64,000 nucleotides of DNA, taken from positions 1,860,001 through 1,924,000 of the forward strand of contig JAWMAR010000136.1 of assembly GCA_036785375.1 (NCBI GenBank), read 5' to 3'. Origin of the DNA: Leucoraja ocellata. Taxonomy: Eukaryota. This document shows positions 1 through 64,000 of this stretch, in pieces. The position numbers were made by a program, and so were the translations under genes. Under the pieces are notes generated by a model, which saw only the letters and a list, made by a program, of their open reading frames with translations, was not told the DNA's origin and searched no databases. Position 1 is the stretch's first letter. Every line of letters starts with the position of its first letter.

Positions 1-281
1 TAAAGGTGTAAAGTTTATAAAGAATCTCGGCTACATGTTTAGCAAAGATCCTAGAGTGATGCTTAAGTACAGCGGCTCAGAAATGGAGGTGGACTCAGCC
101 TATTGTTAAAATTTTGCTGTAGTTAGTTTTGCAATTTTATTGCACATTCGTGCAACTGGACTAACTGCACTGCAAAGCTGATTAGAGGTGTGAACAAACC
201 AGAAGGAGCCACCCACTTACCATGGCATCACCAATAAATACGCACACCAAACTTTGTAAATGTCATGAAGAAATTTTCCAT

Positions 282-287
282 TTTATT
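282..287 (-). promoter_or_regulatory. Distal polyadenylation signal candidate
   Basis: AATAAA on the minus strand, followed by GT-rich tttggtgtgcgtatttatt, at the end of a repeat-free, U-rich (minus sense) 3'UTR-like region. Confidence 0.5.
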
Positions 288-3200
288 TCGTACATTTTTC
301 AAAATTTATACACATCTCATTTCATACATTAGCAGTAACTATAATATAGCAGTCACAAGGGGGAGAAAGAAAGATACATAGATAAGTTGAATTTTCCTTA
401 GCTAACCTTAGCAATGAGTGAGATGCAGTAAATTGTCTTAAAAGATTACACTAGGTCAAAGACAGTGATGTATGTGAAAGTATGCAACATCCTTTTCGAA
501 ACCTGTTGCACAGAATTATCATAACACACCCAGTTTTTACTTCTCCATAGAAAGAACGACACAGCCACCAATCACGATCCACTTAACACAGAGTTGCCTA
601 AGCGGTACGATGCACAGAAGCAGCCACTGAAAATTGTCGCAGTCACATTCCCGAAACTGAGTGCATTATTAAAAAAATTAACTCGTGCAGCATCACAGGA
701 GCTGGTGCACCTCAGTGAAGGGCAATCCTTGTCACATTTTTTTTTTAAATTTTACATAGAGCAAGCCCCTTGGTGCTCCCCCCTATGAGAGTGATTGGTT
801 TTATATGAACATCCTGAGTTTTACAACAAAATAAAACACAATTAAGATAAAGGAAAGGATAAAAAGAACATCAGAAAATGACATATTTATTAGAAGGTTG
901 GTTATTGAATGGCAATTACACTGCATCCTCATTAAAACATATACTAACACAACTATGGTAGTATTAACAGCAGAACATCTGTCTCACGGGAAACAATGAA
1001 GCATTATTTTACAGAGGGGAGGTTTTGTATAGCATACGTCAGCAATCAGAAAACATTAGACTTTTTAGATACATTACAAGAAGACTGTCTCAAATCTCAG
1101 TAAAAATTCCACTGTATAACACAGGATCATTGTATTAATTTGTGCCCAATACAGAACTGCAATGACATTAATATAATATATAAAATATAACCACAATAGC
1201 AAATTTGGACAATTATATTGTGACACAATGGAATTTTGTTCAAAGACAGTATCGTAAAACACATCAGATTTGAGCTAATTTACCAGTGATATAAGTGAAT
1301 TTCAGTTTGAAAACCTAGCTTTCTGATTATGAAATTTAACATTTTGGTGATCTATCCATTGGCAATGGGAAGACTGCACAGCAAACAACTGTAAACCAAG
1401 TAGATGCAGCTGACATTATTGTAGATATAACTTCAGATACTGTTAGCAACATACTGCAATAATCCAACTATAAACATTTGCAGTTAAGAATATGACCATG
1501 ATTCCCTTCTGAACCTAGCTGTTGCAGTTAACCATATCAAAAAACATTGTAACAAAAGAACCCCTCATCTTAAGTAACTGAACATTGTTCTCTTGTGGTT
1601 ATATCTCATGTTAGCCGTAATAAAATGTGCACTGAAACCATTTTTCATTTAAAGCTTGTGTGACTTTTTCTTCAGGTTGAACAAGTTACATTTTAAATTA
1701 GCAGTCTTTGAGCAAGCTAACACATATCACCATATATAATCTTTAAAAATATCTATATTATAATTAGCATGCAATTAAAAAGTGTTAACTTTGAGTTTCG
1801 ATGATTAATCAGTTGTGATATGCTGCTGCTTTCACTCTCCTTGGGAACTCAAAAAATACATAGTATACACTACAAGTGATCTTCCCTGCTTGGGTAGCCA
1901 CTATCCTATGTACAGTGTAGATGGAAGTGCAGACATACAGCCATTGAGATGTGTAAAGAGGCAAGTACTGGAATGTGGATAGTAATTCTGCACTCGAAGG
2001 TATATCTTATTGCTTTAGATTCTAAATGATCAAAGGGGTCTTTGCATTCTGTTAATGTACCTTGCTTGTAAGTTGATCAGCAGTAGCTGATGAGGCGTGT
2101 TGTTCAACTTGTAAGAGGGAGGCAGGTCAGGAGATTACACGATGGTAGATGGATGGCCCCTATTGACCCTGGACTGGTGTCAGCTGAGATTGCAAAGAAA
2201 ATTCAAATCTACCCCTGCTGCCATGATTGATTTGACCGTCAATAACAGTTAGTCATGCTCTGAGATGAATGATAACCCCATGACAGTGTATTTTATCTTG
2301 TCCCATTTCCAGTATGTATGTCAGTTGCCACTTTCAGCGACACCAAGCATTCAGCGATGGGGTAAAGGCAGAGAGAAATTTAATCTACAGGCACGAGTGA
2401 TAAACAGGAGTAATAATATCAGTTACCAATTACATTTTGCTTTACAGCACCAAATTTAAGTGATTGATACTTTCAAACCTGTTTAGCACCAAACTCAATA
2501 CCCTTGGTGTTTTATGTGAAAAGTCATCCATTCTAACTGCTTAAACAAACTCTTAAAGTTACAAACAAAACAAACTCTTAAGATATAATGAGTCATCAAG
2601 GGTATGGGTGCCTTTTTTTTCTATATACCAGTTGCTAGTATAGCAGAATTGTGAGTTTTGTGGATTTTAAACTTATTTCAGAAGTAAAATTTATCGCTGA
2701 AGTCTTCTGATATGCAATTTAAACGCAAAGGCATTAATGCAGTGGGTAGTATAGGTTTGATGCCTAAACTTGAATGGAAGCTGAGTAAACATGCCAAAAC
2801 TCATCAAAGAATGATAGATCAACTTAAGTGGGGCTTCCACTTTTTAGAAACACAATATTAATCTACAACAAAATACTTGAAGAGCTGCAGATAAACGCAC
2901 AAATAAAACAATATAAGTATCTAAAAAAAAAGCATACTTCTTGGCTTTTATATATTCACTGACTGACATTAAATTTCTATCATTCTCAATGACACTCGTT
3001 CCAAATTTTAGGCAAGCAGAAAACTATTTAGTTAAATTTTCATCTAGCTACCTCCTTATTTATACCTAAAAACTGAGGCGCAGAGGAACAAAATCTCATG
3101 GAGAGTTGACCCATCTAGGTCATCTATTGTCCCATTCCCAACTCACCATTCAAATTGGTACATGTAAACAGGAATTAATGCAAATAAGTTTCAGTTGATA

Positions 3201-3859
3201 GGGTTAACACCAAAATATAATTTTCACCTCCATCAGAATTGCAAAGCAGATAATTTCAGAGGGAGCGAAAGGGAGTACTGGTCACAGAAGGAGAAATGTG
3301 TGTAGATCAGGTACTTTTCCCAACTGCAACTGGTTATATTCTTGAGATTCAAATACAAGGGGTCCTCGGGATGCGTGAGCATTTTGTTCCTGAGAACTGT
3401 CCATAAATTGAATTTTCTATGACAAAAACAAACAACTTCCCCCAAAATCGCAATATGAAATCTTTAACCTTCGGTATAGACTGGGCAAGTGATAGATCAG
3501 TACAGGTGGTAGGAATTGCTACCAGCCAGAGAACTGCCGCAGATGTTTGTCTGAATGCAGCCTGGGTTGTGATGGAGGGAGGAGCTGATCTGCTGATCAG
3601 CAAAAAAACTATCGGCAGGTTAATAAAGTTTGTATTCAAAAGAGATGGCTTGGGGTTCGGAATATTTGTTTTGCACCTGAATGAGTGTTTGGAGGGGGCA
3701 CTAGCTTTTGCAGTGGGTCATCTCTGCATTCTGTGTTCTGGTGAAGAGAATTTAAGTACTATATCCAAGGATTTGCCTAAAGTCGGATTTTCCGTAATCC
3801 AGCATTTGATATTCTTCCTGCACTTGCTGCAATACCACCCCCTGTCTCTAGGTTTTTTT

Positions 3860-4170
3860 TTAGTTTTAGAGCAGATCAGCACACCAAGTCTGCATTGACC
3901 AGCAATTCCCGCAGATTAACACACAACACACTGGGGGCAATTTACACTTATACAAAGTATGCAAACTGAATCCAATTAACCTATAAACTACAAACCTGTA
4001 CGTCCTTGTGGGTAGAATCCGAAGATCTCGGAGAAAACCCCATGCAATCTCAGGGAGAACGTACAAACTCTGTACAGACAGCACCTGTAGTCGGGATCGA
4101 ACCTGGGTCCTTGGCGCTGTAAGGCATAACTCTACTGCTGCGCCATCATGCTGCCCGCTGTGCCACCGTC
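3860..4170 (-). mobile_element. tRNA-derived V-SINE (HE1-like)
   Basis: Reverse complement of the same family, with B-box ggttcgatcc. Confidence 0.8.
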
Positions 4171-5242
4171 TCTGTACATTGTATTTCTTTCTCTCCTTCC
4201 TCTTATTGCTTGTGCCAAAAGGTCCATTAATTTTAGATGCCTTGTTGAATGCTTTGCCCCCTCAGTTGTCGAGCTGCCCAAGTGACCAAGCACATTGCCA
4301 GGAGTTCAATGCTTTTTAATATTCCCAACTTTCAATGAGGCCAACATCAGGTGGACAGAGAGAAAATGTTGCCTGCACTGCATCTGATAAACTGCTAGAA
4401 AAAACCTCCCCTACTTAGTTTCATGAGCTCAATGTTATTTCGACCCTCTCATTTCACCCAAGGTACCAATAATTTTGCTGTATAATAGTTGGAACACAGC
4501 TAAAGTAATACTTTAAAATAAAATCACAAATGAAACTTTAAAAAAATTCAATTTAATGTCTCCATCCTTAATTTTCTCATTACAGTCTTGTCTAACTCTT
4601 TTTCCGCTATTTTCACCATCAAAACAGCCTACAAAACCTATCGTTCCATTTGTATTATCTTCCAAAATGGGATAGCAATCTCTAAACAGGAAATTGCAAT
4701 GTAGTACTTAATAAACTCTCTCTCCATGAAACATTTAATTACATTACCACTCAACAGTGCAACTGAACACAAATTAATCTACTCTATTCTCATTATTGCT
4801 GGTGAGGTGATGTGTATTAGCACATAGATGAATTCCTCTGTTGTTTTGGAAGATTAAAATTGCAGAATTTACAGATGGTTCTTCAATTGAAGCTATCTAC
4901 TAACGTGTCTGAGAGCACTTTTTTGTGAATGCTTCTCTGTGACAGTGAACGGATGTCTTTAGGAAATATTACTCTTCATGACTTAGTGGGCACATAGTCT
5001 TTGACATGCAGTTTATAATCAAAATGTATGCAACGCTTGCAAACCTCAAGACTGGAGTTTCTTTATGTACAATGTGCAACAAAAGAGCAAACATGTGCAT
5101 TCACCATTTTGCTGTGAAATCTGTGGTGTTTTTAGCTTCAACGCCCTTCATAACAAAAAAACAAAATTGACCAAAAATATGCTCAAAAAGATGAGGGGGA
5201 ATGGCTTTCATGCCTCAAGCAGGACCTGTGTGTTTCCTAAAA

Positions 5243-5365
5243 AAGACACAAAGTGCTGGAGTAACACAGCGGGTCGGACAGAATCTCTGGAAAACATGGA
5301 TAGGTGACGTTTCAGGTCACAACCCAAAATGTCACCCAGCCATTTTCTCCTGAGATATTGCCTAA
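5243..5365. mobile_element. PLE-derived repeat, inverted arms
   Basis: Family body with head-to-head arms around ggtgacgtttc...aaatgtcacc. Confidence 0.6.
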
Positions 5366-7625
5366 CACGATTAATTACCGCAACAGTCATAGAATATTGA
5401 ACAGTACAGACAGGAACAGTTCGTTCAACCAACCATTATGGCAATCCAACTGATCCCATCTACGGTATATGCATACTGTCTGTATTCCTCTATTCCCTGC
5501 CTGTTCGTGTATTTGTCTGAATGGCTCTTAGATAATGCTATCATATCTGCTTTTATCACCTCTCCAGGTAGTGTGTACAGGCATCTACCACTCTCTGTGT
5601 AAAAAAATGTTGCCTCACAAAACAGACATGTAAAGAAGAATAGCATGCCTTAGTGATCAGGCCAATTTCCTAACCTACACAATTTCACCCGAAAATGATA
5701 GCTCATGCAAACTACCCTTGGTTATGCATGATTTTATGTATGATTTGCTCACGAAAAATGGGCAAGAGGGAACCTATTTCAAACAGTACTTTGTAAACCT
5801 ATTTATGATACCTGCACAAAAATGTCTCTGATGTCCCATTTCTGTCACAGTCATACAGCATGGAAACAGGCACTTCGGCCCAACTTGTCCATGCCAACCA
5901 AGATGCCCTACCTAAACTCATCCCATTCGCCTACATTTGCCTCATATCCCTCTAAACCTTTCCTATCCCAATTATTGTCACAATTGATGTCACAATTATT
6001 GATTAAGCAAAAATCAAGATTTGTAAAACTAATTCCAAAATCAAAGTATAATTTCTCTCAAAGTATTTATTTGCATATGTGTTAATTAGTTGTGGTGGAA
6101 TTACTTCTGGTGTGGATAATGTGAAATTAAATAATTAGCACTATTAAATCGGTGAGATTGCAGGTCCTTTGCTTTGTGTTCTGTCTTGCACTTCAAGTCT
6201 GCTCTGCAAATAATCTAAGGCAGCACCAAGCCAAGTGCAGATGACTCATAACAATCTCCCACAGTCATAGTCAACATACGTTGATTTGAATTTGTTCTGA
6301 CACCATTTGGACACTTGATTTAATTCATGGTTAAAACAAACACCAACTAAAGCCTCTATTCAGCACGAGCAGCAAATAAATAACAGAGACCAAAATTTGA
6401 ATGAAGTAATCCTTTCTGCTCTTCTGTTTTAAATTGTACTTCCTTGTCACATCTGTAGAACTGCATCAAAGGCAAGTATATTTCTGCAAGCAACCGAATC
6501 CATTGCAGAAATGAAGTAAAATCATAGACTTTGTGTATTGGGAGTGGGGAACTGCTTCAAAGAGGGCAATTCACTATCAGCCAGACAAGAGTCATACAGC
6601 ATGAAAACAGGTTGGTCGGGCCAACTTGCCCACACCCACAAGAGGACCAAAGACGGACGGTATATACCAGCATCTGCAGTTCCTTTCTGCACGAAGAAAG
6701 ATTGTGCTGGAAATACCCAGCAGGTTAAACTGCAGCTCTGGACAGAAAAAAAAGAGTTAAATATTTCAGGTCAATGACCCTTGATAGTGTTTTCTCTCCA
6801 CAGATGCGGAATATTACAGTGCATTGCATCTTTAATTTTAGTTCCAACAACTGCAGAGCTTTGATTTTCAGTTAATTCCCAAAACTTTGGGCAGACTTAA
6901 TATTCCAGTGATATAACATGCTGAAACTCCATTTCCTAGCTCATGTCAGTGTTTCCACAAGCAGAACGGTAATGCAACAATCGATTTGCTCAAATGATAT
7001 TCAAAACGGAGGTGACGATGAAATACAATGAGTCAATGCCTACAAAATACATCTGATGCATATCTCTACATTCTAAAAATCACTTCTCCACCTTCAGGGT
7101 GATGACTGAGAAAGAAAACCACAAGAACTGCCTGGCTGAGAGAGTTGAGGACCAAACAATGTAGTTTACAGCTAGAGATGTATTTTATTTTACATGGTCA
7201 TTGTTGTAGAGTCGTGGAATGATAGAGCAAGGAAGCGGGACCTGTGGCCCAACAAGTCCGCGCTGAACATCAACTGTGCATTGATATTAATCCTACATTT
7301 ATCCCATTTTACTTCCACTAGATTCTACCACTCCCCAACACATTAGGGGCAATTAACGACCTATGCGACTTTGGGTGGAGGGGGGAAACTGGAGCACTGT
7401 AGGAATTCCACATGGGCACAAGCGAACGTGTTGCTCAATGCAGACATACATTGTTGGAATTCCTCTGAATTACACCATTGAGATAAAGACCAGATAATAT
7501 TTCACCTTCCATGCTTTCAATTAAGGATAGAATGGCTCTTCTTCAAAATAATAGGGAGACAGGGGTCATGTTGTAATATTTCATCTGAAAGATAACTATA
7601 ATACACCAAAGCATTTTTGGAGCTT

Positions 7626-7778
7626 GCAGCATCTCTGAATAGAAGGAATGGGTGACAGGGTCACTCAAAACAGTCACCCATTCCTTCACTCCAGAGATGC
7701 TGCTTGTCCCACTGAGTTACTCCTGCATTCTATGTTTGTCTTCAGTGTAAACCAGCATCTGCAGTTCCTTCGTACACA
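7626..7778. mobile_element. Hairpin-form PLE-derived repeat
   Basis: GCAGCATCTCTGAATAGAAGGAATGGGTGAC...GTCACCCATTCCTTCACTCCAGAGATGCTGC inverted arms, followed by the family tail. Confidence 0.7.
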
Positions 7779-8137
7779 AAGCACTCCTGGTTCTACACTG
7801 CAATCACTCTCAATTTCTGTGTTCAGGTCTTTGCAGTAGAACTTGAATATAAATATTACCTGAGCCAGACTTAAGTGTGCGACCAATTCATCCTTTGATG
7901 GCATCAGCCATGACACACAGGGAGGGGGATTGGTGACGTAATTCATGATTAAATATGCTTTTTGTGAAGGAAATTGGATATAAATCATCATGGAGTTCAG
8001 AAAAAGTCATAAGCAATAGATATAACTAAAAATGTCTTAATAATCCTTGCCATTTGTTACTTCCGTCTACCTGTCCAATACAACATATAATGTCTTCAAG
8101 ATGATTACTTTGTTATTGCTACATTTCTGCATACCAA

Positions 8138-8290
8138 TAGACAATAGGTGCAGGAGTAGGCCCTTCAAGCCAGCAACGCCATTCACTGTGATCATGGCTG
8201 ATCATCCACAATCAGTATCCCATTCCTGCCTTCTCCCCATATCCCTTGACTCCACTATCTTTAAGAGCTCTATCTAACTCTCTCTTGAAA
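8138..8290 (-). mobile_element. CR1-type 3' tail
   Basis: Reverse complement of the 36570-type tail. Confidence 0.65.
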
Positions 8291-8601
8291 CTGTCCTCTG
8301 CACTATTTATTATCCAGAATGCAATCCATTCCCATAAACTATAGTTTATCCTCTCTGCCTTCTGTATTTATTTTGTATTGAGTGGGGCTATATATTTTTT
8401 GGTTGTTGTAACCCATCCTCAAAGACCTACTTAGAAAACTCAGCTTTTTAAAATATTCTAGAAATTAAACTTTTCTTCAGTTTTATATATATTATCATTT
8501 TAGACATCCATTTTGATTAAGAATTTGGAGATTGTGGACAAGCTATTGACTAATCACATTTGTTTGTGGATATGTGAGAATATATACCAATCAATGAAGT
8601 G

Positions 8602-8825
8602 ATGGCCTGTCCCACTTACGCGACCTTTACAGGCGACTGTCGGCACCCGTCATACGTCGCCAAAATTTTCAACATATGATTGTGAGAGGTCTCCTATGGT
8701 CGTGAGAGGTCTCCAAAGAGTCGTCTTTCTGGTCCCCACTGAATTTTCAACATGTTGAAAAATTCGGCGATCTATCACGGGTGCCGGCAGTCGCCAGTAA
8801 AGGTCGCTTAAGTGGGACATGCCCT
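8602..8825. mobile_element. MITE with long terminal inverted repeats (PIF/Harbinger-like termini)
   Basis: GGCCTGTCCCACTTACGCGACCTTTACAGGCGACTGTCGGCACCCGT pairs with ACGGGTGCCGGCAGTCGCCAGTAAAGGTCGCTTAAGTGGGACATGCC. The superfamily assignment is tentative. Confidence 0.75.
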
Positions 8826-10352
8826 TTAGGATAAAAATAGGATAAAAATAAATCTAGAGGAGCAAAAATAGAGATGACTGTGACCGAGTTTAAAAAATGC
8901 AGCTATTAGCAATGTTATTACTAATTCTTGGCAGATATCAAAAGTCGATGAATTTACCTAAGGGTTTCACTTGTCAATATCATTGTCAAATATTAGTAAT
9001 TCAGAAAGAATCTGAAGCCAAATACAAAATAAATGTAGTTCTAACCAAATTGAAATATATGGTCACATTTCCTGGTGTATTAAATGGACTATGATTGCAT
9101 CATAGCTAGTAGCACCACAATGACATTATCAATTCTATGGCTGATATTGAAAATTGATCTTGACACGAATGAACAAAAATACTTTGATTTCACTGTACAT
9201 CACCAAGATCCTGAAGAATGATGATGGCAACAAGCTTTCCTCTAGAATAACATGATGATTATAAACTTTCCCAGGTTTAAACTCCATTTGGGGAGATTGT
9301 AATTGTTACCTGGTGATCACTTCCACCTATGTCTCCTGATCCCGCTTTCTGGAATATGCAGCTGTAGGATTAAGGGCTCACCCCAGAGATGTGATGAAAT
9401 GGATCTGTAACAAAATGCAAGGGTCAATCTCTCATTCCTCTTACAGTGGTGATGCCAGGTCTTGAGGCAAGTGTTTAGCATTGTTTTCTATGGAATATCA
9501 GTTGATGTTATAGTCTGGCCTTATTATCTGTTCAGTTGTTTTTATGTGCCACAATTTATTGTTGGATATCCAGATTAAAGTGGGAGGGAGATTCTATTTT
9601 ATTTGTTACCTTTTATTAACCATGATCAAAATGCCTGGAGATTTGACCCTTGCTGTTCAAAAATGCTCACGGCACTTTGTAGGTTTGTTAAGAGCATAGG
9701 AATGATTTAAAATAAAGCTTGAACTTTTAGAACAGGAGCTGATTCAACTGTCGCTTGAGCATGTATGTGGCTCTTTACATCCTCACTATGTTTTGTGATT
9801 CACCTCAGCTGACTGCTTTGCAAGTTCATTGCATGTGAATCAGAGTTTACACATGAGCAAATGTAACAACTAATCTAGTGATGCCGGCCATGTGCTATAG
9901 ACTGCATGAAGAGCACATTTAATAGCTAACAAGAATGGGCTCAGTACTTAGAATTCTTTATGTTTGAGTTATAGTATAGTGAAGTCTTCTTGCAAAGGGA
10001 TACAGATATTATTAATTCAAAAAAATGGATTTACCTGAGAGAATATCTCAAACCAATCAATCTGCAAATTGGGTCCAGAGGATATTTTCAGCTTGATATT
10101 ATTTTAGTTACAGGTTTGTTCTATGGATAGGTGGAATTAATACCTGGAAGTAGATTTAAGAAAACTTATGGAAGGGTCTTTATCTATTTCACAACAGCCT
10201 CTACTGAGTGTTCGTGTAGGTCTTTATGACAATTGAGAGCATCAGCATTTAAAAACTGCATCAAGATAGAGAGCCGGTATGCATTCTTATAAAGTTCACC
10301 ATCTGACAGGTGCACATATATATTGCTCAGCCAGACAGATGTACAATCACTG

Positions 10353-10600
10353 TGGGTGGCCGAGCAGCACAGGGGTAGAGTTGCTGCCTTACAGCGCCAG
10401 AGACCCAGGTCCCATCTTGACTATGGGTGCTGCCTGTACGGAGTTTGTCTCTTCTCCCTGTGACCACGTGGGTTTCCTCCGGGTGCTCCGGCTTCTTCCC
10501 ACTTTCCGAAAATGTGCTTCGGTAAATTGCCCCCAGAGTCAACGTGGACTCGTTGGGCCGAGGAGCCTGTTTCCACGCTGTATCTCTAAACTAATCTTAA
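10353..10600 (+). mobile_element. tRNA-derived V-SINE (HE1-like)
   Basis: tRNA-like head, V-domain gggtttcctccgggtgctccgg and CR1-shared tail cctgtttccacgctgtatctctaaa. Confidence 0.8.
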
Positions 10601-11607
10601 CTAAACATTCAGACATTCTGTTGATGAGATGCAAAATGTATTGCAGCAGTCCTGTCAAAGTCCCAGCCACAGTATACATTTTTTACAAAGCATGTGATAT
10701 GAACTGTTCCATTTCAGGCATTAACTAAATCAAGTCTATGAAAGTCTTTTATCAGTGTATTCAACACCACAGGGAGTTTTATTGCATTAAGCCTGCCGGT
10801 TGTTCATCTGTCCTTAGGCAGTGAACTGCTTGATGCTCAGCAGCATCCTATCCAGTTTTTGACCAGCCTGCAGTTATGGGTGAATATCCATACCATTTTC
10901 TTAACCTGCATGCTGTATCATCAACAGAGAGACTCAGAAACTCCGAGGGAATTTATCCTCATTATCATTGCACAACCATTCCCTAAATCAGTAAACATCA
11001 AAAAGGTTGTCCGTGGTGTAGAAGATGCATCCAGCTTGTAAATGAGCACAAGAAAACAAAATAAAATGAGCAGTACAGTGAATGTCAATGTTTGGAATCT
11101 GAACAAAAATGTTAGAATTCCAACTACATACCAGCGAGATATTTCTACTATTGCCAAGGTTTCCCATGCTGCCATTTTGCAACTGACATAGCTTCACTTA
11201 GACTGGCCCAGAATTTAAATGTGCCTACTTTGAATTTAGGATCGAGTCTTTCCGAACTTGTATGTTTCTATAGATACCAATGCGCATTTAAAATGTGATC
11301 TATGTACATTTTCTTTCAGCCAGCCAAATCATGCTTCCCATTACATAAAGTTCAAAGGGGCATCTTGAAGTTTGGATAAACTTTACAGTGTTTATGATGT
11401 CACCGCAATCTCAAAGCAGAGCGATTCTTTACCTGATTGTAAGCTGCAGCTCTCAATATCTTGATCAACAATTTGTTTTGAGAATCATCTCTAAGGAATC
11501 TGGAGGTGAAATTGTGGTTCTGAATTAGTGAGAGGCAAACTAGAGAAATATATGAGGGCCAATCATCTGAATTTGGGTGATATCCATGGCCCTTTCTGAT
11601 TCTTTGC

Positions 11608-11810
11608 ACATAGAGTCACACAGCATGGAAACAGGCTCTTCAGCCCAACTCGTCCATGCCAACTATGATGTCCCATCTACGCTAGCCCCTTTGGCCTGCA
11701 TTTGGTCTACATCCCTCTAAACCTTGCCTACTACAAAACTGTCCAAATATTGTTACAGTACCTGCCGTAACTTCCTCGTCTGGCAGTTCATTCCATATAC
11801 TCAGCACCTA
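11608..11810 (-). mobile_element. CR1 3' fragment
   Basis: cagcatggaaacaggc tail and following CR1 sequence. Confidence 0.7.
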
Positions 11811-14094
11811 TTAAGTAAAAATGGACAGTGAGTCTCTCTAAAGTTCAAGTGAATCTCTCTGTGCCTTTACTCAAGTTTTACTTCAAGTCTACATTGGCCC
11901 ATTCTCTAATTTCCTTGCATAGCTAAGAGAGCACCTGGCCCCACCCATCCGTTCCCAATGGAGAGTCCAACAAGGAAATGACCCCAACTGGAATACCCCG
12001 TCATGTATGTGGGTATCATGGGAGTGAGCTAAAAAACACACTCACTGTTCCAGGAATAAGACAAAGGAATACTTTTAATTTCAAGTACCTGACCTGACTA
12101 CCACCCATTCTGGGGAGGTAGGTTGCACTAAGATATTCAATGGCAAGTTGGTTGCCAGTAATTATTGTGTTATTGGAAAAATGGGGCGAGTCCATGTTGC
12201 TTAAACTTTCCTTGTGCGATCTACACAATGTTGTTGTTCCTCCTTAACCCACAAGGAAAAGAAGTGTCTAATGTAATCATGTCTTTGGGCCCTACACATT
12301 TGGTGGTAGAGTTATAGAAACTTCATGTGCAGTTAAAAGCTGGTTCTGGTGGTATCACCGAAACCAACACCGTATGTTAAGAAGGACCCACCATCAATGG
12401 CCGGTCATTTTGGCTGCCTAATCAGTTTGCTGGCACTTTCAAGACAAACAAATACCTTGCTTGACCCACACACTAAAGTGAGAGATTGTATTCGCCAAAC
12501 TGCACCTCATGCATGGAAGAACTGCCTGAAAAATGATTAAATTACAGTATTTTTAGAAATAATATTTGTGTCCAAAGACTATTTTAAACGTCCATGTAGC
12601 CATGTCAAGTGGTCATTGAAATATTTGGCCATTCTATTAATAAAAAAGACCAAGATTTCCATTGTCCAACTGAAGATTCGTTTTACAGAGTTTCTGCACA
12701 CTGATACCCATCTCCTTCATCCCCCACAATAGTTTTCACTCCTCCTCTGCAGAAGGTTCATAAGCTATCCTGTGGTACATCTCCACCAGTACAAGAACCG
12801 CTATCCCTGATCGGCACAGAGGCAATTTTTAAGCAAATTAATCTATGAAGGAACTTCCAAGATACTTTGATTCTGTAGTTACAACGTACAAATTTGGTGG
12901 AGAGGTTCCTGCATAAAAATGATGTTTCCCTCTCAATTGTATTGAGTCAAATTGCTGCCCTGGCTAAGGTTGGACAAAAAAGCAGAGACTAAGGCATGTC
13001 TGACCTTCTGGCCCGGAGGCACATTGAAGTACAAGGATGAGAATAAAAGCCTTCAGTGCGATAAAGATACGGACGTCTAAATGAATATATGAAAGATGAG
13101 AAGTAATGCTGTGATATGTCGCCATGCTGTTGAATTTTGGTTGAAAGAATGAGGTAATATAAATTAGAGGTCACTGTTTGGAAAGGGGTATAAGACTAGA
13201 GAGTCCTGGACAATATCGGTATAGTTTACTGCGTGTGCAGGGCAATTCGTGAAAGTGCTTCAAAAGCAAAGGGGACCTCGACTCTATAAATAGCGGGATA
13301 GCATGTGAGTGCGACATAATCAGGTGTCATCTTGGACCTTTATAAAACAGAGAACAAGCCACAACTGGTTGTGGGTGCTACTAGTCATTAAGATGTAAAG
13401 GATTTAGAGTGTGCAGAGGAAATGTATTAAGCTGATTCCAGGGATGTGAGACTTAGCTGTGTGGCTGGACTGGGGCTGCTACATATGGAACTGACAATGT
13501 TTCAGGAGGATTTTGTTAAAGGTAGTTAAAATCATAAAGGGCACATGTGGGCACAGGAGGAGAGAAACAGATCAAGAACCAAGGGACAGAGAATGGAGAT
13601 GATCAGCAGGGTCTATAATGCATTGCACCACAAGCAGTGGAGACAATAGTAGCATTTAAGAAGCTGGGTAGGTATCCGAGTGGAAATAATTTGTAGGCCT
13701 GTGGAGCAAAGGTAGGCCTATGCACTTGACCACAATTCCTCTTGCATAGAAGCAATCTGTGGTGTAAGCATTCTATGAAGTTGGCACTTTTATCATTTTC
13801 TGTATAACTTATTCATGACTAAAGTTTCAGAATAGGTGTTAGCAGCCAGCCAATGCACTTCAGCAAAGTACAAAATATAAAGTTTTCATTTAATTGGTTT
13901 GATTATGGACCCCAACTATCTCACTGATACATCAGTTTGGGATTGTTAAACCCAAGGATATCTCCACTACTGCTGCAGTGGTGGAGAAAAAACAGGTTAA
14001 TTTTTTTGCCGAGTATGCTTATAACTAAAACAATAACTAAGTAAGCTTAGTTTTTCCTTCTCAGTGAGATCTTGTTTGCTGTTCCAAGTAAAAC

Positions 14095-14690
14095 TGAGGA
14101 TAAACCTCTACTAGATCGGAGCATGCCATCTGGAAAGAAAAATACAACATCCATCCAGCTAAATGCCAAATAATTGAAGCTGTTCTCTCGTTCTAATGTA
14201 CGTAAAGAATTTGGCAATATTTAGAGTTGTAATTAGTCTTCTTATGCTTGCATGTAAATTTAAAGACCCTTGATGAAAGCAGTTCTGGAAATGACCAATA
14301 ATGATAATTAAATATTTATTCTCGATAAAAGCAAGGAGCCTTGCATGACCTTGAAACTTCAAAACTATAGTTGGTAGGGTGTGGATTGAAAAGTGTCGTA
14401 TTTGAGAAACTACTCAAATGACATCGCTCCTCAAAGAACATTATACAAAAAATGTGGGGAATTTACAGCTACTGAAACTATGTCAACAACAAGAGCATAA
14501 CAAGTTCTATAAAAGGTATTTATGTTCTGATATAAAGATAGTTACTTCCTGCATTATCCCTAACATCTATTCATCACTTCAATCTCACATCTGTCCCAAT
14601 GAGTAGGGATTTTTGAACCACCTTTTTGCAAAATGTATTTCATCGTGTCACAACAGGCATTGTGGAGGCAAGGAAAATATCATGCATTAG
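14095..14690 (+). repeat. ~600-bp direct duplication, copy 1
   Basis: Aligns end to end with 15376-15982, with scattered substitutions and small indels. Confidence 0.95.
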
Positions 14691-15375
14691 GTATCTGAAA
14701 ACTGAGCTGCACCAATTGCTTTGGGGTAAACAATGAGTTAACTGTTCAGTGTTGAAATTATTCAGAAGTTAAATACTAGGATGATGCTAAAGTAGTCATG
14801 GAGTGTGGACACATCCCCATCTATATCGCTTTAAATGGAAAGGTTTGAAACCCAACCATTCTACAGTTGCAAAGCAACGTTGAGAGGCAACTAGCAACCC
14901 TCTGTACTCAGGCCAGTACAAATCTCATTCATTGCAAAGTTGTTCTGAATAATCTGAGGAGTTGGCATTCAAGTTGTGGTCTTTGCTAGGGAAGGAGGGT
15001 TTAGTGTTGGGTGACTTTGAAAACAGGAAGAGCAGAAAATCCACATTAACTTACCACAAAACGAAACGCTGCTCATTTTATTTATGACTTCCTTCACTCC
15101 ACTCTGCAGGCACAATTTTGCCACATGTGTTTTGATCCGATTGCAGTTCACAATATTCAGCATTGTGCCCTGCTTCCTTGCTGCAACAAGCCATTTTTAA
15201 TATGTGACAAAAACAGGACAGTGGTCATAAAGTTAAAGAAAATCCTTCATCTTCAGAACTGAAATGATTAATAACATAGAACAAGCCAAGTCACATGATG
15301 GATTAGAGTTTCATTATTAACTACTATATGACTCAAGGTTTTTACATGGGTCTGAAGTAATTAAATGAGTAATAT

Positions 15376-15982
15376 TGAGGATAAACCTCAACTAGATCTG
15401 ACCATGCCATCTGGAAAGAAAAATACAACATCCATCCAGCTAAATGCCAAATAATTGAAGCTGTTCTCTCGTTCTAATTTACATAAGGAATTTGGCAATA
15501 TTTAGAGTTGTAATTAGTCTTCTTATGCTTGCATGTAATTTTAAAGACCCTTGCTGAAAGCAGTTCTGAAAATGACCAATGATAACTAAATATTTATTCT
15601 CGACAAAAGCAAGGAGCCTTGCATGACCTTGAAACTTCGAACCTATAGTTGGTAGGGGGTGGATTGAAAAGTGTTGTATTTGAGAAAGAGTAATAGGCTA
15701 CTCAAATTTAATCGCTCCTCAAAGAACATTATACAAAAATGTGGGGAATTTATAGCTGCTGAAACAATGTCAACAACAAGAGCATAACAAGTTCTATAAA
15801 AGGTATTTATGTTCTGATATAAAGATAGCTACTTCCTGCATTATCCCTAACATCTATTCATCACTTCACCTCAATCTCACATCTGCCCCAATGAGTAGGG
15901 ATTTATGAACCACCTTTTTGCAGAATGTATATCATCGTGTCACAACAGGCATTGTGGAGGCAAGGAAAATATCCTGCATTAG
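15376..15982 (+). repeat. ~600-bp direct duplication, copy 2
   Basis: Aligns with 14095-14690 and is flanked by a 16-bp near-identical direct repeat. Confidence 0.95.
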
Positions 15983-16759
15983 TAATTAAATTAGTAGTCA
16001 TATCTCCATTGTTGTATTTAATAATAAGTTTCCATATGCTTCATTCCTATAAAGTTTCAGTTGTATTCTGTAATATTGCAGAGTTGGTTCAAGGTACCTG
16101 GTGAAGTACAGAAAAAGCTAATTCTGTGCGACCAGACTTTCCATCTGTTCACCTATGAGCTCAAAAAAGGTATGTAAGTGGTTAAAATATGGTTCAGAAA
16201 TTTTAAGCTAATATGTAGAATTTATTATTACTTCCAGAATACATTGATATAATTTATAGCATATATTACTATTTGACATCGAAAGCAAAATCTCGATTTT
16301 GCACCTAACATTTTACAATTGGGATGACTTGCAGCGCAGTTCAAGACAGGGCCTGGTTCATAATGTGTCAGCAGTACCAGGAATAAAAGATGCAATCTGA
16401 TCTTTCAGTGATTTTACATGTTCTCAGCTATTGCATTACTTCCCAGAAGTCTACAAGAGGTTACTGTGTTTTTCTCAAGTGTGTATTTGAATACGTGAAA
16501 GTTTAAATCCTACACAATTTAACATGTTTGATATCATTCAAACTTGAAGGGATGCTGCAGCACTAAGACAACTCCAGGATAATAATAACATGACCCTGTC
16601 ACCTACCTACGGCCACACCTCCTACTTCTGGAAACAAATTATTTCTCTCCAGGACTAGAATTTGCTCAGTGACTCAATGGCACAATAGCACTTCAAAGGA
16701 ACAAATGTTTACTGTAACATACTCCACTTAGCTTGGATTTGTACAGGCATATTATGGAT

Positions 16760-16955
16760 GGAATTGAATCATGGCTGATCCATCTCTCCCTCCTAACCAT
16801 ATTCTCCTGCTTTCTCCCCATAACCTCTGAAATCTGTACTAATCGAGAATCTATCTATCTCTGCCTTAAACATATCCACTGGCTTGGCCTCCACAGCCTT
16901 CTGTGGCAAAGAATTCCACAGATTCACCATAAATTTCTCCTCATCTCCTTCCCAA
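16760..16955 (-). mobile_element. CR1 3' fragment
   Basis: Similar to the 55035 and 63805 copies. Confidence 0.7.
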
Positions 16956-18285
16956 AAGAAAAAGTAGCACTAACCGAGTGACACAGTAGAAGTTGAACCT
17001 TGTACTCTGCTTTCAAAATTTGACTTTGTTGACTGAAACAGAATTTCACATGGAAGTAGAACTGCTCTGTGACCTGTTTAGTGCTAGTGACATGGTCAAC
17101 TCTTAGGTATGTGTGTACCATGTGATACAAGTGCACCATTATCTGCTGCCTGAGGCTAGCTCAGCAATTGATCATACTGTCTATCCCTCAAATTGAGATC
17201 TCTCAACTTGAAATCAATGAAAAGTGAACAATAACAGCTCGATTAAAATAACTGCAAACATTTGAAGTGCAAGATGTCTAACATTACCTCCAAGATTATT
17301 CCAACCATCTTCTGCAACAAAGAAATCAGAACAAAATCTCACGTAGCCAGAAGTAGTTTTTAAACGGGTACCATTGTTTACATTTAATTTCGCATTGAAA
17401 TGCATCATGCCAACAAAATAAAAGGGATACTGCAGCTTTAAGCAATCACATGGCTTCCCTTTATATAAACTAGTAACACAGAAACTTGGAGACACCAATA
17501 GTACAGGATGCTGAAAAGGCTTTGCCAGGATGCGTTTTCAAATGGTCATTCGCATTATCTTGTGGTTGGTTATCAATTCTGGTCACTGGAAAAGCCTTCA
17601 GCAAATGTTGTAAGTATATTGGACCCAGTGCAGAAATATGGTTATGTGCACACACATAATACACAATCAAATGGAAACTGAGGAGTTATATATTTACTTT
17701 AACGTACATGACGGATACAATTGTATTAGTTTCCACAATTTATATATTATGGTGATAGTCGATATGGGCCTAAACGTTAGTGAGATATATTTCTGAAATA
17801 GAATTGCTCTAAGATAAGGATCCTTAAACTTTAATGTAAAACTGCCCCTTTTGTTATAAGTGTGCAGCTTATCTGCTAAACATTTGCTCAGCTCGCCAAT
17901 GGGCTATAGTCCACCTGTTAATTAGCCAATGGTCTACAGGCATATTACATTATTTACTGGTAGTCTACAAATAGTATACAGGTAAATTATATTATCCACC
18001 CAGTAAAACCAGACAGCTTTACGTACGTGAGGGAAAGGTACCTGCATAAATAAACATCATTAAAAGCATAAAATATGTAAACACTACATCAGCTAAAACA
18101 TGGAGGATTAAAAATTGGAAAATCAACAGTAACCGAACTAACAGTTCGACAGCAATTATGCACCAGCGCCCTGCAGCCAACAGAGGGGAAATATCAGTAT
18201 GGACTCACAAAAAAAACAAATACTTGTCAGCACAGAACCTATACGCGATGTTTTGTAGCCTGTGCACAATCTGTGCAAGGCAAAG

Positions 18286-18291
18286 TTTATT
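18286..18291 (-). promoter_or_regulatory. Proximal polyadenylation signal candidate
   Basis: AATAAA on the minus strand ~50 nt after the stop codon, with GT/T-rich sequence further downstream. Confidence 0.4.
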
Positions 18292-18341
18292 TGTTCTGTT
18301 CGGGTTAGAGGCAGTGCGCTGTTCAGTGGGGGCACGTCACG

Positions 18342-18445
18342 TCAAAATTTGAAGAGGAAGTGGACGAAGAGTATCACCAGTAGCCATAGTGACGGAGTCA
18401 TTCCTGCTGGAGCGCGGTTATTCCCGTCAAGCACTGTTCCGGGAC
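18342..18445 (-). CDS. OPCML: IgLON gene last coding exon (GPI-anchor signal)
   Basis: caacccacag|GT CCC GGA..., phase 1. It translates as GPGTVLDGNNRAPAGMTPSLWLLVILFVHFLFKF*, matching the GPG...hydrophobic...KF* C-terminus of OPCML/NTM. Confidence 0.93.
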
Positions 18446-18619
18446 CTGTGGGTTGACAAGCACATATTACCAGCTTAGTGACATGCGCCATCGTTTTCAG
18501 CTCCCTGTGATGCAGATTGTAATTCAGTCTGACCCTGGATTGCTTCTGAGAGGTGCTGGCAAGCTTTGAAATCATTGCATGTTAAGGAACATCATGGGAT
18601 AGAAATCCATCATTCGTCA

Positions 18620-18927
18620 CCGAAGCTTGAAAGCGTGCACTACCAGACTCAGGAACAGTTTCGTCCCCTCTGTTATCAGGCTGCTGAACAGTCCTGTCCA
18701 ATTCACCACTGCCCCATTGTGGATATTGGACTTTGGTTATGGAACTGGTGCACTACAATGCTGAGTAATATATTGTGCACTCTGTATCTTCCCCCTTGCT
18801 CTCTCTATTGTAGTTGAGTTTGATGCGATTGTATCTATGTACAGTATTATTTAATCTGATTGGATAGCATGTAAAACAAAGCTATTCACTGTTCCTTGGT
18901 ATATGTGACATTAATAAACCTAAACCC
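18620..18927 (+). mobile_element. LINE 3' fragment, same type as 56590
   Basis: accagactcaggaacagtttc...tgtgacattaataaacctaaac. Confidence 0.6.
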
Positions 18928-19924
18928 AAATGCACGATGGGGTGAGATATGTTGAACTCTGCTTCCACAACACCAGTTCAACACATACACAGCAAAAACA
19001 CAAGCTTAATACATGTGTTTGGCAATGAATTTGTATCTCAATACTGTCCAGAAAGTCAATTATTGCATTCCCTTCACCTCTGAAATAATATGTTTTACAT
19101 TTCACTGTGAAAATCGTAGATTAAATCAAATTGGATATATAAATTCAGCTCTCAGCTGCATCAAGCAGGTATTTAAATGTTACTATATTTTGTGTGTGGG
19201 GTTTTGTTGGCAAATTTAAGTTCTACTTCCTTAAGATGTTAAGGTAGGAAGGAGTAGTTTATGCTATGTTCGAAGTTTCAAACCATACAAATGAGTTGCA
19301 ATCTGATCTAGTATGTCTTAGTGCAGGTCACTTTCTCCATTTATTCAAACCTAATTCTGTGTTGCAATAGAATTCATCAATATGGTAAGAAATCACACTG
19401 ATACAGAAGTCAGTGATCTTCTGAAACTTGGATTGGAGTAGGGTTGTTGACATGTTGGTTTGGTTGCTTGTGTTAAAATAAGACACTGGTTGATTGGATT
19501 CCCGTTAAACTCCCCACCTCAATGATCCTGTCTGCAAAGTGTGGACAGTTAAGATTCTCATGGGACACACTTGTAATACATTAGGAGTAAAATATATTTC
19601 TCTGGATAGCTGACTAATGGCTAAAATCACAGGACAATTAAGGATGGACTATTAAGATACATGATAGAAGAGTTTGATAGACTTGAAAAAAAATGATGTG
19701 CGTGGTCAGATTTCCTTTTGCCTCTTGATGGATATTTCTTTACAGGAGTTCTTCTGAAAAATAACTGATGTAATGGGCCAATACGGTTGGATCTCATCTA
19801 CCCCCTTACACCAATACCACAGGTGCATTTATCTGCTGCAACAGTGTCATGCTGGGGACCTCATATCATGAGATTGCATAGGATTCCTGGGCATGAGGTG
19901 GTGAAACCTGAAACCCTGGCTCCA

Positions 19925-20412
19925 GTACCATGGGCACTATGTTTCAGGAAAGATGTTGTCAAGCTGGAAAGGGAGCAGAGAAGATTTTCGAGGGTGTTGC
20001 CAGGACCTAAGGGGGAGGTTGAGCGGGCTAGGACTCTATTCCTTGGAGCACAGGAGGAGGAGGAGTGATCTTATGGAGGCTTACAAAATCATGAGAGGAA
20101 TAGATCAGGTAGACACACAGAGCAGGGGAATTGAGAACCAGAAGACATAGGTTTAAGGTGAGGGGAGAAAGATTCAATGGGAACCAGAGGGGTAAACTTT
20201 TCACACAAAAGGTGTTAGGTGTATGGAACAAGCTGCCAGAGGGTGTAGTTGAGGCAGGTACTATTGCAACATTAAAGAAACACTTGGACAAGTACATGGA
20301 TTGGACAGGTTTAGAGGGATATGGGACAAACGCAGGCAGGTGAGACATGTTGACTGATGTGGGCAAGTAGGGCCGAAAGGCCTGTTTCCACACTGTAAGA
20401 CTCTGTGACTCT
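19925..20412 (+). mobile_element. CR1 LINE 3' fragment
   Basis: Degenerate LGLYSLEHRRRRSDL and RHRFKVRGERF..FTQKVLGVWNKLPE motifs with a gggccgaagggcctgtttcc tail. Confidence 0.88.
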
Positions 20413-20874
20413 TTGACACAGTACTACTCTGATGGTTTCTGACATCTGGCTGCTGTCAAAAGTTGTTTTCACTGTTTCTATACACTCGGGGACATTTCAA
20501 AATGAAATGTTAACAAATTCAATTTGAAATATCTGTTAATTAATTATAGGGCACACAATTTTTATCATGTTCAGATGATCCCAGAAAGCTTCCTCTTACT
20601 TTTGCTTAGATGCTCCCTATATAATTGGTGGTAAATCATCTCCAATCCAATAATGAACACAGACAGCCAATGGCATTAAATACTATTCTTTAGCAGACAT
20701 TGTTTAATGAATGGGACTTCCACTTCGATATTAACTCAGAGTCCAAACAATTAGGTCATTTTTTTAAGGGACATTCGTGAAATTATATTGGAGTTGATCT
20801 AAAAGCAAAAGTATAATTATTATATGGAGCAGCCGCTGAAAGAATGAAGGGCACGGTGGAAATGTTTTGTGTAC

Positions 20875-20919
20875 CTGCGGCCAATTTGGGCTTTTGATGA
20901 CCGAGTGCATCCTGTTCCT
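20875..20919 (-). CDS. Candidate 45-nt in-frame cassette exon (EEQDALGHQKPKLAA)
   Basis: tgcatttagattttcag|...GCAG|gtacac, phase 1-1 and open. No known homology, and there is a competing AG 9 nt upstream. Confidence 0.28.
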
Positions 20920-23900
20920 CTGAAAATCTAAATGCACCCTCAGAAGCCTTTCAGTGACTACATTTTTATGTCAATATTGAAGGATTATGAGAATTCTTGT
21001 TAGAATCACAATTTACAATGTTACCTTATAAAATACATTCTTACCGTACCATCAGAATGATAACAATTTAACAAGGTGCTTTGAGGATTGACAGACTAAA
21101 TGGCACTTTCAGCCTTATGTTTTACCTACCCTTAAAACGCAGAGTGAAAGAAGTCTCTCTGTTTTAGTAATAGGCAATGAAGGGAAAAGGTAACAGGAGT
21201 TACCTCATGCCACAAACTAGAGGCATGTCTGACTGCCAAGATAATTTAACAGTAAGTGATAATCACAAGGACACGAATTACACTGTGGCAACAATGGGTA
21301 CAAATGCATATGGGGTTGACCTAAAATTCCCTGTTCTGCTGTTGCAGCAGAGATATCAATGTGTTTAAATGAAACAAGAGATTTAACTTTCAATATTTGT
21401 TTTAGCTATGATTGTTGAAGGAGAATCAATTCAGCATTTGGGCCTATTACCCCACAGTTCAATTTCAAAAGCTAGCAACTCTTCTTCCACAATGGTTCAG
21501 CTATTGCTGGAGCAGTTTGACTTGGCCAGGCACAGTGAATTGGAACATGATTATCTCAGCCTTCAAGTCGCTGCACATTTGCACTGCTAGCTGCTGGGAA
21601 ATGCAACTCGACAACATTGCAGCAAGGTTAAAGTCGCATCTGGGACCTCTTGAACATTGGATCCAACGACCTGTAACCTTATTCAATGCAACGTGAAAAT
21701 GGGGGACAGATGGCATGACACAGAAAATGAAGGAAATAGAGCTAAACAGAGTGCAGCGAGAAATTAAATTGAAGGCAATGAACGGGAAGATGTTGAGAGG
21801 GAGAAAAAAGGACACAATAAAGAAATAAGAGATTAAAAAATACTTCCAAAACACCTATTTCTGCACTCTCAATCGAGATAGACATTGAGGATTTGTACGA
21901 CAAGTGATGGTGCAGCAAAAATTAACCAGCAGCTTGGTGTGATTTACAATTCAGGACACATCCCTTCATGAACACAAACAGCTTGGGATAGGAGGGGGCG
22001 GCAGAGATGATTGGGAGATATACTTAATCTTGGGGGGATATTTTAAACAAGCCATTGTTTCTCCAGCAATTTCTCAACCATAAAATCTATTACATGTTCT
22101 TATATATCCAATATATTTTTAATTAACCTATGAAAACAGGCAACCGAATAACACTAAAAAATATGCTATAATACAACATTGGTAAAAATAAATTATTAAT
22201 AACCAAACCATGCCCAGCAAGATCAATCCTCTCCTAAATCATTAAACATTCTTGGTTGATCTTACCAGGGGATTTGGCTGTAAATACTTTCCATGAAAAA
22301 TGTTTTAAAACACAATTTAAAAAAAAAAAGCAATATATCAAAATGATAATTTCGAATAATTTTGTTCACAATCCGAAATGATCCATTGCTACTGATGAAA
22401 ACTTTAAACACATACATGCACATGTTTACAATGCATTCAGTACATCAAACTAAATGACTAAACCAGGTCACTACAACTGTGCTAATTGGACTAGATGATT
22501 GGAAACACTACAAAGCAACAGACATTTTAAAGGGATTTGAATATTGGGAATTAATTAATGGAGCAAATTTACTTAGAAGCTTTAAAGAGGCAACAACAGT
22601 ATAGGTACTGAAGACCAATTTATTTTGTTAATATGTTAATTTATTTGCTTGATCACCAGCATTTAGTTTAGCATTCTTAGAACTCACAGAGACTGTTAAG
22701 TTGTAGTGCAGTTATAATTTGTTTCATGCATTCTTTAACTTCTTTCATTTTACAAACCTTTCCAATTTGCAAGAATTGTAGAAGTTTTCTCTTCTAAAAA
22801 AAATTGAAGAAAGCAAAAAGCTTATGATAAACAATTTAAATGTAAACTAAGTTGCAACAAGAGTGTGGAGGAAACTTCAATACAGGATTTCAGTATTAGT
22901 CATATGATGCATCAGATGATAAAATCCAGAACTAGATACATGCATTCAAAAATCGAAGGTCCAGTGCAAGGAAAGGCACTTTTGAGAAACCCAAATTAAT
23001 TATTTCATGTGTTGCAGACAAAACAAGAGCAATCAATCCCATTCTTCCTTACCAATAATGGCAACCCAAAATGAAACAACAGCTAATATCTGGGCATTAA
23101 CCTACCTAGATGTTAAATCTTTTTCTGGGTGAAGATTCCAACAATTGGAGGCAGCTGAATTTTCTGCTTATCTTAAGTGAGCGAACAGTCTAGCTATAAG
23201 TCTAACATATTATAATGTATCTCAGAATATGCCTTTGCATTGTATACCCCAGCAACATATACCTGGTACCACACCGCAGAACATGGTCACTTTAGGATTC
23301 GATTTCGCACAAAGTTAGCAAAGTAATTGATTGAGGGCTAACTGAATACCAGAGAAGGATCTCTTCTCCCTTTTTGAAGTGTCTGGTTAAGACTGCTTCC
23401 CATGTCTTTAGCAGAAGGAGTGGTGCCAACATCCTCATTAGCAACTGCAAACTTGATTGCGTCACTCACCCAACAATAGATGGACATTTTAAGGGGTAAT
23501 GCTTAAAAAAACGTCTCTGTTAATTATTCAACCTGTGGGTTCTCAAGGGTTCCCTTTCTCATGGAGGGGCTGTTCCATCAAACTGTTATCAGGAACAAAT
23601 AGCTGTTTGCTATTGCTTGAAAAAGACACGTAGGCTGCGGAAAGCTCAGTGAGGTCTTCTGCTACACAGTGAATCCGGACTCATACAATGACATTTAAAG
23701 AACTGGATATTCAATTCAAGAAGCATGTATTACTTCAGGCTGCAGGCGGAATGAAGATTTGTCAATAGAAAAAGTTGATTGCAAATTTATTCAAAATTGT
23801 TTTAAAACGTAAGGGATTAGTTCATTGAAAGATTGCTTATAATGAAATATCTATCTTCTTTTAACTATGACAAATCATTTATAAAAAATGGATGTTCGCA

Positions 23901-24845
23901 ACAATATCAATGCAAATTATGCAAAAATAAGCAAAGTTTGATCAATAGATGTGTTTGCAAAAATTGTTACTTAAAATGTCTGATTCTTTATTAACTTCCC
24001 CGCTCCAAACAGCATGTAGTTAGCTTCAAAATATCGCCAATGACAGCTTCAATCTTTTGTCACCAAATTGTTGATTTTACTTTGAACATACTGCACTGCA
24101 GGTGCTATTAATCTCAGTTTGCACAAACTTCATTTTCTTTAATGGAAAAACACAGATGAATGGTTAAATGAAACACTTACCTAAACAGGAATATCTCTCT
24201 ACATAAAATTGAATTGGATCCTTGCCAAAGATAAACAACATCTTTTTTTCTTGCATCCTGCACCCATTCCATCCTAAATCAATGCAACCTCTATTTTTCC
24301 ATGGGCTCCTGTAGCGGGAACTGCTATTATGGTTAAAATATGGGACAGGTCATGTTGGATACCTGCTGCTCTCTAGATGTAATGATGCTGGACTCCTGGA
24401 GTTGCAATACAAATCTTTACCAATGCCAGAATTTGATTCATATCTGTCAGATTTTACAAGTTCCTTTTCTCAACATGAGTTCGATATTTTTAAAGTGAAT
24501 AGTTTTTTAGGAAATAGTGTCCAGTAGACCATTAGAACAAGGTGGTATTAAAGGATGTCATGTTTTCTTTCACCTTTAGAAACTGCAGACCAAACTAAAT
24601 GAGATGACTTTTGGTTTAAACACAGGCTGCATTAATTTGGGCACGTTTCAGCTAAATTTGTGGTAACTCAAGAACACAAAACGAAATTCACACCTCATCA
24701 TGGATACCCAAGTGTTATCTGCATCAAACACTTTTATAAGTATCATCTCCATGCTGCTATTTGTACCAAGAGAATAATATCAGAAATGGCATAAATCCAT
24801 GTCCATGCTAGGATCTGGTTTTAAAAACTGTATTGAAAGACATAG

Positions 24846-24940
24846 GATAGACACAAAATGCTGGAGTAACTCAGCGACACAGGCAGCAAGTCTGGAGAGA
24901 AGGAATGGGTGACGTTTTGGGTCGAGGCTCTTCTTATCTT
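24846..24940 (-). mobile_element. PLE-derived short repeat
   Basis: Family body with degenerate core. Confidence 0.7.
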
Positions 24941-27900
24941 CTCGGGGACAGATACAGAATCGTAATTTACTGGAGGTGGTGCAGAAATTGGAATCAGATT
25001 TTAAGAACACTGGGTCCCTCCAACAAAGTTGACATACTAAAGAGCGGCACTGCCATTGCAACCAAAATATTTTTCAGACAACAGAAATCATCAGTGAAAG
25101 GCAAATTTGCTTTTCATTAAAAAATTAGCTTTGAAATATTTTTTAATTCAAATATTACGTTTACTGTTGAGTTAGTGGGCATACTAAATGAAATTATGGT
25201 GTTTGTGACTAGCGCAGATCCAATAAACATGGCTGTTTATTTCAATGTCCTTCTGGTGTCCAAGCACAGTTATAAATTAAATAGATGCAATTCAAGAGGA
25301 TTTTGAGTAAATTAAATCAATATACATTGCAATTAAATGACAGACGTGGACTTTCAAAGATTACATCACAAGTACCAAAAAGTACAATGCTTTCTGATAG
25401 CTTTGACAAACTTGCTAATAAAAAGTTGTCAAATTTAGAATCTTTTGCAATACAGAGTTTTAAATTGTGATAAGTAAATTTAATAAAACCAGATTAACAT
25501 TAGAATTTGATTAAATTGGTGTCTATCATTTTAATCCACTGACTTAAATTCAGAATGCTGGGAATTCACATCATCAATTAATTGTGTGATATTTTTGACA
25601 TGTTAGTTTTAGACCAAGATGCTAATGGAAAGCTGTTCTATGTATTGCTCTGACTTTCCTAGTCACAGGAGTGCAGAGGTTGTGGAGGAGAATGCTTAGC
25701 TGTCTTCATAGAGTGAAGAAACGAAACCACTAACAAAAGGAACATAAAGACATAAAGCTCAGAAACAGACCCTTTGATCCATCGTGTCCATGAAGACCAA
25801 TGGTATTTGTAGTAATTTTTACACTATTTTTATTTTTTGCAGTCTTTTACTTTTCACCATTTTGCGGAATTTATGTGTGATTTATATATAAATTGAGTTT
25901 TTTTTAAATGTTTTTTTTATGTGCCTGTGAAGCTGCTTCAAGCAAGATTTTCATTGTTACCTCATCATACTTGTGGATATGACCTGACTTTGTCACAGAT
26001 TTATGGACATTTCTGTTCACTCTCCTGTGTCCTACATTTGTGGGATATATTGGATCTGTTAAAATGCAAAAAGCAACATGCGCATCTTGCACTTCTCAGG
26101 ATTGGCAATAATGTACCATTGAATAATTGAATTCCATCTGTCACTGCTCTCAGCTGATCAACATAGTTCTGTAACCCAAGACCACCCTCCTCACAATCAA
26201 CAATACCACCAGTTTCTGTGACATCTGCAAATATACCAATAATTTATCCTACATTCATATCCAATGTGTTAATGTATATGACAAACAGTAAGGATCTGAT
26301 GCTGACAGATGCTAGAAATTCATCCAATGTTTTATGTTTTGATTGTTATGATTTATGTAGGCAAATTTACCCTTTAAGTTCATTGACATTAAACTCAATG
26401 CAGCTGAATGTCACAGGTGGAGTTAAACCTTCATATGTTGCTATATCACAAGTTTTACAGGAACAGAACAATGAGTAGCTTTACTCAGTTGAATTTATAC
26501 TGGGCATATGGAGTTACTGAAGTGATTTATTGGACATTTATTGATGCTAAAATAAGTGAATGACGTGGAGTTTAAGACATGTCGTGTTGTCAGGCCCAGA
26601 TCAGGTTGATTCCAAATGATGTCATTTCAGTGAATATTCTGTTGACTACTTTTCCACTGAAACTCTGAGGTGAAAACATATGTTAAAAAAGGTGAAAAAT
26701 ACATTCTTGTGAACATTTTACTAAGATTTGAAGGATCACAGTGGGATTTCCAGATATTCTCTGGGAACAAGGGGGATTGTGTTTGGGATCTTTGATTGTG
26801 AATGAAAACGCAATGGACAACTTTGGAATCAGGAGGAAAAAAAAGACACACACACACACACACAATACATGGGTGATCCCTTGATAATTCTGTTTTCAAT
26901 TTACCAACTAAATTGACTGATCTTCCTATGCTAAAACTTATTTTTATGCATGATTTAGGATGATATGGAAACATGGCACATTCAGGTGCTGAAAATGATG
27001 AATCATTTTGAAATATAACTTTCTTGATTTTAGCTCAGGGACAGAAAATAAGAAACAACCTTCTCAATGATGACAATGAACAGGAATCTTGATGGAAGAT
27101 GTTTATAGAACTCAGATGACTAATAGAGGGCAGCATGAACATTAGGTCTCCGTCTTTGTAATGTCAAATCAAATAATTTGAAACCAGAATGATGATTTCA
27201 ACAATTGGTAATGTGTTAGTACAGGATATATATCAAGGGTTGCAAATAAAGTGCAAAGGTGAAAGGAAATGGGCTAAAACAGCTTCAAAATGTGTGACAA
27301 ACATGGCCTGTATATTATTGCATTTTCTGAAATTATGATTGAAAATCTATGAATTTAGATTGAAAGAGCAAGCATTATATTAAAAAAATTGAACATAAGA
27401 TGACTAAAGAATAAATTGGGAATTGCTGTTTGTTTTCTTGCTGCTGTGAAATCCATGGATTATTCTTGTTATACCATCCAATAGTGCAATCAAACATAGG
27501 CGAACACAAAATATTAGCATATTTAATCACAGCCATATTTTTCACCATGTGCGGGTTCTTACTTGCTTCTTTATTTCCACAAATGTGTTCATCCTCATTG
27601 TTTAGCATTTGAACTATGAACTGTTTGATTTTGTTTGGCTTTCACTGATCTATGTTTTTCTCTGATGTATCAGAGAAGCTCACTGAATGGGCATTAAATT
27701 TTGGTGCGTCCATGGTTGTGTCAATGAACAACAATTCAGCCCCCACCTAACAATTATTCAGCCTTGTTAGATCTAAATGGAACTTGAGGTTTCAGCCTGA
27801 TTACAAGTTGTCAGCCATTTCACTTGAAGTGTCAGCCATTTCCATTCATCTCTCAGCAGTACAAAATGTGTTACTTTTAAGAGGTGTGGGAAGAAAAGCA

Positions 27901-29489
27901 GGTTAACAACATGACATTATATTCACTAGCTAGAACATTTAGGAGCCAATTCATGTCAACAAACTGCCATAGAAACAAATCTTAAAGAGACAGCCCTCCT
28001 TTCATTACTATTCTTTCCACATATCTGAAGGGGATAAAAGTACACTTTTAGTTTACTTAAAATACAGTTATTTGTATTTTTAGCTGAACAATCCCAACCT
28101 GAATAATATAATTCTAAGATAATTGACAAGTTAATGATGATTAGAATGCATTTTCTTATTGGTAGAAATACAACATCTGAAAATGTTTAATTTATTAAAT
28201 GAAGAATTTGATATCCCAGGGATCAATGAATAGGCAGTACTGTCTCTTTTTAGTGAACAACATAAAAGCAGGTCCAATAGTTTTCATCAAAGAAAGTAAT
28301 CCTAAAAACAAAAAATTACAAGGTAAAGAAGCCTGGGTTCATAGGTCAGGAGGTAATATGTTATTATTTTATTCACCTAATTAGCCATTAATGTAAGCTA
28401 AAGGTATACTCCATCCAGGAGTAAAATTGAACACAATTATCCTTTAACTAGTCAAAGGTTGTTATCCTTTTCCAGGTCGAGGGAATGGAATGGAATTACA
28501 AAGTGATAAAATGGTTATATGATTACTCACATGATGAAAATGAAAGAAGATTAAAAAGTAGAATGCGCCCAGGCCCCATGAGGTTGAGTGGACAGACAGA
28601 AATGGAACAAAATAACAGGTTAGTTGAAAAGCAAAAAATACACCACCTGAGGTACCACTTTCTGCACTGACAGGGTATCATTACTGCAAATGCTTAACAA
28701 ATACGTTTGCCGCAATAAATAGCCATAACATAGCTGAGTGCACTAAAATAGCTTGATTTTCTTTGTTCTGAAGCAAATTGTTTCTTTATAGGGCAAAGTT
28801 TCCCTATGCAATGGGGTGAAATGGCATAACACTGGACCCATGTACAATGTTGTGCAACTGGATTAGGTTTCATACATAAACCTGATGGTAAAATTGTCTC
28901 CCAGTGGAGAAAGATGATAAATGTAACTTAAATCATATCATTGCTACCCATTTCCCAGCAACTAGTTCAATATTGGCCTTATCAAAGTCTTAAAAATACT
29001 TCACTCAGACTATGCTACATCATGAAAGCTCAGCAAAACATGAGGCAGATTAATGGAATTCTGTGTAACACATCAAGGTATGAAAACTTGATACACCCAT
29101 ATGAATTATTTTGCCTGTTACATATAACGAATACTGCTAAAATAGCAAGGAAGGGAATTTGATATGAACGGTATTTTTTCTAATTTTATTTCCGTTCTTA
29201 AATATTACTACCTTGAAATCCATATTTTATTGGTCGTGTTAAGTTCACAATATAGTCAGGTCACTGTATTGCACTCTTGCCTTTGAATTTTATCCTATTG
29301 AATTCAATAGAATGAACTTGGAAATTAAGTGCAGTACACTGTGCTGATGAGACTATATAATGCACTTAACTACCAAATGGCATTCCGTTTTAGCCCGCAT
29401 AAGTCCAAACATCTGCTTCCATTTCCACAAAAGAAAACTGTTGAATTGGATGCATTTCTCATAACTTTGAGTCATTGAGGAAGCGTTGT

Positions 29490-29745
29490 GGAAACAGGCC
29501 CTTCGGCCCAACCTGCCCATACCAGCCAACATGTCCCAGCTACACTAGTCCCACCTGCTCACGTTTGGTCCATATCGCTCCAACCTGCCCTATCCATGTA
29601 CCTGTCTGTTTCTTAAATGTTGGGATAGTCCCTGTCTCAACTACTTCCTCTGGCAGCTTGTTGTGTGAAAAAGATACCCCTTAGATTCCTATTAAATATT
29701 TTCCATTCAACTTAAACCTATGACCTCTGGTCCTCAGAACACCTA
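29490..29745 (-). mobile_element. CR1 LINE 3' end (continuation of the L2 host)
   Basis: ggaaacaggcccttcggccc tail and CR1 3' ORF sequence contiguous with 30727. Confidence 0.8.
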
Positions 29746-30726
29746 GGCAAGGCAAGGCAAGGCAAGTTTATTTGTATAGCACCTTTCAACAACAAGGTAA
29801 TTCAAAGTGCTTCACATAAAACATTATAAGCATTGGAAAGAAACACATATGAAATGACATTTAGATGTAAAACGATTATTAGATTTATCAGATAAAATAG
29901 TTACTAAATTAAAAGCAATCAAATAAAGTATTTAAAATAGAATAAACCAGGAATAGAAGTTACAGTGCAATATAGGTAATTAATAAATTGTATTGTTTAC
30001 TGAAAGGCAGCGGCAAACAGAAAAGTCTTCAGTCTAGATTTAAAAGAGCTGAGAGTTGCAGCAGACCTGCATTTTTCTGGGAGTTTGTTCCAGATATGTG
30101 GTGCATAAAAACTAAATGTTGCCTCTCCATGTTTAGTTCTGACTCTGGGGACACAGAGCAGACCTGTCCCAGACGATCTGAGAGGTCTGGGTGGTTCGTA
30201 GCTAAGCAGAAGATCAGAAATGTATTTTGGCCCTAAACCATTCAGTGCTTTGTAAACCAACAGTAGTATTTTGAAATCAATTCTTTGAAAGACAGGAAGC
30301 CAGTGTAAAGACCTCAGAACTGGAGTAATGTGATCTACTTTTTTGGTCTTAGTGAGGACTCGAGCAGCAGCGTTCTGAATTAACTGCAGCTGTCTGATCG
30401 ACTTTTTAGGAGACCTGTAAAGACACTGTTACAGTAGTCGAGCCTGCTGAAGATAAATGCATGGACAAGTTTTTCCAAATCCTGCTGAGACATAAGTCCG
30501 TTAATCCTTGATATATTCTTTAGGTGATAGTAGGCTGACTTTATGACTGTTTTTATGTGGCTGTTGAAGTTCAGGTCTGAGTCTATGACTACTCCTAAGT
30601 TTCTGGCTTGGTTTGTTGTTTTTAGCATTACCATTTGAAGCTGGGTGCTAACTTTTAATCGTTCTTCCTTGGCTCCAAAAACAATTATTTCAGTTTTTTC
30701 TTTGTTTAATTGGAGAAAGTTCTGGT
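29746..30726 (-). mobile_element. L2-clade LINE 3' fragment (teleost-type), nested in a CR1
   Basis: The minus strand translates as NFLQLNKEKTEIIVFG..ARNLGVVIDSDLNF..KLVHAFIFSRLDYCNS..LHWLPV..FKSRLKTFLF with one frameshift near 30405. It ends in AATAAA plus a (TTGCC)4 tail at 29746-29765. Confidence 0.9.
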
Positions 30727-31215
30727 CCTACTCTGGGCAAGAGACTCTGTTCATCTATCTATTCCTCTCATGATTTTACACACCTCAATAAGATCACCCC
30801 TCATCCTCCTGCGCTCCAAGGAATAGAGTAGCAGCCTACTCAACCTCCGCCTATAGCCCAGACCCTCTAGTTCTGGCAACATCTTTGAAAATCTTAACTG
30901 GACCCATTCCAGCTTGACAACATCTTTCCTATAACAAGGTGCCCAGAACTGAAAACAATACTTTAAATGTGGCCTCACGAACGTCTTATACAACTGCCAC
31001 ATGACCTCCCAACTTCTGTACACAATACTCTGGCTGATGAAGGCCAATGTGCCAAAAGCCTTTTTGACCACCCGATCTACCTGCGACTCCACCTTCAGGG
31101 AACTATGTATCTGCACACCTAGATCCATCTGCTCTACAACTACCCAGAGCCCCACCATTCACTGTGTATGTCCTGCCCATGTTAGACTTCCCAAGATGTA
31201 ACACCTCACATTTTT
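30727..31215 (-). mobile_element. CR1 LINE fragment (5' part of the L2 host)
   Basis: ORF DLGVQIHSSLKVESQVDRVVKKA..LYKTFVRPHLKYC..LYSLERRRMRGDLIEV is a CR1 ORF2 C-terminus. Confidence 0.9.
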
Positions 31216-31339
31216 CTTACCTTGCAATAACGGCATGGAAAATTGAAACCTGAATCAAATGCAGATAACTTTTTTGCTTTTCACTGTAATGGAACCAAAT
31301 ATATGCAGGTGAAACTCAAACCGACATTAACACCAATGA

Positions 31340-31471
31340 GTGTGTAAGAAGGAACTGCAGATGCTGGTTTAAACTGAAGATAGACACAAAAAGCTGGAGT
31401 AACTCAGCGGGACAGGCAGCATCTCTGGAGAGAAGGAATGGGTGTCGTTTCAGGTCGAGACCCTTCTTCTA
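31340..31471 (-). mobile_element. PLE-derived short repeat with ~14-bp TSD
   Basis: Family body, flanked by ATTAACACCAATGA (31326-31339) and ATTAACAGCAATGA (31472-31485). Confidence 0.75.
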
Positions 31472-33170
31472 ATTAACAGCAATGAACTATGATGAATTAT
31501 TCTCCTTTCAACTTTATTTAACAAAGCATTAATTGGGAGTGAATTAAACAGGACTTTATTGGACTTTATTGGTCTTCCTATCAAATTTAGTAAATGTCAA
31601 AGGCATATTACTTCAAACAAGCAAGATGTTTGTGGATAAACTGGAAATGTGAGTAAAATGGTAAAATGGGGGAAAATAATAACCCCCATCAGATCAGATA
31701 ACAGTTTTTCTGATGGTAAAGATTATGAACATTTTAAAATATATTAATTTAGTGTCATGTACCATCCCTGATAAATGTTAATTCTGGAAATCTTTATATA
31801 TTATTCTAAATGTTTAGTTTGGTTTAATTTTTAAAAATAGCTTGGAAATACGGGCTTCTGTGCACTGAGTCCAAACCGACCAATGATCACCCGATCACAC
31901 TAGTTGTGTGTTACACCACGTTTGCATCGACTCCCTGCAGATTAGGGACAATTTACATAGGCCAATTAACCTATAAGTCTGTACGGCTTTGGGATGTGAG
32001 AGGAAACCAGACCATCCAGAGGACATGCAAACTCCTATTTTTCTAATTTCAAAGACTTCAAGTCAAATACACACTTGGTTTAGAAGATAATGCACATTTT
32101 TAGGTCATCCAGTGTGGAAACAAGCCCTTTGATCCAATTTGCCCACTGTGTCCAACATGCCTTATCCACACCAGTCCCACTTGCCTGTGTTTGACCCATA
32201 TCCTTCTAAATCTAATCTATCTATGAACATGTCCAAATGTCCAAACTCAGCTTGATGCTTTTTATTTAACACTGGATTATTTTAAAAGATGCTTCTCTAT
32301 ATTTTTGAATACATTTATTCCCATGAAGCTATAAATATAAATTTCAAATGACAAATGTTTGGTCATGAGTTGTAAAATGATTAATCTAATAAGCAAGGAT
32401 CGATCAGTGGGGTTGCATTTACAGATAATCTCATCCTGAGGTTATCAATTTAGCTAATTATTCACCTATTCAAATGATTTGAAAAATGATTTATTTCACG
32501 TTATTACAAAATAACTTTGCATCTTGTGTTTACATCTTGGGTCAATATGTCTTTGAAAAGCATGACATTTTAGAATGAAGTTGACATAGCAAATGAAGCC
32601 TAAGGGATTATTTTTCAACTAGAAATTACAATTAAAACATAATTTCTGCTTTTCTTCACAGAGCCTAATGCAGAAGGTAAATGAAGCATTAAATGGATTG
32701 AAATTTACTCTGATATTGTAGTGCAGTTCCAACAGAATGAACTTGCAGTGGAATGGATTATCCAAAATAGTATGTTGAATTCATAATCTTGATTAAATTA
32801 ATAAAGTTAAAATATTGTTAATAACATTGATAGGATTTATTTTAACTCACACGCTTCAGTTCCTGTTATGCACTTCTGCATATTTAGAATATAATATGTT
32901 GGTACTTATGAAGACATTAATGGAGGAGGAATTGATAAAAGGACATTTTAATCAATATTGTATGAAGTGCAAATTCAATGCAGTGTCAAGGTTGGCAAAA
33001 CCTCCAGGTATCTATTGAACATCTTGGTGATCAAATATTCCTTTATCACTTTTTTTGTGTAATTATTTAATTTCTTAGCATCTCGAAGACATGCATTCAC
33101 TTCTCAAGAGGCACATAGCACTATTCTGGCATCTGCTAGCAGTATAAATGTCATTTTTGTTAGCTATCAC

Positions 33171-33190
33171 CTGGAATGCTCCTGCCTGTT
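33171..33190 (-). CDS. Candidate 20-nt frame-shifting microexon of the IgLON gene
   Basis: ccaaattag|AACAGGCAGGAGCATTCCAG|gtgata. It has an ~86-nt AG-free pyrimidine-rich zone upstream, a CTGAC branch-like motif near 33260 and a downstream TGCATG at 33090-33095. Confidence 0.4.
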
Positions 33191-34077
33191 CTAATTTGGA
33201 AGTAGTGAATGAAAAGCCAAGAATATCAACGCAAAAATAGGAATCGGAGAAAACCACAAGTCAGTTTGATGACCCGATCTTCAAGTCCTTCTATTCCCTT
33301 AGTGAATAAATGTAGTTCAGTCAGCCTTAAAACACACACAGCCCTCAGGGGTGGTGAAGTCCAAAGATTCACAAACAGGGGAAATAATTCTGCATATTTC
33401 TCTCTAAAATGACCAACTCGTTAGGCTGGCTAACAGAATCATCCAGGAACTGTTACTGAACCTCTCAGTCAATTAGTGTGAAATTACGTATAATTTCTCT
33501 GAGCTCGGAACACAACAGGCTCATCCTGCTCGATCTTCCCTTGGAGGACAACCCTGATGGGATTACCATCGGATTGGAACATTTAGTAGCCTGAAGTTCT
33601 GAACCACCATGTTCAAGAATGGCTACATTCCTACAACCATCAGGTCTCGAACCAATCTGCACAACCCTAATCAAACTTTGACAACGGTTTTTACACCAAT
33701 GTCTTTTATAGTCTTTGGCTTTTCACTGTTATTGAAAAATTCAAGTATAAATGATGTTTTTGTGTGTTCTTGAGTTTATATACATGGAATATACATGGAA
33801 TGCTGCTGCAAACAATATTTCCTTTGCGCCTGCAGATAACAATTTCAGACTTTTGCTGGGAACCAATGTAATGGCCTCTTATTAATTTACTCTTGTTATC
33901 CATCCCGTTCAAACACATCCTTCCTGATTATTTTCTCCACTTGCAAGTTTTGCTTTCCTGCACAAGATCATGTAGACCTGCTTGAGTAACAAAATTCAAC
34001 AGTTTTTGCCATTTAAAACATATTCTCTTTTGAATTCTTCAGACTAAAATTCAATATGGGCTGGGTCATGTCTGTGT

Positions 34078-34302
34078 TAACTTTTTTACGCAAAGGGTGG
34101 TGGGTGTAAGGAACGAGCCGCCGGAGGAGATAGTTGAGGCAGGTACTATCATGCCATTTTAAGAGTCATTTGGACAGGCACATTGACAAGGCAGGTTTAG
34201 AGGGTTATGGGCAAGGTGGGACCAGTATTTATGAGGCATGTTGTTCGGCAAGTGTAAGTTGGGCCAAATGACCTGTTTCCATGCTGTATGACTCTATGAC
34301 TC
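34078..34302 (+). mobile_element. CR1 LINE 3' fragment
   Basis: Same 3' sequence and ctgtatgactctatgactct tail. Confidence 0.8.
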
Positions 34303-36569
34303 TGCGAGTGCACTTGGCTCCTGTAAAATATGATACACTGATGACCTCACTCCTCCAAAAGTGGAGAGGACCACAGGTGGAGATCTGGCAGAACCTAAGA
34401 CCTCACTCCCCCATAATTTGCAACAAGTGCCTTTGTGAGCAGGTTGCTATCAAAGGCGCATTAACTATTTCGAAATGTCTGATGTCCAGAGGCATTTAAA
34501 CTGACAAGATAATTAAATAATAGAAAAAATACTTTCAAAACCAGTAAATTCATTTAAAACAAATATATGAAGTAAAATAAAAAAACATAAAAACTTAAAG
34601 AATTATCCCGAGAATACTTTTTTAGAACTGATTTCTGACAATCCAAATGGGAACCTGACATAAACTGAGGGGCCAGATGTGAAGTGCATCCTGCCCCATA
34701 GTGTAAAATGTTCAGGTACCATTACTGGATGCCATTTAGCACCTAGTGATGCATTGAAAAGTCAGAGTCACTAGGCTACATTTTTTAATATGTCTCCAAA
34801 ACAATGCATAGATCCTTAAGGCAAAGGTGTGCTGAATATCAAAATACAGATGCATAGCCATTCCCTACAGAAGCACTTCTCTCATTGGAGTTAATTACCA
34901 GCCCAGCATTTCATCTGCGAACCCTTCCTACTTGCTTAGTTACTCGGTTAGGTTCCATTGCAGTCCTTTGATTTCTCACATCAACGTGTCCCACCCAACT
35001 TTGTATCATTAGCCCTTTCAACTAAGACATTTATAGCTTTGGCTCCAGCACTAATCTTTCAAGATACTTGAAACGTGTAAACACTGAGGTAAGGTTTGTT
35101 AGCAGACCACCGGATGTATCAGTGCAATGCATATCCATTAGGAATTCATATCATGAGTTTTTTAAGTGATGGGAATGTTTTAGGGTCTTTGAAGGGAATC
35201 CCATATCACTCCAACTGTTAACATGATGTAACTTTGAGCTTTGGGGTTAGCATTAGCCTTCTGCAAGTTTTTGTTGGTGGTTTAAGGATAATGGCGCTTT
35301 GCTTGGAAGCACTTCCACGTAGACCACTGATGTCCAAACAAAGTAGTTTGTGAAGTCTATTGGAAAATAGGGACCACTATATTTCTAAACTATTGAGTTA
35401 ATGACTTGCTGAATATGAAAGAGCACGTGTGATGGTATTTTGGTGGATATGCAATAATTCTACACAGAATTCATACTCTGCTGACTTGTGGAAACTGAAT
35501 TAATCAAACATTTGCAGCAGCATTGAGGGTGTCATCGAGTTTCATTGTTCTCTAAATTTTTAATGTGTGTTTTCTCATACGCTGTAATGATGAGGAAAAC
35601 AAAAACAATGAAACTGGATGTTATGGATAAAAGTTGTGGAAGTTTGCTCAATGTCTTCTGCTTAGGTCCGATACATGTTTTGTTTAGAGCCTTTCCACAA
35701 TTGAACAAATTAGTTGGGTAAAATGAATGATGAAGTTGATTGCATGCATATGGTCTGTGAAGGTAATGGATCAAACAGTATTATTTTCTTTCAATGTATT
35801 ATCATTAAACAGTAAGAATTTCCAGTGTAGGATAGGGGTGGAAGCCTGTCCGTGGTTACAGAGACAACACAAGTAATAGAGCAGAAGATCTAGAAATTAC
35901 TGTGCGTCCAAAATCTGACTCCACTAAAGTTAATGGAACTGAATTTCGGAAAGGAAATATAATATACAGCATGCCACTGAGAATTTTATTATGTAAGATA
36001 TTTTAGATACACTAATTTCATCAGAAGGTTTAATATCATGTTCATTTATTAAAGTAATTTTTGCTTCTCATAATAAATTGTTCTGTTGCTTTAGTTCCTT
36101 TTGGTAAGAGTTATATTTGCCCTGGCGGCCTCTTAGAGTGGTTTTTGATTTGCTAACAAATTGGAATTCCACGCGAGAAAGTGGATCCCATGAGCACAAT
36201 TACAACAGCATAGCAGCTCTACCCGCAGTTCATTACAATAGTTGGCCACATCCATGTGAACTAAAGTCCATTAGAAATCAGTGCTCAAGTCACACCAGCA
36301 TGGCTGATGCTCGGCTAGCATAAGGCACACATTGACTGAAGTGATGGATTGATAGGTGCACGTTTCCTCCTCAGCCTGCAGAACTTGGAACTTTTGGAGG
36401 TAAACAACACCCATTGCTGTTTCCTCATCATGCAGGAATGGGCACAATGACACCAGCTAATGGCTTTCCATTTTCACTTTAATAAGTTGCACACTGCAAT
36501 GCTCAGGAATACTGAAACTGCACCAGATCAATGGTTTTGCTGATGTGTTGAGTTGGATACTGTAAAGCC

Positions 36570-36718
36570 CTTAGGGCTAACAGAATCAAGGGATATGGGG
36601 AGAAGGCAGGAACAGGGTACTGATTTTGGATGATCTGCCATGGTCCTATTGAATGGCTGTGCTGGCTCGAAGGGCCGAATTGTCTACTCCTGCGCCTATT
36701 TTCTATGTTTCTATGTTT
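36570..36718 (+). mobile_element. CR1-type 3' tail
   Basis: aagggatatggggagaaggcagg...gaagggccgaat...(ttctatgt) tail. Confidence 0.7.
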
Positions 36719-37432
36719 GCTGCGATCACCAACTTGTCGTGGCTTGGGGGCCACTTCTGACAACTCCTGGAGTTGATCAGCTTGGATCATTAATAGAGGG
36801 GTGGGGGGGCAGGGGGTTTGCCAGATACACAGGAGGTCACTATGCACCTCTAGCCTCCAATTGCATTTTCCCTTACTTCCATGACGGTCATTTCTACTGC
36901 TCTACAGTGGCAGCCAGGGCAGAGTCCTTTAAGCTCGTTGCTAGCAAAGCTAATGTCATTTTAGCCACAATAACACAGCCATCAGCATAGGGTTGTTTTT
37001 AATGTATTTTTGTACAATTTCACAGTAAATTGGAGTGGATTTTGCAGGACATGAATCTCAACCCCTATTTCTAGGTATCAGTGAATTCTGCTTAAGGCCA
37101 ACTGAAGGCAGCTTGTAGTAACCCTCGGCTAGGCTTCTTCACCATCTCACTTCCCATATGAGAAATAACTAGATTCTCAATAAATTCTGATTATTAGTAG
37201 GCAACATTTTTTTAATGTTACAAAATGGAGGTTTGACTCAGTCAAAATGGAGCCTTCAGCAGACAATGGAGAAACATTTTATTGTGAGGGCCTCCATTGC
37301 CATCTAATGCTGGTCATCTGAAAACAATGGTGATCAGCCAAAGAGTTTTTCTTAACCCATCTGTCTCGAAAACCCATAGAACCTTGATAATACAGCAGTC
37401 CTTAGTACAAGATGAAAATATATTGGTGTTTC

Positions 37433-37574
37433 NNNNNNNNNNNNNNNNNNNNNNNNNNNNNNNNNNNNNNNNNNNNNNNNNNNNNNNNNNNNNNNNNNNN
37501 NNNNNNNNNNNNNNNNNNNNNNNNNNNNNNNNNNNNNNNNNNNNNNNNNNNNNNNNNNNNNNNNNNNNNNNNNN
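37433..37574. other. Assembly gap (142 N)
   Basis: Run of N characters. Confidence 1.
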
Positions 37575-37858
37575 TTTGAGCGTTATTTACAGCTATTGTA
37601 AAGGGGTATGACTTTTATCGGTTAAGAACCATTATTCCACTCCTCTTGTTGCAAGTAGTAATGAAAATATTAGGAAGAAAATATCCTGGTCAAATTATGA
37701 GTTGTTGTTGATTCTTTGCTTCCAAGGTAGCTTAATATATTTATTTGCAGACTGCATTAACCCGCTGGCAGTGCTGAAAGAGGTCCCCATCCCCTCATGC
37801 AATAGAGAAACACAGCAGAGAAGATGCAGCCACATAAATGACAGTGCTCCGTACTGAC

Positions 37859-37894
37859 CTTGAATCTGGGTCGAGCTCGTAGGCTCATTTACTT
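37859..37894 (-). CDS. OPCML: 36-nt alternatively spliced microexon of the IgLON gene (EVNEPTSSTQIQ)
   Basis: ctccgattatag|AAGTAAATGAGCCTACGAGCTCGACCCAGATTCAAG|gtcagt, symmetric phase 1-1. There is a long upstream pyrimidine tract and a downstream TGCATG. The peptide resembles the recalled neurotrimin-type insert ELNEPTSSTLLQ. Confidence 0.85.
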
Positions 37895-37919
37895 CTATAA
37901 TCGGAGAACATTGTGAGGT

Positions 37920-38017
37920 GGTTGGAGGGGGTGGGGAGAGGAAGGGTGAGGAAGTAGGGGGAGGAAGTAGGGGGAGGGAGGGAAGGAAGGAAGGAAGGAA
38001 AGAAGGAAGGAAAAGAA
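37920..38017 (+). repeat. Polypurine/(GGAA)n tract
   Basis: Almost pure G/A run, read as a pyrimidine tract upstream of the microexon on the minus strand. Confidence 0.9.
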
Positions 38018-39344
38018 ATCCAAAAAATACAGTTTACATATTCTTAGTCATGGAACTGAGCAGCAAAGTGATGCTAATGGCAACACACATGCAATAAAAT
38101 GAACCAGAAACATAATGATTACAGATTGCTCATGAAAGTGCATCATGGATTTGAACTGGGAAAAAGTCATAACTCCAATTAGCAGTAAAGAGTTAACACC
38201 TTCAGTTTAACACCAATTATCACTGTGTCATCTATATCACACCATTTCACAGGCAAGTATTTCTCTTTGGAGAGGTGCTTGTGCATGAGTTCCCACCCAT
38301 TTGTCTTCACGATTAGTGTTTTAATCCATGGTATGCCAATTGAATATTGAGCAAAAGTGACCAGGAAGTTTAATCAGTACTGCCTTCCCTGCTTTCCTTG
38401 GAGGGTGCCTGTGGCATTCACATACTGGTTAATCGAGGCAACAGTTTGTGTTGTTTTTGGCCCCAGCATTCAGCACCCCAGGTTAATTCTGGCTGAGGAG
38501 TTGCCAGTACCTTTAGTTTCCACTGCATTTTGCTGAATACAAGAGATGGCATGTACATTTGCGAAGTGAAAATTCACCAAGACACACAAATGGTTCTCGC
38601 TGCACATTCTTTTCCTGAAAGGGAACAAAGTATCTGCAAATAATTCCAATGGTGCTTTTATCCATTCACACCCTAAAAAAGCTGCAAGACTTAGGTAATT
38701 CTTCGATATACCAGCAAATGATAATTGCCCAAAGACATTGTTATAAAGGGCAGCATAGACACTTTCAGAATTCTGCTTATGAGTTTATTTCAAATTTATT
38801 TCAAGTTTATTTCTGCTTATTTCAAATTCCAAGTGAAGGATAAATGTTAACACTTGATTTCTCAGACTTCACCTTATCAGTACCTAAAGCAATAGCATGC
38901 GGCAAACAAACAGGTGTATTCACTAACTATTGTTATCCCTGGTACCCCCTGCTGTTTCTGTACTAATAATCTGCAAAGGTAGAAATGATTGCCAATTAAT
39001 CTGATTTTTGCAAAAAGCAAGACTTAATAGCACCACAGGATAACATTTGTAATACAATAAATATCTATAAATATATTTATGATTTATTATGAGAGCAGTA
39101 TGTCAGGCTGCAGCTATTATGAATTTCGCGTAAATTCTGTCTTTTTACTATTTTATTCATGTCTGCTTTAGGGACATGATGTTACAGCTTTGAAGGGTGG
39201 CAAGAAATCTGTGGTTACATTGTTTTCAAGAACCTAACTAGCCTTTCCATCTTAACACTGGGTTCAGTATACCGTGTACCACCATAACCACCTGACTACA
39301 TTGCTTCTATTTATTTTATGAAGTTGACCTCATGAGCATAGACT

Positions 39345-39640
39345 GGTTCCACCAAGATGCAGGACAGAACACCACAGGAGATCCTTCTTCCCTGTGGCTG
39401 TCAAACTTTACAACTTCTCCCCCTTCTGTCGTGGGGTAGACTGAGACTGAGACTAACTACCCCCCCCCCCCCCCACCCCACCCCCAAATTGCACACCCCC
39501 CAAGCCTTTCCACTCATCACTTTAATTTCATGTTTCATGTATTTTCTGTTTTGTGTATTTTGTGTTTTTATGACTGTTGGCAGATCAATTTCCCTCCTGG
39601 GATAAATAAAGTTATATCGTATCGTATCGTATCGTATCGT
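39345..39640 (+). mobile_element. LINE 3' end with (ATCGT)n tail
   Basis: ccttcttccctgtggctgtcaaactttacaac...gggataaataaagtt followed by (ATCGT)5. Confidence 0.65.
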
Positions 39641-40109
39641 AAATGAATACTAAAAACGAAATAGACACTTTGAAAATAAATAAAATAACTTGACAGAATA
39701 GGCAACAGTGGGTTTGGAGAAGGGGAGGGCGCAAGTGACAACAAGCAATTGTACGTAAATTTAATGTTGTGTTATCTCCACAGGAAGGTGGTCCTCCCAA
39801 AAGAGACAACGTCATCCGTGCCCACCCTTCCACTGGCGACCACTGTGATGATGCATCTCTTGTTCATTAGTGACTGTTGCCAACTGAGTTATGGTCTTGA
39901 GATCACATGTTGCTTGAGGCAAACATGCAATTGGTGTGTTCGCCAGCAACTTATCCAGCGTTGTGGTGGACAAGCTCAATATCAGCCGATTACCAATTGA
40001 GGTGAAACTCTAAAGCATTGCTGATACTCAAAATCTGATTATTTTTAAATGCTGAACACATTCAGTAGATCAGATAGCAGACGTGGAAAAGGAAACAGTT
40101 AACATTTTA

Positions 40110-40240
40110 GGTGTATGAAGGAATTGCAGATGCTGGTTTAAGCCAAAGACAGACACAAAAAGCTGGAGTAACTCAGCTGGACAATGCTGCATCTCTGGAG
40201 AGAAGAAATGGGTGACGGCACCCATTCCTTCTCTCCACAG
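40110..40240 (-). mobile_element. PLE-derived repeat with short inverted arm
   Basis: ggagagaagaaatgggtg-acgg-cacccattccttctctcc hairpin at the junction. Confidence 0.65.
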
Positions 40241-41045
40241 TTAACATTTCTGGTCCAGTACTCTGTTTCTGCTCTGCAAATGCTGCCTGAGTGTGACCTG
40301 CTTTCTCTGGCTGGGGTGCTGTTGAGCTGATTTGGAGATTCCAGCACCAGATGTTTTACATATTCTGCCTGCCTTGCACGGCAGGAATTTCAATTACAAA
40401 GCTATGCTTCCCTCAAGCCAAGGTCAACAGAATATGATGAGATAGATTTTTTTGTTGTTGTTGATTGAGAGCAGCAATCTTTATGAAAAAGCCTTGGTGA
40501 TTGTATTTTTCTTTTTAAGAATGAGAAATGCCAGATAATCCCTGTATCATTTCATCATCTTACCCTTAGATCTAAATAACACATGTTGCAATGCAATTTG
40601 TGTATGGAAACAAATGAAAGGTTTGCAATCACTTTTTCATGAAGATATTACCCTTCAAAATGTCTGTGTCAGATGTACAATCAAATGCAATTCAGCGTTA
40701 CATTTACTGTACATTGTAATAATTAATTCATGGCTTTGACTTGCATTGGTCCCGAAGAATCCCTTGACAAATTATTTCAGGATGCTGGAAATAACAATTT
40801 TGATTTGTATTATTCCTCAGGGTGCCTCAGTGGTTCAAGCTTTCAGCAGTTAGCACTCCCACATACTGGGTTGCTAGCACCTATTACAGGCTGTTTGACA
40901 TTCAGACTCACTTACCTCGGCTGTGGCATCTAGGGCATTAGATTAAAATACGGAAAACTGAAAAATATTACTCTGGGAGTAGTGGGGATGGGAAGAACTT
41001 TCATTTGCAAATTGTACCATAACTGCAGCTCTGGGTGTACTTCCG

Positions 41046-41192
41046 GTTGCCACAGTGGCGCAGCTGGTAAAGCTGCTGCTTCACAGTGTCGCAGACCTGG
41101 GTTCGATCCTGGGCTTGGGTGTTGCCTGTGTGGAGGTTATGCATTTTCCCTGTGACTTTTCGCTTTGGATTCCGTGCAAACTTAACTAAACT
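41046..41192 (+). mobile_element. Internally deleted V-SINE
   Basis: cacagtggcgcagctggt...gggttcgatcc head. Confidence 0.7.
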
Positions 41193-41589
41193 TATGGATC
41201 ACCTTGTCATCAAAATTGAGGTGCTGTAAACAGAACCTTTTCCATAGGCTTGAGGCTCAAAGTGAATCAATGAAGTACCTATTGATCAGCACAGATCTGT
41301 AAAATAATGTTAGAAAATAAGGTTGTGGCTGCAGCCCCACTATCATTTTTCACCTTAACTGCGATGTTATGAAGTTGTGCTATCCTACATAGAGACTGAA
41401 ATTCTCTTGCTTTAGTCACACCAACCACTCGTATGCATCTCATGATTACTCCTGGCAATAGGAAAACAGCCCTGGGAGAGGGCTGGCCATTCATCCTTAT
41501 GGTAAGGCGATGCGGGAAGATGCGGGAAGATGAGATCCTAAAACGGACATAACGTTTAACACAAGGTGAATGGTTCCCCTGAGGATGCA

Positions 41590-42215
41590 TTAAGAGCTGA
41601 ACAAGGAGAAATGATTACAAGGAGACAATTCATGGGTTGAGTGAGTGGGCAAAGTTGTGGTCATGGATTTTATCAATGGTCATCCACACTTGATTTAACA
41701 TAGATGGAAGTGAGAGTTTTCTAAACGCTTTAAAATAGAAAAGGAGTGGGGATTCAAAGAGAACATGGATCATGGACCCATACTGACAATAACTAAAATG
41801 ATTCAGGAAATGCTGGACATTATATCAAGAGTCCCGAAAGGAAAGGTGAGAAGTTATGTTAGACCTACACAATGTTCTGATTATACCTGGAGTATTGAGA
41901 GCGCTGCATCTTTACAAAAACATATTGACCTTGACAAGATTTTAATCAAAATTTATTAGAAAATATCTGTATATCAGGAGTTGGATTATATGAAAACAGG
42001 GCAGATTACCTTGAATTGACTTGAATATGAACTAATTTGATTTTTCAAAGTGTTAAGAGGTGCTGACAAAATGGACAGAGAGAAACTACTTCAGTTCAAT
42101 GGGGAAGTTGGACGTTGGAGCGAGTCTAAACTGGAGCTAGACTTCAAAAGATTAAGTTGAGGATGATAGAAATTTCCACAGAGGGTGGTAGAAGTTTGGA
42201 ATGCTTTTCCACAAA
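41590..42215 (+). mobile_element. Highly degenerate CR1 fragment
   Basis: Residual motifs (gagtgggcaaag, gttagacc, cagagggtggtagaagtttggaatgc). Confidence 0.5.
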
Positions 42216-42770
42216 GAGCTATGCTTTTTCCACAAAGGTCCATAGTCAATTGCTACATCTAAATTTTTAATTCTCGGAGCAGAAAGCAAACTGCTGGTAG
42301 AACTTAATGGTTCAGATGACATTTGTGGAGAGAAATGACAGATGACATTTTAGATGACAGATGACAGGTCAGGACCGTTCTTGAGTTTTGAAGAAGGGTC
42401 CTGACCCAAAACATCATCTATAATTTCCCTTCATAGATACTGATAACCTGCTGAGCTTCTCCACCAGTTTGTTTTTTGCTTAATGTTCAAGTCTCTGCAG
42501 TGTCTTTCATCCCCATTTATAGTGCAAAGGGAAAAATTACAAAGCTTAGTCATTATTTAGCAGCAGAATCCTGAATGGTTTGTTCCTGCATAAGGATTAA
42601 TTTCTATGATGAGTCATGAAATATTAAGGGTATCACGATTGACATCAGGTCATAGGTGTGTAAGATCATAAGATTTCCATAACCTGATGCGAGTGTGTGT
42701 CTTTGTGCTTCAATATTGCTCAGGAGGATAATTCATCATATCCTGGCAAGAATCAATATTGTTACGAGGG

Positions 42771-42865
42771 GATAGACACAAAGTGCTGGAGGAACACAGC
42801 GGGTCAGGTAGCATCCCTGGAGAAAAGGAATAAGCGATGTTTCGTTGTTCGAGACCCTTCTGCAG
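42771..42865 (-). mobile_element. PLE-derived short repeat
   Basis: gatagacacaaagtgctggagg... family body. Confidence 0.6.
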
Positions 42866-45800
42866 AATTTTTAATGATGTAAGGACAGAAGTTCAATTAA
42901 AATCTAAATGACATGTTAGAAGTCAAACAAGTGGCCATCATTAAACACAATCTATTTTGAGATCTTGAGAATGTGGGGAGAATTAAATAGGATTTGTGTA
43001 GGATTGGTGTAAATGGGTGCTTGATGCCTGGCATGGACAATGGTTTGTAGAGCATGTTTCTACACCATATGACTCTAATTTACCATGTCGGTAAGTTGAA
43101 ACAAGTGATCTTGGAAGGTGTTGGGTGGAAAGTTCTGTCCTCCTGGGGTGATGAGCAATTAAAAGCAACAGCTTCCAAGCAGTTAGAAGAAGTGTCAGTG
43201 AAACACTTACTGTGCACAGCTTCCTGCTATGACCTTTTCAATGGAAATATTTCTGAAGAGTGGTGGACTGATCAAGTTCGAGAATAAAGGTGAAGTGAGA
43301 ACCAGTGACTGTGTTGAAGATCACCAAGTCAGGAAAACCTTGGGTTTGAAACATGTCAATCCAATTATGAGAAGCAATTTTGTGTATATATTCAGCCAAA
43401 AAAATGCATTTTAATTGATCAGCAATATTGCTGTTGACAGCTAACAAAATTAATTCCAAGCCTACTGAGCTTTGGTTCTTCAAACACCACAGGCACTGAA
43501 GCATGATTTTGTTCCTAATGCAGCCAAAGTCTGTAGCATACCTCATCAATTTTCCCACCTGCTCAGAACACGAGACACTTTCCATCACTCTCACTGCAGC
43601 CCACGGTGTTAAACATTAAATTTATATGAAAGACATCCTGAATGTTTGTATTTCAATCCTTAGTTCTCAGGATTTCGCTTGCTATCATTGCGTGGTCCAT
43701 TTTTTATACTGAATCGCACGCAGAAATAATTTCAATTTTCCTCCGCAGAATTTAACGGTAGAGCTGGCAGAAGGTTCATTCGTATCTCACTGAGATGCTC
43801 AAGCCAATATCACCAGCTGTGCTCTCACCTCAGTACTTCTTGCCACCCAGAGAATTATTTCAACGATAATTAATATTTAGACATGGTGATTTGGTGGGTT
43901 CATTTAGATCAACTTTAACTTTATATTTAAAAGTTTTATTCAACAAAAAAAAAACATTGACTCCATGCCTGCTGCCAGTATCTATGGCAGAGTGAATTCC
44001 AAGTACTTAGAAATAGGACAGAATTTCACAACAGAAAACTCAACTGCTGTACAAAATTACTCTGACAAAACCAGTTATCCTGTGATCTGAAAGCCCACTG
44101 TGCTAATTACCAAGGTCCAAATTAATTCCTGTGTGAGATAGGATTAAATGGCTGATGTATTTTCCAGCAACTATGACACTCCTAGCAACATGAAATTCCA
44201 TCCAGCGGATTTTTTCTACTAATCTAATTTGTGTGATTTAAAATGTCGTGGGGTTTTGGAGATTTCCGTGTCAAACATAATGAACTACTGGAGCATTGTA
44301 TGTCTGTGCGGGACATTATCTAAAGTAGACATCCACTTGGTAACCATTCTTTTGATAATCGCAGTATCACATCTGAACCCAATGCACTTTATTCAAATTC
44401 TCCTTGTCTACACAGAATCATAATCCTTCCTTATGCCCTCTACACCCCTTCTCTTTCTCTGCAAGTTAAAACTGGCTTGAATTCTATTTTTTCTCTGTTC
44501 TGATAAAGTCACTGATCTGAAATGTTAACTCTCTCTCTCCCAAGATGCTTCTTGACACACTAACGCAGAAATATTTTGGTTTTTTTTAATTTTTAATATT
44601 AATAGACTGTGATTAAAATCAACTCAATTAGGGCAATGTAATATTTACAAAATCATCAAAAATAACATGTGTAAATATTCAAAAGAATAATCATGGAAAT
44701 ATGAAGGGCTGATAATCGAGGGGATTAGTGGTTTATAATACAAGGCAGGAAATGATTAATGAGTGATTTAAATTAATTTTTCTACCAAGGACATAATAAT
44801 GGCAAAATAATTATTGACCAGGTGGTTTTATTCTCTTATTTTGTTGTCAATGTTTGACTGTTGTTTTGTATTGGGCCATGAAATACGAACCAAAAAAATG
44901 ACGTCACTTAAAACGATTGATCTACTGATAATATCCAGTAGATCTGCATTGAGCCATGTCCCCATCCAGTACTTACTACATGTGGCTAAATATAGCACCA
45001 TCCAATCTGTGTGTGGCTTGAGAATGAAAACCACGCCAGGCCACTTACATATAACTTGCTTTTCGCAAAGCAGGGAAAAAATACCAGCAAAGTAGAATTG
45101 AATGCTAAGGATTTTCTTTTCATTAACTTTCTTGCTCATTTTCATTCTACCTTTCTTTAAATAGCTGTCTTTGTTGGGCATTGTTCCAATCTTACCACAG
45201 ATTGCCATAGGGACAATTATTTATGTGTCAGCGTTACAGCTGATGTTAGTAGGAAAATCAAGTTTTTGTCTTCAGTCAAAGTGTATCCGCAGGCACTGTT
45301 AGGAAGGATTGCTGACTAATGTTCAGAACAGCAAACCTCAAGTTGAATTCTCCTCAAAAGGGTATTACGTTTCCCTGGGAAAAGGATATTAAGTGTGAGT
45401 CGTGAGTGCTGAAGGTGAAATCAGTTAACTCACTGCTAATGTAAAATGAATCTGGTTTCTACTTTGATTAAAAGGATTTGGTTATTCATGAGTGAAACTG
45501 TCCAGTCACTAATAAGGAGGAAGCAAAGACATGTGTGTGTGTCACATTGTAACAAGTCCTTTTCACGAACTGTAGTGAATCCTTTCTGGGAACATCACTA
45601 TCATTAAGCCTCAGATAGCATGATTTATCCCCATTATAACAAAATCTAAGATTTGCTAACATGCCTGCAAACCCAACAGTTCTAAGTGTGAAGTTACTTC
45701 TATGCTAAAAGTCAATAGAGCACTGCTGGTGTAATATAATGAGATCAAAGAATAAACAATATGCTCAGGGAGGTTCTGAATCGACCTTTGTCCACTGCTA

Positions 45801-45946
45801 CTATGCTTATTAATACTTACATAGTCATGGGGGAAATTTAAGCAAAATTAGATAATTACATGAAGATAGATGTTGGTTATAAAGAAACCAGATGCTATGA
45901 GAATATTCAAGTTGGTGACAAATTGACGATCCATTATTGGTTTTAG

Positions 45947-46410
45947 AACATGGAAGAGTTCAACACAGGAACAGGCCCACAATGTCTATGCCGAACTTGT
46001 TGCCATATTAATCTCTTCTGCCTGCACGTGATCCATATCCCTCTATTTCAAAAGCCCTCTTAAATGCCACTGTTATATCTGCCTTCACCACCACCAAGCA
46101 TGTTCCAGGCATCTGTTGCTCTCTATGTAAAAAACTTGCCAAGCTCATCTCCTTTAATCTTTGCCTCTCTCACCTTAAAGTTAAGCCCTCAAGTTTTTGA
46201 CATTTCCACTCTGGAAAAGAAAAGACTCTATCTGTCTACCCTATTTGTGCCTCTCATAATTTTATGAACTTCCATCAGGTCTCGCCTCAACATTCAATGC
46301 TCCAGAAGAAAACCATCCAAGTTTGTTCAACATCTCCTTATAGTTTGTCTTATCAATGTGCAACACCTTGCATTTATCTGGATTAAACTCCCTCTGCCAT
46401 TCCTCAGCCC
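45947..46410 (-). mobile_element. Degenerate CR1 LINE fragment
   Basis: Similar to the 49980 copy. Confidence 0.7.
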
Positions 46411-46659
46411 ACTAATTGCAACCTGAGAGTGAACAACATAGGAAAAAATCATTGTCTTCAACTTCAATAAGGAAACCTAGCAGGTAGAAGAAAAACATGT
46501 AAGGGGAATGAAATAAATAGTAGAGACATGACTAGTACACAGAGTAAAGACATAATTCAATTCAAAACACAATATGAGGCAATTAATGCACAGATGAAAA
46601 GGGAGGGGGACGTGGGGCTAAGGATAGGCAGAGGTGAAGAGATGGGTCTTGAGGACACC

Positions 46660-46880
46660 CTTTTGTCGCCTTTTCTTCCATCTGCCAATCCCCACTAACC
46701 CCCTCCATTATCTGTACTCACCTATCACTTCCTAGGCTCTCCCCCAACCCACCTCTCATTTCCAACTTTCACCCCTCTACCCCATCAGTCTGAAGAGGGG
46801 TCCTGACCCGAAGTGCCATCTGTGCATTCCTTCCACAGAATGTGCCTGAACCACTGAGTTTCTCCAGCACATCGTTTGTT
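46660..46880 (+). mobile_element. Old PLE 3' end with degenerate hammerhead repeat
   Basis: Pyrimidine-rich stretch, then cagtCTGAAGAggggtcctgacccgaag. Confidence 0.55.
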
Positions 46881-49246
46881 TTTTTGGACCTTTAGATCTT
46901 AAGACATCATGACTATCTGATCATCATTATACTCTCTCACTTATCAATGAGTGCGGAGTGGGAATGATACATAATTGTTGAGCTAAAATAAACACTGAGC
47001 ATTATGAAGCTTAGTAAATGAAGGAACAATGCAATTGTAACTGCATCTTATGTTTCTGTCTTTAAGTATTATCTTAATAGATCTGGGTTGTCCATTTATT
47101 TGCATAATTATTCTATATTGATTAATATACAACATTCTATCCACCAGTGAACCTAACACAAGTTTATTTGTTCCTTTAACAAACTGAAGCATTTTTGGAC
47201 TTGCTGGTCAAAAGGTCAATACCCTCAGATTCAGAATGAAACAGGACAGTCCAATGGGGCATGTGTTGGACAATTCGTGCCAGCGGACATGCTGTGAAGT
47301 AGATTAACACGTCTAAATTAACGCAGAACAAAATTATTCCAGCCATCTGTTGTTGACAAACACAGGCTCAATATGCAAAAAGAATTTTATAGCCGGCCAT
47401 GTTCTCAAACTCAACATGGTTCATTGAAGCGACAAGTGGAAAATAAACTTTATGAATGAAAACAAATACATTGTTAATTTATTTGTGAAATGACCCAGTG
47501 TCATTGCACCATAGAATATGCCTTGTTATGAGGCACATTCTTGGGGATAAGGATCAGAAGATAAATTATGCCTCATGCCTTCTGCTATTATTGTAGATGT
47601 AGGTACGCTACATCTCCACCTGGGGTTATTTGTCAAGCATCATCTGCCATGCCCAATAGTTAATAAATAGAAGTAATCTGCAGATGAATCAAGAATGAAA
47701 ATTTGGCTGTTATACAAGTGACTTTAATAGAGGTCAGCGCAGACAAGCACGAACTGTGTGAGAAGAAAATAAATTAATATGTTTCAAAGTGGAAATTGCC
47801 TTGGGTGCTAATTTGAAAAATTGGATTTTGAAGTCTTAGCCACATAGTTTCGGTTTATGTGGAATTGTAATTGCATCTATAGGAGTCTCCACTTCTGGGT
47901 TTCGATTCTGGAGAATCACGTATCACAGAATATTGCCATTTCAGCCTTTAAAGAACAACTTATTTAAGATACTGACTTTTAAATTAATATAAGGTAATTC
48001 GTTTTCTAGTTCTTCAACTGGGTCAAGTTATTTATTGTTCTGTTTAGAATTAATGAAGAGTTCATGTTTGATGGACCAAATTAGCATTCCCATTTAAAAC
48101 ACTTTTGCCCACGGAGACATGTTTTCAAGAGGCTAATTTTCTGGTTTGGGGATGGAGAGGTTGTAACATTAAAAATCATTCTAATCATCTCCTCAATGGA
48201 TATTAAACTGAATCATAATCTAAGGACACAGAAGTTTTCTTGCAGTCAAGCTGGCTTGCATATGATTAATGTTCCCAATTGCAAATCAGTAAATTGCTTT
48301 GACAGCTTTCCAGATCTAATGACCTAGTTGTAAAATGCCTGTGTGGAATTGATTAAAAAGATCACAACATTTAAAAAAAAAGTGAGTCAATTATAAAGAA
48401 CAGCAAGAGGAAAGAAATGTATACAAACCCAATTCTGTATCACGTTTATATAAAGTCCCCCAAAAAATTATTCACAGCAACATAAATGGTTTCTATCATA
48501 ATTAAACATTTAAAAAAAAACATGATGCTGAACAAAAAATCCTGATGGATGCATTTACTTATCATTTCAAGACCATTTTCCATTTAATTGAGATCATATT
48601 CTGACACCGTTTTCAGACAAAATAATTACTAAATCAATCAAGAGCAATACGTTTATATAAAATGTTCTTATACCATGGGAGAATAAAAAAAATGTCACAA
48701 TGGATTTCAATTCGTAAAACAAATTATCCTATAATGTAAAATATAATGTAATTCTGTTAAGCACACTATGTTTAAATCTTAGCTTCTTCACCTCTACAGG
48801 CACAGTTATAAGGCTTCAAAATGTAATGTTCATGGATAATGTATTCTTGTTAAAATGGAATCAATAATTTATGAAGTTATCCAACCCAAAACTAATGTGT
48901 TCAAGAATTAACGTGTTCATTCCAATGAAAAATCAGGTCATGAAATATATTCAGGAATGTTCCCATAGGTACCAAGTCTATTTTGTTGAAAAGTTATTAC
49001 AAGTCCAGCCAGAACGTTGGGAGTGAAATAATGTAGATGAATGGTCTCTCAGTTCCATTTATGTACGTGGGAGGGGGGGGAAATTGGAGATGGTCGGTAA
49101 TTGGGATAAATTAGTAACGTTAATGACCATCTCCAAATGGACTTTAGTGTGCAGCTCTAGTGTGGTGTAAACCTTTGTTCCTGGCAAAAATTAGTAAAAA
49201 GGTTAAAATATCCAAGCGATTACCAATTCCTACTTCAGGTACCTAC

Positions 49247-49398
49247 CAAAGAGAAGAACACTTGTATTTGAGGCGCCAAGTTTGTTCATTGCCACACAGG
49301 TATAATTTCCATAATCCTCTTCCGAAACATTAAAGAATGTAAGCACAGATGTATCTCCATTTTTCTTAATTTGCACACCATTTAATCCAGTAGAAAGC
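49247..49398 (-). CDS. OPCML: IgLON family gene, exon encoding the C-terminal half of Ig domain 3
   Basis: 152-nt exon, ctttacag|G...TTTG|gtaggt (phase 2 to 1, compatible with the previous exon). It translates as [51 protein letters not shown], which carries the IgLON hallmark [21 protein letters not shown]. It is absent from the ORF track. Confidence 0.95.
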
Positions 49399-49979
49399 CT
49401 GTAAAGTACAGAAACCTTTTAGCTGTAATATAACTAATGTATAATTTCTGTAACAGTGCTGATAAGTTTCTAATACCTCCTCATTAATTCAACCAGGTGA
49501 TGCTGAATTGGAATACATGATCCAAAACATACCATCTACAACTCTGATTCGGTGTTGAGGGCATTTATAGTCCTTGTATTAGAAAGCCATCATATAACCT
49601 TTTCTCCTATCTTCAGTCAAGCAATTAATTTCAATTGCCAAAGCTTCAGGTGCTTGTCCCTCTGAAATAGCACAGACGTTTGTTGCAAAAAGATCAATAA
49701 TTCAGCTTCTAAATTCTCAGAAGATGTGCATCAGCACACAAATGAGATCACCAGTAAGGTAAATCATGTAACAAGTTGTATTGTCAAGCACTCTAATGAA
49801 GCATAAATAAATTTCCTGAAGCTGTTTTGAGGAACATGTGCATTTTTTAAGGGCATTATTTTTTGTTGGAATTTATTTCTTCAGGTGGGAAGGCAAATTA
49901 CCACAAGGAGAACCAACAAGGTATAACAAGATCTTTCTACCTCTTGGAATTTATGCAGAACTGACAGACCAGAAAAGGC

Positions 49980-50590
49980 AGAACATGGAAAAGTACTGCA
50001 CAGGATCATGTCCTGAGGCCCACAATGATGCACCAAACATGATGCCAAGATAATCTCCTCTGTCTGCATGTGATCTATGACCCTCCATATCTGTGTGCTT
50101 ATCAACCCCTATCATATCTGCTTTCACCACCACTGCCGACACTTATCACGATCTGTTTAAAAATCTTGCCCCACACATCTCCTTTAAAATGTATTCCTCT
50201 CATGTTCAAACTATGCCCTTGACCCTTTGACATTTACACCGTGGGAAAATGGTTCTGACAGTCTACCCTTGTCTATGCCTCTCATCATTTTATATGCTTG
50301 CACCGTGTCCCTCATCCTCCTAGGCTCCAGAGAAAACTATCCCAGGTTGTCCAACCTCTCACTTATACAGTAGCTAATACTATCTAATCCAAGCAGCATT
50401 CTGGAAAACCTCTTATGCACCGTATCCTAATCATGCACGATTTTCCTGTCATACGATGACCAGAACTGCACATAATACTCTAAATAACCAAAGTTCTATA
50501 AAGTCCTAAAAACCCTATGTGACTACCTGACACTGATATTCACTACCTTGACCGATGAAGGCAAGCATACCATACACCTTCTAGACTGCA
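49980..50590 (-). mobile_element. Degenerate CR1 LINE fragment
   Basis: CR1 3' ORF-like sequence (ccagaactgcacataatactc, caacctctc). Confidence 0.7.
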
Positions 50591-51525
50591 CCTTTCACCT
50601 CGAATGACACTGGTGAAGATTATTCATTATAAAGCACTGCTTACTTTAAAGCATTAAATCCCACAATAAATTTCCCAAACCATGGTCGACTAAGATTTAT
50701 AACATTTCTGAGTTCAGCAGAGACTCCCAGCTTTTGAGGATTATTACACAAACACCCCTCCCTCAAAATTTTGGTGTAACTCATAAAAATTATAAATTTT
50801 TCTTCACGTAATGACTTTCTACAGGGATATTGCTCCTGAAATATTCCTACTTGGGTGTGGCGGGGCATACAGTTCCCATTCCTGTAACTTGAAAATTGCA
50901 AAATTACTCCAGACCATAACAATTGGTTTTGCTGAACTTTCTAAATGCATTTTTACTTCAGACCAAATATAGCAGTCAACATTCAAAATCCTGATCATTT
51001 GAACACGGTTCAGGCATAAAAAGAATTGAACAAAGTCTATCAAGCAGTTTGCATAACCGTAGAGGAATCCTCCTTGTGTCTGTACTTTCCCAATGATCTT
51101 TGGAAATGTTATTGCAGTTGAAACAATGAAAATACGTGTGTGCAGGTAGCATGTGATGCAATACTGCTGTTTGGTGTGAAGATACAATCCCGCAGGATGA
51201 AGTAAGCACATTACCGTCACTAATCCATCCTCAGTCATTAACCTGGGAGGTTTGGCAATTTTACAATTTAGCAATCTGTGAGATTTCTTGGCAGATGAAA
51301 ACACATATCTGCTTCATATGCTTCTTGGAAAGCTGTAATAAATAGTAATTTGTAATAATTTTATTGAGGATGTCTTGTTTGGCTGAAAACTATTTACTGC
51401 AGTAATGTTATTAACAGGATATCTATCTGAACAATTAATTAATTCATGAACTATGACACTATGTCAAGATTATTTTAGGTTGTGGTTCACAGATAATCCT
51501 TTGGAAATTTGTCTGCTCATTACTT

Positions 51526-51830
51526 TAGTGTAGTTTAGAGATACAGCCCAGAAACAGGCCCTTCGGGTCCGCGCCAAACAGCGACCCCCACACATGAACA
51601 CCATCCAACACATACTAAGGACACTTTTTGCATTTACAAGCCAATTTACCTATATACCTGTACGTCTTTGGAGCGTGGGAGGAAACCGAAGATCACGGAG
51701 TAAACCCATGCAGGTCACGGGGCGAGAACGTACAAACTCCGTACAGACAGCACCCGTAGTTGGGATCGAACCCGGGTTTCCGACGCTGCAAACACTGTAA
51801 AGCAGCAACTCTACCGCTGCACCACCGTAC
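51526..51830 (-). mobile_element. tRNA-derived V-SINE (HE1-like)
   Basis: Near full-length copy with A/B-box head and CR1-like tail. Confidence 0.85.
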
Positions 51831-51834
51831 CATC

Positions 51835-52090
51835 TTACTACATGAGGAGGAATTTCTTTAGCCAGAGGGAGGTGAATCTTTATTGCCACAGATAGCAGGG
51901 AGGCAGAGTCACTGGGTATTTTTAAAGCAGACGTTGATAAGTTCGTGATTAGTAAGGGCATCAAGCGTTAGGGGGAGAAGGCAGGAGAATGGGATTGAGG
52001 GGGAAAAAGTAGATCAGCCATGATCGAATGGTGGAGCAGACTTGATGGGCCAAACGGCCTAATTCTGCTCCTGTGCTTGATGGCCTTATA
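51835..52090 (+). mobile_element. CR1 LINE 3' end
   Basis: ttttaaagcagacgttgataagttc...ggagaaggcaggagaatgg...gggccaaacggcct tail. Confidence 0.8.
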
Positions 52091-52879
52091 TGAATATATG
52101 TTCCGCAATACCAGGTGAACAACACTCTTCTATGATTAGTGGAATTTTACACATTTGTATATGAGCCCTATTGGTCTAATCTGTTGACATTTTACAGAAT
52201 GGTTCAGTGGTGAATTGAAGGGTGACCTACAAGCTGTCTGTGGCTGGAATCAACCACAGCTCAAGTCAATGAATTCAAGAGAAAATACAAAGATGGGAAT
52301 ATTAAAGAGCAGCAATAAAACAATAAGGTGTGTTGTTCGAGTTTTCTGTCACAAATGGGTGAATTATTGCCATTAAAACAGAAATGTTTTGAAACATTCA
52401 ATAGGGAGAATATGTGCAAAGGCAAACAGCGTTAATGGTTCTCAACTTCAGAGGTTTGTGGCATTGGAAACATTAAATGTATTCAAGGCTTAGATAGAGT
52501 TTTAGACTTGAGGCTTATGGAAGTCAGGTTGGAAAAAGACAAAGGTGAAAAATCAGAACAATAGTGATCATACTTAATGCTAGGAGTCTCTGGTCTATAA
52601 CAGTTGCTGTTTCTTATTATCTGTAATATTAACCAGCCTGAAAATTCTGCATTCAAAGAACACTTCTTAAACAACAAGATAGAGTCAAATGATGAACACA
52701 TTTCTTATGGGATTTGTTTATGTTTGCTCAGCCGGGTTCACTTCACTGGCCCAAATCTACACATACATACATGGCAGGAACTGAATTTAATTGCTTTCCA
52801 ACAGAATATGGTTCATTTATTAGCATTTATGAGATGTAAAGTTCATTTTAATGCACCAACAAATCACCTGCATGTGATA

Positions 52880-53070
52880 TAGACACAAAAAAGCTGGAGT
52901 AACTCAGCAGGTCATACAGCATCTCTGGAGAAAAGGAAAAGGTGATGTTTCAGGTCAAGGCCCTTCTTCTGAACGGCACCTATTCCTTCTCTCCAGAGAT
53001 GCTGCCCGTCCCACTGAGATACTCCAGCTCTTTGTGTCTATCTTCGGTTTAAACCAGCATCTGCTATACC
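52880..53070. mobile_element. Hairpin-form PLE-derived repeat
   Basis: tagacacaaaaaagctggagt...actccagctctttgtgtcta inverted arms around a degenerate core. Confidence 0.7.
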
Positions 53071-53162
53071 TCCCTAGTGATGATGCTTTTACAGAAGGAA
53101 ATGCTAATCCTCATGTTATTTTGCAACAAACATGGTGAAAGTATTGCAATGACAGAAAATAC

Positions 53163-53283
53163 CTTCGGTCTTCTTTGTACCATTCAAAGTCTGCTGATGG
53201 AACAGCATACGCTTCGCACTGGAGGATTCCCTTCTGCCCTACAGCTGCCCCAACATTCCGTGTTTCAAGGATCAACGGTGGAT
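53163..53283 (-). CDS. OPCML: IgLON family gene (OPCML/neurotrimin-like), exon encoding the N-terminal half of Ig domain 3
   Basis: 121-nt exon bounded by ttgtctttacag| and AG|gtattt (phase 1 to 2). It translates as (Y)[39 protein letters not shown](R), closely matching the IgLON Ig3 motif YPP..VGQKG.L.CEASAVP.A.F.W.K. OPCML versus NTM orthology is not resolved. Confidence 0.93.
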
Positions 53284-53374
53284 CTGTAAAGACAAGCAAT
53301 GCATTCACTCAACGTTGTTCTACAATTGATCAGCAATGACAGAGGTAAACAGAGAGTTGGCTCAGTGAATGTTG

Positions 53375-53470
53375 ATTCATTCCTTCTCTCCAGAGATGCT
53401 GCCTGTCCCGCTGTGTTACTCCAGCTTTTTGTGTCTATCTTCAGTTTAAACCAGCATCTGCAGTTCCTAC
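53375..53470 (+). mobile_element. PLE-derived short repeat (3' part)
   Basis: cattccttctctccagagatgctgcctgtcccgctgtgttactccagc family body. Confidence 0.7.
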
Positions 53471-53559
53471 TTGCGCAGAAAGAGAGAGACTGGTCTGCAG
53501 ATGCTGTAGATGCAGTCCTCAAAAAAGCATTGTCAACACTCAACAGACACTAACAATAA

Positions 53560-53660
53560 TAGTCTGAAGAAGGGTTCTGACCCGAAACGTCACCCATGCA
53601 TTTTCTCCACAGATGCTGTCTGACACGCTGAATTACTCCTGCACTTTGTGTCTATCTTTA
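53560..53660 (+). mobile_element. Short PLE-derived repeat with intact minimal hammerhead core
   Basis: agtCTGAAGAagggttctgacccGAAACGTCacc followed by the family body ...agatgctg...ctgaattactcc. Confidence 0.75.
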
Positions 53661-53855
53661 GACAACAACAGAATTTGGTTACAAGTGAAATACAAGCAGA
53701 AATTATGTGTTGTAGGCAGAATAGACAAGTTATGATTGTTGAGATCCAGGCAGAATCCTTCAGCCCATTGACTAACAGAATGATCTCAGGGTGTGAGTCT
53801 ACAGTTTCTTGAAATGTAAGTAGATATAGTAGTAACTAGTAAAGAAGATGTACTG

Positions 53856-54012
53856 GATAGACACAAAATGTTGGAGTAACTCAGCAGGATAGGCAGCATC
53901 TCTGGAGAGGAATGGGTGACTTTACGGGTCGAGACCCTTCTTCAGACTGATTACTCCAGCATTTTGTGTCTTTCTTCAATTTAAAACAGCATCTGCAGTT
54001 CTTTCCTACACA
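53856..54012. mobile_element. PLE-derived repeat, minus copy with inverted tail
   Basis: Family body with mutated core (GTAAAGTC), followed by an oppositely oriented tail. Confidence 0.7.
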
Positions 54013-54084
54013 GATGTACAGCATACTTGGCTTGACCGGTGAGGTTGCTCAGTATAAAAGTCAGAAAATCTGGTTGCACCTGTA

Positions 54085-54415
54085 TTAAAAAAAACATTGT
54101 TTAGGCTACATTGAGTGCAGTTCTGGTCACCCCATAACAATGATGTTGAGGCTTTGGAGAGGATGCAGAAGATGTTCACCAGGATGTTGCCTGGATAAGA
54201 GAGTTTCAGGTATAAAGATCGTTTGAACAAACCTGGATGGTTTCTCTAGAGTGTGAGATGCTGAGGGGGACATGAGTGAAGTATATAAAGTTATGAGAGG
54301 TAGAGGGTGGGTAGACTTTTTCCCAGTGTGGAAATATCAATTGCTTGAGGGCATGGCTTGAAGATGAGAGGGAGAGAGTTAAAAGGAGATTGACGAGGCA
54401 AGTTTTCACATCCCT
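54085..54415 (+). mobile_element. CR1 LINE fragment
   Basis: cagttctggtcaccc...ggagaggatgcagaagatgttcaccaggatgttgcctgga CR1 signature. Confidence 0.8.
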
Positions 54416-55034
54416 TTTCACAGGTGCTAGCTGACCTGCTGACTGATTTTAACAGCTTGTGCCTTTATTTTAGATTTCCAATGTCAGCAGTTTTGAGTGG
54501 CATTTTATCTGCATAACAAACTTACTTCCGATGTAATCAGAACCAAAAACACTAAGTCACTCTCACTTAACTTCTCCTGAGTCTGCACACTTGGTTCTTA
54601 GATGCCATTTTGCTGTCATCTTGACTGGGTCTCCTTGAAAGAGGCCAGTCAACTCAATGAGTTTATGATGGCTCTTCATACAGCAATCCTCTCAGCCCCA
54701 TTCCCTTACACTTTCCCCACAGCCCTGCAAATGATTCCCTCTTACTTATCTCTCTTCATTTCCCTTTTGACCTCTTCCCATCATTCTTCCAGATCATGGG
54801 TGCTGGATCATAACTGTATAAAATGTTTTCCTTCACATGTTGGATGGGGACAAGGTGGTAAAGAAGGAATCCAAACAGTGGGAATACAAACAAGAGATGC
54901 TGCCTGACCTGTTGAGTTACTCCAGCACTTTGTATCCTTGTTTGTAAACCAGCATCTGCAATTTCTTGTTTCTGTATTTGATACTACATGGCTAGCATTG
55001 ATCCCATTGGAAATCCCGAATATAAATTAGCAGT

Positions 55035-55335
55035 TAAGGAGTAGAATTAAGCAATTAGGCCCATTGAGCCTATTCCACCATTCAATCATGGCTGATCTCT
55101 GCCTCCTAATCCCATTTTCTTGCCTTCTCCCCATAACCCTTGACACCCGTTCTAATCAAGAATTTGTCTATCTCTGCCTTAAAAATATCCACTGACTTGG
55201 CCTCCACAGCGCTCTGTGGTAATGAGTTCCACAGATTAACTATCCCCTGACTAAAGAGGTTCCTCCTCACCTCCTTTCTAAAAGAGTGCCCTTTAATTCT
55301 GAGGCTATGACCTCTGGTCCTAGACTCTCCCACCC
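55035..55335 (-). mobile_element. CR1 LINE 3' fragment
   Basis: ORF ESRTRGHSLRIKG..FSQGIVNLWNSLPQ..FKAEIDKFL. Confidence 0.88.
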
Positions 55336-55947
55336 ATGGTCCGAGGCTCTCCCACCAATCCTTTCCACATTCACTCTATCTATGCCTTTCATTATTCATC
55401 TGAAGATTCAGATTTGTTTTGTTTTTAAATTGTCATATACACTAAGGTACAATGAAATTCTGGTTTCACATGAAGCTCTGAGAGTAACGAGTTTACATGG
55501 TAATGATAAATGTAACAATAAATACAATGAAGTGCACAAAACAGCAGGTGGTGCAAAGATAGCAGTGCAATCTGAAGTCGTTTATAAAGAAATTGCAATA
55601 ACTGAATAAACAAATGATGTAATTTTAAGACTCAGAGTATGTGGCAGAGAAGTCCCTGACAAAGAGCAATCCAACCAAAACCTCAACGGTGGAACAAGCG
55701 GAGGACGATGGCTGACCTAAGTGGAGCGTCACAACGGCTGGGAAGACGGATGAAGGCTGCAGCAGTAAAGGGTCTCTGGTTGTCTTGGACTCCATGTCAC
55801 TGGATCCTGACCCAGATCTGTCAAGGATCTGGCTGTCTGTGCACCAGTCTCCCTATGCTAAACAAAGTCATGCACATGATCAGCCACGACCGCAGGGGGC
55901 CTTAGGTAATACCTATTCACACAGCTCTGATTACCTTTTAATCTACG

Positions 55948-56169
55948 GTAGACAAAAAGCTAGAGGAACTCAGCAGGTGAGGCAGCATCAAAGAATGGGT
56001 GATGTTTTGGGTCAGAGACGCATCTTCAGACTGATGTGGGAGTGGGGGACGGGAAGAAGAAAGGAAGAGGCGGAGACAGTAGGCTGTGGGAGAGCTGGGA
56101 AGGGGAGGGGAAGGAGGGAGAAAGCAAGGACTACCTGAAAAATTGGAGGTCAATGTTCATACCGCTGGG
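55948..56169 (-). mobile_element. 3' fragment of a related Penelope-like element
   Basis: The reverse complement starts with CCCAGCGGTATGAACATTGAC (PSGMNID, compare PGGMNIE at the end of the 57750 ORF), then a pyrimidine-rich UTR and a degenerate hammerhead repeat. Confidence 0.8.
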
Positions 56170-56589
56170 TATTGAAAAATGTTTTATTCTTAAAATAAAA
56201 AGAGTTGTTTTGAAGTTTGAATGCAAGTTTATATTGTACTTAATGGGAAGAGATTAGTGTTCAGATTTTATATTAAAACCCAACCCAATCATGACCAATT
56301 CAGCACAAGACTAGGACTTAAACCGATTTGACTATTGCATTAAATAAACACCAAATGGTAAGCTCATGGTTAGAAGGAGTGATAGTTTTTGGCCCAAAAT
56401 CGTGTATATTCTTTTGTGATATGTTACCACCTGGTGCTTAAATATTACAGAGTAGATGGGCACCATTTGACCCATGGAATCTGTCCCATTCTTCCTCTCC
56501 TAACTTCAGGAAGCGGTGTACTCACCCTGGCTGTATCAATAGTGTTGAAGTGGAGATAGTCAAGAGTTTTAATATCACCTGACTTTGTT

Positions 56590-57350
56590 CTGGACTAATC
56601 ACGTTGAAGCTACACCAGTGCCTTTACTTCCTCAGAAGACTAAGGAAGTTTAGCATGACTCTGACAACTCATACCAATTTATTCAGATGCACTGTAGAAA
56701 GTATCCTTTCAGAATGCATCACAGCTTAGTTTGACGACAAGACGCCAAAAAATTGCAGAGAGTTGTGGACGCAGACCCTTGGTCCCAATATTAACCCCAT
56801 CTACACTTCACACTGCCATGAGAATGCAGTCAACATAATCACAAACCTTTTCACATTGGTCATTCCCTCCTCTCCCCCCTCCCATCAGACAGAAGATGCA
56901 AAAGCTTGATAATGCCAGATTCAGGAACAGCTTCTTCCCCGACTGAATTCTCCTCCCATAAGCTGGGGAGTACGACCCATCTTCTGACCGTTGCAATTTT
57001 CTTTGTAATTGTAATGCTATATCGTTGTAACACCATATTCTGCACTCTTGTAATATTTGCCTTTGCACTATCTGTTGTGTTCATATATGGCTTTGTATTT
57101 GTCATATATGATTATAGTTATGTACAGTATGATCATTCCGGTCAGCATGCAAACAAACTTTTCACTACATCTTATTGCATATCTTCTTCTTGCATATGGA
57201 GTGCACAGCCAAAAATTGCAGGACAACTTGTTCTATTTGATCTTATTTGATTGTGCATGCCAGGTTGATTGCATTCACTGAAACAGGGCAGACCACGTGA
57301 ATGTTGCAATCTCCCACCCCTTAGTGCACATGACAATAATAAACCAACAC
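56590..57350 (+). mobile_element. Degenerate Rex1/Babar- or L2-type LINE 3' fragment
   Basis: Residual QCLYFLRRLRKFSM..RCTVESILS..CIT and gattcaggaacagcttcttccc; ends in catgacaataataaacc. Confidence 0.65.
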
Positions 57351-57749
57351 CTATAACATCCACGCAAGTTATTCTCTATAATATGCTCATGAACTCACCT
57401 TTCATTCTTTTCATCGCTCACCAAAGCTAATGGGCATATTTAAATTCTGTCGCCAATTAGCGTGACTTTGGACATATGTGGAAGCCGGAACATCTGGTGG
57501 AAAACCATGCAGTCACCGGGAAAATGTATAAACTGCACACGGATAGTATCCAAGATCAGGACAGACCTCAGATTCCCGAAGATGGCAGGCAACAATACTA
57601 GTTACATTAGACTTTAGAGATACAGCACGGAAACAGGCCCTTCGGCCACCCGAGCCCGAACCGACCAGTGATCATCCCATACACTAGAACCCTACACACT
57701 AGGGACAATTTACAATTTACGGAAGCCAATTAATCTACAAACCTGCAAC

Positions 57750-59024
57750 CTATACCCAGCCACTGACACTCTCCTCCGCCTAGCGGAGCTGGTCCTTACC
57801 CTCAATAACTTCACGTTCGACTCCTCCCATTTCCTCCAAATACAAGGCGTAGCTATGGGCACACGCATGGGCCCCAGCTATGCCTGCCTATTTGTAGGTT
57901 ACGTCGAGCAATCCTTGTTCAATACATACCAGGGCCCCATCCCCGACCTCTACCTCCGTTACATTGACGACTGCTTTGGTGCCACCTCCTGCACCCGCAC
58001 ACAACTGACTGACTTCATCCACTACACCACTAACTTCCATCCGGCACTCAAATACACCTGGACCATTTCCGACACTTCCCTACCATTCCTTGACCTCACT
58101 ATCTCCATTGCAGGTGATAGACATCTGACCGACATACACTATAAACCCACTGACTCCCATGGCTATCTGGACTACACTTCTTCCCACCCTGCTTCCTGTA
58201 AGGACTCCATCCCCTACTCCCAATTCCTCCGTCTACGCTGCATCTGCTCCACGGATGAGGCGTTCCACACCAGGACATCTGAAATGTCCTCATTATTCAG
58301 GGAACGGGGGTTCCCCTCCTCCACCATAAATGAGGCTCGCACAAGGGTCTCTTCCATACCCCGCAACACTGCTCTCTCTCCCCATCCCCCCACTCGCAAC
58401 AAGGGCCGAGTCCCCCTAGTCCTCACCTTTCACCCCACCAGCCATCACATACAAAAAGTAATCCTCCGTCAGTTTCGCCACCTCCAACGTGACCCCACCA
58501 CTCGCCACATCTTCCCATCTCCCCCCATATCTGCCTTCCGCAAAGACCGCTCCCTCCATAACTCCCTTGTCAATTCTTCCCTTCCCTCTCGTACCACCCC
58601 CTCCCTGGGCACTTTCCCTTGCAACCGCAAGAGATGCAACACTTGTCCCTTTACCTCCCCCCTCGACTCCGTTCAAGGACCCAAGCAATCGTTCCAGGTG
58701 CGACAGAGGTTTACCTGCATCTCTTCCAACCTCATCTATTGCGTCCGCTGCTCTAGATGTCAGCAGATCTATATCGGTGAGACCAAGCGGAGGTTGGGCG
58801 ATCGTTTCGCCGAACACCTCCGCTCGGTCCGCAATAACCAAGCTGACCTCCCGGTGGCTCAGCACTTCAACTCCCCCTCCCACTCCATCTCCGACCTCTC
58901 TGTCCTGGGTCTCCTCCATGGCCACAGCAAGCAGCACCGGAAATTGGAGGAACAGCACCTCATATTCCGTTTGGGGAGTCTGCATCCCGGGGGCATGAAC
59001 ATCGAATTCTCCCAATTTTGTTAG
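57750..59024 (+). CDS. Penelope-like reverse transcriptase/GIY-YIG endonuclease ORF (N-terminally truncated)
   Basis: The frame is open upstream of the ATG at 57855 (LYPATDTLLRLAELVLTLNNFTFDSSHFLQIQGVAMG). Motifs are GxAMG, YLRYIDD, LPFLD, YKPTD, a CxxxxCxxC linker and LIYCVRC..IYIGETKRRLGDRFAEH. There are no internal stops. Confidence 0.92.
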   Translation, partial: LYPATDTLLRLAELVLTLNNFTFDSSHFLQIQGVAMGTRMGPSYACLFVGYVEQSLFNTYQGPIPDLYLRYIDDCFGATSCTRTQLTDFIHYTTNFHPALKYTWTISDTSLPFLDLTISIAGDRHLTDIHYKPTDSHGYLDYTSSHPASCKDSIPYSQFLRLRCICSTDEAFHTRTSEMSSLFRERGFPSSTINEARTRVSSIPRNTALSPHPPTRNKGRVPLVLTFHPTSHHIQKVILRQFRHLQRDPTTRHIFPSPPISAFRKDRSLHNSLVNSSLPSRTTPSLGTFPCNRKRCNTCPFTSPLDSVQGPKQSFQVRQRFTCISSNLIYCVRCSRCQQIYIGETKRRLGDRFAEHLRSVRNNQADLPVAQHFNSPSHSISDLSVLGLLHGHSKQHRKLEEQHLIFRLGSLHPGGMNIEFSQFC

Positions 59025-59136
59025 TCCTTGCTGTCTCCTCCCCTTCCTCAGTCCCCCTGCTGTCTCCTCCCATCCCCCAGCCTTTGGGCTCCTCCTCCTT
59101 TTTCCTTTCTTGTCCCCGCCCACCCCCGCCCCCGAT

Positions 59137-59172
59137 CAGTCTGAAGAAGGGTTTCGGCCCGAAACGTTGCCT
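59137..59172 (+). ncRNA. Minimal type I hammerhead ribozyme core in the PLE 3' repeat
   Basis: CTGAAGA (59141-47), GGG..CCC stem II, then GAAAC-GTT with a loopless palindromic stem III, as described for PLE hammerheads. Confidence 0.7.
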
Positions 59173-60423
59173 ATTTCCTTCGCTCCATAGATGCTGCTGC
59201 ACCCGCTGAGTTTCTCCAGCTTTTTTGTGTAATCTACAAACCTGCATGTCTTTGGAGTGTGAATAGAAGCTGGAGCACCTGGAGAAAACCCATGCAGTCA
59301 CAGGAAGAATGTACAAACTCTGTACAGACAGCACACGTGGCCAGGATCTAATCTGGGTCTCTGGCACTGTAAGGCAGCACCTCTACCACTGCGCCAACCC
59401 AAACCCTAATGTACAATCAGATCATATATCCAAGAAGATACAACATTCTCCAGACAAATGTTTGAATTTATTTATTTGCCTTTTACTTCAAAAGTGGACG
59501 GAGGGTCAAATTGGATTTCGAGATTCAAGGCGACCACCTTATTGAATCAACTATTTAAAAAAATTAGAGATTTTGATAAAAATCAGCTTTGATTCTCTCA
59601 ATTTGTAGTTAAAGTTCTTCCAATATAGCACTATTGAAAATATAGCAATGATTATGTGACTGTACTGGTTGCTGTAATCACATTCAGAACATTTTAATGA
59701 ATGCGCTTCTTCAATAAATGTCATGAAGTGATAATAGAAGGGTCATATCTGTAGGGATTTAACAGAAAAGCTGCAAATTAGTCATCTGAATTATTTCTGA
59801 TTCTAAAGTGTGATTCTGATTTCATTCTATTGTTAAGTATGAGCTCCACACAAAGCATTCCTTTATTCAAGTTGGGAACACAGGTTGCAAAGCAGGCGTG
59901 GGGTTTGTAGAACACTGTAGTGTGAAATATTTTAGGAAAAAAAATCATGGAACAACTTACTGCAAATTGCAATCTGGTGGGCAAAAGCAAATCAAGTGAA
60001 ATAATTTAGGCCAAGAGGTTTCAACCTGATCACTGGGCTAACGCTGGGGTTCAGCCACTTATCTCTGTGTGAGACTCAATTCCAAGTGCTGATCAGTCTG
60101 GAGAAAGCAGAGGCACCTTCTGCTTTGGTGCCATGCCAGCATTCACCTGGAGTACCTTTGGGAATTTCTACAGGCTTCCCAGCTCTCAAGCTAAGGTGGC
60201 TCATAAAAGATGGAAGGGTTTCGACATGCCTATCCATGTTCTCCAGAGAGTCTGCTTGATGGCTCCAGAACTTTGTGTCCTTTTATGGCACCTAAAATGT
60301 GGCGACTCTTGTATACTGACTCAGTGTGGTCAATTATCTTACACTCTTATACTTCGTAGGATTGCCATTGAACTGAATGTAGAAAATAATGTAACTGTAC
60401 TTAGGTACACATGACAATAAAGT

Positions 60424-60708
60424 AGAACCAAGGAGCTGCAGATGCTGGTTTACACAAATGGACATAATGTGGTGGAATAACTCAACTGGTCAGGCAGCAT
60501 CTTTGGAGAATATGGATAGGTGACATTTCACCTTGGGGCCCTTCTTCAGACTTAGGATTCAAGTCGACCAGTTTATTGAAACAATTATTTAAAAATTGAG
60601 AGATTTTGATAAAGGGTGAAGGGTCCCAACCTGAAACACCACCTATCCATGTTCTCCAGAGATGGTACCTGACCCGCTGAGTTACTCCAGCAATCTGTGT
60701 CCTCATGA
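60424..60708. mobile_element. Inverted pair of PLE-derived repeats, flanked by an 11-bp duplication
   Basis: Minus copy at ~60428-60550 and plus copy at ~60616-60702. GACAATAAAGT occurs at 60413-60423 and 60709-60719. Confidence 0.65.
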
Positions 60709-62999
60709 GACAATAAAGTGCAATTGAACCATTGAAAAGAAGTTGGCTGAGTCTCCATCAATTAAATCTCATGGATTATAATGAATGAGAGATTTTGCAG
60801 CTTGAGAAAAGGAAGAGATATTGTTTTACTTATTTAAGTAATATCAATTTAATTATTATGCAATTACTAATATAATCTATGTGTTAATACATTGATTTTA
60901 TTTGATTATCTAGTTTCAATACCACAGTGATTTTGTTTCAAATACAAGCCAGACCAGGTAAGATTAGGAGATTTCCTTTCCTGAAGATAAGACCATGAGA
61001 CGTATGAGCAGAATTGGGCCATTCAGCCCATCAAGTCTACGCCAACGTGGCTAACCTGCGTTTCCCTCTCAACCGCATTCTCCTGCCTTCCACCGTAAAC
61101 TTTGACACCTCAGCATCACTATTCTACACAAATATCCCTTGGTTTTCTCAATACCCAAACATCAGCGAACCCTTGTCTCAAATTTACTCAGTGACTGAGC
61201 CTTAATGTCCTGCGTGAGTAGAAAATGTCAAAGATTTATCATCTCTGGATAAAACATTTTCTTTTCATTTTTGGCCTGAGCGGCTAATGCCTAATCTTGC
61301 TGCGACCTCTGGAACTAGACAGCCCGGCTCGGAGAAGCATTAACTTTACATTGACCCTGCCAAGCCCTATAAGGATTCCTTGCATTTCCAATAAGAACAC
61401 CCATCATTCTGCGAAAATCAGAAGAGTAAATTCCATGACTACTTAATCTCCCCCTTATTACAAACTAACCTAGAATTGCAGGAATTAATACAATCATTCT
61501 TTGGACACTCCTATAATCACCGATATCCATGCTGAGGGAGGGAGAACTAACCTGTATTCTGGATGTGAGCCTGAGATAATCGAAACATGATGAATTAAAA
61601 CATTTCGCAATAAGTTAGTCTGCACCTCAATTGCAAACTGCACCTTCTCAGATCCTTTGAAACTCCAATACCTTTTAATCTCTCACCATTTCTATTGTTA
61701 TACCATGTGAATGATTTTCTATTTTTCCATATTATATTCTATTAGCCTTGTCCTCATCCATACAACTAGCATTCTCTTGAAACCTCTCTGGACCCCTGAC
61801 TTACCCATGGTCCTTGTGCACTTTGCAGATTGCATTCAAGAATATAAAATCTATCATGTAGCACAATACCTTGGAAGATGTAATAAATGTAAAAAGGTGA
61901 CGTGCCCAAGAGGGTTCCATAGTGAGCAATGGATTCATGACCAGAGCTAGTGTGTGTAGATATGTTAGATATCTGGTGGCTAAATTAGATGGAAGAAGTT
62001 AGCCTACTTTCCATCCACATAGTGCACTGATGTTTCAGTTTAAATTGCCTGCTCATCTCTATTGTGGTGGAGGGAATTGTCTTTAACTCTAAGATACAAA
62101 TGCCACTATAGATTTATGATTGACATTTTGGACATATATCAATTTCTTCCAATGAAATATTTCAAAATCTTGCTTTAACCTACAGTAATACTATTTAGTA
62201 GTTACTGGATAAAATTCAGATTCTGTTTGAGAATCTGGATTTCTTTATCTCCTGAGAGATATTGATGATTCCTACACAAACATTTGTTTTAAAAAGTATG
62301 ACAAAATAATATTTTTTCAAAAAGACAAAACTACTTATTATTATTGATCCTTTTGGCTAAATGACAATTTAGTCTGGGCAATAATAGAAAAGCTCTAAAT
62401 CAATAATTCATTTCACAATCAGCTCATCAAACAATCTTCACATATCAAACATTGTCATCTGTGCTAGAAATGTTGAATTGTTACGGACAGTGTGTTTAAA
62501 TCTGAATTAACAATGCCCTTGCAGAAAACAAAGTCCAAATAAGGTCAGACAAATCATAAACTGAAATGATTCAGGCTCATTTTGGTTGCTCACTCTGGCT
62601 TTTATCAAAGCAAATATTCTTGAGTAGCACCTTAAAATTGTAATAATAATGATTAGTGTGGTCTGTATGACTTTGTATTGACATTTTACTGACAGACTAA
62701 CATCAAAGATTAGCTCTCACAATCCGAAGCTCAAATGAAGACAGCAGTAACAGCACATTATTGTTATTCCCATCAATAATTCAAATGGTCCATTAGATTT
62801 GTGTCCATAGGTTGTCACAGAGTTTAAAGGGAAGCAAAATGTTCATCAAAAGCAAATTACACCGAGTCTGTTACTCATTCGGGGAATTTAACCCCAGAGC
62901 CATCAGTGGGGTTTTCAGCAATGATTTCAGCAATCTTACAAAAATAACCTAACTGTTGTGATCAGATTATTAATGTTTCAACCCAGAACCACAAAAGAA

Positions 63000-63090
63000 G
63001 TCTAAAGAAGGGTCTTGACCCGAAACGTCATCCATTCCTTCTCTCCAGAGATTCTGCCTGTCTGCTGAGTTACTCCAGCATTTTGTGTCT
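63000..63090 (+). mobile_element. 91-bp PLE-derived repeat with 13-bp TSD
   Basis: AACCACAAAAGAA at 62987-62999 and 63091-63103. The core is CTAAAGA (mutated)...GAAACGTC. Confidence 0.8.
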
Positions 63091-63804
63091 AACCACAAAA
63101 GAAAACCTTGAAGAATAGCATATCTATGGATCTTCTGCTAACAGTAATCATGAGAAGCTCCCAGGACACATACATGGACTTTTTCCTTGTTTATTTTTTT
63201 AGATATACACTCAAGTGAAAATCCAGCAAGCATTAAGTGCACAAACCCTATTGTTGTTGGTGGACCAGGTCACAGTTTTAATTTAACACTTAGAAATGAG
63301 GAATTTAGATGTGAGAGGAGGGAAGAACAGGTACAAATTTTGATAAGGCATTACCAAAAGTAAATCATTAACATTGTGACTTGTTTCAAGTGATAGACAG
63401 AATCAATATTAATATTGTGACATATCACCATCACTTTAAAGGTTTATTTAATCACTGAGTTACACACCACACTCTTAGTTAATAAAATATCCGGGCCTAC
63501 AAGTTTGATGGATCCTGCAAATGTTCAGGCAGAAGGTAGAGTGCACATTGCACATGGCTGTTGCTGAGTATTCAGTATCGAGGCTTCAGCTAATGGTCAT
63601 GCCGTCCCCTGATTACAATCACTCAGGTACGGTGTCTGTGTTATTCATTAGCTGCACATCTTTGGATGGGAGGAGAGTGCTTATAAAAGGTCCATGAGGG
63701 CAATTATAAGGAGGCATTCACATTCCAGTTGCAAGATAAGTGGTCGGAGCAATGTAATCTTTTTTGGGACATTCAGTCAATCTGTCAGATGCTGCTTTCA
63801 TAAG

Positions 63805-64000
63805 ATCATATGGTCATAAGCGATAACAGTAGAATTAGGCCATTCAAGTCTACTCTGCCATTGAATCATGGCTGATCTATCTCTCCCTCCAAACCCCATT
63901 CTCCTGCCTTCTCTCCATAACCTCTGACACCTGTATTAATCAAGAATCTATCTATCTGTGCCTTAAAAAAATATCCACTGACTTGGCCTCCACAGCATTC
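63805..64000 (-). mobile_element. CR1 LINE 3' end (runs off the window)
   Basis: Near-identical to part of the 55035 copy. Confidence 0.8.

What the first reader, a model, noticed from the sequence alone, without database searches (positions are those of the whole stretch)
53560..63103. Family of short hammerhead-ribozyme-bearing mobile repeats, with a likely autonomous Penelope partner in the same window
Seen: about 15 copies of a 90-150-bp repeat are spread across the window. The family core is CTGAAGA-A-GGGT..ACCC-GAAAC-GTC, intact at 53564-53591 and, in a related form, at 59141-59168 in the 3' end of the RT/GIY-YIG element. Several copies have their own long TSDs (13 bp at 63000, ~14 bp at 31340). 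Established: Penelope-like elements carry minimal type I hammerheads with a palindromic loopless stem III, thought to cleave as dimers. Inference: these copies are either extreme 5' truncations of PLEs or a non-autonomous, retrozyme-like family mobilised by the PLE protein. Many carry an extra tail (..aaaccagcatctgcagttcc..acaca) absent from the long element here, and plus-strand copies start just upstream of the core. Stem I is only ~2 bp, so catalytic activity is unproven.
Basis: partly seen in the sequence, partly recalled or inferred. Interest (0 to 1): 0.72.

Follow-up and report, generated by a model that had tools for sequence, protein, structure and literature searches.

The report
Penelope retrotransposon head stubs with hammerhead
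These short repeats are end-pieces of Penelope-like jumping genes carrying an already known minimal hammerhead motif; many begin at one fixed base just before that motif, likely because the copying enzyme ran off the end of a short RNA, and they are likely dead rather than a self-spreading family.

Summary
The repeats are real: 26 segments in about 20 insertions, several with target-site duplications; the hammerhead core is intact at 53564 and 59141 only. They are heads of Penelope-like elements (PLEs). The 'extra tail' is the known optional PLE tail and sits on long copies as often as on short ones. The element at 57748-59230 lacks the first 796 of 1221 residues and belongs to a younger subfamily (A) than most short copies (B), so it is not their autonomous partner; intact A elements exist elsewhere. 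There is no discrete non-autonomous family, but no smooth truncation continuum either: 5' ends pile up 30 nt before the cleavage site (4,025 genome matches against 399-857 at control positions), with no peak at the cleavage site. Elsewhere the family forms duplication-flanked mini-tandems whose passes reuse one 5' end and one 3' end, which points to short linear RNA templates, run-off and end-to-end jumping. Ribozyme activity is untested. This scan noted the fixed start and such mini-tandems before on other DNA.

The parts
57748..59230 (+). 5'-truncated PLE of the young subfamily A (about 1.48 kb of a 3,946-nt unit): C-terminal RT half, Cys linker, GIY-YIG endonuclease (ORF ends 59024), pyrimidine-rich 3' UTR, hammerhead head, no tail; inserted in another dispersed repeat
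   Evidence: 96% identical to the intact unit in L327, starts at residue 797 of 1221; GIY-YIG E=0.0036
57731..57747 (+). left copy of the 17-bp target-site duplication of the truncated PLE (right copy 59230-59246)
59139..59170 (+). minimal type I hammerhead, subfamily A (core 59141-59168; predicted cut after 59168; 2-bp stem I)
53561..53660 (+). solo B-type head starting at -31/-30, core intact at 53564-53591, no tail
53854..54015 (.). head-to-head insertion: minus arm (53854-53951) running to about -30, plus arm with tail; short (8-10 bp) TSD, within chance range
54893..54966 (+). short decayed copy starting at about +17, with tail
55949..56170 (-). longer decayed copy that runs through the hammerhead into the 3' UTR (to about -159)
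60213..60295 (+). weak, decayed head
   Evidence: E=1.5e-6
60431..60553 (-). decayed head starting at about -31, stem II broken, with tail
60618..60713 (+). decayed head starting at about -23
63000..63092 (+). solo B-type head starting exactly at -30, core mutated (G5 to A), no tail; 13-bp TSD at 62987-62999 and 63091-63103 abuts the first base
31341..31470 (-). solo B-type head starting at -26, with tail; 14-bp TSD with one mismatch (31326-31339, 31472-31485)
40111..40240 (.). head-to-head insertion joined near the cleavage site, tail on one arm, 13-bp TSD (40095-40107, 40237-40249)
52879..53065 (.). head-to-head insertion, tail on one arm
53375..53470 (+). short copy starting at about +4, with tail
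7623..7778 (.). head-to-head insertion, tail on one arm
5236..5379 (.). decayed head-to-head insertion
6660..6782 (.). highly decayed copy or copies
24845..24935 (-). solo head starting at about -25
42285..42501 (.). old, decayed head-to-head insertion
42770..42868 (-). solo head starting at about -29
46750..46889 (+). decayed copy running past the hammerhead into the 3' UTR (to about -62)

Best explanation
The short repeats are terminal heads of endonuclease-bearing Penelope-like elements, and each was likely written directly from the autonomous element's RNA when reverse transcriptase started at one of two internal sites and ran off the 5' end of a short linear RNA. Positions are given relative to the predicted ribozyme cut (0). 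Shown: copies end at about +66 or +103 (without or with tail); 5' ends peak at -30, the first base of hammerhead stem I, with a second peak at -26 to -17; there is no peak at the cut; short and long copies share one head. Inferred: the templates are uncleaved RNAs of about 200-450 nt that end at +158 to +271; on reaching the 5' end the enzyme integrates (solo head), pairs with a second arm (head-to-head insertion) or jumps to the RNA's 3' end and goes round again (mini-tandem). Inferred from the Anolis PLE: the protein-binding site lies downstream of the start sites, so solo heads lack it and would be dead on arrival. Why -30: transcription start (about 50%), a 5' exonuclease stopped by the folded or protein-bound hammerhead (about 35%), or a splice acceptor or other block (about 15%).
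For: Intact 1221-residue ORF in a 3,946-nt tandem unit (RVT_1 E=1.6e-6). Subfamily A sample chosen by a 3' anchor only: of 68 non-duplicate copies, 25 of the 44 that reach -27 stop within -33..-27; 5 stop in the next 117 nt. Subfamily B: 27 of 66 at -36..-27, and 4 run to -197 or beyond, 2 far into a GIY-YIG ORF. Genome-wide exact counts of homology ends: -35: 399; -31: 2,461; -30: 4,025; -29: 1,578; 0: 857; +4: 674. Tail on 16 of 50 short and 5 of 16 long A copies, 18 of 54 and 4 of 8 B copies. Same majority 96-nt head in 13 of 20 short and 15 of 16 long A copies. Of 82 loci holding the post-tail region, 51 are jump chains; 50 of 51 jump to +158..+271; none passes its own 5' point; 8 stop on it (+-1) against 0.81 expected for a closed circle; 22 of 30 checked have a TSD of 9 bp or more. 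Junctions are mostly blunt: 13 of 39 exact, 7 with 1-nt overlap, 6 with 1 extra base. G precedes the -30 end in 44 of 100 listed matches against about 30 expected (hand count; test). Internal initiation at the tail edges, need for the first 172 nt of the ORF, and use of uncleaved RNA are reported for the Anolis PLE (PMC11167929).
Against: All mechanism is read from DNA; no RNA end was observed (reads from related organisms, no place where many molecules begin or end). The count patterns are not perfectly matched: the -35 pattern is narrower in subfamily than the -30 one, and 6 of 20 loci from the position-0 pattern were internal variants, not ends. Five of the 8 same-end chains lie at -26..-31, where ends are common anyway; only 3 lie at rare positions. 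Matching junctions in both arms of inverted copies could come from DNA fold-back rather than from one RNA. Jump chains are a minority (364 matches of the post-tail motif against 11,925 of the head), so they may not stand for all templates. 43 of the 96 nt compared between short and long copies were identical by selection. Part of the G excess comes from element-derived letters. No intact B-type ORF was looked for.
Confidence: 0.72

Rival explanations
1. Ordinary premature 5' truncation on long RNA, with a roadblock at -30 (for example factors bound to the pyrimidine tract and AG just upstream, which look like a 3' splice site).
For: A minority of copies do form a continuum up to -1701. In D. 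virilis Penelope the intron's 3' end maps to the 5' end of helix I (PMC4209133), and a pyrimidine tract plus AG precedes the core in the subfamilies seen.
Against: No shared upstream exon or intron-less junction among 30 loci ending at -30. A fixed roadblock does not explain arrays that reuse locus-specific ends at -7, -56, -60, -75, -77 or -158. No such joint is among the 15 listed of 87.
Confidence: 0.13
2. A discrete non-autonomous, retrozyme- or SINE-like family with its own master copy, mobilised in trans.
For: Very high copy number, TSDs, a preferred length; PLE-derived non-autonomous retrozymes are proposed for vertebrates (bioRxiv 10.64898/2026.07.22.740005).
Against: Short copies carry the same head and tail frequency as ORF-bearing copies in both subfamilies; 5' ends scatter around the peak; no junction pair is shared by unrelated loci among 39 mapped; solo heads lack the region past +103 that every jump chain includes.
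Confidence: 0.08
3. The templates are hammerhead-cut linear RNAs or ribozyme-made circles, and the short copies and arrays are their rolling-circle products.
For: Core and stems are kept across subfamilies, with U-G to U-A changes in stems I and II; arrays of 2-4 identical units exist; circles were proposed for PLEs (PMC4209133).
Against: No excess of ends at the cut (857 against 674 at +4); only 2 of 51 array junctions start at 0/+1; passes stop exactly at the junction ten times more often than a closed circle predicts. The predicted hammerhead fold is 6-7 kcal/mol worse than a rival fold. Unit-length circles leave no junction and are not excluded for long tandem copies.
Confidence: 0.07

Closest known systems
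Minimal hammerheads in pLTRs of metazoan PLEs (Cervera and De la Pena 2014, PMC4209133; parts 1-2 of 4 read)
   Same: Type I core, extra base between positions 9 and 10.1, G10.1-C11.1, palindromic loopless stem III, mostly solo copies spread through the genome; a 2-bp helix I is reported for D. virilis.
   Different: Stem II is only 4 bp here; activity untested; a fixed 5' start at the base of stem I is not described in the parts read.
Canonical C-terminal-endonuclease PLEs of the Neptune/Nematis type (Craig et al. 2021, PMC8557442; passages)
   Same: RT then CX2-5CxxC linker then GIY-YIG with internal cysteines; 5' truncation, partial tandems, inverted copy, 30-40-bp tail on one end.
   Different: Here most copies are only the head; clade was not fixed by a tree.
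Poseidon element of Anolis, PAc (Frangieh et al. 2024, PMC11167929; parts 1-2 of 4 read)
   Same: Two internal RT starts that bound the tail, in AC-rich sequence; no RNA ends at the ribozyme cut; dependence on sequence downstream of the start.
   Different: Different clade; the ORF here starts at +135, after the tail, not inside the hammerhead; run-off and end-to-end jumping are not reported in the parts read.
Metazoan non-LTR retrozymes (Cervera and De la Pena 2020, PMC7229834, passages; Li et al. 2026 bioRxiv 10.64898/2026.07.22.740005, parts 1-3 of 5)
   Same: The mini-tandems found elsewhere in this genome are 2-4 head-to-tail units of about 190-340 nt, most with a hammerhead each, derived from a PLE end.
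   Different: Window copies are solo or head-to-head; hammerheads are minimal, not canonical; each array has a private junction and sits in one TSD, so it appears made at insertion, whereas Li et al. invoke later local amplification; no circular RNA shown.

Membership tests
Endonuclease-bearing PLE | Single ORF with RT and C-terminal GIY-YIG | tested here: met
   1221 aa in L327; RVT_1 E=1.6e-6 and GIY-YIG E=0.013, both just under Pfam's cut-offs
Endonuclease-bearing PLE | Partial tandems, inverted 5' copy, optional 30-40-bp tail on one end, variable TSD | tested here: met
Neptune/Nematis type | CX2-5CxxC linker before GIY-YIG and cysteines inside it | tested here: met
   seen in the translations; definition
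Neptune clade | Placement in an RT tree | not tested
   no reference PLE proteins were fetched
Autonomous partner in the window | Complete ORF and upstream pLTR | tested here: not met
   starts at residue 797 of 1221, after the first catalytic RT motif at residue 770
Minimal type I hammerhead | Conserved core, stem II, palindromic stem III | tested here: met
   intact in 2 window copies; stem II pairs form in 96-97% of 251 heads
Minimal type I hammerhead | Helix I of 4-5 bp | tested here: not met
   2 bp only; 2 bp is reported for D. virilis
Minimal type I hammerhead | Self-cleavage as dimer or with protein | not testable with these tools
   needs in vitro assay; no genomic excess of ends at the cut
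Non-LTR retrozyme | Head-to-tail tandem units each with a hammerhead | tested here: not met
   not in the window; met by a few loci elsewhere, e.g. L262, L329, L330
Non-LTR retrozyme | A shared unit amplified to many loci | tested here: not met
   no junction pair shared by unrelated loci among 39 mapped, from 82 loci drawn from 364 matches
Non-LTR retrozyme | Expressed as circular RNA | not testable with these tools
   no RNase R or small-RNA data for this organism
Discrete non-autonomous PLE derivative | Diagnostic sequence of its own | tested here: not met
   same majority head in short and long A copies; B tested only by shared anchor and tail

The most novel reading that the evidence does not exclude
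The genome records the PLE cycle at base resolution: the enzyme works mostly on short, uncut linear head RNAs whose 5' end sits at the foot of the hammerhead, and by jumping from one end of such an RNA to the other it writes hammerhead tandem arrays in a single insertion. That would be the birth step of animal non-LTR retrozymes, without any RNA circle or ribozyme cut, and the same jumping would explain pseudo-LTRs and partial tandems.
Probability: 0.4. Interest if true: 0.7.

Novelty: new member of a known kind. Interest (0 to 1): 0.42.

Why it matters
As an object it is ordinary: PLE ends with minimal hammerheads are published. Its value is as a very large natural record of how PLEs copy themselves, which is still unsettled. 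The fixed start at the hammerhead's foot, the lack of ends at the cut, the lower limit of about +158 for template 3' ends and the one-step mini-tandems give concrete predictions for an in vitro system that already exists for the Anolis element, and a testable route from PLEs to retrozymes.

Tried and rejected
Rfam scan: no hammerhead family among 9 weak matches; it does not see this minimal form. PDB sequence search with the intact protein: 0 matches. Monomer folding of 4 window copies: no better than shuffles (z 0.65 to -0.88), and the hammerhead fold is not the best fold. Sequencing runs: no listed holder is on record as RNA; three raw RNA runs of related organisms and one contig set were laid: deep cover of the head with unlike flanks, as expected from passengers in host transcripts, loose ends at the same borders, no RNA start or end called; not evidence on expression of the element. 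A direct test for splicing into the AG before the core remains open. Tail as marker of a separate family: rejected. Hammerhead-cut templates: no support. Closed small circles: rejected for the chains that stop on their own junction. A G-quadruplex block in the C-rich tract of subfamily A was considered and dropped because subfamily B lacks that tract yet has the same peak. Lunse et al. (dimer cleavage of PLE hammerheads) was not held; I saw only its title in a reference list. No supplements were read; Fig. S2 of PMC11167929 and the alignments of PMC4209133 may bear on whether the fixed start is already visible in print.
Full report
Observation. The window is G000:C136:1860001-1924000 of a 3.44-Gb assembly. 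That it is a skate- or ray-like fish is my recall of the repeats and the wording of earlier AI notes, not a tool result. A profile made from the heads of 10 ORF-bearing loci finds 26 segments in the window and none in 5 shuffles; they form about 20 insertions. The hammerhead core is intact at 53564-53591 and 59141-59168; the copy at 63000 has a core mutation and that at 60549 a broken stem II. Five or six insertions are head-to-head pairs.

The long element. 57748-59230 is flanked by a 17-bp TSD and sits inside another dispersed repeat. It is 96% identical to an intact tandem unit of 3,946 nt with a 1221-residue ORF at L327, but starts at residue 797, after the first catalytic RT motif. It cannot be autonomous. 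Its subfamily (A) is young: 150 of 150 scored protein matches are 97-100% identical, and a 43-nt head anchor has 11,925 exact matches. Most short window copies are of older type B (4,160 exact matches of one anchor), which has its own copies joined to GIY-YIG ORFs. The protein has RT, a CX2-5CxxC linker and GIY-YIG, the Neptune/Nematis layout of PMC8557442 (passages); no tree was built.

The tail. The 'extra tail' is the 30-40-bp optional PLE tail (PMC8557442; PMC11167929). It is on 6 of 26 ORF-bearing A copies, 16 of 50 short and 5 of 16 long A copies, and 18 of 54 short and 4 of 8 long B copies. It does not mark a separate family.

The hammerhead. Among 251 heads from all fetched loci (A over-sampled), stem II pairs form in 96-97%, stem III is the loopless palindrome, and stem I has 2 bp; A and B differ by U-G against U-A at one pair in each of stems I and II. 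The extra base after position 9 matches the minimal hammerheads of PMC4209133 (parts 1-2). The predicted fold is 6-7 kcal/mol worse than a rival fold, and Rfam does not detect it. Activity is untested.

5' ends. Positions are relative to the predicted cut. I sampled the first genomic matches of a 3' anchor, which does not select on the 5' end. For A, 75 copies fell to 68 after dropping 7 flank duplicates (one more pair, L108/L114, seems to remain): 25 end at -33..-27, 16 at -26..-17, 3 at -1..+2, 5 in -150..-34 and 14 further up, to -1701. For B, 66 of 71 copies: 27 at -36..-27, 11 at -26..-17, 1 at the cut. Exact patterns that demand two non-element bases before a given position count, genome-wide: -35: 399; -31: 2,461; -30: 4,025; -29: 1,578; 0: 857; +4: 674. 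The patterns differ in subfamily breadth, and 6 of 20 position-0 loci were internal variants, so ratios are rough; the peak at -30, the first base of stem I, and the lack of a peak at the cut are clear. The window copy at 63000 starts exactly at -30 against its TSD. Short and long A copies share the same majority 96-nt head (13 of 20, 15 of 16; 43 nt identical by selection).

What the templates looked like. A motif just past the tail has 364 matches. I mapped 82 loci holding it. Fifty-one are short chains that begin at about +66 or +103, run upstream to a point z, jump to a point y and run again (L341 and L362 dropped as duplicates; L252, with a different stop at each pass, left out; the rest are long copies, fragments or unmapped). 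y is +158..+271 in 50 of 51, although the motif would allow it from +138; z ranges from -312 to +22 with 7 at -32..-26. Arrays repeat one junction 2-4 times (L262, L271, L329, L330), and 22 of 30 checked lie in one TSD. No pass goes beyond z, and 8 of 51 stop on it against 0.81 expected for a closed circle; 3 of the 8 are at rare positions. Junctions are mostly blunt. No junction recurs at unrelated loci, and only 2 of 51 start at the cut. The simplest reading is a linear RNA with free ends at z and y, copied by an enzyme that runs off or jumps end to end. This is inference from DNA.

How it most likely works. As shown in vitro for the Anolis PLE (PMC11167929, parts 1-2), reverse transcription starts inside the RNA at the tail edges, needs sequence downstream of the start and uses uncut RNA. 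On an RNA whose 5' end is near -30 the enzyme has only 95-135 nt to copy, giving the solo heads; these lack everything past +103 and would not be mobilised again. Why -30 is open. For a transcription start: the site fits the initiator consensus (recalled) and G precedes the end in 44 of 100 listed matches against about 30 (hand count), as cap copying would give, though some of these G are element-derived. For an exonuclease stop: both peaks lie at the 5' foot of a helix, and the other ends scatter like trimmed fragments. For a splice acceptor: the D. virilis intron ends at helix I, but no shared exon was seen in 30 loci. RNA reads of related organisms did not decide it.

Known and new. The association is published; the object is a new member of a known kind. 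I did not find the fixed start or one-step arrays in the papers read; searches were made, subscription papers and supplements unseen, and PMC3846280 (passages) mentions solo pLTRs and template jumps in another context. Li et al. 2026 (parts 1-3 of 5) derive retrozymes from PLE ends by later local amplification. Earlier agents of this scan noted the fixed start in this and other genomes and single mini-tandems in other genomes; I read those notes after measuring the peak and the chains, and they are not independent support.

Verdict. Real, ordinary in kind, first reading partly supported. Interest 0.42, carried by the mechanistic record rather than by the repeat itself.

Noticed in passing
L327 (G000:C8:5605000-5614900) and L328 (G000:C1:8665500-8675400): Head-to-tail arrays of full-length PLE units (3,946 and 3,985 nt) with open ORFs of over 1,200 codons that include a long, variable proline-rich repeat region between the N-terminal motif and RT.
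   Followed up: partly
L262, L271, L329, L330 (e.g. G000:C68:1252140-1252940): TSD-flanked arrays of 3-4 near-identical 202-299-nt units of the PLE head, each with a private junction; L330 keeps the whole core in every unit and is a natural construct for a dimer-cleavage test.
   Followed up: yes
L109, L111, L116, L121, L125, L143, L152, L154, L158, L165, L172, L174: In all 12 inverted pairs where both arms matched the anchor (two of them duplicates), exactly one arm carries the tail.
   Followed up: partly
window 59179-59230 and tail-bearing copies such as 31341-31470: An 8-bp helix pairs +18..+27 with the tail, and the two 3' ends (+66, +103) flank its 3' strand in AC-rich sequence, like the start sites of the Anolis element.
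   Followed up: partly
window 57591-57747 and 59247-59385, also 4007-4126, 10376-10603, 51520-51813: A dispersed repeat that hosts the truncated PLE; resembles a V-SINE of sharks and rays (recalled, not tested).
   Followed up: no
window 29997-30428 and 30751-31158 (minus strand): ORF fragments that look like C-terminal parts of CR1/L2-type LINE proteins (recalled; no Pfam match).
   Followed up: no
L008-L017, L026-L030: One B-type head with the same flanks occurs on many small contigs, so it is embedded in a larger repeated unit or satellite.
   Followed up: no
L252 (G000:C1:20884676-20887700): Four successive passes all restart at +198/+199 but stop at different points (-28, +16, +110, +143), a clear case of repeated jumping to one RNA 3' end.
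   Followed up: partly
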